From assembly GCA_963754875.1 (NCBI GenBank), contig CAVWHO010000016.1, positions 96,001 through 160,000 of the forward strand: a stretch of DNA of 64,000 nucleotides, read 5' to 3'. Below are positions 1 through 64,000 of the stretch, one piece after another (within the stretch, counting starts at the first letter, position 1; each line of letters starts with the position of its first letter). Origin of the DNA: Nitrospirota bacterium (GTDB taxonomy: Bacteria > Nitrospirota > UBA9217). A model generated the notes under the pieces. The model was not told where the DNA came from. It did no database searches and saw only the letters and a list, made by a program, of their open reading frames with translations. The position numbers were made by a program, and so were the translations under genes.

Positions 1-1
1 G

Positions 2-3000
2 AAGGCCCGTCTCTCAACAGGACGCGGCCGCGTATCGCCCTTTGCTCTGTTCCCGGTGGAGCCCGGAGGTACGCCCGCCACGCTCGACAGGGACTATGAA
101 TCCTTCTGCAGAGCGCCCGGCGCTCCGCATATATCGGGTAGCTTCCTCCTGTCTGCATTCGACCGGGCATTGCGTTTTGTCCCTGAAGTGCAGCTCCATG
201 ACGCCCGCCTCCGAAACCGCTGGACCGAACTCACTGATTGGTTCAAACAGAACTGCCGCGACAAGAAATTCGAGGGACTTTTTATCGAACGGTATATCGA
301 GAAAATCCACGGCCTTCCTGACGAGGTCATCGATGCCGTCAAGAACAATAAGTGGCTCGCCACGTACGTTCCGAAATCCGAGGACGGGCTCGGATGGCGC
401 AAGGCTGAATATTACATCCTGAATTCCGCGGCAGGGAGCTTCGGTGACGCAGGCATCGATCTCCTCATCATGGCAAGCACGAGCATCGGCACAACACCCA
501 TTCTCCTGGGACTCGAGGACGAGCTGCCGCGCGTGCGCCAGGAACTGGCGCCCCTGGCACAGGATGCAGGCATTCTGGGCGAGATCAACACAAAGCTTTC
601 CAGGATCATCGGGATGTTCTCGAACCCCAACCCGTCCCTGATCAGGAAAGAATACGAAGCGCTGATAAAACTCGTGGACGTCCGGGTCCGCCGCACCCGA
701 GTGGTCAAGTATCTGGCCGCAAATTTCCTGCGCGCTTTTTACAGCGCAGGCATTGCAGGCAGGCGCGGCGATTTCAGCGGGTTCACTGCAAACCTCAAAC
801 ACGCAGGCGGCCTTTTCGAAAACATCATGCCCGATGTCCGTGCCGCCCTGGAAGAACTTCCTCGGCGCGAGCGATGCCATAAACTTTTCCTCCGTTATCT
901 TGGCCACGGCGGCGTGAGCGCCTTTGCTCTTACTGAACCGACCGCGGGCTCGGACTCCGGCGGTGTCAAGACCACGGCGAAGTTAGAGACGATAAAACTC
1001 CTTCCCCGTGATGACGGAAGGTATGCTTTCCAGCTTGACGGGCAGAACGACAAAAGCGAGCGCTATTTGATCGACGCAGACAAGATTGCCTTTACCGATC
1101 GGGGTATCTCATATCAGACGCCGGACGGGCAGTCTGCGTTAATTCAATATGACCGCTATGATTATGCAACTGACCAGGGGACGAGATACTACCTGTACCA
1201 GGGGAACGTCTGCGAGTTCCATGACATCGGCCAGGTGCGAAAGACCAATGCCGGGCTTACGTATGAGTATTACAGCCTGACCGGTGCGAAGATGTGGATC
1301 ACGAACGGAAGCATCGCGACCCAATTTTCCCTTTTTGCCCAGACAAACGAAGGCGTCACAGGTTTCATGGTGGACCGGCACAGCGAAGGACTCAAGGTCG
1401 GGGCGGACGAAGAAAAAATGGGGCAGCGAGGCTCGCCTACGAACGAAATCTCGATCGACGCTGTGCGCGTTCCGCGCGAGGCCGTGATCGGCTACGAAGG
1501 CCACGGCCAGGTGAATGCCCTCGAAACGCTGAACGTCGGGCGCTGCGGTCTTTCCGTCGTGTCCGGCGCGCTCAGTCGCAAGCTGTTGGAAGAAGCACGC
1601 CGAAATATTCCCTCAACGCCGGAGCGGGACCGATTGCTCGGCGAAGCTGCAGCGATCATGTTCGGCAGCGAGTCCCTTGCCTACTACCTCGTAGGCCTAT
1701 TCGACCGGCCTCACGAGTCGGTCCGCATGGAGTCAGCAATTGCAAAATATGTCTGCTCCGACGATATCCATGAACTCATCTCGCTCGTCGAGTATGCCTA
1801 CGGCCCCTCCGGCCAGACGGAAAAGTTCCTGCTCGAAAAAGCGCGGCGCGATGCGCGCATCCTGACCATCTACGAAGGAACGAATGAAGTGCAGCGATTT
1901 TTGATCCTGAAGGACCTGATCGCCATGGCCCCAGCCTGGTCCGAGATACCCGTGCCGCAGGATGATCCCGCATCACGAACGCTTGCAGAATGGAAGAACA
2001 AGCTGAGAAACCAGGTGAAGGAAGCGGCCCGCTTGCTCGGCGATGCGTCGTGGTCCGACGCGATGCTCCAGCCCGCACTTTTCCCAATTGCCGATACGGC
2101 GGGTGAGGTCCTGCGGCTTGACTGCATATACTACCGCATGGAGTGGCTCGAACAGCAAAGAGCGGTCCTCGAACAGGGAGATCGGGACTACGTGCTCGAT
2201 CTCCTTGATGCCGGCAATCGCGCTGCAGAAAGGTCCCTCGCGCGGCTTGCTTATCTCGACAAAAAGTACTCCTCTGCCCTGGCGCTCCTCCGGGAAAACA
2301 ACACTATGCCCGAGGTACGCGCTGCGGATGCCGCCCTTGATGCTTTTGCGGAACACGAAAGGGTGGCTGGCCCTTCTCCCGGCAGCGTGCGGGCCCAACT
2401 GAACTGCCTCGTCATTGTCCGGCCCGTTGCCGAACTTTCTCCGCGCCCGAGGATCGCGGACAACGCGCTTCAGGAGATCCTGTGGCAACTTGATCCATGC
2501 GATCTTTCCGGTCTGGTCCAAATGCGGGAACTCAAACAAGCAAGCGATTCCAGCCTGACCATCGACGTGCTCATGCCCGGCGGCCCCGAGTTTGATCATC
2601 TTTTGAGAACAGCGGCAGGCGCCCGCGCAGACAACCTCCTTCGCCTTGCTGTCGATCCTGCGGCAGGTCCGGGATCTTACGTGAAGGCCGTGAAAGACCT
2701 CGAAGTGCTGAGACCATACGATCTCATCGTGATTGGTGCAGACTGCCTCGATGGCGACCGGAGTCTCGGCGCCTATTTGGCAGGATGTTTCAAGAAGAAC
2801 CTTTACCGCAGAGACCGAATCGAAGCCAAACCGGACGGGACCGGCTTGACCCGTGTCGTACTGCCGGCAGTGATCAGCATGACCTCGCCAGTGAAGGACA
2901 AGGGCTGCGACATGAAATCGGCCGTAGCCGCCGCCTTTTCGATTATACGGGTAATCGGGCCTTCGATGAATGAGCCATCGACCGAGCCCGGTCGTTACGA

Positions 3001-4138
3001 ACGAGTATCCGGGAAAGAAACCATTGCGCAGACTGTGACGGACACGGCTTCGGCAGCGGTCTATCTCAAGGAGTTTGCAGCTTCAGCGAGTGCTGCAGCT
3101 GCCGGAGAGTATGCCGGTCCGGTAAAGAAGGGAACGTTTGCGCAGGACAGTGCGGTCTGGGCTTTGCTCGGACCTCATGAGCAGAAATCCAACATCGCGG
3201 TGCTCCGTGCTGCACGGCTTGCTGCCGACCTTACTGGCAGGAAGGCGCGTGCCGTCATCCCCGCACCGAGAGGAATGTGGCCAGCTCTCCTCGGGCTTGC
3301 AAAAGCCCAGGGGTGTGAGCAGGCATTCTGTGTGGACACGCAGGACAATAGGTTGTCGAGTGAGGGAAAGCGAAAAATCGTCCGCGTTGTCCAAAAGACA
3401 GCGGACGAGACATTTCTCTGTGCAGGGCCGGAATGGACAGGCGCATTCGCCTACGCCGGCGGCGAGTCCGACAACCCCAAGTCGCCTGTCCTTCTCTGCT
3501 CCGGAGTTACGGGAATTGAAAAAGGAGGGACCGGCTCTCTCGCCTTTGCGCTTCAGTCCTATGAAGGTAAACTCGTCCGGCGTTTAGTGCAGAAACGCGG
3601 TTCTTCTTTCATCACCACTGTCCCTGAAGCAGATTTCCCTGTTGCTCCGGAAGCGTTGACGTTCGACGCCGCAGTCCTCGACTTTGCAATTGACCCCGAA
3701 TTACTCATGCCTTTGCCGCCCGTAGCAGCCCCAACGCTCTCGCAGGCGGACGTTATCATCGATCTCGGTTACGGTATCAAGGATAAGGCGGGGCGTGAAC
3801 TGGCGGAAAAACTCAGGACAAAACTCGAGGCACTGGGACTCGCACCGATGTTCGGCGCAACGCGCAAGGTGACGCAGGACTTGAAGCTCCTGCCGCTGGA
3901 CGCCCAGATCGGCCAGACGGGCATCCGCGTCAACCCGAAGCTCATCATTGCGCTCGGCATCTCGGGCGCGCCGCAGCATATCGACTACGTCGGCACACGC
4001 GCGGAGATTCTCTGCTTCAATAAAGACCCCGAGGCTCCGCTCATGAAGCTGAACCAGACGAGGCCTTCACCGCGCGTTCATCCCATCGTGGGTGATCTTT
4101 TCGTGACGGTGCGGGAGATCATCGCCAGGCTTTCGTAA
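2..4138 (+). CDS. Acyl-CoA dehydrogenase fused to ETF beta and ETF alpha domains (5' end probably outside the window)
   Basis: ACAD motifs FALTEPTAGSD, GAKMWITNG, EEKMGQRGSPT, RILTIYEGTNEVQR; ETFbeta-like IVRPVAE...LDPCD...IVIGADCLDGD; ETFalpha FAD motifs ADVIIDLGYGI, GATRKV, QIGQTG, GISGAPQH, NKDPEAP. The frame is open from position 2 to the ORF-track start at 56. Confidence 0.9.
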   Translation, partial: KARLSTGRGRVSPFALFPVEPGGTPATLDRDYESFCRAPGAPHISGSFLLSAFDRALRFVPEVQLHDARLRNRWTELTDWFKQNCRDKKFEGLFIERYIEKIHGLPDEVIDAVKNNKWLATYVPKSEDGLGWRKAEYYILNSAAGSFGDAGIDLLIMASTSIGTTPILLGLEDELPRVRQELAPLAQDAGILGEINTKLSRIIGMFSNPNPSLIRKEYEALIKLVDVRVRRTRVVKYLAANFLRAFYSAGIAGRRGDFSGFTANLKHAGGLFENIMPDVRAALEELPRRERCHKLFLRYLGHGGVSAFALTEPTAGSDSGGVKTTAKLETIKLLPRDDGRYAFQLDGQNDKSERYLIDADKIAFTDRGISYQTPDGQSALIQYDRYDYATDQGTRYYLYQGNVCEFHDIGQVRKTNAGLTYEYYSLTGAKMWITNGSIATQFSLFAQTNEGVTGFMVDRHSEGLKVGADEEKMGQRGSPTNEISIDAVRVPREAVIGYEGHGQVNALETLNVGRCGLSVVSGALSRKLLEEARRNIPSTPERDRLLGEAAAIMFGSESLAYYLVGLFDRPHESVRMESAIAKYVCSDDIHELISLVEYAYGPSGQTEKFLLEKARRDARILTIYEGTNEVQRFLILKDLIAMAPAWSEIPVPQDDPASRTLAEWKNKLRNQVKEAARLLGDASWSDAMLQPALFPIADTAGEVLRLDCIYYRMEWLEQQRAVLEQGDRDYVLDLLDAGNRAAERSLARLAYLDKKYSSALALLRENNTMPEVRAADAALDAFAEHERVAGPSPGSVRAQLNCLVIVRPVAELSPRPRIADNALQEILWQLDPCDLSGLVQMRELKQASDSSLTIDVLMPGGPEFDHLLRTAAGARADNLLRLAVDPAAGPGSYVKAVKDLEVLRPYDLIVIGADCLDGDRSLGAYLAGCFKKNLYRRDRIEAKPDGTGLTRVVLPAVISMTSPVKDKGCDMKSAVAAAFSIIRVIGPSMNEPSTEPGRYERVSGKETIAQTVTDTASAAVYLKEFAASASAAAAGEYAGPVKKGTFAQDSAVWALLGPHEQKSNIAVLRAARLAADLTGRKARAVIPAPRGMWPALLGLAKAQGCEQAFCVDTQDNRLSSEGKRKIVRVVQKTADETFLCAGPEWTGAFAYAGGESDNPKSPVLLCSGVTGIEKGGTGSLAFALQSYEGKLVRRLVQKRGSSFITTVPEADFPVAPEALTFDAAVLDFAIDPELLMPLPPVAAPTLSQADVIIDLGYGIKDKAGRELAEKLRTKLEALGLAPMFGATRKVTQDLKLLPLDAQIGQTGIRVNPKLIIALGISGAPQHIDYVGTRAEILCFNKDPEAPLMKLNQTRPSPRVHPIVGDLFVTVREIIARLS

Positions 4139-4320
4139 CTGCAAGGGGATGTTGAAGAAACGGGGCTTTCATAAACCATAATGCCGACTCGATGCAGAAT
4201 GAGGGACATGCGGTTTTGCGCACGATGTTTGGAGGGTGCGTCCCTTCGGGGGGAGCAGGCATCAACAGTTCTTTGTTACATGCATTTTCCCGATATGTAG
4301 AAATGTATAAGTCAAAAACA

Positions 4321-4440
4321 GCGAGACGCTCCCCAGACGAGGTATCTCGTAGGCTATCAGCGGCAGCTCTGGGAGGATTTCACGCCGGACTCCCGTAGGA
4401 ATTGGGGATCATTAGGTTATTGCCCGACCGGTCTTCTCTC
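4321..4440. ncRNA. Candidate structured RNA element (unassigned)
   Basis: Nested pairing CTCCCCAG(4329-4336)/CTGGGAG(4369-4375) enclosing hairpin ACGAG-GTAT-CTCGT(4337-4350), in a gap between convergent genes. No family recognised. Confidence 0.25.
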
Positions 4441-4510
4441 GAATCGCAGTACCCCGCTTCGACCATTCCAGTATACCGACAGGTGTTAATAACCTTCACT
4501 CACTCGATAT

Positions 4511-5161
4511 CTACTGCCCCCCGCGCACAGGCCATACATAGAAATATCTGGTCTTATTGAGGTATTTCATGTTGCCCCAGACCATGTCGACGGCCCATGC
4601 CATGGCTGCATCGTTGGTATACGAGGTAGACGACCAATAGAAGTCGCTGGCCCGTACATTGGTGAATCCCTGGCTATTCAGCCATTCGGCGGTATTGGTC
4701 TGAGCGTTGTTAACAAGGCTTCCTATCTCCTTGAAGTTCGGCAAGCGCCAGTCATTATGTCCCAGGTATTTTTCAGCATTCAGTTTTGCCACATAATCAA
4801 GGGCATGCTGCCATGTAACCGCTCCGACGAATGTCTGGCTTTCTTTCCAATTAGGATCTCTTGTCTGCATAAGATTGCCGTTGGGCGCCCAGACAAGCCC
4901 CGTTAGATTGTCGGTAACCGTGGTATCAGCGTTTGCGGTAAACCGCTGAGTCGGCCAGGCAGCGCCTTTTTGCAGTTCTCCATCCTGCCCTGTATTCGTA
5001 CAGGATATGACGTTGCCTGAGCTGTCATAACAAGTCGTCTGGCCGGTCTTGGGAAGTCTGATTGCGGTATCCTTACTTCCACCATTGCCTACACTGACAA
5101 TACCCGTCACTATAATAACCGGCAATAATGCCGCAAACCAAAAGCCCTGTCGTACTTTCAT
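4511..5161 (-). CDS. DUF1566 (Lcl C-terminal) domain exported protein
   Basis: N-terminal hydrophobic segment; LPKTGQTTCY, TVTDNLTGLVW, GHNDWRLPN..E, YWSST and VWPVR motifs. Confidence 0.85.
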   Translation of the reverse strand: MKVRQGFWFAALLPVIIVTGIVSVGNGGSKDTAIRLPKTGQTTCYDSSGNVISCTNTGQDGELQKGAAWPTQRFTANADTTVTDNLTGLVWAPNGNLMQTRDPNWKESQTFVGAVTWQHALDYVAKLNAEKYLGHNDWRLPNFKEIGSLVNNAQTNTAEWLNSQGFTNVRASDFYWSSTSYTNDAAMAWAVDMVWGNMKYLNKTRYFYVWPVRGGQ

Positions 5162-5217
5162 GTCATAACCTCCCTATATTGAAATTAATCGATACGCTGT
5201 TAATGTCTACGACCATT

Positions 5218-5406
5218 TCATCGTATTTCCGTCTTGAAAAGCCAGCCCTGCGTCAACGTTATCAAAGCGGGCAGATACAGTATCGTCATTAAAGCGCTTA
5301 ACAGCATCATGCTGACGATGAAAGCGCCCACCGTAATATAGGTGTAGACCTGGCACAGTTCGTCATGGACGCACATGATCGACACATTTTTTACTATTTT
5401 GGTCAT
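5218..5406 (-). pseudogene. Chimeric remnant: DsrE-like N-terminus joined to an MMPL/RND transporter-like last TM helix
   Basis: AAGGAG RBS plus ATG at 5406 gives MTKIVKNVSIMCVHDELCQVY, then YITVGAFIVSMMLLSALMTILYLPALITL, resembling an MMPL C-terminus. Too short for either parent. Confidence 0.45.
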
Positions 5407-5746
5407 AGTGTTTCTCCTTATACATGCCAAGTTCTTTTCTCCCTGTAACCGGAGCATCACCAAAAAGCTGTTCCAGGCCATCCTGCATCAGGCTGCATGC
5501 CTGACAAATTTTCTTGTTGGCGATTCCATAATAAACATTCGTGCCTTCTCTTCTTGTCGTGACGATGCGCTCCATGCGCATGAGGGCCAGGTGCTGCAAC
5601 GAATTCGCCTTTGAAACTCCGAGTTTTTCGGTGATCTCGCCGGCAGTCAGTTCGCCTTCTCTAAGCAGGCAGAGTATCTCAAGCCTCGTGGGATTGGGAA
5701 ATATCTTGCAAAAATCAGCGTGCAGCTTCAATATCTCTTTCTTCAT
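5363..5746 (-). CDS. ArsR/SmtB-family transcriptional regulator
   Basis: MKKEILKLHADFCKIFPNPTRLEILCLLREGELTAGEI...SKAN..QHLALMR...RREGTNVYY; ATG at 5746 overlaps the upstream TGA (ATGA). The ORF track fuses it to the SQR fragment frame. Confidence 0.85.
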   Translation of the reverse strand: MKKEILKLHADFCKIFPNPTRLEILCLLREGELTAGEITEKLGVSKANSLQHLALMRMERIVTTRREGTNVYYGIANKKICQACSLMQDGLEQLFGDAPVTGRKELGMYKEKHYDQNSKKCVDHVRP

Positions 5747-6245
5747 GGCAGATTGCTGAACCCCCTCTTCATCTTCCAGAGGAAGTATTTCTCGAACCGG
5801 ACCTTCATCCACTTCGCCCAGATGGTCTTCTTCGAATAGGAACTCTGGCGCGGCGGAAGCACGGGATAGGCCTTCATGTATGCGGCTGTGTTTCCCATGT
5901 CCATGAGACAAACCACGCCGATTTCCGACGGAGGAGGCGGGGTCTTCCCGGTGATGCCGGCAGCGATAGTTGCCGCGGCAATCTTCGCCATCTTCACCGT
6001 CATAAATCCGGTCTTGGGAACGCCCCGTCGGCACCGGCGTCGCCTCCGGCGGTGCGATGGCCATGGTAACGCCGATGGCAAAAATATTTTTAAATTTCGT
6101 GTGACGATAGTTCTTGTCAACCGGGATGAACCCGCGGGGATTTCCCAACGGCATGACGGCAGGCACGCCTTTGAACGGCGGCGCGATCATGGCGAGTTTG
6201 AAGGGTAGCTTTGTGCCGTCCTTGAGTTTGATTTCTCCGGGCGTC
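5743..6245 (-). pseudogene. sqr: Sulfide:quinone oxidoreductase C-terminal fragment (5'-truncated, one frameshift near 6025)
   Basis: AMIAPPFKG...GFIPVDKNYRHTKFKNIFAIGV...TPVPTG then VPKTGFMT...VCLMDMG...PVLPPRQ...WMKVRFEKYFLWK across two frames. The N-terminal FAD-binding half is absent. Confidence 0.8.
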
Positions 6246-6413
6246 TTACGCCCGATTGCAGGGCCGGCGGGAGATCTTTTCCCACGTATCCCCGTCCACC
6301 TCATTAATATACTCTTTGATCGAAAAAACTTTGCCGCACGACGTGCAGCGGAAGGTGATTGTTTTTCAGCCGATGCGGAGTTCGACTTCTTTGCCGCAGA
6401 TCTTACACTTCAT
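6246..6413 (-). CDS. Dual CXXC motif small selenoprotein candidate (Sec at codon 16), not in the ORF track
   Basis: GAGG RBS, ATG at 6413; MKCKICGKEVELRIG-[TGA 6368-6366]-KTITFRCTSCGKVFSIKEYINEVDGDTWEKISRRPCNRA-TAA; two CxxC motifs flank the TGA; SECIS-like hairpin downstream. Confidence 0.8.
6333..6349 (-). promoter_or_regulatory. Bacterial SECIS-like hairpin
   Basis: GCUGCAC-GUC-GUGCGGC 7-bp stem starting after a 16-nt spacer from the in-frame UGA; the apical loop starts with GU, as in the bacterial SECIS consensus. Confidence 0.65.
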
Positions 6414-6438
6414 AAAAACCTCGACAAAGAACAGGTGT

Positions 6439-6519
6439 CAGCAGCCAGAATCCAGTAGTCAGGAGAACACGCCGACAATAATCGCAACCAAGCTTCTGGA
6501 TTCCAACTTCTGGCTCCTG
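6439..6519. repeat. Imperfect intergenic inverted repeat downstream of aspS
   Basis: CAGCAGCCAGAA(6439-6450)/TTCTGGCTCCTG(6508-6519) and AATCCAGTAG/CTTCTGGATT pairings. Confidence 0.5.
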
Positions 6520-6532
6520 CATACTGCGGCTC

Positions 6533-8305
6533 TTATTCCACCACATCCAGCTTGATCGACAGTTCTTTGAGCTGGGCCTGAGTCACGCGTGACGGCGCCT
6601 CGGTCATGACGCAGACGGCCTTTTGTGTTTTGGGGAAGGCAATCACGTCTCGGATCGACTGCGCGCCCGTAAGGATCGCCGTGATCCGATCGAGACCGAA
6701 GGCCAAGCCGCCGTGGGGCGGTGCGCCGTATTCGAGCGCTTCGAGCAGGAACCCGAACTTTTTCCTTGCATCTTCTTCTGCAATGTTCAGCAGGCCGAAC
6801 ATCTGTGACTGGACCTCCGACCGGTGGATACGGATGCTGCCGCCGCCGATCTCCGAGCCGTTCAACACGATATCATAGGCCTTGGCCCGTACCTTGAGCG
6901 GATCGGTTTTCATGAATTCGAAGTCTTCGTCCTTCGGCGCGGTAAAAGGATGGTGCATGGCGTCGTACCGCTTTTCATCGGCGTTCCATTCCACGAGCGG
7001 GAAGTCGGTGACCCAGAGGAAGTCCAGTTTGCTTTCGTCAATGAGGCCCAAGCGCTTAGCCACGAGCAGCCGCAGATAGCCCAGCGTCTCGGCAACAATC
7101 TTGGGGCTGTCGGCGATGAACATCATGAGGTCGCCGGGCTTTGCAGCAAGCCGCTCGGCCATGGATTTGACCTGGCCGTCTTTGAAAAATTTGGCGATCG
7201 GCGACTCAAACCCCGATGCGGTCACTTTGATCCAGGCAAGTCCTTTTGCTCCGAATACCTTTGCCTCATTCGTGAGGTCGTCCACTTCCTTGCGCGAAAG
7301 ACCGGCCATGCCGGGAGCGGCAAACCCCTTTACCTTGCCGCCGAGTTCCACGGCCTGAAGAAAGACCTTGAAGGCGGAAGCCTTGGCAATGTCGGAGATG
7401 TCCTTGAGTTCCAGCCCGAAACGCGTGTCCGGCTTGTCTGAGCCGTAGCGGTCCATGGCCACGTGATAGGGAAGACGTGGGAACGGCACGGCGATCTCGA
7501 TGCCTTTCACCTGCCGGACAACTTCAGCAACGAGCTTTTCCATGAGCGCAATGACATCGTCTTCGTCGATGAACGACATCTCAAGATCGATCTGCGTAAA
7601 CTCGGGCTGCCGGTCCGCGCGAAGGTCCTCATCGCGGAAGCACTTGACGATCTGGTAATAACGTTCGAAGCCGGCCACCATCAGGATCTGCTTGAAGAGC
7701 TGGGGCGACTGCGGAAGCGCGAAGAACATGCCGGGATTCACCCTGCTCGGAACAAGATAGTCCCGGGCGCCTTCGGGCGTGCTCTTCGTGAGGAAGGGTG
7801 TTTCGATGTCTACGAAGCCGTTGCTGTCGAGGAAGCGCCTCACGGTCTGGGTGATCTGATGGCGCGTGATCAGGACCTTTTGCAGGCTCGGCCGCCGCAA
7901 GTCAAGATAGCGGTACTTGAGCCTCAGCATCTCTGCGACATCTGTTTCGTCTTCGATCATGAAAGGAGGTGTCTTTGCCTGATTCAGGACCGTCAAATCG
8001 GTCACGAGCACTTCGATCTCGCCGGTCGGGAGCTTGGAGTTCACGGTATTGCCCGGCCGGGGCGCAACAGCGCCCGTGACAGCGATCACGTATTCGCTCC
8101 TGATATCATGGGCCAAAGCATGGGCATTCGATGCCGTTTCGGGGTTGAAGACCACTTGCGTGATGCCGCCCCGGTCCCTAAGGTCCACGAAGATGAGTCC
8201 GCCGTGGTCTCGTCTCGTGTGCACCCATCCCATGAGCGTCACGACAGCAGCCACGTCTTTTTTTGTCAGTTCACCGCAGGTATGCGTTTTTTTTTGTGCT
8301 TTCAC
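6533..8305 (-). CDS. aspS: Aspartate--tRNA ligase (probably non-discriminating Asp/Asn)
   Basis: [58 protein letters not shown]; likely GTG start at 8305 after GAGGGG; His in RDHGG is typical of non-discriminating AspRS. Confidence 0.97.
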
Positions 8306-8607
8306 GGGCCTGATTCCCCTCTTTCGTCGTTTCAAAAACAGGCTGGATAATAGCATCTCATACAGCACAAAGTCAAGCGCCCAATGCAGGGGAACAGCGC
8401 CACGCGCCCCTGAAATCGCTGTCTGTCTTGAACGGGTTATGCTATAGTAAAAGACATGTCCGCCCGGATTGTCGCACTCGTGCTTGCATTCTTGCTCCAC
8501 GGTTCTGCGGGGCAGTCCCATTCCCAGCCAAAGTCCCTTATACTGAAGCTCGACTATATAGCGGAAAAGACGGACTTAAAATAGCGGTCCCTCCCACGGT
8601 CGGGGAA

Positions 8608-9332
8608 ATGCCGAAACTCGGTCTCGCGCTGGCTGGCGGCGGAGCAAAGGCCGCTGCATCGACCGAGGGACTGAAGGTCCTGGACAAAGAAGGTATCCCC
8701 GTGTCCTTCATTGCGGGGACAAGCATGAGTGCGGGCCCGTCGACACTTGAGACACGCGTGTCTGACCCCACTCCGGTATTCTTGTCAAGGGGTCCTACGA
8801 GATGGCGCAGCCCGGCTGTGGGAGCACCAATGCCTTTACGAAAGCATCAGTGTATGCTCAAGGGAACCTGCCGCTGGGAGATCGGCATACGATCATCATG
8901 GAAGGCTCCGGCAGGGTCGGCAGCGGCGAACTGCCGTACCAGGAAAAGTTCGGGATCGGCGGGGCAGACTATCTATTGGGATTTCCTCTCATGGGATACC
9001 AGCGCAGGGAATTCGTAGGTGCCGATGAGCTGAGGTTCTCGCTGTCCTACCGGTGGAAGATCAAGGACTACCAGCTCAAGGCCGTGAAGGCCCTCTGCCT
9101 GAACGTTGCCTGACAAGAGGCAAGTGTCTGGAACAGCAGGAGCTCGATGTCGTCCGGTAATTTGTGGAACGGGGTCGGCATCGGCCTGCACGCAGATACC
9201 ATTATCGGGCCCGTTAAGCTCGATTACGCAGTCGGGGGACACGACCGTTACGCGGTCTATTTTTCAGCGGGATTCGATTTTTTGAAAGGGGGCTGCGAGC
9301 ACACCTGCTCCCGGCACTCTGTACCGCTGTAA
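8608..9332 (+). pseudogene. Degraded patatin-Omp85 beta-barrel (PlpD-like) gene
   Basis: Patatin start LALAGGGAK...IAGTSM followed within ~200 nt by barrel C-terminal strands (GVGIGLHADTIIGPVKLDY...YFSAGFDF); internal TGA at 9111-9113; most of the middle is deleted. Confidence 0.7.
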
Positions 9333-9397
9333 TCATGCCTACCTGAACCGGTTCTGCTGAAGAGACGTCGAGGCACCGGTAACTCTGTGGCATTATC

Positions 9398-9751
9398 TTA
9401 TGTTAGATAGCGCAGGTATTTTTTCAGCCTGTCCATTTCATGCCTTGCAAAGCATTCTTCCGCTCCCGCATCGATCAGACTTGCCCGGTCCTCGGTTGCA
9501 GCATGATTCGTGAATATGATAATCCGCGCTGCGGGGTTGTTCCTTTTCATACGTTTGAGCCGATTGAAGTAATCCAGACAGAACATCCGCATATCGAGGA
9601 GAACGGCGATGTCCGTCGCGTTTCCAGGGAAAACGGTCTCGTTGAACGCCCCTTGATCTGCGACATCAACCGAGTGTCCTTCGTCTTCAAGCTCGTATTT
9701 GAGAACACTCGCGAGATTTTTTTCGATGTCTGCAATAAGTATCCGTGCCAT
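9398..9751 (-). CDS. Stand-alone, atypical response regulator receiver domain
   Basis: MARILIADIE...LEDEGHSV...VLLDMRM...IIIFT; the conserved Lys of the KP motif appears replaced (FARHE). Confidence 0.75.
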   Translation of the reverse strand: MARILIADIEKNLASVLKYELEDEGHSVDVADQGAFNETVFPGNATDIAVLLDMRMFCLDYFNRLKRMKRNNPAARIIIFTNHAATEDRASLIDAGAEECFARHEMDRLKKYLRYLT

Positions 9752-9919
9752 AGTTCCTGTTCATTCTTGACGATGCGAGGGAGTATTTTTCAATCTGGCA
9801 TCGCTGCTCTTTTTGTCCAGACTGTTCCGTTCCTCTTTTACAAAGCTTTCCAGTTCCCAATAGAGATGCTTCAGTTTACCGAGTGCTGCAGACAGAGCGC
9901 ATCAAGGTGATGCCGCTCG

Positions 9920-10237
9920 TCAGCCGCCCTTCAATCTATGGAAAAGACAGGCGTACAGCTGGAAGTTCGATCCCTCTTCTTCTCGTACCTTTAAATAAAA
10001 ATCACATTGCTCGCAATGCTCGAACTTCATACCGCACATTCCCTGGACCTTGCCGCTGCACAAGGTGCCCGCGATCATCCAGCAGGCTCTTCCACTGTTT
10101 TTCCCGCCGTGCACGCCATTCAGACGGGTATCCGTCGTTGCCGGGCAAACGCCCGACACGGCGGCGCGTTCACCACCGGGTTCCCTTCCACAACCCTTCA
10201 ATTCCCAGCAATTCAATTTTGTTATGACATCGTCCAC
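9920..10237 (-). CDS. Two-CW domain Cys-rich protein
   Basis: NCWELKGCGREPGG...VCPA...HGGKNSGRACWMIAGTLCSG...CEQCDF. Confidence 0.85.
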   Translation of the reverse strand: MDDVITKLNCWELKGCGREPGGERAAVSGVCPATTDTRLNGVHGGKNSGRACWMIAGTLCSGKVQGMCGMKFEHCEQCDFYLKVREEEGSNFQLYACLFHRLKGG

Positions 10238-10278
10238 GATTTCACCGCGTCCGGAAAAAAGGTCTCCTCTGAGGCTTT

Positions 10279-10641
10279 CTATTTCTTGGGCTTCTCCTGG
10301 GGAGTGGCCGGAGCTATTGATGGAAATTTTTGTTTTTCAAGGCACCGCTCTATCCCGAGACGCGTGACCGAAAAACCCAAGGCTGAGGGTTCTTCTTCCT
10401 GTTTCACTCGTGTCATGAATTCACAGCGCCAGCAATTATGTAATTTCTGCGCATAGGTGCCTTCAATTTTTCCGCCGCACAGGGATCCCGCCACGACCCA
10501 GCATGCCCTTCCTGCGTTCTGGCCGCCGTGGGCGCCGCCCAAGTCCTGAGATGTGGACACCGGGCAGATGCCGAGTTCTTGCGCTTTATGGCCGCCAGGC
10601 TGACGTCCGCAATTCTTGAATTCCCAGCAATTCTTTTTCAT
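10279..10641 (-). CDS. Two-CW domain Cys-rich protein
   Basis: NCWEFKNCGRQPGG...ICPV...HGGQNAGRACWVVAGSLCGG...CWRCEF; GGAGGG RBS. Confidence 0.87.
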   Translation of the reverse strand: MKKNCWEFKNCGRQPGGHKAQELGICPVSTSQDLGGAHGGQNAGRACWVVAGSLCGGKIEGTYAQKLHNCWRCEFMTRVKQEEEPSALGFSVTRLGIERCLEKQKFPSIAPATPQEKPKK

Positions 10642-10794
10642 ACCGTCCCTCCTGTATACCGTTCTCGATAATGCTCATCCCGTATCGCGATGAGGTGGCT
10701 GGTCCCATATTCTGTAAGACATTGCAGCAACCACGGAAAAACGTTTTTCCGTTTCCGACAGATTGACACCGAGGAATGCGCTGCATGAATGTCT

Positions 10795-10810
10795 AGCAAA
10801 AATATTGCCA
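10795..10810 (-). promoter_or_regulatory. Putative sigma54 (-24/-12) promoter for the two-CW/REC operon
   Basis: Minus strand TGGCAATATTTTTGCT = TGGCA-N6-TTGC with exact GG-N10-GC spacing. Confidence 0.65.
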
Positions 10811-11109
10811 TCTCTAACCAATTGTTTTTTAAATTTTTAAGCAGTGAGAGAGCTGAAATGCCGGGCAATTTATCTTGGCATGACGGCAGAATGCCTGATT
10901 GAGAAGATGCGAAGGACAAAAAAATATTCAGGGTTTTACAATCACGGGTCCTGATGTTGACCGCCTCAACCCAGCATCCGTTTTATTCGCTCTTTCTGCT
11001 TCTATTTACACCACGCCTTATCGGGCATTCTGTCTTCCAGATAGGGAGAGATTCCCGACTGTGCAGCGTGCTCGCATCACTATACTATAAAAAATCAGTG
11101 CGTTAGCAA

Positions 11110-11125
11110 TGGCAGCATTTATGCT
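11110..11125 (+). promoter_or_regulatory. Putative sigma54 promoter for the triheme cytochrome
   Basis: TGGCAGCATTTATGCT, GG-N10-GC, immediately upstream of the RBS and ATG 11153. Confidence 0.55.
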
Positions 11126-11152
11126 AGGAGAAGACGGCGGGAGGGAGTGGGC

Positions 11153-11470
11153 ATGAAAAAATATATTTTTATGATCGAGCTTATTTCACTTTTTCTCACA
11201 CCAACGGCATGGTCAAAGATCGGAGGCGGAGATATAACGTTCCTGGTGAAAGATGCGGGGAATGTTGTATACAACCATGATTCCCATGTCGATAAATTGG
11301 GGCTGGGGTGTTCAGCGTGTCACTACGGTATTTTTGCCCGGGCCGCACATAACATCAGGGATAAAGCGACCATGACAGAGATGCAGAATGGGAAGTCTTG
11401 CGGCAGTTGCCATAACGGACGAAGAGCATTCGGGGTAGATAAAAACTGCTCACGCTGCCATCATAAATGA
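11153..11470 (+). CDS. Periplasmic triheme c(7)-type cytochrome
   Basis: Signal-peptide-like N-terminus; V.YNHDSH plus CSACH, CGSCH(NG..AF) and CSRCH. Confidence 0.9.
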   Translation: MKKYIFMIELISLFLTPTAWSKIGGGDITFLVKDAGNVVYNHDSHVDKLGLGCSACHYGIFARAAHNIRDKATMTEMQNGKSCGSCHNGRRAFGVDKNCSRCHHK

Positions 11471-11693
11471 CAACGTGTCAGCAGGAAAGTAACATCCGTA
11501 ATTCCCTGTAGACGGAGCGGCGGAGCTGCATTTCTCACCGAGGGGACACATGACCCTGTGAAGTGAGCGTTGCGACGTGAGGCGGTATTCGGGAAAATAA
11601 ATTTTTGCTAGAATGTCGGCAGGTGCGTCAAGCATAAAAAAGCCAGTTCTGCACTTTGCAAATCTTACCTCTTAAGTTGAAAGATCATGATAC

Positions 11694-14369
11694 ATGGAAA
11701 AAATTAAAAGAATAACCATCTCGGGCAAGCGGTATGATTTTTATCTGTTGTCGGCATGGACCGCGGTAATTGCTTTTGCTTTTATTTTTTCTGCTTATTA
11801 TTATCATCAAAACATGCTCGGCCAGGCCGCAATCGAAGCGCGAACACACTTGGATCTGGATATGGAATACAGGTCTTTTATAACAACATTAGGAGGTGTG
11901 TATGTTCCCGCTTCGGTTGTTCGCCCGAATCCATTCCTCGTTGCCCGGAATAAAAATATCACGACAACCGAGGGAAATAAACTGACGCTTGTTAACTCGG
12001 CATATATGACGAGATTGTTATTCGACACAGACAATACAAGTACGGGACAGCCCGCTATCAGCAAAATTACCAGTTTAAAGCCCATTAATCCGGGCAACAA
12101 GCCGGACGCCTGGGAAAGGGACGCCTTGCTCTCCTTCGAGAAAGGTCGACAGGAGGCCCGTGAAGTCAAAACAATAAATGGAGAACCCTTTTTGAGACTC
12201 ATGCGACCGCTCGTCACCGAAAGAAGATGCCTCATGTGTCATGCATACCAGGGGTATAAGGACGGAGATATCCGCGGCGGCATCAGCGTGGCCGTTCCGT
12301 TAAAACAGTATCTGAAAACAGAATCAAGAACAAGAAGCAAATTATTTATTATCGATATTTTCGTTTGGCTTATCGGATGCGCAGGGATCGTCGGCTTTTC
12401 CAGGGTCAGGCAAGAACAGGAAAAAGATCTTGTGGAAAGCGAATGGAAGTTCAGGACTGTATCAGAATCAACTCATGACTGGGAGTATTGGGCTGCTGAA
12501 GATGGGTCAATAGCATATATGTCCCCTTCCAGCACGATCATCACCGGTTACAGCCCCGAGGAGTTCTTAACGAAGCCCGACCTTCTCATGGAAATCATGC
12601 ATGATGAAGACAGAGCTACCTTTAGTTGTCACTTGAGTGATGTGAGGGCCAAGCAACACCGGGAAATAGAAATCAGAATTATCACAAAGGACGGCCATCT
12701 GAAATGGATTGCTCATTCATGTTCTCCTCTCTATAAGAAGGAAAGATTCCTCGGAAGGCGTGTAAACAACAGGGACATTACCGAACGCAAACAGGCCGAG
12801 GAGGCCCTGATCGAACAGGAGGGGTTTTCAGCAAATCTTATCGGGCACTCGGCAACGGCAACTTTCGTTTTGGATAAAAACCACAAGATCATGCTCTGGA
12901 ATAGGGCATGCGAAGAACTTACCGGGCTTCGTGAATCCCAGATGATAGATACCGATGACCAGTGGAAACCCTTCTACAGCTACAAGAGGCCCACCATCGC
13001 AGATTTCATTATTGACAACGATTTCGAAGAGCTTTTTAAATATTATGACAATTATACAAAATCACCACTCCTCCCCCAGGGAATCAAGGCCGAAGGCTGG
13101 TATCGAGATCTCGGTGGCAAGGACAGATACATCATCTTTGAGGCGTCTCCGATACATAGCAGCAAAGGAAAGCTGATAGCCGCGATTGAGACACTGCAGG
13201 ATATAACGGAAAACAAAAAACTTGAGGAACAACTTCTTCAGTCCCAGAAGCTAGACGCCATCGGTAAACTCGCTGGCGGCGTGGCCCACGACTTTAATAA
13301 TATACTGACCGCTATCATGGGGTTTTCTCATCTCACGCTTTCGAAACTGCCTGAAGACGATCCGTTGAGAGGCAACATGGATCAAATTCTCCTCGCGTCG
13401 AACCGGGCAGTCGAGCTTACCCAGGGTCTTCTTTCTTTCAGCAGGAAACGTATTATGAACCCTGCGCCGCACAGCCTGACTGACATTGTCGTGAAACTGA
13501 AAAAATTTTTGCTGCGGTTGATCAGGGAGGACATACAGCTGCTTATTACGCTGTCGGAGGAGGAACTGACTGTTTTCGTTGACAGCGGCCAGATTGAGCA
13601 GGTGCTGATGAACCTCGTTACAAATGCAAGAGATGCCCTGCCGACGGGTGGGCAAATAGCTATCCGAACTGAGTCTGCATACTTGGATGAGTCCTTTGCC
13701 GAGACGCATGGGTATGGGGAGGCGGGCAGATATGCCGTTCTCATTGTTTCTGATACAGGCAAGGGAATGGATGCAAAAACGAGAGATAGGATATTCGAGC
13801 CTTTTTTTACAACAAAAGAACAGGGGAAAGGGACAGGTCTCGGCCTCGCAGTAGTATACGGCATCATCAAGCAGCATAATGGATTTATCAACGTCTATAG
13901 CGAGCCGGGGAAAGGTACGTCGTTTAAAATCTATCTGCCTCAATTGAGAGGGAGCCACAAGGTAGAGCAAAGAGAGGTGCAATCCAGCACAATACAAGGC
14001 GGCTCAGAGACGGTACTCATAGCCGAGGACGACGCAGTGTTGAGGGAACTATCGTCCACAATACTGCGCAATCACGGATACCACGTGATCGAGGCGGTTG
14101 ACGGCGAAGACGTAGTGGTCAAATTCAACGAAAACAAGGGTCGCGTGAAATTGATTATCTTCGACGTCATTATGCCGAAGAAGAACGGTTTAGAAGCGTA
14201 TCAGGATATTCGGAGGATAGACCAAGCGGTGAAAGCAATTTTCGTCAGTGGTTATGCGGAAGACTTAATGAATAAAGAAGGTCTGCTTGAGCCCGGCATC
14301 AATTTCATTTCTAAACCCATTATCCCATCAACGTTGTTGCAGAATGTGAGAAAAGTGTTGACTTCGTAA
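11694..14369 (+). CDS. Hybrid sensor histidine kinase: periplasmic heme-c (DUF3365-like) sensor, 2 PAS, HisKA, HATPase, REC
   Basis: TSLKPINPGNKPDAWE...CLMCH between two TMs; LAGGVAHDFNN, NLVTNARDA, PFFTTK..GKGTGLGL, C-terminal receiver. Confidence 0.93.
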   Translation: MEKIKRITISGKRYDFYLLSAWTAVIAFAFIFSAYYYHQNMLGQAAIEARTHLDLDMEYRSFITTLGGVYVPASVVRPNPFLVARNKNITTTEGNKLTLVNSAYMTRLLFDTDNTSTGQPAISKITSLKPINPGNKPDAWERDALLSFEKGRQEAREVKTINGEPFLRLMRPLVTERRCLMCHAYQGYKDGDIRGGISVAVPLKQYLKTESRTRSKLFIIDIFVWLIGCAGIVGFSRVRQEQEKDLVESEWKFRTVSESTHDWEYWAAEDGSIAYMSPSSTIITGYSPEEFLTKPDLLMEIMHDEDRATFSCHLSDVRAKQHREIEIRIITKDGHLKWIAHSCSPLYKKERFLGRRVNNRDITERKQAEEALIEQEGFSANLIGHSATATFVLDKNHKIMLWNRACEELTGLRESQMIDTDDQWKPFYSYKRPTIADFIIDNDFEELFKYYDNYTKSPLLPQGIKAEGWYRDLGGKDRYIIFEASPIHSSKGKLIAAIETLQDITENKKLEEQLLQSQKLDAIGKLAGGVAHDFNNILTAIMGFSHLTLSKLPEDDPLRGNMDQILLASNRAVELTQGLLSFSRKRIMNPAPHSLTDIVVKLKKFLLRLIREDIQLLITLSEEELTVFVDSGQIEQVLMNLVTNARDALPTGGQIAIRTESAYLDESFAETHGYGEAGRYAVLIVSDTGKGMDAKTRDRIFEPFFTTKEQGKGTGLGLAVVYGIIKQHNGFINVYSEPGKGTSFKIYLPQLRGSHKVEQREVQSSTIQGGSETVLIAEDDAVLRELSSTILRNHGYHVIEAVDGEDVVVKFNENKGRVKLIIFDVIMPKKNGLEAYQDIRRIDQAVKAIFVSGYAEDLMNKEGLLEPGINFISKPIIPSTLLQNVRKVLTS

Positions 14370-14408
14370 GCCGGCAGGCGCCCTTAATAGAGTTACCGTT
14401 GAATAATT

Positions 14409-14424
14409 CGGCAGAGGGATTGCG
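14409..14424 (+). promoter_or_regulatory. Putative sigma54 promoter for the MCP
   Basis: CGGCAGAGGGATTGCG, GG-N10-GC with TTGC, ~57 nt upstream of the MCP start. Confidence 0.5.
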
Positions 14425-14480
14425 ATTCCACGCTTCTCAAACCGAACACTTACTACAGCTGAAAAGCGAGGAGTTGAACC

Positions 14481-16088
14481 GTGATAATGAAAAAAACTAT
14501 TAACGGCAATATGTCATTGTCTTCGAAAATTGGTGCCCCCATTGTTGTCGCTGTATTTATTGGTATTGCCATTTCCGTACTTGTTACTGGCTATACAATG
14601 AAATTAATTGTTATTCAGGAGGTGGAGAAATCGACGCTGGAAACAACGCGAGATACGGTTCTGAATTCCCTTACAACAATGATGGTGAGTAATGATATTC
14701 AAAATTCAAAGAAATTATTCATCGACCAGATGAAGAATATTGTCGATCTGAAAGTAATCAGGTCAGATAAATTAAACGAACAATTTGGCACGGTTGAAAA
14801 AAGTTATACAAAAGATGATATTCAAGCGGAAGTACTCAGCAAAGGAGTAGAGAAAATAGTCCTTGAAGGTGAGTCTATAAGAGGGGTTTATCCCTATATT
14901 GCCAAGCGGAATATTATGGGGAGAAACTGCCTGAGCTGTCACAATGTGCCCGAAGGGACTGTCCTGGCGGCTGTGGACATAACAGTACCCCTCGGCGCCT
15001 CCTATGCGAGAATTAAAAAATTACAGTGGCTATTTGTCCTTTTGGGTCTTGCAGGAATTTTGACGCTCTTGTTTATTGTCCGTTACATAATGAAAGTCAT
15101 GCTGCGGCCCCTCCACGAAGTTATAAGCAAAATAAAGGAAGTTTCAACGGGCGATCTTACCGTACATTTCCCTTATCATAATAATGACGAAATAGGGGTT
15201 CTCTCACGAAACATGGAAACAATGACGCAGTCGATTTCCTTATTAATCACGCGTATTCTGACAACATCCTCAAAAGTTGTTGATTCTGTCGATGCTCTTC
15301 AGCAAAGCGGAGACCGTCTGTTTACTAGCGCTAAAAACCAAGCCGTGCAGGCTCAACATATTGCGTCAGCGTCGGAAGAGATGAGCCTGACGATCGGAGA
15401 CATAGCAAAAAATTCTTCCGTAGCGGCATCAATTACTTCAAACGCCATGAACATGGCGAACGGAGGAAAATCTGTCGCCGAAGGGGCCGTGCAAATAATC
15501 ACTAATGTGGATGCCTGCAGTGCTGAGTTGCAGCACCTCATTAATGATTTGAATGAAAGCGCTATGGATATAGGCAACATTGTAACTATTATCAATGGAA
15601 TTGCCGATCAGACCAATTTGCTTGCGTTAAATGCATCGGTCGAAGCAGCGCATGCCGGCGATAAGGGCCGTGGTTTTGCTGTTGTTGCTGATGAAGTCCG
15701 CAAATTGGCCGAAAAAACGATTAATGCTACAATAGAAATATCCAGCAAAACAAAAGCAGTACAGCAAAAAACAAACCAAGCTACTATATCGATGGAAAGT
15801 TCCTCGAAGGAAGTAAGTAAAGCCACTACACATATGAAGAGCGTGGGAGAACAATTACACCACATCGTGGATGCTGTTCAAAAAGCCAAGGACGAAATAA
15901 TATCCATTGCTACAGCTGTTGAGGAACAGTCCTCGGTTGCCGAGAATGTCACGAAAAACATAGCAATAACATCTAATACCGCTCAAAGCATGGAAGATCT
16001 GGCAAACAATATTTCACATCAGGTTAATGCTTTAACCAAAGTAGTTACCGAGATGAGAGAATATTCCTCTGAGTTCAAAACTGCCTAA
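14481..16088 (+). CDS. Methyl-accepting chemotaxis protein with periplasmic CxxCH heme-c sensor
   Basis: TM-periplasmic(NCLSCHNV)-[18 protein letters not shown]...[16 protein letters not shown]. Confidence 0.93.
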
Positions 16089-16134
16089 GGCGAACTGATA
16101 ATGTTGGACCGCTGAAACAGATCACCGTTAGAGG

Positions 16135-18964
16135 TCACTGTCGCGGCAGCGTGATGGAAAAGGTCGTTCCCCTCCCCAATTCGGTCGTAACGCGGATATC
16201 GCCATGATGGTCAACAAGTATTTTTTTTGTAATCGCAAGTCCGAGGCCGGTCCCCCCGTTGGCAGCTTTCGTCGTATAGAAGGGGTCAAAGATCCTATTG
16301 ATCTGCTCCGGCAATATGCCGCCTCCCGTATCGCTGATCCTGATGTTGACCGCCTCCTCCTCAGCAACCGTCTCGATGGCCAAGGCGCCTTTGTCGTCCA
16401 TGGCGTCGAGGCCGTTTGTAATCACCGTGAGAAAGACCTGCCTCAGTTCCCCTTCGTTCCCATAGACGGTAAGGTTCCCTTGTGTATAGCCTCTCACCAC
16501 CTCGACTTCTTTTAATCTGCCTTGAAGGCTGATGACCTCCAGTGTCCTGTCGATCATCTCATGGACATCGATCGTCTTTTTGTCCGGCGAGCCTTTCCGT
16601 ACGAACGAAAGCATGCCTGTGGTTATATTTTTGCACCGCGCAATCTCTTCTTCGATGATCTCCAGATATTTCTTGAACAGCGCCGGCTCAAAGTGTCCCT
16701 GGTTAACCCGGTTCAAGAGACCTTCCGCACATCCCCTGATCGCGGCCAACGGGTTGTTGATCTCATGGGCGATGCTCGCCGCCATCTGTCCGAGAGATGC
16801 CAACCGCTCGTTCATGATGAACCGCATCTCTCGTTCCCGTTCCTGCGTCACGTCTCTTACGATATTGATGGTCCCGCCGGGGGCCCCATCGGGGTTCAGG
16901 TAAGGAAAGTGCGTGGTCACCAACGTTCTTTTATTTATCGGGTCCACCTGTTGGACATCAGCCGCGATGCCTGTTTCCTGTATCCTATGGTGCGGACAAT
17001 CAGTATAGGGATCACGTGATTCGTGGACCAGTTCGTAGCATTTCTGATTGAGAATTGACGAAAAGCTCTTCCCAACATACGCAGCAAAGGCCTTGTTCGC
17101 CTTGATAATCCTGTATTCCCTGTCGGTGATGCAGATGGGGTCCTGGATATTATCGAAAGTATCACTCCATTCTTTCTCGGAACGGCTGACCTGAGCGACC
17201 AGATACTGAAGCTCCATGACGAACTTCTCCCGTTCCATCTCCATCCGCTTTCGCTGTGAAATATCGACCACCGCGATCCGGATCTGACCTGCCTTATCGT
17301 CGACATTATCGGCGATCGTACTCTGGAGTTGGGCGTAAAATGCCGGGGCATTTCTCGGTACTATCCTCAACTCGCAGGTCTGTAATGCTTGGCTCCTGAA
17401 TGTTTCCTTACGATGGCCTTCGTAAACTGCAAGATCGCCCTTTTCGATAAAAGGGGTAAAAGATTCCCCTATCAACAGATGCCTGGTTACGCCCACCATA
17501 TTGGCCCCGGTAAGATTCGCTTCCCGGATCCGACCGCTTGCATCAATCAAGAAATACCCGAACCGGAGAGAAATCAAAGAGGTCCCTATATCTGGCGCGG
17601 GAGGATTCAAGCTCCACCCGCGCGCGGTGCAACGTTTTTTCCGCCTGTTTGCGCTCAGAGATATCGCGTACGATCGCCACCATGTATCGCTTCCCCCCCT
17701 CGGCAACAGGCATGACGTTGATTTCAACGGGGAAGACACTGCCGTCTTTTCGCCGATGCAAACTCTCGATCATAAACGATCGACGCTTGAGGACGTCTTC
17801 GCACCTTTGTTTCCATGAGTGATCGTCCGGAATATTTAGGTCGAAGTCCCTTACCGACAAAGACAGCACTTCCGGGCGGGTGTAACCATACCTCTCGCAG
17901 ACTTTCTCGTTGCAGTCCGAAAAACGGCCGGTTTCGTGATCAGTTACGAATATGCAATCGTTTGACCGGTCGATAAGCGCGCGAAACAGCCTCAGGTCCT
18001 TCTCAGCCTGCTTCCGGCTGGTAATGTCCCTCGCTACTTCAACAGCCGCGACGACCTCCCCCGACACATCGCGCACCGGAGATGCAATAAGTTCGTACGT
18101 TACTTCGCCCCGTTGTTCGATCAGGCCAGTTCGCTCCACGATATGGCGCTTCCCATCCTGGAAGGACAGCACAAGGGGGCAATCTTCACAGACAGCGTCC
18201 TTCTTCCGGTACGCCTTGTAGCAATACTCGCCGACATGGTCTCCGCCGACAAGTTCCCTGTGGAGCCGATTCTGATAAATGACCCTGAAATCCCTGCCCT
18301 GCATGCTGACGCCATCGGCTATAGCCACTATGATAGCCTCGGACTTGTTTTTTTCTTCTACGGTTTTTGCCAGCGCCCGACGCAACGTTTCTTCCGCCTG
18401 TTTGCGCTCGGAGATGTCCACAACGGCAATTCGGATCAGACCGTTCGCCTTGCCATCCTGTTCGACAGCCAAGCAGTGCAACTGAGCAAAAAACGGGGAA
18501 CCGCTCTTTCTTTTGAGTTTAACTTCGCAAGGTTGCTGGTACTTCTTCTCGATGACTTCGGCAAAATGAGAGAGGAACACCCGCTGTTCTTTCCTGTCCG
18601 CGAGAAAAACGGAGAAGGGTCCGTTGATCACTTGCAGCCGGTTGACGCCGAGCAGGGTCGCACAGGCGAGGTTAATTTCCTTGATCGCGCCGCGGGCATC
18701 GAGCGCAAGATAGCCGACAGGCGCAAAATCGTACAAATCGGCCAACTTGTCGCGGGACGATTCCAGTGCCTCCCTCGTACGTCTGAGCTCTTCGTTCTGC
18801 ATTTCGAGCTCGATCTGGTGAGTTCCGAGCTCATTGACGAGCTGTTTTAAATCATAGGTCGTGAGCTTGCTCAAGCCTTTCGTCTGTTCACCGAGCTTTT
18901 TCTTCGCCTTCCGTCGAAGGGCGGCGAGGGTTTCCGATTTTGAACTGGATTTTTTCGTAGGCAT
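16135..18964 (-). CDS. Multi-PAS cytoplasmic sensor histidine kinase (NtrB-like), split by one frameshift near 17562
   Basis: ELGTHQIELEMQNEELRR, LYDFAPVGY PAS repeats; FDFSPV|GYFLID continues in the 16135-17739 frame; IAHEINNPL, PFYTTK..GGTGLGL; ATG at 18964. Confidence 0.88.
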
Positions 18965-18980
18965 TCTTCTCACCGAATCC

Positions 18981-20297
18981 TCATTCTTCCACCCCGTAGC
19001 TTGCCAGCTTCCGGTACAAGGTCTTCGGGTCAATGCCGAGCAGTTCCGCCGCCTTGCCCCGCTGTCCTGCCGATGCGTCGAGGACGCGCAGGATGTGCTC
19101 CCTCTCGACGTCTTCGAGCCGCGTGGAGGCTGCCTTCGGGCCCGTGACAAGATCGAGAGGGAGGTCGTAGGGTTCAATCACATCGCTGCGCGACAGGAGG
19201 AGCGTCCGGTGCACGACGTTCTGCAGTTCCCGCACGTTTCCGGGCCACGGGTATGCTGTGAGGACGCGGAGCGCCGACTCGCTGAACCGCTTTTGCTTGA
19301 AAGCGGCGTCACGCTTCGTAAAGTAATCGATCAACGCCCGGATGTCCTCCTTGCGCTCCCGCAAGGGCGCAATCGGCACGGTGAGCGCCGTGACCCGGTA
19401 ATACAGGTCTTGCCTGAAGGCCCCTTTCCGGATTTCTTCCTTAAGGTCCTTGTTCGAAGCAGCAAGTATCCTGATGTCCACCTTCTGCTCACGGGTGCCG
19501 CCGAGCCTGAAGAAACTCCCAGTTTCAATGACCCGGAGCAGCTTTATCTGGAGCGCAAGGGGCATGTCACCGATCTCATCGAGGAAGAGCGTCCCGCTGT
19601 TCGCGACTTCCAGGAGTCCGGGTTTTCGTGCTGAAGCGCCGGTAAATGCACCTTTTTCAAAACCGAACAATTCGCTCTCGATCATGTTCTCGGGAATCGC
19701 CCCGCAGTTGATCGGGACAAAGGGACCGCCGGCGCGCTTCGACTCCCGGTGGATGCTCGCTGCAATCAGTTCTTTGCCCACGCCGCTCTCGCCGGTAATG
19801 AGCACGGGGAAATCGGATTGAGCGACCTTTTTCGCGGTCTCCTGCAATTCCTGCATTACGCGACTCGCGGCAATAAGGTGTTTCCGTTCCGTCTGCCGCT
19901 GAATTTGCGTTTTTAAAAGAATATTCTCGCTGCGGAGCTTCTTTTTTTCGTAGGCTTTATCGATGATCGGTCCAAGTTCTTCCAGGCGGAATGGCTTCGA
20001 CAGGTAATCATAGGCCCCGAGTTTCATGGCCTCGACGGCAGTCGATATGGTTGCGTTCGCTGTCAGCACGATCACTTCGGTGGGAATATCGAGAGACTTT
20101 ATTTTTTTTAGGACATCGATGCCCACGAGTCCGGGCATGTTCAGATCGAGAAGGAGAACATCATATTCGTCCTGATCGAGCAGTTCCAGAGCCCGCCGTC
20201 CGTTTTCCACCTCATCTACATGAGTGTGATCGTTCGAAAGCTCCGTACGCAACACCTGCCTGATGTTCTTTTCATCGTCGGCAACGAGCAGTTTCAT
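18981..20297 (-). CDS. Sigma54-dependent response regulator (REC-AAA+-Fis HTH, NtrC family)
   Basis: LLLDLNMP receiver; GESGVGKE, ESELFG, GAFTGA, LFLDEIG, WPGNVREL, LGIDPKTLYRKL. Confidence 0.96.
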   Translation of the reverse strand: MKLLVADDEKNIRQVLRTELSNDHTHVDEVENGRRALELLDQDEYDVLLLDLNMPGLVGIDVLKKIKSLDIPTEVIVLTANATISTAVEAMKLGAYDYLSKPFRLEELGPIIDKAYEKKKLRSENILLKTQIQRQTERKHLIAASRVMQELQETAKKVAQSDFPVLITGESGVGKELIAASIHRESKRAGGPFVPINCGAIPENMIESELFGFEKGAFTGASARKPGLLEVANSGTLFLDEIGDMPLALQIKLLRVIETGSFFRLGGTREQKVDIRILAASNKDLKEEIRKGAFRQDLYYRVTALTVPIAPLRERKEDIRALIDYFTKRDAAFKQKRFSESALRVLTAYPWPGNVRELQNVVHRTLLLSRSDVIEPYDLPLDLVTGPKAASTRLEDVEREHILRVLDASAGQRGKAAELLGIDPKTLYRKLASYGVEE

Positions 20298-20528
20298 GAC
20301 AGCTTGCCCCCGAAAACCATATCAACCGTGCTGGATAATCACGACAAGCCATTACGGCTCAATTAAAATAGTATACAACAGGACCGGTCTCTATGCAAGA
20401 GCGACCAGATTGTGCGACCAGATTGTGGAATCTGCCGTTGAGGGAATAGGTAATTTAAAAAAAGGGGGGGGAAGATGGGGGAGGTCAAAAAAAGACCGTC
20501 CAATTGAACACGCTTGCGAGGGAATGTT

Positions 20529-20774
20529 TTATGACTTTTTGGCGGCCTTCAAAAGTTTTTCGAGTTTATCTGATCCGACGCACTCTTTGGCGTAGGCGCA
20601 CCACTCGATACAGGACGTGCCGATGGGCCGTGCATTCAAGTGACCGCACTTCTTGCACTCGGTCTCGGGCTCGTCGCTCCAGATCTCAATCTTCTCGCCG
20701 CACTTCTGGCACCGGATGTCTTCCGGTTTCGGCGACCGTATTTCCGCGCTTCCTGGACAGCCTTCTTTAAACAT
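20529..20774 (-). CDS. Small Cys-rich metal-binding (Zn-ribbon-like) protein
   Basis: CPG...CQKCGEKIEIWSDE...CKKCG...SCIEWC.YAKEC (8 Cys in 81 aa). Confidence 0.75.
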   Translation of the reverse strand: MFKEGCPGSAEIRSPKPEDIRCQKCGEKIEIWSDEPETECKKCGHLNARPIGTSCIEWCAYAKECVGSDKLEKLLKAAKKS

Positions 20775-20835
20775 GGTCTTACTCTACACGACTTGCATCA
20801 CTACGGCTATGATCTACATCATACCTTCCGTGAGC

Positions 20836-21642
20836 TTAATTCTTGACCGTCTCTTTTACGGCATCGATGATCTCGATTTTAAAATTATAGGGAATGATTG
20901 CCCGGTCTACTTCAACCGGAATAAAAAGATTGAACGACTTTCCCTTCAGACCCGCTGCAACATCACTGTCGAGCGGGAACAGCGGGTGAATGTCGTATCC
21001 CCTTCTTTGCTGGGAAAGAAACACATTGGTCACCGGGATCACGGCTTCCTGTATCGAGCTCTTTGCCAGGACGATCTGATCAGGGAACGGGTTATTCCTG
21101 TCCGGGAAACGGACCGTTGAAGGCATGATCCGGTGCGTCTGGTTGTTCACATCACTGTACTCGGAACGTTCCCACAAGATCCTGACATCGCGATCGCTTC
21201 GGTTGTCGAAGCGCATGTTGAACGACTGCTCCCCGACTGTGAAAGCGATCGCAATGACCCTGTCCCGGAACCGCAGTTCATTCGATGCCACGGGGTCCGT
21301 CATCCGGAATTTCAAGCCATACTTCGCGAGATTCTGGATAATCTTCTCGAGCCTGATATTGAGCGTCTCTCCCGTTTTGACGTCCTGGAGAGGGACGACC
21401 CTCGGTTTATAATTTTCTTTCTGTACTTCGAGAATCGCTTTCGACGCAAGCGCGGGGTCGGTCGGCACGTCGGCCGTTACCGTTGCCGGTGAGCGATACG
21501 TCTGTTCCTTCAAGTCCTTACCGGAGACGACCCTGATGACCGCATCCGGCGGATCGGCAAACACTTTGAAGTTCTTCGTGACCGTGCTTGAGCAACCAGC
21601 TGCAAGGACCGCTGCAAGGGCCACCACAACATATCGTCTCAT
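20836..21642 (-). CDS. Hypothetical lipoprotein
   Basis: Lipobox LAAGC after a hydrophobic signal; GAGGAGG RBS. Confidence 0.75.
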   Translation of the reverse strand: MRRYVVVALAAVLAAGCSSTVTKNFKVFADPPDAVIRVVSGKDLKEQTYRSPATVTADVPTDPALASKAILEVQKENYKPRVVPLQDVKTGETLNIRLEKIIQNLAKYGLKFRMTDPVASNELRFRDRVIAIAFTVGEQSFNMRFDNRSDRDVRILWERSEYSDVNNQTHRIMPSTVRFPDRNNPFPDQIVLAKSSIQEAVIPVTNVFLSQQRRGYDIHPLFPLDSDVAAGLKGKSFNLFIPVEVDRAIIPYNFKIEIIDAVKETVKN

Positions 21643-21711
21643 TTATCCCTCCTCATAACACCTATGAACCATATAATAGTACCATATCCGGTCCGGGCTG
21701 TCACAAAAATC

Positions 21712-22929
21712 TCATTGCAGCACCACGTTGAACTCCAATTCCTTGTTTCCCAGCAGAAAAGGCTTCCGCATCACCTTCACCTTGATGGTTTCACCATGGT
21801 GTTTATAAAAAAGCACGATCTTGAGATCGTCAATCGTTCTGACCGGCGAGCCGTCAACGTCCAGGAGGACATCACCGGACCTGAGACCCGCCTTTCGGGA
21901 AACGCTGTCCGCGGGAAAATCCGTAATCAGGACCTTGACGCCCTCCTCCTTGAGCATGACCATCAGTTTGGGTGCAGTCACGCCCTCCTCCTCCTCGGAG
22001 AATATCAGGTAGTCGGCGATGCCCCGGTCCACATCAGCATCGTTCAGGATGGTCACATACTCATAGCCATTGCGCCGGAAAGCCCGTTTAGGAATTCCCG
22101 AGCCGTAGGCAAGGTGTCCCGATCCCGCAACCACGATCATTTGGCGCAAGGGGTTCTTCCGCAGATACTCATCAAGGGACATTGCCATGGTCTCGTCCCA
22201 GAGCACCTGTGCTTCATAAAAAAAATCGAAATTCATTTCTTCGCGGTTTTTATGCTCCGCGAAGGCTTGTTTCAACCGGTCGCGGTAGTCGTTATCGGAG
22301 AGGTCCAACTGCGAGGGGATATCCTTTTTTTCTTCGACGGAGAGGGAAGCGACGCCGCCCTTCGCCACTTTATCGATGATTTCCCTCTTCGCGTTCAAGG
22401 CAACGACCGGGATCTTCTCGGCCCGGGCGAAGTCGAGGATCGGCTTGTACAAATTGAAGTCAAAAACCCATCGCGAAAAATATTCCGTCTTCTTGAGGAA
22501 CTCCCGCTCCCCGATTGCCCCGCCGATATAGTCATCCAGCACCTGTTGGAAAGGTCGCTGAAACATCTCCATGCCGATGGCGATCCTTGGGTTCTTTTTG
22601 AACAGTCCCTTGATGACCTGCAGCTCGACGGTATGGTTGCTGAAGCGGTCGTGATATTCCCCCACGTAAACGATCTTTTTACTTGCAACCTGTTCAATGA
22701 CGCGGGAAAGCGTCTTGAGGTCCGCCATGTCGATGGCCACGGGCTCCGTTCCCTGTTCCATAGTCTTTTTCTTCTCCGATCCGGGTTTTTTTTGTGAGAT
22801 CGCTTCCTGCGAGCCAGCTGGCGAAGAGCCGGCTTCACTGGAAGACGCGATGCAATCCCTTGTCCTTGAGGACAGAAGGAGGAGAGTGGCAAAAATAACA
22901 ATCCCGATACTAACATATTGTTTTTTCAT
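21712..22929 (-). CDS. ChaN-family (heme-binding uptake) protein with C-terminal PDZ domain
   Basis: IVYVGEYHD, IGMEMF, AQVLWDETMA, VAGSGH; PDZ SRKAGLRSGDVLLDVDG. Confidence 0.85.
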   Translation of the reverse strand: MKKQYVSIGIVIFATLLLLSSRTRDCIASSSEAGSSPAGSQEAISQKKPGSEKKKTMEQGTEPVAIDMADLKTLSRVIEQVASKKIVYVGEYHDRFSNHTVELQVIKGLFKKNPRIAIGMEMFQRPFQQVLDDYIGGAIGEREFLKKTEYFSRWVFDFNLYKPILDFARAEKIPVVALNAKREIIDKVAKGGVASLSVEEKKDIPSQLDLSDNDYRDRLKQAFAEHKNREEMNFDFFYEAQVLWDETMAMSLDEYLRKNPLRQMIVVAGSGHLAYGSGIPKRAFRRNGYEYVTILNDADVDRGIADYLIFSEEEEGVTAPKLMVMLKEEGVKVLITDFPADSVSRKAGLRSGDVLLDVDGSPVRTIDDLKIVLFYKHHGETIKVKVMRKPFLLGNKELEFNVVLQ

Positions 22930-23046
22930 GTGTTCCCCGTATCCGAGATATAAAATAATGATCTCATATTACCAGAAAATGCGCAGGATGGCTATGTTTC
23001 CATCATAGGTTAATTGATATACGTGCTTTACCGTGTTACCTGAGCG

Positions 23047-23202
23047 AACTTAATGAAGTCAAAAAAGCCTAAGTTACCACGGAGTCAGCCAAGTAAACCA
23101 CTCCGGGACCAGTTTCGGCCTTGCAGGAAACTCAGAAAAAACAGAATTTTATTATCTCTGTGCCGTCGTGTATTTGGTGCCTTTTTATGAGATTATGAAT
23201 TT
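23047..23202. mobile_element. Degenerate MITE-like element
   Basis: Imperfect terminal inverted repeats AACTTAATGAAGTCAAAAAAG / CTTTTTATGAGATTATGAATTT around ~115 nt of non-coding sequence. Confidence 0.3.
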
Positions 23203-23219
23203 TAAAATGACAAATTGAC

Positions 23220-23248
23220 TTGAATTTGCTTAAATAGATATCTATAAT
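23220..23248 (+). promoter_or_regulatory. Putative sigma70 promoter of the DksA-like gene
   Basis: TTGAAT-17 nt-TATAAT. Confidence 0.6.
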
Positions 23249-23294
23249 GGTTTCTTAGTACCGACTCTGGACATCAAGAGGGGGAATTTCGAAT

Positions 23295-23879
23295 ATGGCT
23301 GCAAAAAAGAGCGCCAAGAAGAAAGCTGCCAAACAGGTCAAAAAGAAGGTGGCAAAAAAATCTACCAGAAAAGCAACAGTAAAAGCCGCAAAGAAAGCGG
23401 TCAAGAAAGTCGTTAAAAAAACTGCTCGCAAGGCGGTCTCTGCCAAAAAGGCCGCTGAACCGAAACCCATTCGAGTTTCTCCGGCCGTGCAAAAACGCCA
23501 CGAACTCCTGAAGAAAATCCTTCTGAAAAAGCGAAATGAAGTGGTAGACGGCCTGGAAACGCAGATGGGCCGCAGGCTGACGAGGGACATGGGCCAGAAG
23601 ATCGACTCGGCAATGGACAGCGCCGATCAGTCCGCGCTGGACGTTGATCAGGGCATCGACTATTCCCTGCTGGAAATGAAGTACGAACAGTACAAGGACA
23701 TCGCCGACGCCTTCCGCAAGCTCCAGAACAAAACCTTCGGCCTCTGCGAGGAATGCGGCGAAGAGATCGACATCAAGCGGCTCGAGGTGAACCCTCTCGC
23801 CAGGTACTGTATCTCCTGCAAAACGAAAAAAGAAGAAATCGAGAGGATACAGAAGGAAGAAACGAGATTCAAGGAGTAG
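23295..23879 (+). CDS. TraR/DksA C4 zinc-finger regulator with histone H1-like Lys/Ala-rich N-terminus
   Basis: DSADQS coiled-coil tip; FGLCEECGEEI..KRLEVNPLARYCISCK; first ~55 aa are K/A/V repeats. Confidence 0.88.
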   Translation: MAAKKSAKKKAAKQVKKKVAKKSTRKATVKAAKKAVKKVVKKTARKAVSAKKAAEPKPIRVSPAVQKRHELLKKILLKKRNEVVDGLETQMGRRLTRDMGQKIDSAMDSADQSALDVDQGIDYSLLEMKYEQYKDIADAFRKLQNKTFGLCEECGEEIDIKRLEVNPLARYCISCKTKKEEIERIQKEETRFKE

Positions 23880-24014
23880 GTTTTCAAACACAGCCTCACG
23901 GAGTCTTAATCCGGGTTCAAACCGTGTGCAGCCTCTGCCCCGCGTCTCTTACGAGAGACACAGAGCGGGGGAGCCGCCTGTGTTACGTAAGTTCGTGGTC
24001 AGTTACGGTTTTTC

Positions 24015-24043
24015 TTGACAAAAAGGCAGTAATCCAGTATCTT
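24015..24043 (+). promoter_or_regulatory. Putative sigma70 promoter of the tRNA-tilS operon
   Basis: TTGACA-17 nt-TATCTT, ~20 nt upstream of the tRNA. Confidence 0.6.
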
Positions 24044-24063
24044 ATGCCTCTAATTTTTCTTGG

Positions 24064-24139
24064 GGCGGTGTAGCTCAGCTGGTAGAGCAGGGGAATCATA
24101 ATCCCTGTGTCCGGGGTTCGAGTCCCTGCACCGCCACCA
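24064..24139 (+). tRNA. tRNA with CAT anticodon, most likely elongator tRNA-Met
   Basis: 76-nt cloverleaf: GGCGGTG/CACCGCC acceptor stem, GCTC/GAGC D arm, loop ATCATAA, TTCGAGT T-loop, encoded CCA. Confidence 0.95.
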
Positions 24140-24174
24140 TTTTTCCCTTCACTGAACTCATTTTCCCCTTTTCC

Positions 24175-25563
24175 ATGCTGCTCAATAAAATCAAAGACAC
24201 TATCTCGCGTTTTGTCATGCTGGAACCTGGAAACCGGGTGCTTGTAGCCGTCTCGGGTGGACCGGATTCGGTATGCCTCCTTTCTGCCCTCCACGCTCTT
24301 TCCGCGGAATTAAAAATTTCCCTGCATATCGCCCATCTCGATCATATGTTCCGGGGTAAGGAGTCGGCAGAGGAAGCGAACTTCGTCGACGACCTGGGCA
24401 GGAAGCTGGGTATCCCGTCCACCATCGAACACATCGATGTCCCCTCCTATTGCCGTGAACACGGCCTCTCCCCCCAAGTCGGGGCGCGGGAAGTGCGGTA
24501 CTCGTTCTTATCGCGGGTCGCGCTGTCGGCAGGAGCCGCTCGGGTCGCAACAGGACACACGGCCACGGACCAGGCGGAAACGTTCCTGATGCGTCTCCTT
24601 CGCGGCGCCGGGGCCGCTGGGCTTTCGGCCATTCCGCCCGTACGCAGAAACATCATCAGACCGCTTATCGAATCAACGAGAGATGATGTCCTGGAATATC
24701 TCGGGACTACCGGCCTGTCGTACGTGACCGATCCCTCGAATGCCAAGCCGCTCTACACGCGAAACAGGATCAGGCTGGAGCTTCTGCCGGTTTTGAAGCG
24801 GTTTAATCCCCGCATCGAAGAAAGACTCGCTTCAGAGGCCGGCCTGCTTCGTGACGAAGACTCGGCGATCGATGCGCACCTTGAAACTATTATGGAAAGC
24901 ATTATCACAAAAGATCACGATTTCCTCACAATGAGACGGGATGAATTCAATGCCCTGCCCCATGCCTTCCGGCGCAGGATTTTCAGAACAATCACAGCCC
25001 TGGTCGGCCGGGAACCATCGGAACTGTCCCTGGTCCAGATCGATGAGACGCTTGCTTTCATGGCCACGTCTCAGACGGGCAGGTCCATGAACCTGCCGCG
25101 CGGTCTCGCGGTTGGGCGTGAGTACGATCGGTTCATCATCGGCACGTCAAGTGCTGTACAGGACTTTTCCTATGCGCTTGCCCTTCCCGGAACCACACTG
25201 ATTCCCGAGCTCGGCCTGGCCGTGGAAACGCGGCTCACGGGAGACGGGGAAGAACATCCGGAGGGAGAAAATAATCTCTGGCAGGCCGTGTTCGATTATG
25301 ATAAAATAAGCCCGCTTTTGACTGCCAGAAACAGACGTCCGGGCGATACGTTCTGCCCTTCGGGCATGGGAGGCAAGAGCAAAAAGCTTCAGGACTATCT
25401 GGTCGACAAAAAGGTCCCGCAACGGCAGCGGGGCAGGGTTCCTCTCCTCTATGCAGGAGCAGACCTCATTTGGGTCGTGGGATACAGGACGGATTTCCGG
25501 TTCCTGCCCGGACCCGACACGACGCGGACGTTGGTCGTCAGCGTAAAACGACGACAGGTATAA
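24175..25563 (+). CDS. tilS: tRNA(Ile)-lysidine synthetase
   Basis: VAVSGGPDS PP-loop, AHLDH, TGHTATDQAET, IIRPL, DPSN..YTRNRIR, C-terminal RRPGD..KKLQD. Confidence 0.96.
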   Translation: MLLNKIKDTISRFVMLEPGNRVLVAVSGGPDSVCLLSALHALSAELKISLHIAHLDHMFRGKESAEEANFVDDLGRKLGIPSTIEHIDVPSYCREHGLSPQVGAREVRYSFLSRVALSAGAARVATGHTATDQAETFLMRLLRGAGAAGLSAIPPVRRNIIRPLIESTRDDVLEYLGTTGLSYVTDPSNAKPLYTRNRIRLELLPVLKRFNPRIEERLASEAGLLRDEDSAIDAHLETIMESIITKDHDFLTMRRDEFNALPHAFRRRIFRTITALVGREPSELSLVQIDETLAFMATSQTGRSMNLPRGLAVGREYDRFIIGTSSAVQDFSYALALPGTTLIPELGLAVETRLTGDGEEHPEGENNLWQAVFDYDKISPLLTARNRRPGDTFCPSGMGGKSKKLQDYLVDKKVPQRQRGRVPLLYAGADLIWVVGYRTDFRFLPGPDTTRTLVVSVKRRQV

Positions 25564-25651
25564 TGCAAGGTTCACAATGCACGAGAGAAGGGCGTCGTGC
25601 ATCCGGCATCAGGCTGCGCGCCGTACATTGTCATTTTTCGAGGAGGAATTC

Positions 25652-26182
25652 ATGGTAGGTATCGATTTCGGCAAACCGCTTTTTACGAGCGAAGAAATTC
25701 AACGGAAGATCCACGAACTCGGATCAAGACTCTCTGCAGATTATGCCGAGAAGGACCTGCTGGTTGTGGGCGTGCTCAAGGGCGCCATATTTTTCATGTC
25801 CGATCTGCTTCGTTCGCTGAAAATCTCCGTCCGGATGGATTTCATTCACTGCACCAGTTCCAAAGGCAGCCATCCTGTCCAGATCATCGCCGACATGAAG
25901 GAGGACATCAAGGGAAAAGACGTCCTTCTTGTAGAGGACATCATGGACTCGGGCGTCACCGTCGATTTCGTGAAGAAAATGCTGCTGGAACGCGGTCCTG
26001 CATCGCTCAAGGTCTGCGTGCTCCTGGACAAGCCCGGACGAAGGAAAGTGCAGATCGAGGCTGACTACCTCGGCTTTCGCATCCCGAACAAATATGTCGT
26101 CGGCTACGGTCTGGATTACAAGGACCGGTACCGAAATTTGCCGTACATCGCCGTACTCCCGTACGAGGAACGGCAAGCGTAA
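25652..26182 (+). CDS. hpt: Hypoxanthine phosphoribosyltransferase
   Basis: VGVLKGA, VLLVEDIMDSGVT, VVGYGLDY..YRNLP; GAGGAGG RBS before ATG 25652. Confidence 0.95.
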   Translation: MVGIDFGKPLFTSEEIQRKIHELGSRLSADYAEKDLLVVGVLKGAIFFMSDLLRSLKISVRMDFIHCTSSKGSHPVQIIADMKEDIKGKDVLLVEDIMDSGVTVDFVKKMLLERGPASLKVCVLLDKPGRRKVQIEADYLGFRIPNKYVVGYGLDYKDRYRNLPYIAVLPYEERQA

Positions 26183-26298
26183 CCCCCCCGAACGAGCCTC
26201 AAACAGGATAAATTTGTTGTCACGCTGTCTTCAATATGTTAATATAAATGAATTCCGATAGGATTGGACACCTGTCGGCTTTTCAGGAGGTTCCCTTC

Positions 26299-28095
26299 GT
26301 GAGTGCATTCTATAAAAATCTGGCACTGATACTGCTGTTCGTCGTGGTATCGGTGCTCATCTTTAATCTGTTCAACCCCGTGAGCCAGACGGCGATGCAG
26401 ATCCCCTTCAGCGACGTCATGGACAAGATCTCGAACGGTGAAGTGAACGACGTTACGATCAAGGGCGCAGAAATGTCCGGCACGTTCAAGACCGGCAAGT
26501 CCTTTAAGACGAATCTTCCCGACTATCCTGACCTGGTCAAGGATCTGCGGACCAAGGGTGTCAAGATCAACGTGGAACCGATCAAGGAATCAGGATGGTA
26601 CAACTTCCTCGTGGTATGGGCACCGCTCATCCTCATGGCGCTCTGGTTCTTGTTCATCATGCGCAACATGCAGATGGGCGGAAACAAGGCCATGTCCTTC
26701 GGCAAAAGCAAGGCCAAACTCCTGAACGAAAGCTCCAAGAAGGTGACCTTCAATGAGGTTGCCGGCATGGATGAAGCGAAGGTGGAAGTCCAGGAGATCA
26801 TCGAGATCCTGAAGGACCCGCAGAAGTTCCAGAAACTAGGCGGCAAGATCCCCAAGGGAGTGCTGCTGGTCGGCCCTCCGGGCACGGGAAAGACGCTCCT
26901 TGCGCGCGCTATTGCGGGCGAGGCGGGCGTGCCGTTCCTTTCGATCAGCGGTTCGGATTTCGTCGAGATGTTCGTGGGTGTGGGCGCATCCCGTGTCCGC
27001 GACCTCTTCGAGCAGGGCAAGAAGAATGCTCCCTGCATCATCTTTATCGACGAAATCGACGCCGTGGGCAGGCACCGCGGTGCAGGCCTCGGCGGCGGCC
27101 ACGATGAACGCGAGCAGACGTTAAACCAGCTTTTGGTCGAGATGGATGGTTTTGAAAGCAACGAAGGAGTCATCCTCGTGGCCGCAACGAACCGGCCCGA
27201 CGTGCTCGATCCGGCATTGCTCCGTCCCGGCAGGTTCGACCGCCAAGTCGTGATCCCCCGGCCCGATTTGAACGGAAGGGTCGGCGTTTTGAAGGTCCAT
27301 ACGCAGAAGATAAAGCTTGCCCCGCACGTTGATCTTGAAGCGATTGCCCGCGGCACCCCCGGGCTCTCCGGAGCAGAACTCGCGAACCTCGTGAATGAAG
27401 CAGCGCTCCTCGCCGGCAGAATGGGCAAGACACAGGTTGAAAACGACGACTTCGACCGCGCGAAGGACAAAGTCCTCATGGGCCTTGAACGGAGGTCCAT
27501 GATTATCAGCGACGAAGAAAAGAAGAACACGGCGTACCATGAGGCGGGTCATACTATGGTCGCAAGGCTCATTCCCGGCACCGACCCCGTGCACAAGGTC
27601 TCGATCATCCCGCGCGGCATGGCCTTGGGTATCACGCTCCAATTACCGACTGCTGACCGCTACTCCTATGACCGGGAACATCTCTTGAACAACATAGCAA
27701 TCCTGCTCGGCGGCAGGGCTGCGGAGGAAATCGCACTCAAGCACATGACCACCGGCGCAGGCAATGATATCGAACGCGCGACGGCGCTCGCCCGAAAAAT
27801 GGTGACCGAATGGGGCATGAGCGACAAGATGGGCCCCCTCGCCTACGGCAAGAAGGAAGAGCAGATATTCCTCGGCCGCGAGATTGCACAGCACCGCGAC
27901 TACAGCGAGCATACGGCCATTGAGATCGACGAAGAAGTCAAACGCATCGTATCGGACAACTACGAACGGGCCAAAAAATTGATCAGCGACCGCCGGGAAA
28001 CGCTCGACCAGCTTACCAAGGCACTCCTTGAGAAGGAAACACTCGACGCTTCCGAAATCGATGCCATTGTCAACGGCCAGCCCGCGGTGGCGTAG
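26299..28095 (+). CDS. ftsH: ATP-dependent zinc metalloprotease FtsH
   Basis: [48 protein letters not shown] before GTG 26299. Confidence 0.98.
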
Positions 28096-28104
28096 GAGGC
28101 AGGC

Positions 28105-29265
28105 ATGGGGCCTGTTCTTCGGATTTCCGGCCATGAAGTGTTCTCTATAACCGTGGATGGGCTCACGTCCGGACAGGAAGCGGCCATCCGCGACGCCATT
28201 ACCGCATCAGACAACGGGGCAGGTCTTGGACTTGCCCCGTTTTTTTCTTCCTCGCAGCCTTTTTCGGAACTGGTTCTGAGCGGGACCGGGGACCGGATCA
28301 AGCGCGCCTCCCGAATGATTTCTGCCTCCGGCGGTTTTACCGCTGAACTTTCAAAAAAAATTGACTCTCTTCTTGACAACTATGCACGCTCAGATTATAA
28401 GATTGAGTGCAAGGGGAAAGTTCTCGATGTCGGCAGCCGCACCCATATCATGGGCATCCTGAACGTGACTCCTGATTCGTTCTCCGACGGAGGCCTGTTC
28501 GCTGATGTGGAAAAAGCTATTTCCCATGCATGGGAAATGGCAACAGCAGGAGCGGACATCATCGACATCGGAGGAGAATCAACCAGGCCGGGGTCGGAAC
28601 CCCTTGCCGAAGAAGAAGAACTGCGAAGGATCATCCCGCTCATTGAGCGGTTGTCAAAAGAACTGACCGTCCCCATTTCCGTCGACACTTACAAAGCATC
28701 AGTGGCAAAAAAGGCGCTCGAAGCAGGCGCCTCCATCGTAAACGACATCAGCGGCCTCCGGTTCTCGCCGGACATGGCAAGAGTGGTTGCCGAGCACGGA
28801 GCGGCCGTCATCATCATGCACATCAAAGGCACGCCGCGCAACATGCAGCAGGACCCGGTGTATGATGATGTGATCGGAGAAATCATAGCCTACCTCGACG
28901 AAGGGATCGCGATTGCCGAGCGGGCCGGTGTTGACCGGGAAAAAACGCTTATCGACCCCGGCATAGGATTCGGGAAAACACCCGAGCACAACCTCACGAT
29001 CCTGGACCGGCTCGATGAGTTCCGGGCCCTCGGCAGACCGATCGTACTCGGGACATCGAGGAAGAAGTTTATCGGCACGGTCTTGGATATTCCGGCACCC
29101 GAGCAGCGCGTCGAGGGAACAGCCGCAACCGTGGCTATCGGGATCGACCGGGGCGCGAACGTCGTACGGGTCCACGACGTGGCGCGCGTGGCGCAGGTCG
29201 TCCGGATGACCGATGCGATCGTTCGAGCAGGCATCAAACACCAAATCACCTATGAACACGAGTGA
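28105..29265 (+). CDS. folP: Dihydropteroate synthase with ~100-aa N-terminal extension
   Basis: MGILNVTPDSFSDGG, IDIGGESTRPG, DPGIGFGK, SRKKF, VRVHDV. Confidence 0.95.
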   Translation: MGPVLRISGHEVFSITVDGLTSGQEAAIRDAITASDNGAGLGLAPFFSSSQPFSELVLSGTGDRIKRASRMISASGGFTAELSKKIDSLLDNYARSDYKIECKGKVLDVGSRTHIMGILNVTPDSFSDGGLFADVEKAISHAWEMATAGADIIDIGGESTRPGSEPLAEEEELRRIIPLIERLSKELTVPISVDTYKASVAKKALEAGASIVNDISGLRFSPDMARVVAEHGAAVIIMHIKGTPRNMQQDPVYDDVIGEIIAYLDEGIAIAERAGVDREKTLIDPGIGFGKTPEHNLTILDRLDEFRALGRPIVLGTSRKKFIGTVLDIPAPEQRVEGTAATVAIGIDRGANVVRVHDVARVAQVVRMTDAIVRAGIKHQITYEHE

Positions 29266-29268
29266 AAG

Positions 29269-29388
29269 TACCCCGCAGCAGAGCTGCGGGGCATCTGGCC
29301 TTGGAACCTAAAGATACATCGAAACAAGAGGCTAATCCTGACTACGTCAGGATGTCCTTTTCATCCCAGCAGCAGAGCTGCTGGGTAT
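29269..29388. mobile_element. Small palindromic (REP/PATE-like) element with twin hairpins
   Basis: CCCCGCAGC-AGA-GCTGCGGGG (29271-29291) and CCCAGCAGC-AGA-GCTGCTGGG (29365-29385), plus central hairpin TCCTGAC-TAC-GTCAGGA. Confidence 0.6.
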
Positions 29389-29501
29389 TTCAGGACGCTT
29401 TTATAAACACAGGCAAAAACCGCACAGCTTGGAATTTAGAGATTGCCGCTTGGGATTCATTCGGGATGTGAGATTCGCAATTTGGGACTTTTCTTTGCTC
29501 A

Positions 29502-30296
29502 ATGCTCAATAATTTCACTGACATACGCGGTGCCCTTGCACACTTCCGCTGGTTCAACGATACAGTAGACATCGCGCTGGTATATTATCTTTTTTACCGG
29601 CTGCTCCTTCTCATCAAGGGCACGCGCGCATTCCAGATGCTCATCGGCATTGGTCTGATCGTACTGGTACTCGTTGCCTCCCAGACGTTCGAATTCTTCA
29701 CCCTCGACTGGCTCATTCATAGTTTCTGGTCCCAGATCGTGCTCGCTGTCGTGATCCTGTTCCAGCCCGAGATCAGAAGGACCCTCGCCCGGGTCGGCGA
29801 ACGCCCTCTGTTCCGGTCACTCTCAACGGTTGAAGGCTCCAAGTTCATCGAGGAAACGGTCAAGGCGGCCGTATCCATGGCGAACAAGCGGATTGGGGCG
29901 CTCATCGTGCTCGAACGGGACACCGATCTCACGACGATCGTAGAGATGGGCACCGATCTCGATGCCAAAGTCACCAAGGAGATCCTGGTGAGCATCTTCC
30001 TCCCCTACTCCCCGATCCACGATGGCGCCGCCATAATCAGGAACGGGAGGATCGTTGCCGCCGGCTGTTTCCTGCCGCTCACGCTTTCATCGAACCTTTC
30101 AAAGGCGCTCGGTACACGCCACCGAGCCGCGGTCGGTCTCACGGAAGAAGCGGACGCCGTGGTGGTGGTCGTATCGGAGGAAACCGGCGAAATTTCCGTG
30201 GTCAGGAACGGCGCGATCGAGCACAATACAGACGCGTCTGCGCTCAGGACGACGCTATCCAATATTTTCATCCAGAGGAAAAATAGGAAGGCATAG
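29502..30296 (+). CDS. cdaA: Diadenylate cyclase CdaA/DacA
   Basis: N-terminal TMs, ILFQPEIRR, GALIV, PIHDGA and GTRHRAA catalytic motifs, VSEETG. Confidence 0.96.
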   Translation: MLNNFTDIRGALAHFRWFNDTVDIALVYYLFYRLLLLIKGTRAFQMLIGIGLIVLVLVASQTFEFFTLDWLIHSFWSQIVLAVVILFQPEIRRTLARVGERPLFRSLSTVEGSKFIEETVKAAVSMANKRIGALIVLERDTDLTTIVEMGTDLDAKVTKEILVSIFLPYSPIHDGAAIIRNGRIVAAGCFLPLTLSSNLSKALGTRHRAAVGLTEEADAVVVVVSEETGEISVVRNGAIEHNTDASALRTTLSNIFIQRKNRKA

Positions 30297-30297
30297 C

Positions 30298-30954
30298 ATG
30301 GATGTCCGGAAACTTCTCTTCGAAAATTGGGGCATCAAACTCCTCTCGCTGGTTTTATCGGTCTCTCTTTGGTTCTATGTCACTTCAAAAGGCAAGACCG
30401 AGATGACGCTCACCGTGCCGCTCGAGCTGCGAAACATCCCGCAAAACATGGCCGTGGTCGGTAACGTGGCCGGTTCCCTCGACGTGCGTGTGCAAGGACA
30501 GGAGCGGGCGCTCCGTGACATTACGATCGGGAAAAAGGTGTATGGTTCCCTCGACCTGTCCCTGACCAAAATCGGCGAGAATGTCGTGCCAATTTCGCCC
30601 GACGATATTCGCCGGCCTTCAGGGGTGACCGTCATGCATATTTCCCAGTCAGAAGTCAAAGTGAAGCTGGAACCGCTAGTACGAAAAACCTTCCGCCTCA
30701 AGCCCATCCTCTATGGCCTTCCCGCCGCAGGCTATCGTGTCAGAAGGATTGCAGTCACTCCTCACCACATAACGGCGGAAGGCCCGGAAAGTGTTATCAA
30801 GACACTGGAAAGCCTCCAAACCATGCCGATCGACGTTCAGGGGGCAACCACGGGCTTGACCGTCGAACCCAAGATCGACTATCAGGGGAAATCAATCAAG
30901 ATCATTGATACCAATATATCTGTCCGGATAACAATCGAAAGGGCAAACAGATGA
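30298..30954 (+). CDS. cdaR: CdaR/YbbR-domain regulator of diadenylate cyclase
   Basis: [21 protein letters not shown]-terminal TM, YbbR-like beta repeats, position between cdaA and glmM. Confidence 0.88.
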
Positions 30955-32303
30955 AAAAACTATTTGGAACCGATGGGGTCCGGGGAGTGGCGAACAAGGA
31001 TCCCATGACTTCGGAGATGGCGCTCCGCATCGGCAGGGCCGCGGCCCATGTGTTCCGCGATTCTGCACGCAGGCACCGCATCGTTATCGGCAAAGACACG
31101 AGATTGTCGGGCTATATGATCGAAAGCGCACTGACATCGGGCCTCTGCTCCATGGGTATGGACGTGCTGCTCATCGGGCCGGTGCCCACGCCGGGGATTG
31201 CATTCCTGACCAGGAGTCTGCGGGCCGACGCAGGTGTCGTTATTTCTGCGTCGCATAACCCCTACGAAGACAACGGGATCAAATTCTTCGGCAGGGACGG
31301 ATTCAAGCTTCCTGATGAGACGGAAGAAAAGATGGAGGAACTGATCTATTCCGGCGAGATCGACGCCATCCGGCCCACGGCCGCAGAAATCGGCAAGGCG
31401 AACCGCATCGACGATGCAATCGGCAGATACAATGAGTTTGTGAAATCATCGATTCCCCGCGGCATGGACCTCTCGGGACTGCGCATTGTCGTCGATTCGG
31501 CAAACGGCGCGGCATACAAGATAGGCCCGCGCATCCTCATGGAACTGGGAGCAGACGTTATTTCCCTGTACGACCAGCCAACCGGCATGAACATCAACCA
31601 GGGTTGCGGCTCGCTCTATCCCGAAGTCATCTCACGGGCCGTCGTGGCCAACCAGGCACAGGTCGGGATCGCTTTTGACGGGGACGCGGACCGGATCATT
31701 TTCTGCGACGAACGCGGCACGGTGGTGGACGGCGACACAGTCATGGCGATCTGCGCACTCAGGATGATGAAGGAAGGCAGGCTCAAGCAGAACACGCTTG
31801 TTGCCACGGTCATGAGCAATCTCGGTCTTGAACTCGCAATGCAGCACGCGGGCGGCAAGCTGGTTGCGAGCTGCAGTCGGCGACCGGTATGTCATGGAGA
31901 AAATGCTGTCGGGCGGCTTCAATCTCGGAGGCGAGCAGTCGGGCCACATCATCTTCCTGGACCACAATACTACGGGCGATGGCCTCATTTCCGCGCTCCA
32001 GGTCCTTACGATCATGAAGCAGTCGAACAAACCCTTGTCCGAGCTGGCGACGTGCATGAAGACCTATCCCCAGATCCTTGTGAACGTGAAAGGTAAAACA
32101 ACGGCAGCGACCTCTTATCGATTCCCGAAATTTCGAAGCACATGGCCGAGATCGAGAAGAAGCTTGACGACACCGGACGTCTGCTCGTGCGGTACTCCGG
32201 TACGGAACCCAAGGTCCGCGTCATGATCGAAGGAGAAAATCAGCAGGAGATCAAGGTGCTTGCCGAGGACCTGGCCGGGCTTATCAAGGAAAAGCTCGGC
32301 TGA
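30951..32303 (+). CDS. glmM: Phosphoglucosamine mutase (apparent frameshifts near 31865 and 32090-32108)
   Basis: [23 protein letters not shown]; continues VGDRYV, GGEQSGH, TGDG in the +1 frame; then [15 protein letters not shown] to TGA 32301-32303. Confidence 0.93.
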
Positions 32304-32372
32304 GAATCGGATCCAGGCTTAAAATGTAGATACCGTTTCGCGCGTCTCGTTGATAATGCGGATAGGGAATAG

Positions 32373-34949
32373 ATGGGATACGTGTCATTCAGTACTCGCA
32401 GGTTTCTACTCTCTCTATGCACAAACCCGTCATCACTATCGCGCTCGCTTACCTCGCAGGCCTTCTGCTCGGGCACGGGTTTCTGTACTTCCCTCTTTCC
32501 CATCAGCATCATTTTTGTTCTCAGCCTGCTGGCATTAGGCATTGCCACCTGGTCTCGTAAATGCACTCTCCGCCAGTATCTGATCCTCACCATCCCGGGT
32601 GTCATCGGCATGGCAGCATATATCTATGCCGCAGCCTGGCTTCCTTCGGACCACTATACCCGGGTTTTCCAGCCTGACAGGAATGTCGCGGCTCATTACG
32701 GGCATGGTCGCTTCGCCGCTCGATCGTAACCCGGGCCGAACTGCATTCGATTTGAGCCTGCTCGATATTGACGGAACCCGCGTCAGCGGCAGGGTCCGCG
32801 TGAACGTACGCGAGGAACTGACGGCCTTGGGCTACGGCGACCGCATCCGCGTCTCCGGCATGCTGTCCGAACCGAGAGGGTCCAATAACCTGGGCGGCTT
32901 TGATTACCCTGCATACCTGGCCCAGAACGGCATCTATTTCACGGTGAATGTAAAGAACGCCGAGAAAATCGACATCCTCAGCCGCGGCACGGGCATTTTC
33001 AGGACGATCCAGGACTGGCGCGAGCGAATCCGCCAGGCGTTCCTCGCGTCAACGACCGGTCAAGGCTCTGCCATCATCCAGGCCATGGTGCTGGGAGAAG
33101 AGGGCGGGCTGACGGACGAAGTGCGCGACCGGTTCATGGCAGCGGGGGTCACGCACATCATCTCCATCTCCGGGTCTCACCTCGGCATGGTGGCGGTCCT
33201 TTGCTTCGGCCTGATCAGGGGCCTGCTGTTCCTGATGCCGGAACGGCTTCTACCACCGTTTGACCCTCTTCACCGACCCGAAAAAAATTGCCGCATGGCT
33301 TACCTTGCCGCTCGTGATTTTTTACACGCTCCTCGCAGGCGGACAGGTCGCCACGGTCCGCTCGCTCGTCATGATAGCGGCCGGGCTGGCCGCGCTCATC
33401 CTGGACCGCGAACATGCGCTCATGCAGTCCCTCGCGCTTGCGGCCCTCCTCATCCTGGGAACAAACCCGCAGGCCATCTTCGACATCTCCTTCCAGCTTT
33501 CCTTTCTCTCGGTTTTCGTCATCGGCGCCGCTGTTGACCTCTGGAATGAACTGCAGATCGAGGCGAAGACTACGCCTGCAAAAAATCAGGAATACACTGG
33601 TTCTTCTCATCATCATTTCTCTGTCCACCAGCCTTGCGACAGGGCCGCTCGTGGCTCATTATTTCAACCAGATCTCGTTCGCCGGTCTCCTATCGAATAT
33701 CGTCGTGGTGCCGTTTGCCGGCATGGTCGTCGTGCCGCTGGGACTTTTCTCGGGCATTCTTTCCCTCTTTACCCATCATCTGCCCCTCGCCGGTCTTAAC
33801 CAAACCGTGGCCGACGTCTTTATCGCCGTCGTTGCCTTTTTCGCGGATTTCCCGTTCGCTGAATTTCATCCTCCTTCGCCCAACATTCTGTGGTTGATGT
33901 TTGCAGCAATCTTTCTTTTCTCTTTGTTTGGAGTAGTCAGAGCGTGGCTGCTTTTCCGGTTCAACCCTTTTGAAAACACGTCCCGGATATCAAGAGGTTC
34001 CCTGCTTGGGATGGCAATCGCAGGCGGTACCCTTCTCTTCCTCTCAGTACATGCCGCCCTGCCGAGCGGAAGAACGGAGGTCGCCTTTCCTGACGTCGGC
34101 CAGGGAGACTGCGCGCTCGTAGAACTGGCGACAGGCAAGAGGGTCCTGATAGATTCCGGCGGCACGCGCGACAACAGATTTGATATGGGGAGACACGTGG
34201 TGGCCCCGTATCTCTGGAATAGGGGTGTGTATAAGCTTGATCTTGTCGTGTTGTCTCATCCCCATCCGGACCATATGAACGGGCTCTTGTTTATTCTGAA
34301 GAAGTTCAGGGTGGGAGAGGTCTGGACCACAGGCCGTGATACAGAATTGCCCGGTTACGCCGAATTGTTACGCATTGCCGTAGAAAAAGGGATCGCCACA
34401 CACATTGTATCGGCTGACGACCCTCCGGTCATGCTCGGCGGAGCGGAACTACGTGTCCTCCATCCGGCCGCAACATTTAAGCCCCGGACGAAAAAAGCGT
34501 ACGATGCCGAGAACAACGATTCCCTGGTCCTGCGCATCGCTGATGATCAGAAAGTATTTTTATTTCCCGGGGACATCGGGGCGCCGGCGGAGAGCTACCT
34601 GGTACAGCATGCGTCCGGGCTTGCATGCGACCTGCTCAAGGTCCCGCACCATGGAAGCAAAAGTTCGAGCACCGAAGGCTTTGTTGCACTCAGCCGGCCG
34701 AAGATCGTTGTGGTGACCGTGGGCAGAGGCAACCTCTATCATCATCCCGCGGATGATGTCCTCGCGCGGTACGAGAGCATAGGGAGCCGGATCTTCCGGA
34801 CGGACAATGACGGCGAAGTCATGATAAGAAATCTCTCAGGCAAGCTCGAGGTAGAATCGTGGAACACGCTGGTTCTGAGAAAAATAGACTTGAGGCGATC
34901 GGGCGTCCTGGAGAGAGCGGGAACGAGGAGAACTGGAGGAGGCTGGTGA
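32373..34949 (+). CDS. comEC: DNA internalization competence protein ComEC/Rec2 (frameshifts near 32682, 33247, 33572)
   Basis: NLGGFDY, HIISISGSHL, SFQLSF, DVGQGD, LSHPHPDHMNG, NNDSLVL, KVPHHGS, RTDNDG, distributed over four consecutive frames. Confidence 0.9.
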
Positions 34950-35859
34950 TCAGGACAGCGGGGACTTGATGGGATAGACCTTCAGAAAATTCAGAAACTC
35001 CTTGGCAGTATGGGTGCAGTAATTGCGCTTCGGCGAAATGATGCTGAAATTTCTATGGAACTTGACGTCCTTAAAGGTCAGTGCCTTGAGGGTGCCGTGC
35101 TTGAGCGCCGGGCGCGCCGCCCAGGCTGACACGATCGAGACGCCCATCCCCTCTTCCACGGCGCTTTTGATCGCTTCGATGCTGCCGAGTACAAGGGCTA
35201 TCTTGAGGTGGTCCAGCTTGATGCCGTGGTCTTCGAGGTGTTTCAGGATGATCTGGCGCGTGCCGGACCCCTCTTCCCGGAGAATGAGCGGTTCCTTGAT
35301 CAGGTCCATGCCCGGGAATGTTGCGGCGATCGGCCCAGGGGTGGGCAGGCGACACGATCACCACCAGTTCATCGGACAATAGTGTGTCGACGGTAAAGCG
35401 CTGTTTGCTCACGTCGCCTTCCACCAGGGCCATGTCGATCTCGCCTGCATTCAGTTTCTCGGTTATGATCTTCGTATTGTTTATGACCAGCGAAATATTG
35501 ACCTGGGGGACCTTTTTCTTGAAGGCGGCAATGATCGACGGGAGAAGATAGTTGCCGATCGTCATGCTGGCGCCGACGGAGAGCGAGCCTTTGATGGCGC
35601 CGGTGATCTCACTGATGTTTTTCTGAGCCTCGGCGTAAAGTGCGAGGATTTCTTTCGCCCGCTTATAGAGGATCTCGCCGGCCGGCGTCAGGTTGATGGT
35701 ATTCCCCGACCGGTCGAACAGCCGCGTCTCATACAGTTCTTCCATGGCTTGCACCTGCAAGCTCACAGCCGGCTGGGTCAGATGAATCAGCTCCGAAGCC
35801 TTGGAAAAGCTTTTGGTGTCTGCGACAGCGCAGAATACTCTCAGTTTATGGTCTTCCAT
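34950..35859 (-). CDS. LysR-family regulator, CysL-like (one frameshift near 35312)
   Basis: SFSKAS..LTQPAVS HTH, GASMTIGNYLLP; continues ILREEGSGTR...IKSAVEEGMGVSIVS in the 34950-35309 frame. Confidence 0.9.
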
Positions 35860-36101
35860 AATTTAACAAGATTGTTCGAACTAGTTATGTACTCCGATGA
35901 TGAGTTGCTATGAGAACAGCCCGGATGTGGCACTTCGTTTATTATTTATAAATCAAACCCCTAGCGAAGTCAAGGAGTTTATAGACGCGAGGCCGTGCGA
36001 GCCAGCGTGTAAAAAAGTGCAACGCTAAATTTAGCTTGACATTTTCCCCTGGATGGTTAAAATGCACAGGTTTTCCTGATATTAATGGAGGTGAAGTTAC
36101 C

Positions 36102-36275
36102 ATGGCAGAAATGAGCAAAACCGCAAAAGCAGCCACCAAGAAGGCTGTTGTCAATCTCAACGTGCCACAGTGCTGCGGCAAACCCATGCAGGCGGCGAAG
36201 ATGATGACGACGACCGGAAAGGTCCGCGGTATGATGTGGTTGTGTGACAAGTGTTGGAAAGAAAAGGCGATTTAG
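36102..36275 (+). CDS. Small Cys-rich protein (CCGKPM...CxxC), putative metal binder
   Basis: GGAGGTG RBS before ATG 36102, upstream TTGACA-16-TAAAAT, downstream terminator. Confidence 0.7.
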   Translation: MAEMSKTAKAATKKAVVNLNVPQCCGKPMQAAKMMTTTGKVRGMMWLCDKCWKEKAI

Positions 36276-36302
36276 ACTAATCGTCGAATTTGAGGTTTAA
36301 TC

Positions 36303-36332
36303 AAGGCGGTGAGCATCTCACCGCCTTTTTTT
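36303..36332 (+). terminator. Intrinsic terminator
   Basis: AAGGCGGTGAG-CAT-CTCACCGCC followed by a T-run. Confidence 0.85.
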
Positions 36333-36725
36333 GCGCTAACTGGTTTCTTCCTGTTTTGAGCTTTGAACCGGCAATACTGCAAGCAGCGCCAGGTCGTGCT
36401 TCAGCACATCTCATGCTTCCATATCTTGATCTTGGCAAAGTCGTGCAACGCTCACTGGTGTGGTGATTCCTCGCCCGTACTTCGGACAATTCATTTCATT
36501 CTCCCTATTTCACGCTTCCGTCTTCGTCCCGGCCTGACCAGTTCAACAGATAAAGTTCTTCAGTCATATCATAAAGATCCGCCTCTTGTGAAGGCAGGAG
36601 TTCCCTGTTGCAAATACGTGCCGTTTGTGATATTTTAGGGTCGTTTCAAAAATGGCGACGAGCACCAGTATCCCGATTCGTGCATCATCAATTCATCCTG
36701 CCCCGAAGGAGCGTTACCGAAACCC

Positions 36726-37352
36726 ATGGCCCTTTTCCCGAAAAAAATAGACTTTTTTGAAATGTTCGACCGCGCCCTTGAAAATCTGACGCGGGCAGCA
36801 GACGTGCTCGTCGACATGTTCAGTAACTTCGAAAGTTTTGAAAAATTCGAAAAAAGGGCAAAATCGATCTACGAATTCGAGCAGGAAGGCGACATGCTCA
36901 CGCATGACATCATGAAGGAACTGAACAAAACGTTTCTCACGCCCATCGACCGCGAGGACATTCACGCATTAGCGTCCCGGATCGACGATGTGCTCGACCT
37001 GATCTGGGCCGCTGTGGACAGGATGGTCGTGTACCGGATCGACAAGCCTACAGCCGAGGTCATTTCCATAGCCGAAGATCTGCAGATGACGGCAGACGTT
37101 CTGAAGAAGTCACTCCGCGAACTCCGTACGAAACAGTACTCCCATGTGCAGGAACACTGCATCGAAGTCAACCGGCTCGAGAACAGGATCGACCGCAAGT
37201 ATCGCGACGCTCTCGGCAAACTACTGAACGACCACAGCGATCCCATCTATATCATCAAATGGAAGGACATCTACCAGCTCTTCGAAGACGCCTCGGACCG
37301 GGCGGAAGACATCGCCAACATCCTCGAAACCATAGTCCTCAAACATGCATGA
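36726..37352 (+). CDS. DUF47 (PhoU-like) phosphate transport regulator
   Basis: EQEGD...TFLTPIDREDI...IDDVLD...LENRID...EDASDRAED; overlaps the pit start. Confidence 0.92.
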   Translation: MALFPKKIDFFEMFDRALENLTRAADVLVDMFSNFESFEKFEKRAKSIYEFEQEGDMLTHDIMKELNKTFLTPIDREDIHALASRIDDVLDLIWAAVDRMVVYRIDKPTAEVISIAEDLQMTADVLKKSLRELRTKQYSHVQEHCIEVNRLENRIDRKYRDALGKLLNDHSDPIYIIKWKDIYQLFEDASDRAEDIANILETIVLKHA

Positions 37353-38334
37353 AATCCTGGTTCTGATCATAGTTCTCGCGGTATTTTTCGATATCGCGAA
37401 TGGATGGCATGACAGTGCAAACGCCATCGCCACCGTCGTATCGACCAAGGTGCTCTCGCCAATGACGGCCGTAGTCATGGCCGCCGGCATGAACATCCTG
37501 GGCGCCTTCCTCTCGACTGCCGTGGCGAAAACCATCGGCTCGGGCATCGTCGACCCCCTGGCGGTCACGGACCTGGTAATCATCTCCGCGCTGCTTTCTG
37601 CCATACTGTGGAACCTCATAACGATCCTCATGGGCCTTCCCGTCAGTTCCTCACACGCACTCTTTGGTGGGCTCGCAGGAGCCGCCATGGCGCACGGCGG
37701 TGCCGGCATCCTGAACGGCGGCGGGATCATCAAGATCCTCACCTCGCTCCTCATCTCTCCAATCTTCGGGCTCGTGTTCGGCTATCTCTTCATGAAGCTG
37801 ATTCTGTATTTGTTCGGGCAGCTCTCTCCCGGCGTGATCAGCAAGTACTTCGGCAGACTCCAGATAGTATCCTCGGCATTCATGGCCTTCGGCCACGGCT
37901 CCAATGACGCACAGAAAGCCATGGGCATCATTACCATGGCCCTTATGAGTGGCGGCGTAATCACGACCCTCGACGTGCCGAAGTGGGTCATCCTGATCTG
38001 TGCCCTGGCCATGGGCTTCGGTACGCTCTTTGGTGGGTGGAAGATCATCAAGACCCTCGGCGTGAAAATGTTGAAACTCGAACCCATTCACGGGTTCGCT
38101 GCGGAAACGTCCTCGACGGCGATAATCATTGCAGCAAGCCATATCGGTATGCCGGTAAGCACCACCCATGTTGTTTCCGCGGCCATCCTCGGCGTCGGCG
38201 CAACAAAACGTCTCTCAGCCGTCCGCTGGGGCATCGCCGGTAAAATCGTCATGGCCTGGGTGCTTACGCTGCCGGCCTGCATCGCCATGGCCTGGGCCAT
38301 TCAGAAACTCCTGTCCTTTTACTACGCAGGGTAG
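37345..38334 (+). CDS. pit: Inorganic phosphate transporter, PiT family
   Basis: NGWHDSANAIAT, GLPVSSSHA, HGSNDAQKAMG, GMPVSTTH. Confidence 0.95.
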   Translation: MHEILVLIIVLAVFFDIANGWHDSANAIATVVSTKVLSPMTAVVMAAGMNILGAFLSTAVAKTIGSGIVDPLAVTDLVIISALLSAILWNLITILMGLPVSSSHALFGGLAGAAMAHGGAGILNGGGIIKILTSLLISPIFGLVFGYLFMKLILYLFGQLSPGVISKYFGRLQIVSSAFMAFGHGSNDAQKAMGIITMALMSGGVITTLDVPKWVILICALAMGFGTLFGGWKIIKTLGVKMLKLEPIHGFAAETSSTAIIIAASHIGMPVSTTHVVSAAILGVGATKRLSAVRWGIAGKIVMAWVLTLPACIAMAWAIQKLLSFYYAG

Positions 38335-38646
38335 CACAAACAGTCCATGCCCTTTTTGCCTCCCTTGCAGAACGGGGTAAATCCTGACGCCTGTTCCGAG
38401 AATCCTTCCGGCCGATCCTCTAAAATCTACCCGTCATTTCCACGAATCGTTCGCCAATGGATTCACCTGTCAGGTAACCGCAAATATCTGCCGATACCAG
38501 CGGAGCCCCCCTCCGGCAGGAGCCGGAGGATTACAAGTCGCGGATTCACTTTATGATATGGTTTTGAATAACAGGCCTATCCTATCCACGGCAGTTGCAT
38601 GATTTTAAAATTGTAGAATACATCCGGAAGTTCTTATCGTCTGCCC

Positions 38647-38747
38647 ATCCCGCGACTTGGCATCCCTCGGTTACCGCCGGGATTGCGTCGTAATCCGCGT
38701 GACGTCGCGTTGTTATAAGGAGCCGGAGGCTTCTGCCGGAAGGCTCC
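38647..38747. ncRNA. Candidate multi-stem structured RNA with a partial inverted copy at 38502-38546
   Basis: CGCGAC/GTCGCG, ATCCC/GGGAT and GGAGCC/GGCTCC stems. Confidence 0.4.
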
Positions 38748-39112
38748 ACTAGAATTCTTATCACCATTGTTGACAACATTTCGGAGCAAGCATAAAGTAG
38801 TTACAAAATATTGCAATAACGCACGTTAAACTCAATAAGTCAGAGTGAGGCTTGCGGGTTGCAGTTTCATCACCAGACAGGGTCTCGCGTTTTTAGGCTC
38901 ATAGCCGTCGTGATATAATAAGACCATCCCCTCTGTTGGCAATAGTTTTCAGAATGAGTATTCTAAGAAGCAATCGATACACTTTCCTTCAGGGGAAGCT
39001 GGAATTGACGGGTAGGTTTTTACTCGTACGACAAAGCCTATCACTATCTTATCCTCTCCTTGAAGAGGAGGAAACTGCTTTAAATTTTTTGGTCATCATT
39101 GAGGAGGCTTCT

Positions 39113-39535
39113 ATGCTAAGCAAGTTACTCATTGCATTTGACGGTTCCGAGCAGTCCTACAGGGCTTTTGACTTCGCCCTGAACATGTACCGGATCTGCG
39201 GCGCGTCTCCAGAGATTACCGTTCTCTCCGTGGCGCAGCCGCCCGAGCCTGAGGGCATGGTCAAGATGGGCTCCTTCTTTGAAAGTGCTAGCAAGCTCTA
39301 TGAGCATCTATTCAAGGGGCTTCGAGATAAAGCGAGCAAAGAAAACCTTGAAATACAAACTGAAGTCATCGTCGGCCATCCGGCGCATGAGATCATAAAA
39401 TACGCAACAGAGAGGAAAATCGACATAATCATTGTGGGTCAGCGAGGCAGGTCTAAAGTCGAGAAATGGCTGCTGGGTTCCGTGTCGAAGAGGATATCGA
39501 CGCATGCCCCGTGCACGGTTGCGATTGTGAAATAA
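39113..39535 (+). CDS. Universal stress protein
   Basis: KLLIAFDGSEQS, GHPAHEI, IIVGQRGRS..LLGSVSKRI..HAPCTV; GAGGAGG RBS before ATG 39113. Confidence 0.93.
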   Translation: MLSKLLIAFDGSEQSYRAFDFALNMYRICGASPEITVLSVAQPPEPEGMVKMGSFFESASKLYEHLFKGLRDKASKENLEIQTEVIVGHPAHEIIKYATERKIDIIIVGQRGRSKVEKWLLGSVSKRISTHAPCTVAIVK

Positions 39536-40266
39536 TTATTCAATTGAGCTCGCCATCGGATAAAAAATAAAAGTTCACTCGTAGTAGCTTTCCAATGGGT
39601 GCGCATTTTATTTTTCCGAAAATGCTCAGTTTGAGCTGGGGGGACGCCTTTCGCAATTTTCAGAATTATCTACGAGCATGACATCGTCTTTTCGCAGCTA
39701 TTGATCCGGATAATGAGATTAGAGGTCACTTTCATCTCAAACAAGCAGCATCAATGGTTATTTCCTCTCGCATCTTCGATGCTGCCTTAATTGCCCATCC
39801 ACGTGCTGGTTCCGTTATCGTAACAAAGTAGATACTGGCAACATCTATTCTCAGTGGTTGGAGAGGCAGAGCCATTCTTACTATAAAGTGGCGCTAAAAC
39901 GTCTGCTGGATAGTGTTCATGCCAAAAAATACCACTTTTGCCCTATTTACAATATATTCATCATCTGTTATTCATAGCTCATATAATCCAATCGCGTCGC
40001 TCAAGCCTTTTTTGCGAAAAATGGCAACCTCTTTTGTGAGGAGTGCATGAAGAAGGGATAAATAAACTTTCTGCAGAAAGGTGATGAAAATCGTCGGAAC
40101 AAAACTGAAAAAAGTTGAATGCGATCCCCAATATTGCTTTATGATACAGATCCATGACAAAAAAAAATCGTACAGATTACGATGCAGTATGCAAAGACGA
40201 GGTGGAGTTAAGAGGTGCTTTTTTTGAATCCAAGCGCTAGGGGTGTAAGCTCAGGGGCATCTACCA

Positions 40267-40517
40267 TGACGACAAAAATAGCTTTACAAGTATCAATCTA
40301 TTCGCCGCGGCAGTGCGCCACCGACCTGGAAAAGGGCTTGATAATCAACGGAGAGACCGGCAGGATTGAACAGATAGGAGAGAAGAGCGATGCCATTGAA
40401 AAGCGCTTTTACACTGACGACTTATTGAAAAGAGCGGATGAGGTCATCGATGCTGTTACGATTGTTCATCGTCAGACCCATTTGTTGCCTTCCCCTGACC
40501 TGCCAAAGGTTGCTTAA
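40267..40517 (+). pseudogene. Possible Gfo/Idh/MocA oxidoreductase remnant
   Basis: RFYTDDLLKRADEVIDAVTIV..THL resembles the family N-domain; short and degenerate. Confidence 0.3.
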
Positions 40518-40662
40518 ATACATCATTTACCCTCTCCGAAGCACTGCATCATACAAAAAGATGCCGACAAAAAAACGCATGAGGGACCCGGTAAAAAACT
40601 TCGGCCATTAGCTTCGTTTTCGAATTTCAACTGGTTCTGGATCTCCGATTAATCGGTCACAG

Positions 40663-40947
40663 TTGCACACTGGCACTGGGCTGCAGGTGCCCCGAGGAAC
40701 TGTTCGCGCCCATCGACTGCAGGACCGGCGTTTTTCCGTAAGGCCGTGTGGCGCTCGACGTTTCCTGATCGTCGGCAACCGCTTCCTCGTTTACGTGGCT
40801 GGAGTCTTGGGAAAGGTCCGGGAGCTGCTCCCGGTCCTGGTATCAGCGGGAAAGAAGGAGCACGAAGAACCGGGCCTGAACTGGTTCAGGCTCGTAGTCA
40901 TGGTGATGACAAGGAGGAGCGGAAAGCGCTGTAGGATTCCTTTGTAG
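40663..40947 (+). pseudogene. Frameshifted remnant of a hypothetical protein
   Basis: Protein-like segments LGCRCPEELF and IVGNRFLVYV...SAGKKE...GLNWFRLV in different frames; no clear start. Confidence 0.35.
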
Positions 40948-41041
40948 CAAGGGGGAAAGAGCCGAAAACGCCCACCTCCACGTATTCAGCAAAAAGGAGA
41001 ATAATTTTTTATACGTAGGTGGGCGAAGCCTGTCCGAACGG

Positions 41042-41677
41042 TTACCGAGGCTTGATCGTCATTCTTGATATCTTTCTCACGTCCACTCCCCGGTACCTGC
41101 CTGATTTGAGCACCGCGATAAAGTTGGAAGCGGTCACGGTGTCTCCGAACTCCGTATAGCAGGAGCCCACCTCGGAGAACTGGTGAGCGTCGGAACCTCC
41201 CGTATAGGGGAGGTTCCGCATTTCCGCGGCCTCAACGGCCATCTCGTTATAAGTATGCATGTTGCATCCGTTATATCCCTCGAGTGCACAAATATTTCCC
41301 ACGCTCCTCACCAGATCCCCCAGACTATTTACCGTGCGATAGGGATGGGAAGGAATTACTACGCCGCCAGCCGCGTGAACAAGAGGAACAACTTCTTTTA
41401 TTGGCGCGTATTTCATCGACAGTCTGTCCGTGTCCACACCGAAAATCAGGCAGTGGCCTTCATGAGTGGAAAACTCCACTCCGCGGAGGATCAGGATCCG
41501 GTCTCCATAGTTCTCTTTCAGGACCTCGGCATGCTCCGATGCGGCGTACGAGTAGTGCTCGGTGAAAGCAACACCGTGCAGGCCGCGCTCGATGGCGCGA
41601 ATTATTATTTCTTCGGGCTCGGCATCGTTATCACCGCTGTATTTTGAGTGAACATGCAGGTCGATCTTAAATTTCAT
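41042..41677 (-). CDS. PHP-domain metal-dependent phosphoesterase
   Basis: DLHVHS, FTEH, GVEFST..GH, PSHP, GGSDAH. Confidence 0.92.
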   Translation of the reverse strand: MKFKIDLHVHSKYSGDNDAEPEEIIIRAIERGLHGVAFTEHYSYAASEHAEVLKENYGDRILILRGVEFSTHEGHCLIFGVDTDRLSMKYAPIKEVVPLVHAAGGVVIPSHPYRTVNSLGDLVRSVGNICALEGYNGCNMHTYNEMAVEAAEMRNLPYTGGSDAHQFSEVGSCYTEFGDTVTASNFIAVLKSGRYRGVDVRKISRMTIKPR

Positions 41678-41749
41678 AATCCTGATAATAACAGATGAAC
41701 TCGTACAGTAAAACTTGCAAATCCGTATTTTATCTGCGTGTATCCGCGG

Positions 41750-42436
41750 TTAATCATCCTTCTTTCCTTCCTTGCAGTTTCCGCCGCAGGCACAGGCAAA
41801 TGAACCTCCCCTCGCCTTCTCGAGGGCTTCTTTCCCTTCCCGGTAGCACAGGCCGCCGATGAGCAGCGCGCCGACAGAGTCGATTCCTCCGATGCCGGTG
41901 AGCTTATATCCAGTGCTGGCAATCAACAACACGACCGAAAGCTGCAGACATGCCCGCGTACACGCAGCATCGGCAAGGATCGCCTCGGAATTCAACTGTT
42001 TGCCAACACGCACCTTTGCCCGGATGAGCAGCCACATGGAGAAGAGAGAGAGGAGCGATATCACGATCCCCCAGAAAGTGCTCTCCGGCTTATGGCCGCG
42101 ATAGAGGTCCACGAGCGCCGTGCCTGCCAGTCCTAAGGTGAGGACGTAAAAGGCGCTGCCGGTGATTCTAAGCGCACTCTGCTCGAATTGGTCGGGACGT
42201 TCTCCGTCGTTTTGCCTGATCCTGCGGACCATGTGCCAGATGCCAATGCCTGAAACCACTTCCACGAAAGAATCAAGGCCAAACCCGAAAAGCGACATGC
42301 TTCCGTCCTCAAAACCAAATGCTACCGAGACCATTCCTTCGACGATATTGTAGAAGATTGTCACCAGCGCCAGGGCCGACGCCGCTGCATAGATTTTTTT
42401 GTTCTTCTGTACGAACTTGACGGATATCTCGGCCAT
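41750..42436 (-). CDS. Cation efflux (CDF-like) transporter, transmembrane domain only
   Basis: YNIVEG...SLFGFGLDSFVE...AILADA..T..C; C-terminal CACGGNC. Confidence 0.85.
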   Translation of the reverse strand: MAEISVKFVQKNKKIYAAASALALVTIFYNIVEGMVSVAFGFEDGSMSLFGFGLDSFVEVVSGIGIWHMVRRIRQNDGERPDQFEQSALRITGSAFYVLTLGLAGTALVDLYRGHKPESTFWGIVISLLSLFSMWLLIRAKVRVGKQLNSEAILADAACTRACLQLSVVLLIASTGYKLTGIGGIDSVGALLIGGLCYREGKEALEKARGGSFACACGGNCKEGKKDD

Positions 42437-42837
42437 TTTCTTTCCAGGGGTCTGCTTGAAAAATCTGCTTTTTATCCGGCTTTGGTCATGTTTTCAATAC
42501 CATGCCAGTGGCGTCTCAACTCATGTTCGCCATTATACAATTAATTATGTCATAAGAAAATAGATTTTGTCAAAACAATATACAGTTACTTTTTCAAAGA
42601 AGCCACAAGGTATTGCGTAGTGCTCTGACGGCTGTTTATTTTAAGAATAAAATTATAATTTTACGTTGATTTTATTTATATTTAGTGCTACAAAATGCCT
42701 ACATCGAAGCAAATTGGTCCGTCCTCTTGAATACGCCTAAAGATCATGAATGGCTTTACATTTTCACCATACCAGTAAGCCGGCATTACCGTTTGCGACA
42801 AAAGAGGCAATTGCTGCAGTTCAGTCCGGGGGGAAAG

Positions 42838-43092
42838 ATGCATGATATCGGCCGTATATTAAAAGAAAGACGTATGGCTTGTGGTCTCGAAATTGGCGAC
42901 GTGGCAAAAAGGACTTGTATCAGCGCCTATTACGTGAAAGCCATGGAAGAGGGACGCTTTCATATCATTCCGAAAGTGTTCGACAAGGGGTATCTGAAGA
43001 TCTACGCAAACCTCCTCGACATGGAAACGCAGCCGTTACTGACGCTGTATGAACAAAAGAAATGCGTCAAAACGGTTCACGCCGTGGCTTGA
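42838..43092 (+). CDS. RodZ-like XRE helix-turn-helix protein (stand-alone domain)
   Basis: IGRILKERR...VAKRTCI..YVKAMEEGRF..IP...KGYLKIYA..L; no TM. Confidence 0.8.
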   Translation: MHDIGRILKERRMACGLEIGDVAKRTCISAYYVKAMEEGRFHIIPKVFDKGYLKIYANLLDMETQPLLTLYEQKKCVKTVHAVA

Positions 43093-43156
43093 CAGGCGCG
43101 TAACGTAACAGCATTTCCCCGCCGGGAGCCATCTACTCGTTCCCTGAACCGTCCAG

Positions 43157-44836
43157 CTATATTCTCCGTCCTCCCGACCCGCTTTTTCCCTGTTTCCGCT
43201 CAATTTCTCTGCTCCGCAACACGGTCCGCTTGATCTTTCCGCTAACGGTCTTCGGCAGCTCGTCCATGAATTCGATCTCGCGCGGGTACTTGTACGGCGC
43301 GGTCCTGGCCTTCACAAAGTCCTGTATCTCCTGCCCAAGCTTATCGGACGCCCTATGGCCGGGTGCAAGCACGATAAAGGCCTTGATGATCTCGCCGCGG
43401 ACCGGATCAGGGCTTGCGACCACCGCATTTTCCGCCACCGACGGATGCTCCTGGATCACGCTTTCCACCTCGAAGGGGCCGATGCGATAACCGGACGCCT
43501 TGATGATATCGTCTCCCCTGCCCACGAACGTAAAGTACCCTTCCTCATCCATGGTTGCTTTATCACCCGTATTGTACCAGCCGTGCTGAAAGACCTTTTC
43601 GTTCTCTTCCGGATCTTCGAGATAGCTTTCGAATATGCCGACGGGTTTTTTCGGGTTCATCTTGACGCAGATATACCCTGCTTCATGCGCAGGGACCGGT
43701 TTGAAATCCTCGTCCAGAATGTCGATATGCAGGTCCGGCAGAGGCTTTCCCATGGAGCCGGGCTTGACTGGCATAAAGGGATAATTCGCCACGAGCACCG
43801 TGGTCTCGGTCTGGCCATAGCCTTCATGGATAGTCTTGCCGGTAGCTTCTTTCCAGACCTTTATGACCTCCGGATTGAGCGGTTCACCCGCTGACGTGAA
43901 GTGTTTGATCGCCGAGTAGTCATATTTTGTAAGATCTTCAAGGACTAGCATGCGGTATACTGTGGGAGGGCCGCAAAACGCCGTGACGCCCTTGGTTGTC
44001 ATAAGTTCGAGCGTGAGCCTGGCATTGAACCTTCCCTCGGCATTATGGACGAACAATCCCGCTCCGATGATCCACTGTCCATAGAGCCCCCAGGCGGACT
44101 TTGCCCAGCCCGTATCCGATACAACCCATATCAGGTCCCTGTCGGAAAGACTATGCCACAGCCCGGCGGTGCGCAGATGGCCGAGGGGATAAGAGCACAG
44201 ATGGTGCACCATCTTCGGGTACTTGGTTGTGCCGGACGTAAAATAGATAAGGAAGGAGTCATTGGCCGAAGTCGGCTCCACGTCCGACCGCTTCAAGACA
44301 GGAGAGGCCGAGTTCATTGCAGTCTGAAAGTCATGCCAGTCCGCAACATCGCCATCGACAAGCAGCTTATGCCTCAGGAACGGCGCGCTGATCTTGTTGA
44401 CTGCTGCGTCCACTTTGGCGTGATTCGCCTTGTTCGTGATCACGACGTTCGCCTGGCCCTTCCTGACCCGGTATTCGATGTCCGAAGGCAGGAGGATGAC
44501 TGGCGCAGGCATGATGACCGCCCCGAGCTTGTGGCAGGCCACGAGGATGAAGTACCACTCCGGGACGCGGCCCAGCATAATGAAGATCCGGTCGCCTTTT
44601 TTAACGCCGATGCTCTTGAGCGCGTTCGCGGCCTGGTTCGAGAGCCGGGAGATGTCACGGAACGTATACTCTTTTAGGTCTTTGCCGTCCGGCCCTGTCC
44701 AAACAAGTGCCCGCTTTTTTTCATCTTCGGCATGCTTGTCGATCACGTCGAAGCCGAAGTTGAATTGTTCGGGTACGGTGATAGAGAACGTTTTTTTTGC
44801 CGACTCGAAGTCTTTTGCATCAAAGGATAACGCCAT
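43157..44836 (-). CDS. Acyl-CoA synthetase (AMP-forming, medium-chain ACSM-like)
   Basis: YFTSGTTKYPK, SAGEPLNP, EGYGQTET, YNTGD, GRGDDIIKASGYRIGPFEVE, LPKTVSGKI. Confidence 0.93.
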   Translation of the reverse strand: MALSFDAKDFESAKKTFSITVPEQFNFGFDVIDKHAEDEKKRALVWTGPDGKDLKEYTFRDISRLSNQAANALKSIGVKKGDRIFIMLGRVPEWYFILVACHKLGAVIMPAPVILLPSDIEYRVRKGQANVVITNKANHAKVDAAVNKISAPFLRHKLLVDGDVADWHDFQTAMNSASPVLKRSDVEPTSANDSFLIYFTSGTTKYPKMVHHLCSYPLGHLRTAGLWHSLSDRDLIWVVSDTGWAKSAWGLYGQWIIGAGLFVHNAEGRFNARLTLELMTTKGVTAFCGPPTVYRMLVLEDLTKYDYSAIKHFTSAGEPLNPEVIKVWKEATGKTIHEGYGQTETTVLVANYPFMPVKPGSMGKPLPDLHIDILDEDFKPVPAHEAGYICVKMNPKKPVGIFESYLEDPEENEKVFQHGWYNTGDKATMDEEGYFTFVGRGDDIIKASGYRIGPFEVESVIQEHPSVAENAVVASPDPVRGEIIKAFIVLAPGHRASDKLGQEIQDFVKARTAPYKYPREIEFMDELPKTVSGKIKRTVLRSREIERKQGKSGSGGRRI

Positions 44837-44940
44837 AGCCCCCCCAAAAAATAAATTATGAATAGCTGGTATGAACGCCGGTGACAGCGTTCCTGCCGTG
44901 CCTCAAAATCCGAAACCTGCTGCCCACAATGCCGAATGCT

Positions 44941-46143
44941 TCAATCGACGACTTTGTTCGTCTCCCGCAGCCGCTCGGCCATTTCGCGCAGTATCTCGAC
45001 AACGAACTCGGGAAATTCGTTCATGAGGTTGCTGATATTCTCGTTGTTGATGATGACCAGTTCGACATCTTCAAGCGCCACGGCCCGAGCCACCCGGGAG
45101 GACGAGAGGAGGAACGACATGCCGCCGAAGCATCTTCCCGAGGTGATGACGGCGATCTCCTTCTCGCCTTTCATAATCGCCACTTTGCCCCTCAGCACGG
45201 AGAACATCTCATCTCCCCGGTCTCCCTCGGCAAAGATCGTGCTTCCTTGATTATACGTCACGACGTATTTGCCGATCACCCCTGCGGGGACGTTCCTCTT
45301 GCCTTCCATCAGTTTCTTAAGGTAGACGGTCTCGTCCCTCCCCAGGCTCGCGGCGATTTCCGCGCCGAAGAGTAGTGCGAGCAGGGAGAAATAGATCCAG
45401 ATAATGACGACGAACAGCGACTTGAACGACCCGAAGGCAAAACCGTAGCCGGGATTGTACATGAGAAAAAGATGGAATGCAGGCCGCATCGTAAACCACA
45501 GGAGCGATGTGCTCAGAGAGCCGATCAGGAGGTGGAACAGCCGCATCCGCTTCGAAAACATATAATAGAGCGAAAAGACGATTGCGGTCACAAAGAGAAC
45601 AGGCCCGACTCTTTCGAAATAGGTCAAGGTCAGGTGCAAATGGTTCCTGCGCTCAATCAGCGTGAATAGAATGCCCGCTATGGCGATGGCAGACAAACCC
45701 AGGAGAAAAACGATGCTGATTGCCACGTCGAAGAGCTTTTCCAGAAGAAAAGGCCTGGTCGGTTTCTTCCGGAAGATTGTCCCGAGCGATATGCGCAAGT
45801 CAGCTATCAACGGCGTGACGCTCCAGAGCAGCACGAGTCCGTTCACGACGCTGATGGCGCCCACGTGGGAAGAGATGAATTGTACTTCGCGGAGGATGTC
45901 CTGGCTGTACGCGGGGATCACCTGCGTGAGCATGTCCTGTGTCTTCGCCAGCACCCGGCCGGACGACCCGATCACGGCGCCGAGTACAAAGGTGAGCAGA
46001 AAGAGCGACGGGATGAGCGCAAGCGTCGCGGAAAAGGCGAGAGACGATGCCAAGGACAGATCGTTGTTCCTCTGGAAGGATGAGAAGGTTTCAAACAAGA
46101 CAATCTTGATTTTTTTTAAACCGTCTCCGGCGATATTCGTCAT
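44941..46143 (-). CDS. YihY/BrkB-family membrane protein fused to a cyclic-nucleotide-binding domain
   Basis: ASSLAFS..LALIP, YGFAFGSF..IIWIY..LLFGAE; then IFAEGDRGDEMF..LRGKV...FGGMS..SRVARAVA. Confidence 0.85.
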   Translation of the reverse strand: MTNIAGDGLKKIKIVLFETFSSFQRNNDLSLASSLAFSATLALIPSLFLLTFVLGAVIGSSGRVLAKTQDMLTQVIPAYSQDILREVQFISSHVGAISVVNGLVLLWSVTPLIADLRISLGTIFRKKPTRPFLLEKLFDVAISIVFLLGLSAIAIAGILFTLIERRNHLHLTLTYFERVGPVLFVTAIVFSLYYMFSKRMRLFHLLIGSLSTSLLWFTMRPAFHLFLMYNPGYGFAFGSFKSLFVVIIWIYFSLLALLFGAEIAASLGRDETVYLKKLMEGKRNVPAGVIGKYVVTYNQGSTIFAEGDRGDEMFSVLRGKVAIMKGEKEIAVITSGRCFGGMSFLLSSSRVARAVALEDVELVIINNENISNLMNEFPEFVVEILREMAERLRETNKVVD

Positions 46144-46330
46144 AGCTCCTCAGGAAGAACCGGCTGCCGGTCTTCGAGATGTCGTAACATCAGAATCAAG
46201 TAGAGGCCATTATAGTGGGTTATTTGAGAAATATCAAGATTCTCCCGCTCGGAGGAGAATCGCCGGACATCCGTCTCCCCTGCCACCCAGAAGGCATTGC
46301 GTGGCAATTGGGGCCAAGCAGGATTTCTCC

Positions 46331-49300
46331 TTAAGCGGCCGTTCCTGTGTCCGCTTTCAGCTGGAAACAGAGGCCTGAGAACACAAGGCCGTTTGCTCCG
46401 TCAATGCTGATCGATGATCCTTCCCGTATGTGCGTAGGCCCGATTATCCCATACGCTCCTTGATCATCGCCTTCTATTTTCAAATCCGCACAAGACACAA
46501 CTGCCGAGATGCCAAATTTTTGCGCAAGAACGGCCGCGTGCGACGTGACCCCGCCTTCTGCCGTGACAATGCCCTTGATGGACGGCATGAGGGAAATATC
46601 GTCCGTGTTCGCTGTCTCGCGTAGCAGGATAACCGGTAAACCGGTTTTCTTTTTCAGCATCTCGATGTGATCGCGCGATGCAGCAAACGATGCCACACCG
46701 CTCAGCGCTCCCCCACTTGCACCGATGCCGCGTCCGATCACCTGTGACTCCATGCCGCAGATCTCGTCAAATTTCTGAAAGAATGTCTCACCCAGCTCCA
46801 TTCGCCGTGTCTGGAGAACAGAAAGAAGGTATCCGCCGCTTGTGTCCCGGGTGTAGGTCGCCTCCACTTCCTGCGGAAGACCACTAAAAGCATCCTCGAC
46901 CGAACGGGCGGCGTTCTGGTACTGACGAAAGAGTGCAGGATCAATTTCTTCCACGCTTGTTTGTCCCGCTGCCGCCTGCGCTCGCGACAGCGGCCGGCCG
47001 TTTTTTCTGCCGGAAGCAAGATCATCGCCGCTGGCATTTTCCTGCGTCTCACCAAAAACGTCTTGCACGAGCGTATGAGGGTTTCTGGTGAAGAAAACGG
47101 CAGCACCTGCTCCTGTCTCGTTGCCGGAAACCATCTCCATCAATGTCACCGATGTGCCCCACTCATCTGACGTCCCGGTTGCGTTGCGAAACTGCCTGGC
47201 ACGGTCGCTGTACCATGAGGCATAGACAGCGCGGGCACAGAGCCTCAGCTGTTCGTAGACATCGGAAGGTATCGTTATGCCTCTCGATCCGAGCCGCGAA
47301 AGATACTGACCCACGATCGATTTCAGATGCGGGGGGGCCTGCATTTCCTCCGGACGGGAGGAAGTGACGCTCCAATAGTCTTTCTTGATCTGTTCAAAAA
47401 AATCTCTCTCCAGCCCCAGTACTGACGCGCCAAAATGCTCGATGAATTTCCGGTAGGAGTCCCAGCCCAGCCCTGGGTTCTCGGTCGTCTGTATGAACGC
47501 TTCCAGCGTTTCCTCGTTCATGCCGCAGTAAAGAATTGAGGACAAAATACCGGGCATGGACGGGTACGAGCCGCTTCGCACGGAAAGAAAAAGCGGCCTG
47601 CTGGTCCCGCCAAACGACTTATGTGTTCCCGCTTCAATCACGCTCACGGCTTGTTTGAGTATGTCCATAAACTCTCTTTGAGAGGTAAAAAGATCATAGC
47701 TCTTCGTATGACGCGCAGGCAGAGCCGCTCCGGCGGGTACGGTGAGCCCGTTGTCTCTGAGGTAAACAAGATTTTTTGCTTTGCTGCCCAAGTCCGGCGC
47801 CGACCTCCTTGCATCCTTGAGACTGATCGAATTGATGTCGTAAATGTCCCGGTTTGGAAACACCTCTTTGACCTCACGAACGCTGTCATTGTTGGATCGT
47901 GCATGTGAAGAGAGCGCGTTCTCCAGCGCTGCCAGAAGCCGGTCAGTCTCGACAAGGCCGGGGATGTTGCTGAAGATGTCGCGCATGACGACATCTGCGG
48001 CCTTGTCCCTAAAATCCGGCGAACCGGCGTCCAGGCTCATGAGATGCTCGGGGAGATCGTCATGAGGAAATTTCCCGAGGACCTCCCTGAGCGGCTCGTG
48101 AAAGGTCTTGGTGAGCGATGACACCATCCATGCCAGTTCCTTCTGCCACATCTTAAGGATGTCGCTAATCTGCGAAAGATGAAGCCGATTGTGTTCCAAG
48201 ACTTCCACATACTCGTCAACGAGTACGTTCTGCAAACCGAATACTTTCAGGATTTCCCATGCTGCGGAAAGCGCAGCGAGCCAATTTTGAAGATCAATTT
48301 GTTCCGCTGCGGGTCCCCTTTTTTCAATTTCAGAAATAATCGACTCTAAGAGAACAGGGACATCTTCAGCGCGCGCCATCATCTCTTTCAAGGCATCGAA
48401 TTTAGCCTCATGGTACGTCCCAAGCACCGAGGGGATGCCGAATGCAATATGACGCTTGAAATACAGGGATTCCTGTGGTTCCGTCTTTTCCAAGGACAGC
48501 ACGACGAGTTTTCGCTCGCGAAGCTCGGCAAGTGCAGTGTGCAGGAGGCCATGGACATCGCCGACTGCCGCATCCCTGCTCAGCAAGGAGTACTTTCTCA
48601 CGACTTCCTTGTACAATTTGCACAAGAGCCTCACTTTCTCTTGCGCCTCAGCATCGCCGTCATCTGCCTTTCGGAGCTCGGCGTCTATCGCTTCATCGGG
48701 GATCGACAGGAGCCTGTCCAGATGCAGTCCTCCTGCGTCCTTTACTCCTGATGCAGAAAAATAGCGGTCGATTACTGAAGCATATCTCGCCATGAGAAGC
48801 GGATTTGTCTGAACATAGATATCCGACGGCACGACTTCCTTCAGGACCGAAGGATCATTCTGGGTCCACGATCGCAGAACAGAGTCGATCAACCGGATGT
48901 TATGACTGCTCGCGTTCACATGGACCTGTTTGCGGACAAAATAGATGACAGCGTCATTTCCCCAGGAGTCGATCTCCGTGGAATAATCCCGGAGCCTGTT
49001 TGTTGCGCCCACTTCGTTGAAATATACGGGAAACCGTTCCAGCAACAGGTAATGGAGAAGAAACTGTTCCTTCATTGCTGAAGAGTTCAAATAGGCCGAT
49101 ACCTGCCGCTGGAACAGCCGGTCATCGGGGATCAGCACGCTGCTCACTGCCAGGTTTGCTATCACGTGTATGAGGACACTTGTAAGCTGATCGTCTCTTA
49201 TCATGAGAAGTTCCATGAATTTGTTCAGTCGTTCGAGATGCAGCGGGTTTACGATTTCCGCCCACGTCTCAGGCGATATTTCCTGCACTCGTGCGGCAGG

Positions 49301-50728
49301 GATGGTGATCTGTTGTAAATCGAGAATGTACTGTGTGATGAGCGCGTCCTGGCCGGAATTTAGTACTGGTCGTGCAAAGCGGGGATCGAGCATGATCTGG
49401 TCATAGAGGGCCGGTCCCACATCCCGCATTCTGCGCAGAAGAAGAGCGCATACATCGGGCCGGCCATTGGCGATGAGCCTCTTTATGATCCAGGGAGTCT
49501 TCATTTTCAAGGATGCCAAAGCCCGGTCGGACAATTGGTGAGCGGAAGAAAGATAAACTGTCATGGCCTCGGCAAACGTATCGGCTGATGCCGGCGTCAG
49601 GTCCTTCTCCGCTATGTCAAAGAACACGGAGACGGATTTTTCGTCGTCGAGAATATCGAAGTCAATATCTTTGATTATCTCAAGCACCTGGTCTATCTTC
49701 CCCTGCTTTAGCCATTGCCCGGCCTCTGCCAGCTTCTGCGTCATCCGAAGTTGTCCCCGCTCTCCAAAGAGCGACAAGAACCTGCGATCCTCCGCTGAAA
49801 TGAAAATACTAAGAGCAGACAGGAGCCGGCTGCTAAAGACCGTCAACGAAGCGTTCTTTTTCGCGAGCGATCCGATGAGCGACGACAAGACCCCCCTCGT
49901 GTCGATCTCAGGAAGTTTCTTGTGGAGGTCTTGCAGCAAGGCCACGGTGCGCTTTGCCTGCGAAGAAAGGTCGACTGAAGATCGGGAGAGCGCCCCTATC
50001 CATGTCGCGGCAAGAGATTGCAAGCGCACGGAATCGCGCTCCTGTTCGAGCGGCAGCTCCAGGAGGTCGAAATAGTTGGAAACGGTTTTACTCGCGTCTG
50101 TGCTGCTTGCGCGTTCGGCAGCCTGGAGTGCAAAATGGGTGAGGATGTCGAAAGCCCGGGCAAAGCCTTCCAAAGCACTCCAATAAAAATCAATGGAAAA
50201 TCCGTTTAACGCCTCGGAAAAAGCGGCCCAATTCTTCTTCGTGGAATGGATCTGCGAGACGATTTCCTCTGCTTTCTGCAAGAGCCCGACCTTGCCGCGC
50301 AAAGGCGCCGTTAACTTCGTAAGATCAAAAGAGGCGAGCTCTTCCGAAAGTTCGACAGCAGATAGGTAGAAACCGCCGGCAGTTTCTTTCTTTAATACAA
50401 ACGTTCCGATATGTCTGCCGGACTGGATAATATCGATTTGCAAATACCGCGCTTCGGCAATGCGACTGCTCTCAGCCAAGAATTCGAAATACCCCTGCTG
50501 GAGATCAACGCGCGAAAGCTCCACGCCGCTCTTATTCAGTGAAGCCTCATAATTTCCAGGGGGCATGGCGAGGACCGCTCCTTTGACCATTGTAGTTGCG
50601 CCGCTGTCGGTTATACAGAAATCTTTAACTACCAGTGATTTGATGACTCCCTTATACGCCGTAGCGAGCGTTCCGACGAGGTAGTTCAAATGACAGATAT
50701 CCTGAGTTGTGTGGGTAACATTTATCAT
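46331..50728 (-). CDS. Large PPDK-like dikinase: ~980-aa unknown N-terminus + ATP-grasp domain + phospho-His swivel domain
   Basis: LGSKAKNL, LSVRSGS..SMPG, FTRNP, VLQTR, GGVTSHAAV; ends right after the swivel domain with no pyruvate-binding barrel. Confidence 0.85.
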   Translation of the reverse strand: MINVTHTTQDICHLNYLVGTLATAYKGVIKSLVVKDFCITDSGATTMVKGAVLAMPPGNYEASLNKSGVELSRVDLQQGYFEFLAESSRIAEARYLQIDIIQSGRHIGTFVLKKETAGGFYLSAVELSEELASFDLTKLTAPLRGKVGLLQKAEEIVSQIHSTKKNWAAFSEALNGFSIDFYWSALEGFARAFDILTHFALQAAERASSTDASKTVSNYFDLLELPLEQERDSVRLQSLAATWIGALSRSSVDLSSQAKRTVALLQDLHKKLPEIDTRGVLSSLIGSLAKKNASLTVFSSRLLSALSIFISAEDRRFLSLFGERGQLRMTQKLAEAGQWLKQGKIDQVLEIIKDIDFDILDDEKSVSVFFDIAEKDLTPASADTFAEAMTVYLSSAHQLSDRALASLKMKTPWIIKRLIANGRPDVCALLLRRMRDVGPALYDQIMLDPRFARPVLNSGQDALITQYILDLQQITIPAARVQEISPETWAEIVNPLHLERLNKFMELLMIRDDQLTSVLIHVIANLAVSSVLIPDDRLFQRQVSAYLNSSAMKEQFLLHYLLLERFPVYFNEVGATNRLRDYSTEIDSWGNDAVIYFVRKQVHVNASSHNIRLIDSVLRSWTQNDPSVLKEVVPSDIYVQTNPLLMARYASVIDRYFSASGVKDAGGLHLDRLLSIPDEAIDAELRKADDGDAEAQEKVRLLCKLYKEVVRKYSLLSRDAAVGDVHGLLHTALAELRERKLVVLSLEKTEPQESLYFKRHIAFGIPSVLGTYHEAKFDALKEMMARAEDVPVLLESIISEIEKRGPAAEQIDLQNWLAALSAAWEILKVFGLQNVLVDEYVEVLEHNRLHLSQISDILKMWQKELAWMVSSLTKTFHEPLREVLGKFPHDDLPEHLMSLDAGSPDFRDKAADVVMRDIFSNIPGLVETDRLLAALENALSSHARSNNDSVREVKEVFPNRDIYDINSISLKDARRSAPDLGSKAKNLVYLRDNGLTVPAGAALPARHTKSYDLFTSQREFMDILKQAVSVIEAGTHKSFGGTSRPLFLSVRSGSYPSMPGILSSILYCGMNEETLEAFIQTTENPGLGWDSYRKFIEHFGASVLGLERDFFEQIKKDYWSVTSSRPEEMQAPPHLKSIVGQYLSRLGSRGITIPSDVYEQLRLCARAVYASWYSDRARQFRNATGTSDEWGTSVTLMEMVSGNETGAGAAVFFTRNPHTLVQDVFGETQENASGDDLASGRKNGRPLSRAQAAAGQTSVEEIDPALFRQYQNAARSVEDAFSGLPQEVEATYTRDTSGGYLLSVLQTRRMELGETFFQKFDEICGMESQVIGRGIGASGGALSGVASFAASRDHIEMLKKKTGLPVILLRETANTDDISLMPSIKGIVTAEGGVTSHAAVLAQKFGISAVVSCADLKIEGDDQGAYGIIGPTHIREGSSISIDGANGLVFSGLCFQLKADTGTAA

Positions 50729-51253
50729 AGCTTCACGATCCTTGAAACGACCCTCAATGTCACTTCTGATTGATCAAGGTCTAGGTCGTTCGTTGCGATC
50801 ATGCAGGTTCAACCCTGCTTCAAAAAAGGGCACTATTCTCTATTACTAGGATAGCACCGGAGAAATGAAACCTGGAATACTGACTAGTACAGGCAGGAAA
50901 AAGTATTACAAAAACGGACCTATTTCTGATCTTGGCTGCTAAAATATGTTTGAGATACTGTCGTTCGCCAGGATAATCCGTATGTTGCCAACCAGGGGGG
51001 AGCGTTGCGCAAACATGATGCAATGAAAAGAGCTGGAGATGTGCCTAATTGAAGGCGACGGCAAATAAAAAGAGGGGGCGCAAAAAAAGAGGTTTAAATT
51101 AAAATCTCTCAACGGGCAACTGTCGTTTACACGAAATTACTGTATCATAGTAAATGTTAAGTGTGTCCAATCCTCAAACCCGCAGTTGTCTTCATAAATT
51201 TCTCCTTTGACGAGCGATTATACCATTTTGGGGCTAATAATGGAGATCGGCAC

Positions 51254-54223
51254 TCAGACTATCCGATTTTTGTCCAGAACTTCACGCACCTTGCGAAGGA
51301 AGGCATTCGGAGAGAATGGTTTAGAGATGAATTCCGTCCCACGGTCCAGGATACCCTTTTTGTGGATGATATTGGCTGTATATCCGCTCATGAAAAGCGC
51401 TTTGATGCCCGGCTTCAAGCCTCTGATCTTCTCATATACCACTTTTCCGTTTATACCGGGCATGACGACATCGAGAATGAGAAGCTCAACATGGGGGTTG
51501 GCTTTATACTCTTTGACGGCATCCTCGCCATTTTCAGCAAGTACAACGCGGTAGCCAAATTCCTCTAGGACCTTCTTCGCCAGGTTGCGCACCGCCTCAG
51601 CATCCTCTGCAAGGAGTATGGTCTCTGTGCCTCTGGTCACGGGCGGCATAACCGCGATATCGAGTTTTTCTGCATCACGCTCGATGGCCGGTAGATATAT
51701 TTTGAAGGTCGTGCCTTTCCCCGGCTCGCTGTAAACATTGATGTAGCCGTTGTGCTGTTTGACAATCCCGTACACTATGGAAAGCCCCAGACCCGTGCCT
51801 TTCCCCACGCCCTTCGTGGTGAAGAATGGCTCGAACATCTTTTCCTGGGTCTTTGCATCTATTCCTAGTCCCGTATCCGTCACTGATATACGCATGTATT
51901 TCCCGGGCTGTGCAAAGACATGCCGCCGGACATAGTCTTCATCAAATTCCTCGAGCTCGGTCTCAATGATCAGCATCCCGCCGTTCGGCATGGCGTCCCT
52001 CGCATTCGTGGCGAGGTTCATGAGCACCTGATCGATCTGGCCGGTGTCGGACAAGACCGTGGCTTCCTGAGAAGAAAGAACCGTCCTCAGTTCAATGTCC
52101 TCGCCGATGACCTTGGTTAGGATATTCTCGAGCTGCTTGATGACACCGTTCAAACGGGCAGGTTTGGGGTTTATGATTTGCTTTCTGCTGAATGCAAGGA
52201 GCCCCTGAGTAAGGCTCGTCGCCCGCTCTGCGGATGCGAGCACCTGTTCGACATGGCCATGGGCTGTGCTGTCGAGTGTAGTCTTCATAAGCAGAAGATT
52301 TCCGTAGCCGACGATGGCGGTGAGGATATTATTAAAATCATGCGCCACCCCGCCGGCAAGGAGACCCACCGCCTCCATCTTCTGTGCCTGAAAAAGCTGG
52401 GCTTCGAGGCTTTTCTTCTCCGAGATGTCGCGAAGGATGGTGTCGGACATCAGGACTCCTCCCTCTTTGTCATAGATTGCCTTGGATCTGGCGAATACAG
52501 GAATGTGCCTGCCGTCTCTTGCAAGAAGGGTTAGCGCGCCCTCAAAAAAGCCGGTGGTCCTCAGAGTTTCCATTTTACCCAAGACAACGTCCCTTTCCTC
52601 GGGTACAATGATATCTTTCAGAAGGCGTCCGGCGAGTTCCTCGAATTCGTATCCCAGGGTTTTCGCCTCAGTCTGGTTGCACATGATGATGTGCCCGCTC
52701 CGGTCGACTGAGTGCATCATATCCGGTGCATCGTCATAGAGCTTCCGATACCGCTCCTTGACCTCATCAAGCTGCTTTTCCAGAGTCACGAGGCCTGTCA
52801 CGTCCATGAGCGTTTCAATGACGGCGGTGATCGCGCCGGACGAACTCTTAAGGGGATATGCATTCGTTTCAAAATAGAGGGGCTTCCCGTCCTTGTCGGT
52901 GTGGGTATGGAGCGACCGGTGGCGTTCACCGGTTTCAAAGCATTTCTGCACTGTGCAGTCACATCCCCCTGCCTGCTTAAAACAGGGCTGGTCTATGTGG
53001 TGGGATATCTCATAGCAGTGTTTCCCGATGATTGAGTCACAGGACGTTTTCACCTGGTTGCAGTAGCCCTGATTCGCAGAAAGGATCCGGTAGTCCTTTC
53101 CGATAACCACCACACCTTCTCCGACGCCATCGAGCACCGCAGCACGGAAGGATTCCGACTCCCGCAATTTCTGCTCTGCTTCCTTTCTTTTACTCGCCAT
53201 GCGGTCAAAGGATTCTGCGACATCCTGGAGTTCGTCGTGGCCTGACAGTTTAAGAGTAACGGAGAGGTTGCCGAGCTCCATTTCCTTTAGACCAGCCTTA
53301 AGCAACTTGATATTGCCCGTTATCTTATTTGATAGGAGGAATGACAGAATAAGTGAAAATAAACTAACGATCAACAGGACAAGAATATAGCGCTTGCCGA
53401 ATGCGTAGGCTGGATGATAGGCAAGCTCTTTCGGCACCCCGACGATAACCGTCCAGCCTGTTCTGGTCAGCTTTTTGTAGCTGTAGAGTCGCTCTATGCC
53501 GTCCCCTCCTCTCTCTTTCAAGCTGCCATTGCTCCCGGCGATCAGTTGTATCACGCGTTGAGGGATTTTTCTACACGTGCTGATATTCTGCTCAGAGCCG
53601 GTACAAACCAGAATGTTGGCCTTGGAATCGACGATCGCGATGGAGTATCCTGCCTGCTCGGGCTGCGACTTCATGATCATAGCGCGGACAACTGCAAGGT
53701 TCAGTGGCATTCCAATTACTCCCACCTGCCTCTTACTGTTGTCGAACACAGGTATGGCAATCATGGTGGAAGGTATCTTGAATAGTTTCGAGACATGCAG
53801 ATCACCAACCACATCAACGCCCTTCCGTGCCCTCACAAACCAGTCCTTGTCGTTGTAGTTCAGTTTTCTCACACCCTGAGTAAACACGCCGCTTCCATAA
53901 TTATTACCATCCATATCAGCGGCGAGGATATTGAGATGAGCGGGATAGGAGGGAAGCAGTTCGCTGAATAGCCGATCGCAAGCCCTGGTGTCTTTGCTGA
54001 TGACAGCAGGGTACTTTGAAAGTGACCGGAGGGCTGAGAATGATGCATCAATGAGGTGATCGATATTTGTTGCAACGCTGCTCGCAATAATAAGATTACT
54101 GGTTTTGATGTCCTCTTTTTCGTATTTATACATCGAATAAACGTTGTAGCTGGAAAAGATAAGCAGGGGGACAAAAATCAAGAGGACAATGGATGCAAGC
54201 TTGTATTTAATCGGGATTCTCAT
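51254..54223 (-). CDS. Hybrid sensor kinase: Cache-like, HAMP, 2 PAS, HisKA, HATPase, REC
   Basis: YNDKDWF..A, TGWTVIV, DELQDVAESFDRM, LAGGVAHDFNN, GKGTGLGL, LILDVVMP. Confidence 0.93.
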   Translation of the reverse strand: MRIPIKYKLASIVLLIFVPLLIFSSYNVYSMYKYEKEDIKTSNLIIASSVATNIDHLIDASFSALRSLSKYPAVISKDTRACDRLFSELLPSYPAHLNILAADMDGNNYGSGVFTQGVRKLNYNDKDWFVRARKGVDVVGDLHVSKLFKIPSTMIAIPVFDNSKRQVGVIGMPLNLAVVRAMIMKSQPEQAGYSIAIVDSKANILVCTGSEQNISTCRKIPQRVIQLIAGSNGSLKERGGDGIERLYSYKKLTRTGWTVIVGVPKELAYHPAYAFGKRYILVLLIVSLFSLILSFLLSNKITGNIKLLKAGLKEMELGNLSVTLKLSGHDELQDVAESFDRMASKRKEAEQKLRESESFRAAVLDGVGEGVVVIGKDYRILSANQGYCNQVKTSCDSIIGKHCYEISHHIDQPCFKQAGGCDCTVQKCFETGERHRSLHTHTDKDGKPLYFETNAYPLKSSSGAITAVIETLMDVTGLVTLEKQLDEVKERYRKLYDDAPDMMHSVDRSGHIIMCNQTEAKTLGYEFEELAGRLLKDIIVPEERDVVLGKMETLRTTGFFEGALTLLARDGRHIPVFARSKAIYDKEGGVLMSDTILRDISEKKSLEAQLFQAQKMEAVGLLAGGVAHDFNNILTAIVGYGNLLLMKTTLDSTAHGHVEQVLASAERATSLTQGLLAFSRKQIINPKPARLNGVIKQLENILTKVIGEDIELRTVLSSQEATVLSDTGQIDQVLMNLATNARDAMPNGGMLIIETELEEFDEDYVRRHVFAQPGKYMRISVTDTGLGIDAKTQEKMFEPFFTTKGVGKGTGLGLSIVYGIVKQHNGYINVYSEPGKGTTFKIYLPAIERDAEKLDIAVMPPVTRGTETILLAEDAEAVRNLAKKVLEEFGYRVVLAENGEDAVKEYKANPHVELLILDVVMPGINGKVVYEKIRGLKPGIKALFMSGYTANIIHKKGILDRGTEFISKPFSPNAFLRKVREVLDKNRIV

Positions 54224-54421
54224 AATGATTATTTTCAGTTAACAATGTTCATTATATCATTAGTATCCGATTGTTACACGAATAATTTCAACTGGTTCCG
54301 TCATGAGTATCGGTTTCGTGATCAATCGCATTGTGAACTATTTTGAGAAATGGACTTTTTCTCAACAAGGTTGGCCTCGCCTCCAAAATCTATAAAATTG
54401 TATAGAGAATGCCGGGAATAT

Positions 54422-56023
54422 TTAGCTCCTGACAGTTTTAATATCAGCTGTGGCTTTGCCCAGCTCCACGGCGATATCCGAAAGATGCCACACTTCGCTA
54501 GTAACGTTGTCTGCCATTTTCTCCATGTCCCGTGAAATGCTTGAGGTGGATTCAATATTTTTCGCTATTTCCGCTGCCGTTGCCGACTGCTGCTCGACTG
54601 CCGTCGCAATCTGATTAATCTGGTCCTTCACCTTCGTGATCGACTCCGTGATGGTCTTGAGAACATTATTCAAGTTCTTGATATGCCCTGCGGCCTTCGT
54701 AACTCCCTTTGCAGATGCCGCCATCGAGGCCGCGGTCTGGCTGGACTCTGACTGGATCGCGCCGATTTCCGTCGAAATCTCCGCGGTCGCCTGAATGGTT
54801 CTTTCTGCCAATTTTCTTATCTCGTCAGCCACGACGGCAAACCCGACTCCCTGTTCTCCGGCCCGTGCAGCCTCTATTGCAGCATTCAAGGCAAGGAGAT
54901 TCGTTTGATCCGCGATACCCTTGATGACCGTCACGATGTTTCCGATCTCCGACGCCCTTTTGTTCAGCTTTTCGATCGTATTTGACAACTCCTGTGTCGA
55001 ACCGTTGAGTTCATTGATCGTATCCACGGAGATATTCGTTATCTGTTTCGCGTTCTCCGCTATTTCCATGGCATCCTTTGAGGTGTCGGCGGATTCACCG
55101 GCGTTTTTTGCTATGTCCGCGATGGTCTGGTTCATCTCCTCGGCAGCCACCGCGATCATGTGCGCCTGACCCGCCTGTTTTTTCGACCCTTCCGAGGTGG
55201 TTTCGGCGTGGCCTCTGACGATATCTACCGCGGGCATTATTTTGGCGGAAGCCTGAATAATAGTATTAAGCATGCGCGAAAAATGTTTGATGACCATGTC
55301 CACATTCTGCGACATTTGGGCTATTTCGTCTTTGCCTTCCCGGAAGAGCGAGGTATCGGTATATCCTTCCCCAACTCGCCTCACCTTTGCGATCAAGTCC
55401 TTCATGGGAGAATGGGTCAGGTGGACGAGACTCAGGACAATGATCGTCATAGCGATGATGCCGCATAGTCCAAGTACGCCGTAAAGAAATTGCATCGCCC
55501 GTATCCTGCCAAAGGATTCCCTGAGCGGCACTTTGATGCTGATGGCCCCTAGAACCGTTCCTTCCTTCACATTGTGGCAGGACAGACAGTTCTTGCCCAT
55601 AAATTTTTCTTTAGCGATATAGGGATATACCCCCCGGATGGAATCTCCTTCCATGATAATCCGTTCCACTCCTTTTTCGATAACCTCCCGGTCCAGGGCA
55701 TCGACGGCATACTCTTCGGCATTCCCTTTCCCAAAATCTCTATCCACGCTTTCCGACCGGATGACCCTCAAATCAACAATGGTCCGCATCTGTTCCAGGA
55801 AGGGCCCTTTGGTTTCCTTGATGTTGTTTGCCAGCATCATAGTCGTGAGGGTATTCAGGATAGTATCCCTGTATCCCGAAAGCGTCGAACGCTCTACCTC
55901 GTGAAGGACAATGGACTCTGTTTTATACCCCGTAACCACAGTTATAATAACTACCCCCAAGGTAATAAAAAAGAGGATCGGTGCGGCAAGCTTCCATTTT
56001 ATTGAGATATCCCTAATTTTCAT
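54422..56023 (-). CDS. Methyl-accepting chemotaxis protein with periplasmic CxxCH heme-c sensor (paralog of 14481-16088)
   Basis: [10 protein letters not shown]...[13 protein letters not shown] shared with the first [27 protein letters not shown] 56023. Confidence 0.93.
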
Positions 56024-56246
56024 GGCGTCCCTTCTATGACCAACATCTTCGGTTGATTGCGCGATAGAACGCTTCTTCACACAGCGTAGCTACTTACACT
56101 TACAAACGGCGCTTTCGGGAAAGATCTCTTCCAAAGTCTTTTGAGTGCTGGAACGTCCCATTGCCGGTTGCCGAATCATAATTGAGCCCCAAGGTACGGA
56201 AATCGTATAATGCCAGAGTAAAGCAAGACGTTTGGTTCTGTATAAC

Positions 56247-56262
56247 AGCAGCAATGTAGCCA
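56247..56262 (-). promoter_or_regulatory. Possible sigma54 promoter for the second MCP
   Basis: Minus strand TGGCTACATTGCTGCT, GG-N10-GC. Confidence 0.35.
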
Positions 56263-56314
56263 AGGCAAATTTTCTTGTCAGTAAACGTACAACCATTCGA
56301 TAGACTGATCAGCG

Positions 56315-59074
56315 TTATGAATTTAGCACCTTTTCCAATACATTTTGTAGGTTATCAATACTGTAGGGTTTTTTGAGGAACGCCTTGAATCCCTGCTCTT
56401 TGTGTTTCGCTACAACGGAATCATCAGAGTATCCACTCGAAACAACAGCATTAGCTCCCGGATCGATTTCCAATAGTTTGTGAATTGTTTCAGCGCCTCC
56501 CATCCCGTCCCGGATCGTAAGATCCAGGATGACAACATCGAAAGGTTTCCCCAATTGCTTCGCCAATTGGTATTTATAAATCGCCTCCTCGCCATTCGCC
56601 GCGACTTGCACCTCATGCCCGAGAGCCCTAAGCAATTCCCCGCCGACATCACGGATAACCGGTTCATCGTCCATAAGAAGTACTTTACCAGTACGAACTG
56701 GTGAAGCTACTGCCGTCAGTTGCAAAGGCTCGGCTTGTTGTCTTGCAGCAACGGCTGGAAGATAAATAAAAAAGGTGCTTCCTTTGCCTGCCTCAGAATT
56801 TACATCAATCAGCCCGCCATGGTTTTTAACAATGGAATAGGACGTCGCTAGGCCTAAACCATTCCCTTTTTTCTTGGTCGTGAAATAGGGATCGAATATC
56901 CTAGCCAAGTGATGTTCCGGGATTCCAACGCCGCTATCCTTGATGGTAATCTCAATATATTTTCCTTTATACAAGCTCTGGGGCAGGACCTTATCAAACG
57001 ATTGGACGTTCCTCGCAGTTATCTCCACCAGACCTCCCTCTGTCATGGACTGATCCGCATTCATGACGAGGTTCTGAATCACCTGCCCAATCTGGCCCTC
57101 GTCCGCTTCAACCTGCCACAGGCCTCTATCAGCAACTATGTGGTAATCCGAGCGTGACCCACTCATCGCAAACTTAGCAGCATTATCAATTATCGGCAGG
57201 AGATCAAGCTGTTCTTTTACCGGCTTACCTCCCTTCGAAAAAGTCAAAAGCTGGTTTGTCAAAGTTACTGACATGTGCAGTGCCATCTCAGCCTGTTCGA
57301 GCGCAGCAAGGCACTTGGTTTGCTGGTCTACAGTAAGTCTTGCAAGGGAAATATAGCCAAACACACCCTGCAAAAGGTTGTTGAAGTCATGAGCAATGCC
57401 GCCAGCCAAGATCCCCATGGATTCAAGCTTCTGAACCCTCAGAGATTGCTCTTCCACCTTCTTGCGTTCGGAGATGTTGCTCACGATTCCCCGAAGTCCG
57501 ACAGATCGGTTATCTCGTACAATAGGGCTCGAAACGATGCTGATCGGAAATGTGGTTCCATCCTTCCGGAGCCCCTTAAAATCTCTGTACCCAGGTCGAA
57601 CTCCTTTATATCGGAGGGAAATAAGCTCCCCTGCCCTTTCGCGGTCGTCTGGGGCCACCACTTGCATTACATTCACGCCAGCATCGACATCTTGCTGCTG
57701 ATATCCGAAAACATCCAGACCGGCCCTGTTAATGTAAGTAATGCGCCCCTGCGGATCCGTTTCAAAGATCGTAAGTGGAAGAGATGCAGCCAGGTCTCGG
57801 AAACGCTCCTCGCTCTCCCGTAACGCCCCTTCCACCTTCTTTCTTTCGGTAATATCCCGTGTTACGCCAAGCAAAGCGACTATTTCGTCATTCCCATTTC
57901 GAAAAGGGACGGCATGGGTCTCCAGCCACAGATGCCTGCCTTTTATGCCAATTATCTCAAAAACCAGAATCCCGGACTCTCCTTTGAATACCTGTTTTGT
58001 CAGTTCCATGAAGTCTTTTTTATATTCTTCGGCGACCAAGGGGAGGACACTTTTGTCCTTAACCTGATCCAGTGAATCCACCTGGAGCATTGATAAGCCT
58101 CCCTTGTTCATCATGATAAGTTTTGCATCTGCATCAAGGAGTTTTACACATTCCGGCTCAGCGTCGATAATCGCCTGAAGCATATCTTCACTTTTCTTGA
58201 GTGCGATCTCTGCCTCTTTTCGTTCCTGAAGTTCACGTTCGAGGAGATTCTTGTCCACAGCAACATTCTGGATCCTTTTGACAAAGTTATCTATATCTAG
58301 CAGCATATTGTTGAATTCAACAAAACCGACATTGCTGCTGTTCGTTTCGAGTTTTGCCAAATCCCCAATACTACTGATATCCTGAATCTTCTGGTGAAAC
58401 AGCTCAGTAGCTTTGATAATCCGTGCATTTAAAAGCTTAGAGATAACGCTTGTCAAAATGAAGGGAACTGGAGACAAGAAAAAGAAATAAAGAATAAACT
58501 TCTTTTCAAGGTTTTTAATTGTTGGTCCTATGTCCTGCTGCACGCTCACTGCAGCTAATATGTTCCCTAGTCTCTCCTTACGGTGACACTCCAAACAAAC
58601 CCTTTTTGCCTCGACCGGATAAATATCGATCAGACGGAAACCCTTGCTATTATTAACAACAACGCCTCGTTTCAAAACGTTTTTTATATCATTATCCGTA
58701 TCCGTTCCATCGTTTCTGTAAAGTTTGATTTGATATTCAGTATCCCCTCTTATCCCGGCTGTGGAGGCAAGGAGTTCATCCAGGTCTTTGCTTGTCCAGC
58801 CTTTCTGCATAAGTAAATAGAGAGTGTTAAATGCCTGCCGGGAGACGGAGCGCGACATCTCTCTGGCCCTCTGTTCGATAACTTGCTGATAAACAGTAAA
58901 TGCTATAATGAAGGCGAGGCTGAAACTAATAAAAGAAATGATAAAAGTAGATATGCAGACAAAAGATTTCAGTCTATACTGCTTGCGGAGGATGGTTTGT
59001 AAGAACGGAGCTCTGGCGAGTAATCTTAGCATTAAGTTGTAGATCCTTATCAAAAACTTTATTAACGAATCCAC
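56315..59074 (-). CDS. Hybrid sensor kinase with periplasmic CxxCH, 2 PAS, HisKA, HATPase, REC
   Basis: YPVEAKRVCLECH between TMs; LAGGIAHDFNN, PYFTTK..GNGLGL, VILDLTI. Confidence 0.92.
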   Translation of the reverse strand: MDSLIKFLIRIYNLMLRLLARAPFLQTILRKQYRLKSFVCISTFIISFISFSLAFIIAFTVYQQVIEQRAREMSRSVSRQAFNTLYLLMQKGWTSKDLDELLASTAGIRGDTEYQIKLYRNDGTDTDNDIKNVLKRGVVVNNSKGFRLIDIYPVEAKRVCLECHRKERLGNILAAVSVQQDIGPTIKNLEKKFILYFFFLSPVPFILTSVISKLLNARIIKATELFHQKIQDISSIGDLAKLETNSSNVGFVEFNNMLLDIDNFVKRIQNVAVDKNLLERELQERKEAEIALKKSEDMLQAIIDAEPECVKLLDADAKLIMMNKGGLSMLQVDSLDQVKDKSVLPLVAEEYKKDFMELTKQVFKGESGILVFEIIGIKGRHLWLETHAVPFRNGNDEIVALLGVTRDITERKKVEGALRESEERFRDLAASLPLTIFETDPQGRITYINRAGLDVFGYQQQDVDAGVNVMQVVAPDDRERAGELISLRYKGVRPGYRDFKGLRKDGTTFPISIVSSPIVRDNRSVGLRGIVSNISERKKVEEQSLRVQKLESMGILAGGIAHDFNNLLQGVFGYISLARLTVDQQTKCLAALEQAEMALHMSVTLTNQLLTFSKGGKPVKEQLDLLPIIDNAAKFAMSGSRSDYHIVADRGLWQVEADEGQIGQVIQNLVMNADQSMTEGGLVEITARNVQSFDKVLPQSLYKGKYIEITIKDSGVGIPEHHLARIFDPYFTTKKKGNGLGLATSYSIVKNHGGLIDVNSEAGKGSTFFIYLPAVAARQQAEPLQLTAVASPVRTGKVLLMDDEPVIRDVGGELLRALGHEVQVAANGEEAIYKYQLAKQLGKPFDVVILDLTIRDGMGGAETIHKLLEIDPGANAVVSSGYSDDSVVAKHKEQGFKAFLKKPYSIDNLQNVLEKVLNS

Positions 59075-59202
59075 TCTAAGCCTTCTTTTTGGACACCTTA
59101 AAGAATGGCCGAAGCTAAATCACTGCACAGATTGTCAACGTCTTGAGGTGAAGGCAGGCATGCTCATAAGAATCAGAGATCATTGAAAAGATGTGACACA
59201 CC

Positions 59203-59853
59203 TTATTTTTTAAGCTGTGACAAAAGAGGATGGAAGTAATTTTTTATTTGCAGTGTTATCCCCCTGAATATCGTTTTGACAAGAACCTTAGTTGCACGCC
59301 GCCTTTTATCATCTGCGATGGCATCAATTACCCACAGTTCATCAACAAGATCGTCCTTGCATAAGCGTTTACTTGCCTGAAGCATGGATATATTCGGACA
59401 GAAGCTCGTAATTCCAATAAGCATCGATATATAGAAAGAGTCAATCTGCTGGTTATCCTCCGCACTTTTTTTTGCCTTTTCATAAGCGTATTCAAACACT
59501 GTAGGTTCTTTAGCGTTATTATCTATTCGTGCCTCATTAATCTTCTTATAAAGGACAGACACCTTCTTGTAATTCTTCTTCTCTTCCTTAACCACAAGCT
59601 CATGAAAATCACATGCCACGCAGTCCCTGAGTTTTAGGGCGTATATACCCCTAGGGGACCCGCCGCAGTAAGTGCCGGCGATCGCCCAACAGGCTCTACC
59701 AGCATTCATCCCGTCGTTAAAACCGTCGACACGTTCATCAACAGCCGCTGGGCAAGGGCCGTGTATTTTTGCTTTTTCCCCTCCGGGCTGCATATCGCAT
59801 TTTTTATATTCCCAGCAATTAAGCTTTGCTTGACCTATCATGATGTTGCTCAT
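59203..59853 (-). CDS. Two-CW domain protein with C-terminal extension
   Basis: NCWEYKKCDMQPGG...PCPA...NAGRACWAIAGTYCGG...CVACDF plus ~120 extra aa. Confidence 0.85.
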   Translation of the reverse strand: MSNIMIGQAKLNCWEYKKCDMQPGGEKAKIHGPCPAAVDERVDGFNDGMNAGRACWAIAGTYCGGSPRGIYALKLRDCVACDFHELVVKEEKKNYKKVSVLYKKINEARIDNNAKEPTVFEYAYEKAKKSAEDNQQIDSFYISMLIGITSFCPNISMLQASKRLCKDDLVDELWVIDAIADDKRRRATKVLVKTIFRGITLQIKNYFHPLLSQLKK

Positions 59854-59975
59854 AGAATTATAATGGCCTTTCCAGTGATCTAGTAACCCGGTTGTTCAAC
59901 TGTTGCAAGGATATTGTCACGGTCTTTAATGGAGCAGTTTAATTAGAATCGTGTAATTATAACACTATTTCGCGA

Positions 59976-60608
59976 TCAAGAGGCCTTTCTCAGCACATAT
60001 ATTTTGAAACCCGGCGCCTTTGAGGAAAGCTTCTTATTGACTGTAACCCGCTGACCTTCAATAATTTCCTCAAAGACCCTCGCAATGCTGGTAAATGTAA
60101 CTTTCATGAATGCGTCGATAGTCTTTAGTAATGGCGTGGGAATCGTTCCTTGCTTAACGAAATGATCAAAAACCAGGATTTCACCACCAGGCTTTACCAC
60201 CCTCACAGCCTCTGAAAATACCTTTTTAGGGTCAAAGGCCACCGTTAAAAAGAGCGTAAGCACGGCCTTATCGAAGTGATTATCCGGGTACTCCAATTCC
60301 TCGGCATCCATGACCCTCAGCTCCACATTATCAAGATGCAAATTCTTGGCTCGCAATGATGCTCCAGACAACATAACGTCACTCACATCAATCCCGACAA
60401 TACGATTGACAGTACTCGCAATGTATGGAAGATCGTTCCCCATGCCTATGCCAGGGATGAAGACAGTATCAGTCTGCTTAAACGACATGGCCTCAAGCGC
60501 CCTTTGCCGCTCCTTCTTGATCAAATACATAATGGGATCGTATACCAACGGGATAAAAGTATTGTAAGACAGGAGTTTGAGGGAATTTTTAAACAGATTG
60601 TTCTTCAT
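59976..60608 (-). CDS. Class I SAM-dependent methyltransferase (PmtA-like)
   Basis: VFIPGIGMG, VGIDVS..ML, MDAEEL.YPD..FD, RVVKPGG..FD.F. Confidence 0.85.
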   Translation of the reverse strand: MKNNLFKNSLKLLSYNTFIPLVYDPIMYLIKKERQRALEAMSFKQTDTVFIPGIGMGNDLPYIASTVNRIVGIDVSDVMLSGASLRAKNLHLDNVELRVMDAEELEYPDNHFDKAVLTLFLTVAFDPKKVFSEAVRVVKPGGEILVFDHFVKQGTIPTPLLKTIDAFMKVTFTSIARVFEEIIEGQRVTVNKKLSSKAPGFKIYVLRKAS

Positions 60609-60658
60609 AGATCCAACCTTTACCGATATCGTTTTATGAGCCCAGATCTGACTTGGTG

Positions 60659-61408
60659 CTATTTCTTACCAGAATTTTTTAACTTAGAAAACGCGTTATT
60701 AAACCGGCTAAAATAGGATGATACGTCCCTCGTACTGGTCGCAGCTGTTTCTTCCAAACCTACAAAAACTTCGTCAAGATAATTCAACGATCTTCCAAAA
60801 AGACCCAGGAACCAGTCAAACATGGTCGAACTTATATTAAACATGAGCATCATAATCACAAGTGGAATGATAATAAGCCAATGGTTCACTCCCAACAGAT
60901 CGGCAAACGTCACACGACCGAGATCGCCGATTTTCAGGAATGTATCCTTCCACTTGTCGTTGAAAAACTCTGCATAAACGATACTTCCTGCAATCATGCC
61001 TCCGATGGCCGGTATACCATCCAGCACTCCTTCGCCGACGGCAACAGTCGCAGTCCCTGGGCAATATCCCATGATGGCAATTCCGGCGCCAAACAGAAGA
61101 CCACCTAGAAGTTGGGGCAGAATGACAGTTTTCGGTATAGCCAGCTCTATGACATTGAGATCCTTAAAAAAATATATGAATATCATCCCTGCCATCAACA
61201 CGACGGAGCCGACCCTGAATACCGTAAAATCACGGAACCTGAATAATGATGTCACCACGTCGTATTTACAAACTCTGCTTTTCGACAACACGACGCCCCA
61301 TATTAAGCCAACAAGGAACCCGCCGTACAGACTTGCGGGACCCGCAATACTCTTGATTGTCTCAGGGTCGAATGTATTTTTTGCTCTTAAGACAAGTTCT
61401 GACCACAT
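60659..61408 (-). CDS. YeeE/YedE sulfur-compound transporter half (C-terminal type)
   Basis: GGLLFGAGIAIMGYCPGT; multiple TMs. Confidence 0.85.
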   Translation of the reverse strand: MWSELVLRAKNTFDPETIKSIAGPASLYGGFLVGLIWGVVLSKSRVCKYDVVTSLFRFRDFTVFRVGSVVLMAGMIFIYFFKDLNVIELAIPKTVILPQLLGGLLFGAGIAIMGYCPGTATVAVGEGVLDGIPAIGGMIAGSIVYAEFFNDKWKDTFLKIGDLGRVTFADLLGVNHWLIIIPLVIMMLMFNISSTMFDWFLGLFGRSLNYLDEVFVGLEETAATSTRDVSSYFSRFNNAFSKLKNSGKK

Positions 61409-61412
61409 ATCG

Positions 61413-61952
61413 CTACCTCTTTAGTGAATAACCTTTGCTGCCATAGAATGCCGCCGTTGTAACCACAGCGCCGATCCACAATGCTATCATGAAGATATAT
61501 CCTCCGGGTGATAGCTGTATCGCGGCCGATATCAGCAGTCCGCTCACGCATCCACCGGTAAGCCTGGCTGCAAATCCCATCATGACCCCAGCAACAAATG
61601 CCCATGCCCATCTACGCACTACCGACGCTCCATGAGTCGACTTCCACAACTCGGGCACCAATTTGATCTTGAAGTCACCTGAGGATTTCGCGGATATAAA
61701 TCCGCCGACCAGTAAGCCGAGAAGAAGTGTAAATGACCAGTCGATAACCGGCGTATATGCTTCCCAGTAACTGATCTTTTCAGAATGCGTTGGTGACATG
61801 AGGTATTCAATGATTGAACCTGCTACGGTAAAGCCCCTCGTAACGCCAAGCGGCCTCTCGGACATCGTAAAGGAGAGGAGCTCAACAAGAGCAAAAGAAA
61901 TCCCGGCAACTACAGGCCACCATCTTTTCTTTTTCAAAAATAGCATGGGCAC
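61413..61952 (-). CDS. YeeE/YedE sulfur-compound transporter half (N-terminal type)
   Basis: PLGVT, GLLVGGFISA, GVMMGFAARLTGGCVSG. Confidence 0.88.
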   Translation of the reverse strand: MPMLFLKKKRWWPVVAGISFALVELLSFTMSERPLGVTRGFTVAGSIIEYLMSPTHSEKISYWEAYTPVIDWSFTLLLGLLVGGFISAKSSGDFKIKLVPELWKSTHGASVVRRWAWAFVAGVMMGFAARLTGGCVSGLLISAAIQLSPGGYIFMIALWIGAVVTTAAFYGSKGYSLKR

Positions 61953-62286
61953 TCACCTCTTTATAGAAATATTTCAGAAACCGTCTACCACATTTGCCAG
62001 GTTCTTGTTGTTTCCCGCAGTCAACACGGGCAAAACAACGTCAGGTTTAAGCTAACCGTCATGTACCGCATGCAATCGCTTGTGAAAAAGCGCTCTAGCA
62101 GCGATAAATGGCTCAAGGCAAAACTTTTTTGCATGATCAGTTTAATTGTATTTCCGGCTTGTAATACATCATAAATGATACGACGCGTGCTGTCTGTATC
62201 CTATGATACATAGCAAGGGGAGAAGGACCACAAAGGGAGGGAAGTTTCAATATTCGATTTGCATTATAAATTGCGGTTTGGAAAGG

Positions 62287-62736
62287 CTAAGATCCGTCTT
62301 GGTTTTCTCTAAGCATCACGCGACCATGTTCATATGACGACATTTCAATGTTTGTTCTGCTGTCAAGAATCTTTACCTCGGGCTTAAGCCCGAGGGCTGA
62401 TCTAACACTTGCGATGTTACGCAGATACGACTTCCTATCCTTGAATGGCAACTGCTTCCATAAACGGCCATCTACCTTTATTTCCATAAGGTCATCAGTG
62501 CTCTGATATTCATAGATAAAATGATATGTTTCTTGATCTAAAAGCCGCGCTAATGTATTTTCGGCACTCCTTCTATCTTCGAGATTGGAGTTCGTTGTAA
62601 CAGTGGCTGTTGTTCTATCTCCTCTAAGTGATTTATAGGATTTATAAACAAGCAAAGATAAGGATATAATTAACAGTATTCCCAGAATCAACAAAACAAC
62701 AAGCTTCAAGCCTGTTTTAATGCTTACGACATGCAT
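62287..62736 (-). CDS. Hypothetical membrane-anchored protein
   Basis: N-terminal TM; GGGAG RBS. Confidence 0.6.
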   Translation of the reverse strand: MHVVSIKTGLKLVVLLILGILLIISLSLLVYKSYKSLRGDRTTATVTTNSNLEDRRSAENTLARLLDQETYHFIYEYQSTDDLMEIKVDGRLWKQLPFKDRKSYLRNIASVRSALGLKPEVKILDSRTNIEMSSYEHGRVMLRENQDGS

Positions 62737-62798
62737 TATGTCTCCCTCTTATTTTACACTTGTCATATCCGGCTGCACTAGTCAGCCAGGTTCCGAGA

Positions 62799-62993
62799 CT
62801 ATAAAACCTTAGTGCCTTTTCGTTCATTGAGGAGTCCAATATATTTGTTTTTGAGCTCTTCCAACTCGAGACGTTCATTATGGATTGTTTCCCTGATGAA
62901 ACTGTGCGCCTCTTTGGCTTTCTTGATTTGTTTATCAATTACTAACGATGCCGCTGCGGCAGCTGAACCAAATAACAAATGAATCATAACCAA
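62799..62993 (-). CDS. Small hypothetical protein (hydrophobic N-terminus, coiled-coil-like tail)
   Basis: Strong GGAGAGGAGGAG RBS. Confidence 0.5.
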   Translation of the reverse strand: MVMIHLLFGSAAAAASLVIDKQIKKAKEAHSFIRETIHNERLELEELKNKYIGLLNERKGTKVL

Positions 62994-63097
62994 CTCCTCC
63001 TCTCCGATCGTTAGTGACTATACTTCATTTTCAACTATGATTTAATTATTAAAAACCCCATCAGCTGCGCACCTGAGTAGCTGCGAACAATTAGGTA

Positions 63098-63418
63098 TTA
63101 GGCCCGTTTAACATATTTGGCTTTTGCATTTTCAAACGAGCTCTGGAAGCTGTTTTTAGCGATCTGTAAAAGCACGACAATGTCGGCTTTTTTTATCTTT
63201 GAATTCATGAGCGCACTTTCCTCAATTATTTTAGCGGTTGCGATGTGGAAATGCTCACCGATATTCGCCTGCATGTTTTTGACCACATGGTTGACCTTCT
63301 CCGTTAATCTCTTTCCCGGTTCTGATATTGTGACCAACGATATGCCCTCGGAGATGAGAGTGCCTGCAAATACTGATACGAATAAGACGGATCTAGATAG
63401 CTCTTTTTTTATCGGCAT
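63098..63418 (-). CDS. Hypothetical protein
   Basis: AGAGGA RBS, co-oriented with neighbours. Confidence 0.55.
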   Translation of the reverse strand: MPIKKELSRSVLFVSVFAGTLISEGISLVTISEPGKRLTEKVNHVVKNMQANIGEHFHIATAKIIEESALMNSKIKKADIVVLLQIAKNSFQSSFENAKAKYVKRA

Positions 63419-63471
63419 AATTTCCTCTTTTTTTGCGAATTGTTATACTCTGTTCCTGGTCGAAGCGAATG

Positions 63472-63903
63472 TCACCGATACAGCGGCACCCTCTGCTTTG
63501 AAATCAAGAAAAACGCCAGGTCCTGATCAAATGTTTGAATGTGCTTTATCAACCAATTGAGATACTCAAATTCAATGACTACCATCATTAGAGAAGGTGT
63601 TCTTTCCTCTGAAAACAGTTTTTTTAACATTACGAAATTCTTGAGAAATTTCATATGTTCCTCTTTGTGGTCGTCATATTTCGGGTAGTCATTTTTCGAC
63701 ATATACTCTTCTTGTAATTGAAAATTGTCAATTACATGTCCCCCGAAAAACCGGATAATGCGATCTATCTCCGCTTCATCAAGATTGTTTGAATCAAGAT
63801 CGCGAATAACATTTATTCTGTTAATAATTACTTCCAGGCCTTCATCAATTTTGTCTATGCCTGTCGCTAATTTTGCATTCCATTCCATTATTGTAGGCTC
63901 CAT
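63472..63903 (-). CDS. Bacteriohemerythrin-like protein with degenerate iron ligands
   Basis: MEW...TGIDKID, EEYM...YP.YDDHKEEH, WLIKHIQTFD. Confidence 0.8.
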   Translation of the reverse strand: MEPTIMEWNAKLATGIDKIDEGLEVIINRINVIRDLDSNNLDEAEIDRIIRFFGGHVIDNFQLQEEYMSKNDYPKYDDHKEEHMKFLKNFVMLKKLFSEERTPSLMMVVIEFEYLNWLIKHIQTFDQDLAFFLISKQRVPLYR

Positions 63904-64000
63904 CAACTCTACCTCATACATAGTTAAGGCGATGCTGATAAATAATTTCCCCAATGCATCCCGATGTTGTTGTTTATGATAATCTTTACGGCATACTAAG

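Follow-up and report, generated by a model that had tools for sequence, protein, structure and literature searches.

The stretch of DNA analysed here, 64,000 nt long and referred to as the window, carries on its minus strand a 55-codon gene (6246..6413, TAA included) whose internal UGA is, on the evidence of sequence, almost certainly read as selenocysteine (Sec); a selenoprotein is the expected product because the in-frame UGA is combined with a conserved hairpin and a full Sec machinery. The coding frame runs from an ATG at 6413-6411 to a TAA at 6248-6246, with a Shine–Dalgarno-like GAGG at 6419..6422 (minus strand) that leaves a 5-nt spacer to the start codon; GAGG-like sites also lie 5' of many relatives' genes. 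The UGA, predicted to specify Sec from the reading frame and the TGA/TGC column in relatives, is codon 16 (6366..6368, minus strand), and 39 open codons separate it from the TAA. The original prediction had described a hidden 55-aa frame with an RBS, an ATG, an in-frame UGA, and a PCNRA-TAA ending and had left the strand unstated; reading the minus-strand frame confirmed each of these elements, including the 39 clean codons after the UGA that supply the second CxxC. The plus-strand reading of 6246..6413 yielded unrelated text and was rejected as the gene. The product is a small stand-alone protein with its own RBS, start, and stop, laid out as CxxC(3,6)-x9-U16-x6-CxxC(23,26) followed by an acidic stretch and an RRPCNRA tail. 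The gene is single-copy in the genome, and the CxxC-x9-TGA-x6-CxxC pattern occurs once genome-wide. It is indeed invisible to the ORF caller, i.e., it is not among the window ORFs of at least 40 aa, and databases mostly store its relatives as 31–37-aa post-UGA fragments. At contig level, the gene is covered in four DNA sequencing runs from related strains.

We assigned the protein to NF041197 with a score of 58.4 bits against a cut-off of 40, spanning model positions 1-52 of 53 when Cys was substituted for U (47.9 bits for the read-through translation), which bears out the suggested membership of the 'dual CXXC motif small (seleno)protein' family; no Pfam family passed its cut-off for the 55-aa protein. 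That is, the gene is an added member of a catalogued family, in print since 2007, and not a new kind of system. PMC13188914 lists NF041197 as OS_HP3 (RxU motif) and as hypothetical protein DW (GxU); the former is a hypothetical selenoprotein predicted in 2007 by Zhang and Gladyshev (PMC1976440), and the latter name comes from PMC12013277. The gene shares with NF041197 the CxxC-x9-U/C-x6-CxxC spacing, a stand-alone length of ~55-70 aa, the downstream SECIS, and the occurrence of Sec and Cys forms, whereas it differs from OS_HP3 in being a Nitrospirota subtype (G-U before the hairpin, W44, and the RRPCNRA tail) and not the RxU form. In addition, PMC1976440 counted 0 Cys homologs for OS_HP3, whereas many are visible now, as described below. 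No paper giving the family a function was found in the literature searched, and a term search of PMC13326102 gave no match. FmdB-family selenoproteins (TIGR02605) are small zinc-ribbon selenoproteins of anaerobes, as the present protein is predicted to be; with their UxxU motif (table of PMC13188914), Sec replaces knuckle ligands, whereas the present protein has four knuckle Cys and Sec between the knuckles. FmdB membership was rejected (16.6 bits against a cut-off of 31.3; knuckles all Cys), as was HypA membership (13.6 vs 125 bits and 11.9 vs 28.9 bits).

The genome, which is 90% complete, contains selA (604 bits), selB (374 bits), selD (379 bits), and tRNA-Sec (selC); the selABCD set that had been anticipated was thus found. 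It also contains dsrA, and the host is a sulfite-respiring bacterium. The selD gene (G000:C13:53826-54737; L004/L078) has an in-frame TGA of its own (G-A-G-U-A-C-K) and is followed by an ORF that appears TusA/YedF-like by eye.

Codon 16 was then compared across homologs. Eighteen of the 19 first-fetched related loci were homologs, nearly all close relatives being labelled Nitrospirota, and TGA stood at codon 16 in 18/18. Locus L024 was rejected as a homolog. When 301 Nitrospirota genomes were scanned, NF041197 matches were found in 128; after G006, G016, and one extra row were dropped as short matches inside long frames, 126 genomes remained. One in-frame TGA was present in 128/130 near-full-length matches, and the other two had TGC. 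In an alignment of 57 distinct genes, which excluded L060 and L072, codon 16 was TGA in 55/57 and TGC in 2/57. Databases gave 137 matches, 77 of them full-length with the same spacing and mostly 54-80 aa long; at the protein level, with codons unseen, the column held Cys in 71, Trp in five, and Arg in one. These counts agree with the expectation that homologs carry TGA or Cys at this position, and Trp or Arg, named beforehand as an argument to the contrary, was limited to 6/77 database proteins. One Trp probably reflects a TGA translated with a different genetic code, because the protein clusters with Thermodesulfobacterium proteins ending exactly before that Trp; the other four Trp rows and the Arg row speak, within their limits, against recoding. 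C3, C6, U16, C23, and C26 were invariant in three family alignments (A1, A2, and A4). A metagenome pattern scan returned 118 matches, of which 39 in at least three subgroups were kept as homologs (HMM score of at least 19 bits; L119 borderline) and 79 were dropped as chance; these add breadth and not proof, because the search pattern imposed the TGA.

Two divergent types were observed alongside the main family. One subgroup (L174, L137, L114, L163, L167, L189, and L138) reads PVPT-U-G(S/A)LLWRC...W..GCGG and has its UGA and hairpin in the register of the main family; it lies downstream of an ArsR gene at two loci and upstream of DUF302 at one. L072 (G102:C1:1672647-1672763), L172, and L115 represent a second paralog type, which also contains a TGA and is close to Thermodesulfobacterium proteins that are annotated in truncated form (30 aa).

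The SECIS upper stem-loop lies at 6333..6349 (minus strand), within the codons of the second CxxC. It begins 16 nt past the UGA and has a 7-bp stem, a GUC loop of 3 nt starting 23 nt after the UGA, and a folding energy of -10.7 kcal/mol. The four bacterial SECIS consensus constraints in the Fig. 2 legend of PMC13188914 are a loop of 3-9 nt with G within its first two positions, a stem of 4-16 bp, a UGA-to-loop distance of 16-37 nt, and an MFE of <=-7.5; the hairpin passes all four, and the earlier description of a 7-bp hairpin with a GU-starting loop, a 16-nt spacer, and bacterial Sec geometry held. Taken alone, the hairpin is weak evidence for Sec insertion: its energy did not differ significantly from that of shuffled sequences (z = -0.58 to -1.77), and a loose SECIS-like rule was passed by 382/3000 random TGA sites of the genome. 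The exact geometry occurred at 39/150,148 TGA trinucleotides. Conservation in relatives raises it above chance. In 55 Sec genes, which are relatives and not independent, the Thr codon supplying the loop G was ACG in 37/37 cases versus 33/107 elsewhere in the genes, and the Arg codon just before it was CGC in 43/43 versus 74/273; the full 7-bp stem was present in 45/55, whereas 1000 synonymous resamplings preserved it in 6.2 genes on average and in no more than 14. Synonymous codon choice is constrained to preserve the hairpin. An RNAalifold consensus of 30 diverse segments retained only three pairs and showed no compensatory change. In a direct test of the named stem, 88.6% of cells were paired, more than in all slid controls, and two pairs had changed on both sides. 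We preferred the synonymous-codon test, because the metagenome rows in the pairing test had been found with a pattern fixing several stem letters.

These data also bear on the possibility that a nonsense change turned a Cys or Trp codon into the TGA, in a pseudogene or through an assembly error. The genes just downstream are decayed, as such a reading would suggest; however, the same TGA in all 18 close relatives and in 55 of the 57 genes across the phylum, the selection on the hairpin, and the complete Sec machinery make it hardly credible, and conservation effectively refutes it.

A U-rich run at 6323-6332 (minus strand) lies 3' of the hairpin, and the two together score as terminator-like. 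This feature would suit a selenium-status element, in which UGA read-through couples selenium supply to downstream selD/dsrE/SQR genes, or a small selenium store or carrier. Indeed, selD, Sec-type DsrE, TauE, and SQR genes follow the selenoprotein gene in part of this genome family, the gene is divergent from yedE/yedF/DUF3343 at two loci of another family, and it is present in 0/12 genomes of a selA-less, dsrA-positive family (f3). We nevertheless consider this function quite improbable: the U-run is poorly kept (at least five T in only 14/56 genes), most loci have no selenium genes downstream, and the many Cys forms indicate that the protein works without selenium. An Rfam scan of 5100-6700 gave only two chance-level matches, and no sigma-70-like promoter was found within 5100-6800.

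The structure of the protein was modelled in two AlphaFold runs, which gave the same elements, i.e., strands 9-14, 19-23, and 29-31 and a helix at 41-48, with modest confidence (pLDDT 73.6 and 65.0; pTM 0.49 and 0.39). The predicted fold is a three-stranded zinc ribbon, and U16 falls in the turn (residues 15-18) that links the first two strands. From ribbon topology, this turn is presumably the end away from the knuckles and the metal site. The nearest Foldseek rows were zinc ribbons (rmsd 1.6-2.0 A over ~32 residues), none of them significant; fold matches overall had E >=0.33 and Z <=3.4. Searches against sequences of solved structures gave only generic zinc-finger or ribbon matches. Known zinc ribbons (Rpb9/RPC10, ZifS/TTHA0897, LysW, and the HypA ribbon) are weak sequence or fold matches to the predicted ribbon with its two CxxC knuckles; none is significant and none is described as a selenoprotein, whereas here Sec or Cys is predicted to sit in the hairpin turn.

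Guided by this model and by sequence, we tentatively propose that the protein may relay redox equivalents or persulfide by means of a single selenol, docking through its C-terminal helix. SelB would bind the hairpin and insert Sec at the UGA, as established for bacterial Sec biology, and the predicted ribbon would hold zinc through the four CxxC cysteines. Sec16 would then serve as the protein's single reactive selenol and engage a partner protein in sulfur-redox exchange by attacking a disulfide, persulfide, or polysulfide on it; candidate partners in these anaerobes with a Dsr pathway are carriers of the DsrE/TusA/DsrC type. Docking of the partner may involve the acidic helix 41-48 together with the conserved (D/N)R-x C-terminus, and Cys52 could serve as an optional resolving residue. 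A redox nucleophile is consistent with column 16, which is predominantly Cys in database proteins and invariant alongside the four CxxC cysteines, and with the Sec/Cys swaps that occurred there repeatedly, at least three forced by well-supported branches and 16 by parsimony (64-column quick tree). At the C-terminus, D/N53 (63/72) and R54 (62/72) are better kept than C52 (53/72); Cys52 was present in 47/57 genes and in 30/77 database proteins at a fixed offset, which is insufficient conservation for an obligatory resolving role.

Alternatively, U16 could coordinate a soft metal (Ni, Cu, or Hg) or contribute to a site shared within a dimer, with the ribbon as scaffold, in a metal sensor or chaperone likened to HypA-like or Fe-rubredoxin-like small proteins. 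The second CxxC and the next helix are weakly HypA-like (E 3.3e-4, alignment A4), one homolog matched HypA with E 1.3e-5, under the cut-off, and ArsR-type regulators adjoin some members and CxxCxxCC putative metal-binding genes others. However, the HypA matches are generic zinc-knuckle matches far under the family cut-offs, no second conserved ligand lies near U16, and hyp or metal-efflux genes are not recurrent among the neighbours; we therefore regard a metal role as unlikely.

The relay proposal also draws on the distribution of the gene, which was present in 117/136 selA+dsrA+, 2/11 selA+dsrA-, 7/21 selA-dsrA+, and 0/133 Nitrospirota genomes with neither marker, counts that are confounded by kinship and incomplete bins across the 301 genomes. 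The seven dsrA-only carriers are bins 63-98% complete from families where selA is common, and the gene-positive genomes showing no dsrA (G081 and G285) are fragmented bins. Dsr alone does not bring the gene, because family f3 has dsrA in 11/12 genomes and neither selA nor the gene in any of the 12. Conversely, 19/136 selA+dsrA+ genomes are without the gene, including a one-contig genome that is 98% complete; the gene is therefore dispensable for Dsr respiration. These 19 genomes and the two carriers without visible dsrA count against a sulfur relay. Searching with a broader profile (A2) changed nothing for these 19: the 28 selA+ genomes without the gene and 11 selA-negative ones gave four weak partial matches and no true member, whereas both positive controls were detected. 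Named relatives outside Nitrospirota occur in Maridesulfovibrio, Bilophila, and Thermodesulfobacterium, which favours the sulfur link. The phylum of a Gallicola locus gave no match in 250/251 genomes and one weak partial match. A link to selenouridine synthase was rejected, as the enzyme gene was present in 0/47 genomes tested.

The gene call corrects one annotation. Beyond this, it shows that databases systematically truncate a small selenoprotein that is near-ubiquitous among sulfate/sulfite-reducing Nitrospirota; its co-occurrence with selA and dsrA, together with easily expressed natural Cys forms, makes a functional test straightforward. In a broader form of the relay proposal, the family would fill a gap in the sulfur-carrier chemistry of Dsr-respiring anaerobes, as a selenol-tipped zinc ribbon that reduces or shuttles DsrE/TusA/DsrC persulfide. 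We hold this to be doubtful; if true, a gene-caller-invisible component, mostly annotated as a fragment or as nothing, would operate in the large majority of Sec-using, dsrA-bearing genomes counted above.

Upstream of the selenoprotein gene lies aspS, encoding aspartate-tRNA ligase (6533..8521, minus strand; NF001750, 887 bits), which we treat as context rather than mechanism. The 119-nt gap between the two contains no terminator-like site, and co-transcription is plausible from this arrangement. An aspS gene was present in the flank at 36/82 loci (fetched flanks of 1 to 8 kb), and this linkage is a trait of one lineage and not of the whole NF041197 family. DsrE/F/H, SQR, TauE, or selD genes occurred in the flank of 11/36 aspS-linked loci, in support of the sulfur link; however, sulfur- or selenium-trafficking neighbours (yedE/yedF/DUF3343) were found at only 2/46 loci outside the aspS lineage, which weighs against a sulfur relay. 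Housekeeping genes of various kinds make up most of the other neighbours, and no operon is shared across the family. Bin G209 contains three different aspS-selenoprotein loci (L009, L012, and L017) on separate contigs, probably from mixed strains.

Translation genes are frequent among these neighbours (hisS, gltX/tilS, rplM, and rpsT/relA in addition to aspS), and the closest folds include zinc ribbons of RNA polymerase subunits and ribosomal proteins. Both observations would fit a redox-switched adaptor, whose basic ribbon and acidic helix would attach to RNA polymerase, the ribosome, or RNA, with U16 as the redox reporter. We find such an adaptor improbable: the fold matches are non-significant and typical of any ribbon, and the neighbours vary by lineage, as expected for a small gene within housekeeping operons.

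Downstream, a broken 3' remnant of a sulfide:quinone-reductase-like (SQR-like) gene (5746..6244, minus strand; approximately residues 230-396 by sequence comparison) starts 1 nt past the selenoprotein stop and changes frame near 6023. It is followed by an ArsR-type regulator (5363..5746, minus strand; domain scan), the last gene of the decayed cluster. Window positions 5612-6244 (minus strand) are 98% identical to contig C20 of the same genome (G000:C20:230489-233534, L076), where the cluster is intact (ArsR, Sec-type DsrE, DsrF, DsrH, and SQR) and is flanked by two transposase-like ORFs, one an IS630-like DDE transposase and the other of HTH type; the window retains just the broken SQR 3' part and ArsR. 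Read from sequence, the remnant appears to be the scar of a cluster of sulfur/selenium genes that some relatives carry after the selenoprotein gene. Contigs X1 and X2 from two other runs also join the selenoprotein gene directly to the SQR fragment; the scar is therefore likely natural. A short ORF at 5218-5481 (minus strand), with no Pfam match, has an end resembling a membrane-transporter C-terminus on an unrelated start and is likely more deletion debris. In several relatives, the selenoprotein gene is followed directly by the counterpart of a 1360-aa ORF at 56-4138 (plus strand), which we take, by eye, to be an acyl-CoA dehydrogenase fused to ETF-like domains.

The C20 cluster contains a second hidden selenoprotein of this genome. 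This DsrE-like ORF (L076:7176-7532, plus strand; G000:C20:231175-231531) has an in-frame TGA in L-U-G-G-C (UxxC) with a hairpin downstream, scores 53.7 bits against Pfam DsrE when read through, and belongs to a known selenoprotein class. Elsewhere in the window, the ORF list includes two adjacent small Cys-rich paralogs at 9920-10237 and 10279-10641 (both minus strand), with the shared motif NCWE.K.CGR.PGG...CP...G.HGG.N.GRACW..AG.LC.G...C..C.F.

Follow-up and report, generated by a model that had tools for sequence, protein, structure and literature searches.

Genes and sequence elements of the locus

The analysed window (the whole stretch of DNA under study, 64 kb in length) holds a divergent gene cluster, towards which a sigma-54 activator gene and a histidine kinase gene are directed (Table 1). 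All genes named in the original prediction, as well as its three -24/-12 motifs, were found where it had placed them, and rpoN, which it presupposed, is present in the genome (G000:C10:148297-149736), as are five genes of the HU/IHF family.

Table 1. Genes and regulatory elements of the divergent locus, with positions counted from the first nucleotide of the window
Feature	Position	Strand	Evidence
Divergent receiver, single-domain; last in leftward operon	9398-9751	-	PF00072 44 bits (cut-off 30.2), E 2.8e-11
two-CW_b, type b, 105 aa	9920-10237	-	NF045718 106 bits (cut-off 35)
two-CW_a, type a, 120 aa; first in leftward operon	10279-10641	-	NF045718 101 bits (cut-off 35)
Leftward sigma-54 -24/-12 element	10795-10810	-	TGGCAATATTTTTGCT; matrix score 15.4, top of window
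A-rich, IHF-like stretch just 5' of leftward -24	10811-10840	-	aligned columns conserved across relatives
Palindrome-like candidate activator site, leftward promoter	10882-10898		score 13.0, 4th in window; centre 81 nt from GG
Candidate tandem activator sites, rightward promoter	11021-11037, 11042-11058		scores 15.2 (joint top of window) and 11.0 (around eleventh)
A-rich, IHF-like stretch 5' of rightward -24	11080-11109	+	same aligned columns as relatives' promoters
Rightward sigma-54 -24/-12 element	11110-11125	+	TGGCAGCATTTATGCT; matrix score 12.2, 6th in window
Triheme c7-type cytochrome, periplasmic	11147-11470	+	TIGR04257 84.9 bits (cut-off 40); PF14522 62.8 bits
Hybrid histidine kinase, periplasmic haem-Cache (Tll0287-like) sensor	11694-14369	+	PF11845 64.7 bits (cut-off 24.1)
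Weak sigma-54-like motif 5' of chemoreceptor gene	14409-14424	+	CGGCAGAGGGATTGCG; score 8.3-8.8
Chemoreceptor, periplasmic haem-c sensor of the GSU0582/GSU0935 kind	14481-16088	+	HAMP, MCPsignal; CLSCH in periplasmic part
Cytoplasmic multi-PAS histidine kinase	16135-18964	-	PAS, HisKA, HATPase_c
NtrC-family sigma-54 activator	18981-20297	-	PF00158 233.7 bits; PF00072, PF02954; GAFTGA

In the leftward operon, both two-CW proteins match their family model at about three times the curated cut-off and across all of its 80 positions; two-CW_a is 76% identical to its orthologue in the related locus L035, and the tree places two-CW_b outside the starred type-a clade. The divergent receiver retains the phospho-acceptor Asp, as do three of the four aligned orthologues; its conserved Lys is replaced by Arg, and its acidic pair is degenerate.

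The first gene of the rightward cluster likely starts at ATG 11153 and encodes three CxxCH motifs. Its product has about 80 mature residues behind a signal-like N-terminal segment and matches both TIGR04257 and PF14522. In these features it resembles the triheme cytochromes c7 (PpcA family of Geobacter), but with 21.3 bits it falls far short of the 120-bit cut-off for the Geobacter c7 equivalog. In the hybrid kinase, the sensor with its CLMCH motif is followed by two PAS domains, HisKA, HATPase_c and Response_reg. The sensor belongs to the sCache_haem (DUF3365/Tll0287) type, which is enriched in Nitrospirota and, when fused to signalling modules, has NO-sensor-like properties, as reported in a preprint (PMC12889525). 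Like these proteins, it scores above the PF11845 cut-off and bears a CxxCH motif, but its gene follows a c7 gene and a sigma-54 promoter, and c7 genes accompany none of 29 other haem-Cache sensor loci.

Chemoreceptors with periplasmic haem-c sensors are exemplified by GSU0582 and GSU0935 of Geobacter sulfurreducens and DcrA of Desulfovibrio vulgaris (PDB 3B47, 3B42; PMC8396549). The chemoreceptor of the window shares their arrangement of two transmembrane helices around a periplasmic domain with one CxxCH, followed by HAMP and the signalling domain. The motif is invariant in all 28 homologues, and the predicted model of the sensor matches 3B42 (E 2.2e-4) and 3B47 (E 3.5e-3), but identity is only 13-18%, the rmsd is high with 14-16 Å, and haem binding is a prediction in case of the window protein. 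Against PF11845, this sensor stays below the cut-off (14.7 versus 24.1 bits).

The multi-PAS kinase gene is split over two frames in the assembly, with the frame change between 17373 and 17552; if this frameshift is real, the system may be inactive in the present genome.

Two probable back-to-back sigma-54 promoters

At glnAp2 and nifH, activators of the NtrC/AtoC class drive sigma-54 promoters via tandem upstream sites and an IHF bend. The locus resembles these systems in the architecture of its activator (receiver, AAA+ domain with GAFTGA, HTH_8), in the cognate kinase gene that adjoins the activator gene, and in tandem palindromic sites that lie about 60-85 nt from the -24 element with an A-rich stretch in between. 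It differs from them in that the targets are an uncharacterised two-CW operon and a haem-sensor cluster, that two inverted duplicate promoters each have their own upstream sites, and that an inserted divergent cluster parts the activator-kinase pair from its conserved target. We consider it probable that this pair activates the two back-to-back promoters in the 506-bp gap 10642-11146, the leftward one serving the two-CW genes and the rightward one the haem cluster.

Over its full length, the activator shares 63-76% identity with activators whose genes precede two-CW operons in the related loci L035, L043 and L066, and the C-terminal half of the kinase is 52-62% identical to kinases adjoining orthologous activators; within the taxonomic family, a clear gap separates orthologues (59-74% identity) from paralogues (49% or less). 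Of 25 orthologue loci fetched, five are broken by contig ends, and in ten of the 20 informative ones the activator and PAS kinase genes lie directly upstream of two-CW genes. In 16 of these 20 loci, the kinase gene is followed by a sigma-54 motif that has the same orientation and scores at least 12.5; in 14 of them it lies within 700 nt, and in the other two it stands behind a divergent hybrid kinase gene, as it does in the window. Against the preferred reading, four of the 20 have no strong motif after the kinase gene, and in seven it is genes for a receiver-HD protein and a CheA-like protein, not two-CW genes, that the promoter drives. Viewed from the two-CW side, 10 of 79 loci have a sigma-54 score of at least 12 in the 300 nt that precede the two-CW gene. 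On the opposite strand of these 79 loci no such score occurs, and among 800 random windows its frequency is 1%. The motif is present at all six loci whose activator is at least 60% identical in its AAA+ part. Orthologous pairs, together with a layout that is conserved in relatives, support the proposal that the adjacent activator governs a divergent gene pair via sigma-54.

In this layout, two palindromic upstream sites with a spacing of 21 bp are followed by an A-rich, IHF-like stretch and then by TGGCA-N6-TTGC. Both window promoters are collinear with the -24/-12 regions of five relatives in the alignment, and their A-rich stretches presumably resemble the IHF consensus. A matrix for the upstream sites, derived from seven relatives only and with the window excluded, finds sites centred 82, 81 and 61 nt from the GG, compared to about 84 and 62 nt in L035; those at 82 and 61 nt belong to the rightward promoter and are 21 bp apart, as in relatives. 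Each promoter is an inverted duplicate of the other: regions of 141 nt align as inverted copies (z 8.3, a score reached by none of 2000 shuffles), and 10793-10830 and 11090-11127 form a 38-nt inverted repeat with 76% complementarity, to which the A-rich stretch of the rightward promoter contributes.

Could the motifs merely reflect chance in an intergenic region rich in AT, and the cluster be an ordinary run of unrelated sensory genes? The frequencies of the sigma-54 matrix only approximate the published consensus, and its score alone is weak evidence: the genome has 47 sites scoring at least 15, compared to 30 in shuffles, and 244 scoring at least 12, compared to 245. The upstream-site matrix is loose as well (43 genomic sites scoring at least 15), and sensory genes abound in this genome, which encodes about 30 sigma-54 activators. 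However, five to seven relatives share the motif, the upstream sites and the spacing, the controls at the same score are nearly empty, and only 14 pairs of a sigma-54 motif and an upstream site exist in the 4.3-Mb genome, among them both window promoters, so that this explanation is highly improbable. It is the comparison with relatives, not the score alone, by which both back-to-back motifs exceed chance.

A further alternative is that the leftward promoter alone is functional. The rightward motif and its sites would then be left over from an inverted duplication at the insertion of the cluster, and the cytochrome and sensor genes would use other promoters and be unconnected with the two-CW genes in both regulation and function. 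The rightward motif indeed scores at a level without genome-wide enrichment, sigma-70-like hexamers are present in the region, the divergent hybrid kinases that occupy the corresponding position in the relatives L043 and L052 have no sigma-54 motif (best opposite-strand scores 7.0 and 6.2), and none of 19 other c7 loci has one within 300 nt upstream. Nevertheless, it is the rightward copy that has the better pair of upstream sites, with the conserved spacing and distance to the GG, and it retains the invariant GG and GC as well as a leader length like that of the relatives, so that all four elements are in register, which would be unexpected for a decaying relic. The leftward promoter, in turn, lies 154 nt from the start codon, compared to 40-46 nt in most relatives, and has only one good upstream site, which counts against the preferred reading. 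On balance, a functional leftward promoter alone appears quite unlikely, and the co-regulation of the two-CW and cytochrome/haem-sensor halves is well supported.

The GG-N10-GC spacing is common to all three motifs of the locus. The chemoreceptor gene's own motif is present but weak, with a score at chance level (8.3 is reached about 32 times per 64 kb), and no activator site was found nearby upstream with the relatives' matrix. Strong motifs occur at only two of 30 chemoreceptor-family loci, namely those in clusters downstream of an orthologous activator-kinase pair.

Two-CW proteins and their possible link to signalling

NCBIfam lists the two-CW family NF045718 without functional description, a full-text search of one literature library for the domain or its accession returned no relevant paper, and the domain matched no solved fold. 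Seven cysteines are invariant in 55 sequences, and it is these cysteines alone that suggest metal binding. Two-CW proteins are predicted to be metal- or iron-sulfur-binding modules that may act on histidine kinases or chemosensory proteins.

Alternatively, they could be small metal-handling or redox-buffering proteins, such as cofactor chaperones or stress proteins, with incidental sigma-54 control in this lineage and functionally unrelated haem sensors nearby. Their neighbours at 80 loci are indeed mixed, with SpoU methylase (8 upstream), FtsZ (5 downstream), SelA or SelB (6 loci), radical SAM proteins (5) and others as recurrent contexts. Only about 14 of 69 upstream neighbours are signalling genes, and only three to four stand-alone two-CW paralogues of the present genome have a sigma-54-like motif nearby. 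The cytochrome and the haem-sensor kinase, which had been expected as regular two-CW partners, do not recur: a tblastn search found a c7 cytochrome at none of the 80 loci and a haem-Cache sensor at one, and CxxCH is absent from all 11 full-length chemoreceptors encoded close to two-CW genes in relatives.

What speaks against a role outside signalling are the fusions to histidine kinases, of which the present genome has three architectures: the two-CW domain follows HATPase_c in two kinases and is internal in a third. One fusion kinase, which carries two haem motifs in its periplasmic part and ends in a two-CW domain, occurs near full length in 16 of 60 genomes of the family, and all 12 inspected loci retain both haem motifs and the C-terminal domain. 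Many phylum-wide two-CW matches lie in open frames of 500-1050 aa, and in relatives the sigma-54-driven two-CW gene is directly followed by cheW and chemoreceptor genes, a receiver or a receiver-HD protein. A role outside signalling is therefore unlikely, and the conserved fusion lends independent support to a functional connection of the two-CW domain with haem-c sensor kinases, by which this part of the original proposal is partly rescued.

The haem-sensor cluster as a probable local addition to the regulon

The two halves of the locus differ in their conservation: the predicted neighbourhood persists in relatives for the two-CW half together with the activator-kinase pair, but not for the haem half. 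The rightward cluster has a G+C content of 45.4%, which falls into the lowest 2.5% of 4207 five-kb windows of the genome, and among 11 same-genus genomes no more than three have matches to the hybrid kinase's sensor, all of them weak. The cluster thus looks like a low-G+C, lineage-specific addition that was recruited by promoter duplication, and we infer that the two-CW half is the conserved core of the regulon and the haem half a local addition.

In such a regulon, the multi-PAS kinase would likely sense a cytoplasmic signal via its PAS domains and phosphorylate the activator, which could then assemble on the upstream sites and open both sigma-54 promoters. The leftward transcript would encode two-CW_a, two-CW_b and the divergent receiver, and the rightward transcript the c7 cytochrome, probably together with the haem-Cache hybrid kinase and the haem chemoreceptor. 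Co-transcription of these three genes is an assumption because of the gaps between them (223 nt from the c7 gene to the kinase gene, 111 nt from there to the chemoreceptor gene). The result may be a second sensor tier, in which periplasmic haem-c sensors of redox state or NO are combined with cytoplasmic two-CW proteins. The originally proposed relay from the cytochrome to the haem sensors would be a further, hypothetical element of this tier. The present genome contains at least six c7-type matches, the cytochrome of the cluster among them.

Gene content and sigma-54 motifs of the divergent region

Nine genes were counted in 9398-20297 of the window, which stems from a genome assembly (G000) that is 90% complete. 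The c7 cytochrome and the two haem-sensor genes are on the plus strand and sit between two groups of minus-strand genes, namely the activator with its kinase and the group of the two-CW genes, which encode small Cys-rich proteins of family NF045718 (see the table). The activator matches PF00072, PF00158 (233.7 bits) and PF02954, and as the receiver, the AAA+ domain with GAFTGA (present in the translation) and the Fis-type HTH are all there, it is predicted to be an enhancer-binding response regulator of the NtrC family. In the multi-PAS kinase gene, homology to the kinases of relatives is in frame -1 as far as 17552 and in frame -2 from 17373 on, and the frame change at 17373-17552 is either an assembly error or the mark of a truly broken gene. 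Two small minus-strand ORFs, 10586-10786 and 10638-10919, lack any family match and lie partly over the promoter, and they were not taken as genes. RNA families gave no match at E <= 0.1 in 9000-21000, and a terminator scan yielded 11 candidates with 12.8 expected, so there is no enrichment. About 1.4 kb past the activator gene, at 21712-22929 (-), the window encodes a ChaN-like haem-binding protein with a PDZ domain.

Genes, sigma-54 motifs and predicted upstream sites of the divergent region (window positions)
Feature	Position	Strand	Characteristics
Divergent receiver, 117 residues	9398-9751	-	PF00072 above cut-off
two-CW_b	9920-10237	-	NF045718
two-CW_a	10279-10641	-	NF045718
Leftward -24/-12 motif	10795-10810	-	matrix score 15.4, top of the window
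Predicted upstream site, leftward promoter	10882-10898		matrix score 13.0, fourth in the 64-kb scan
Predicted upstream site, rightward promoter	11021-11037		matrix score 15.2, joint first in the 64-kb scan
Predicted upstream site, rightward promoter	11042-11058		matrix score 11.0, around eleventh in the 64-kb scan
Rightward -24/-12 motif	11110-11125	+	matrix score 12.2, sixth in the window
Triheme c7 cytochrome	11147-11470	+	TIGR04257, PF14522, three CxxCH
Hybrid kinase, Tll0287-like haem-Cache periplasmic part	11694-14369	+	PF11845, CLMCH
Chemoreceptor -24/-12 motif	14409-14424	+	matrix score 8.3
Chemoreceptor, periplasmic CLSCH	14481-16088	+	sensor like GSU0582/GSU0935
Multi-PAS histidine kinase	to 16135; start 16 nt past activator stop	-	two frames in the assembly
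NtrC-type activator	18981-20297	-	receiver, AAA+ with GAFTGA, HTH_8

The original prediction claimed three -24/-12 motifs in this region, and all three can be read directly in the sequence, each as GG-N10-GC. Scoring with an RpoN matrix, the frequencies of which approximate those of a published compilation of sigma-54 promoters, ranks the leftward motif first (see the table). Genome-wide counts scarcely exceed those in shuffles (47 vs 30 matches at >= 15, and 244 vs 245 at >= 12), and a score by itself therefore proves little. The required sigma factor is indeed encoded, with an rpoN at G000:C10:148297-149736 (TIGR02395, 441.5 bits, cut-off 277), and the same genome has five HU/IHF-family genes and about 30 genes for sigma-54 activators. 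At G000:C8:419859-420081, two more sigma-54-like motifs (12.3 and 17.1) stand back to back and share an upstream-site-like element that lies between them.

The chemoreceptor's own motif has the expected spacing, but its score is at chance level and no upstream site was found for it. A strong motif (>= 12) is present upstream in only 2 of 30 loci of the haem chemoreceptor family, which rules out that this family is generally sigma-54 dependent. Both of these loci (in the genomes G068 and G012) are exactly those that lie in clusters downstream of an orthologous activator-kinase pair, and since strong motifs are confined to these activator-linked clusters, the weak chemoreceptor motif gains some indirect support. 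The regions upstream of three haem chemoreceptor genes are too diverged for an alignment to be informative. The chemoreceptor gene may have its own promoter or may be read through from upstream, and the three rightward genes would form one transcript. A search for sequencing runs that contain this DNA gave one DNA run with a small share and no RNA run.

One promoter layout in two inverted copies

A side-by-side comparison of the upstream regions of relatives revealed common palindrome-like sites, and a matrix for these sites was built from seven relatives alone, with the window excluded. According to this matrix, each of the seven has two upstream sites that are 21 bp apart, centred some 84 and 62 nt away from the GG of the -24 element, and immediately 5' of that element the relatives have an A-rich stretch that may resemble the IHF consensus. 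The window scan with the same matrix brought up the three sites listed in the table, and their centre-to-GG distances are 82 and 61 nt at the rightward and 81 nt at the leftward promoter. Both promoters align collinearly with those of five relatives over the upstream sites, the A-rich stretch and the -24/-12 elements, and both belong to the only 14 pairs genome-wide in which a sigma-54 site >= 10 is combined with an upstream site >= 11 at 50-130 nt. The sites are putative binding sites of an enhancer-binding protein; they are kept in seven relatives and occur at matching distances at both intergenic promoters. A simple degenerate pattern for these sites was unspecific (46 matches, 32.6 expected) and was dropped in favour of the matrix from the relatives. 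This type of regulation is familiar, combining a sigma-54 promoter and an IHF-like stretch with upstream sites and a two-component activator, which here would bind the upstream sites and drive both sigma-54 promoters. To our knowledge, almost no regulation has been mapped in uncultured Nitrospirota, and operator sites are now predicted for one activator family of these organisms.

The layout is present twice, in inverted orientation. A 38-nt inverted repeat (10793-10830 and 11090-11127, 76% complementary) spans the A-rich stretch and the -24/-12 elements, and the inverted global alignment of the two 141-nt promoter regions scores 13, compared with -35 ± 6 for shuffles (z 8.3; 0 of 2000 shuffles reach the score) and -29 for the same-strand control. 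In the plus copy there are two upstream sites, and the leader up to the ATG at 11153 measures 27 nt, short like the 40-46 nt of the relatives; the minus copy has one good upstream site and a gap of 154 nt to the start codon. These alignments suggest that the promoter was duplicated in inverted orientation as a whole, from the upstream sites through the bend region to the -24/-12 elements, most likely in a recent rewiring event, and it looks as if this duplication brought a newly arrived cytochrome/haem-sensor cluster under the control of an existing regulator. Within the predicted 143-nt leader of two-CW_a, which folds no better than shuffles (z -1.27), there is a perfect 20-bp palindrome of two 10-nt arms without a loop (10733-10752) that could be a protein-binding site.

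A probable conserved regulon and a local addition

Activator matches in 60 genomes of the same family fall into two classes separated by a gap, one with 59-74% and one with at most 49% identity. The upper class comprises 25 loci, of which five are cut by contig ends and 20 are informative. In 16 of these 20 loci, the kinase gene is followed by a codirectional sigma-54 motif scoring >= 12.5; it lies at most 700 nt from the kinase in 14 of them, and in two (L151 and L152) it comes after a divergent hybrid kinase, as in the window. Two-CW genes are found downstream in 10 of the 20 loci, seven others have a receiver-HD-like protein and a CheA-like gene after the promoter, and chemoreceptor genes occur in 10 of the 20. 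From this downstream content it follows that the conserved regulon of the activator consists of accessory signalling genes, and two-CW genes are its most common first member.

The same question can be approached from the two-CW genes. When one genome per species was scanned, at least 573 stretches encoding a relative were found, and the best 80 loci were kept together with flanks of up to 10 kb; neighbouring genes in these best 80 of at least 573 loci were identified by tblastn at E 1e-5. The AAA+ domain of the activator was matched in 13 of the 80 loci, the chemoreceptor signalling domain in six, the divergent receiver in four, the haem-Cache sensor in one (L079, a GGDEF protein) and the c7 cytochrome in none. 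In six loci (L035, L043, L051, L052, L066 and L070) the AAA+ part is 62-75% identical to that of the window activator, and each of these six has the activator and a PAS kinase immediately before the two-CW gene and codirectional with it. In the 300 nt that precede the two-CW gene, a sigma-54 score >= 12 is reached in 10 of 79 of these best loci, including all six with an orthologous activator; the opposite strand gave 0 of 79, and among 800 random windows the share was 1%. With 69 of the 79 loci (from the best 80 of at least 573) lacking such a motif, a general sigma-54 control of two-CW genes is ruled out. The expected conservation of the neighbourhood was therefore borne out for the activator-kinase pair with two-CW, but not for the c7 cytochrome and the haem-Cache sensor as neighbours of two-CW genes.

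The rightward cluster is a local addition with atypical composition, and it is not conserved. Its G+C content (11147-16088) is 45.4% vs 53.2% for the genome, which places it in the lowest 2.5% of 4207 five-kb windows. The hybrid kinase sensor has homologues in 41 of 60 family genomes, yet within the same genus there are only weak ones, in 3 of 11 genomes. The best matches are 53-55% identical. There is no c7 gene within 1.5 kb at 29 other haem-Cache sensor loci, and neither a haem-Cache sensor nor a nearby sigma-54 motif beside the 19 best c7 homologues. In L043 (the same locus as L152) and L052 (the same as L151), the same divergent position is taken by a hybrid kinase whose core is 54% identical; these kinases have solute-binding-type sensors and no sigma-54 motif of their own, and because other hybrid kinases there have an equal core identity, they are no more than possible orthologues. 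The only other pairing of a cytochrome with two-CW among 69 upstream neighbours (from the best 80 of at least 573 loci) is in L054, where Pfam recognizes a c7-like part in a divergent multihaem cytochrome. In another genus of the family, haem-Cache hybrid kinase homologues with a 43% identical sensor (L122:2451-3351 and L119:2405-3243) read divergently from strong sigma-54 promoters, of which the L122 promoter drives nifH and the L119 promoter a gene with a 279-aa product that was judged by eye to be radical-SAM/NifB-like.

All three products of the rightward cluster carry CxxCH motifs. The cytochrome has CSACH, CGSCH and CSRCH and exceeds the cut-offs of TIGR04257 (84.9 vs 40 bits) and PF14522 (62.8 vs 24.8 bits). 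The hybrid kinase matches PF11845 over residues 78-202 (64.7 vs 24.1 bits), with CLMCH between two membrane segments, and its sensor is thus assigned to the sCache_haem/Tll0287-like domains, with a predicted covalent haem. The chemoreceptor sensor matches PF11845 only weakly (14.7 vs the cut-off of 24.1 bits, E 0.041), as do 24 of 28 of its homologues (sub-threshold, best E 5.6e-4). It resembles the hybrid kinase sensor locally around the CxxCH (pairwise E 0.002), and this motif is invariant in 28 of 28 sequences. A search of solved structures by sequence gave nothing below E 0.26 for the chemoreceptor sensor or two-CW_a. With the structural model of the sensor (pLDDT 79), Foldseek found the periplasmic haem-c sensors of GSU0935 (3B42; probability 1.00, E 2.2e-4) and GSU0582 (3B47; probability 0.99, E 3.5e-3), with high rmsd, and the model thus points to a GSU0582/GSU0935-type sensor with a PAS/Cache-like fold and one CxxCH. 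Periplasmic haem-c sensors of this kind are described as redox or ligand sensors (PMC8396549), and haem-Cache domains fused to signalling modules as NO-sensor-like (preprint PMC12889525). The c7 cytochrome might communicate with these haem sensors, as its adjacency would suggest. The chemoreceptor sensor family is multi-copy, with seven matches in the genome, one of which is 86% identical and on another contig, and another 51% identical and in the window at 55424-56008 (-).

The two-CW domain and its fusion to haem-motif kinases

Two-CW_b and two-CW_a reach 106 and 101 bits against the NF045718 cut-off of 35 and cover model positions 1-80 of 80, and 55 sequences share seven Cys, two Trp and two Arg residues without exception. 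The AlphaFold model of the domain is confident (pLDDT 85.6, pTM 0.71). Comparison with solved structures gave a best Foldseek E of 3.2 and a best Z of 2.1 in a wide VIA-align search among 48,161 chains, and the absence of a structural match is no proof of a new fold. A complex prediction for two-CW_a with two-CW_b scored 0.00 vs a mark of 0.32, which gives no verdict either way. The two types are distinct: type a forms a clade with 100/99 support, and the order a-then-b recurs in seven loci. Of 121 genomes sampled from the phylum, 52 have two-CW (41 above the curated cut-off), compared with 0 of 14 model genomes; among the at least 573 matches listed are also Omnitrophota, Methanoregula, Ignavibacteria and other groups outside the phylum. 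A protein atlas contains only unnamed clusters, most common in Nitrospirota. The third gene of the leftward group encodes a protein that belongs to the receiver fold family (PF00072), yet is not a canonical phospho-accepting receiver: it retains the Asp and Thr, but Arg stands in for the conserved Lys and its acidic pair is degenerate, and of four orthologues one carries Gly instead of the phospho-acceptor Asp.

Gene fusions independently support the core of the original prediction, a tie between two-CW and haem-sensor kinases. In the source genome, two HAMP kinases carry two-CW behind their ATPase domain, and a third kinase has it between the PAS and phospho-acceptor domains. The kinase at G000:C14:174127-175986 combines two haem-binding-type motifs in its periplasmic part with a C-terminal two-CW; near-full-length orthologues (57-89% identity) exist in 16 of 60 family genomes, and both haem motifs and the C-terminal two-CW are kept in 12 of 12 inspected loci. 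This conserved fusion argues that two-CW works with kinases that bear periplasmic haem-type sensors. A word-index search, which is a weak search, gave no longer fused relatives of two-CW_a; the fusions came from the family search of genomes. Stand-alone two-CW genes have mixed neighbours, among which an SpoU methylase, FtsZ, SelA/SelB and radical SAM proteins recur, and this counts against a purely signalling role.

The two-CW proteins could coordinate a metal or a cluster and have kinases as their targets. A tentative reading, which we regard as rather unlikely, is that two-CW is a new cytoplasmic cysteine-cluster sensor (iron-sulfur or other metal) that is plugged into kinases in cis, as in the fused haem-motif kinase, or in trans, as in the stand-alone a/b pair; with haem c on the periplasmic and a cysteine cluster on the cytoplasmic side, these anaerobes would then have two-sided redox sensing, and in the source genome one activator would deploy the two sides simultaneously from a duplicated sigma-54 promoter. 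If two-CW is a cofactor-binding sensor, it would be a new input module for bacterial signal transduction. An unstudied domain gains a handle by a dedicated regulator, a recurring place beside chemosensory genes and the fusion to a haem-motif kinase.

Several further two-CW genes were seen. A third one in the window (59203-59853, -) encodes 216 aa, of which about 120 form a C-terminal extension without a Pfam match. In the source genome, the second of the kinases that end in two-CW (G000:C5:9657-11425, L146) is split into open frames of 376 and 224 aa, which may be a frame error or a broken gene. A stand-alone subgroup adjoins selenocysteine genes (L084, L085, L094, L097, L105 and L107), with selA in five and selB in two of these loci, and in L094 the two-CW gene lies between selA and selB. 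At G000:C20:116260-117536, a stand-alone two-CW gene adjoins, and is convergent with, another sigma-54 activator gene, and activator genes also flank two-CW genes in L068, L082, L093 and L097.
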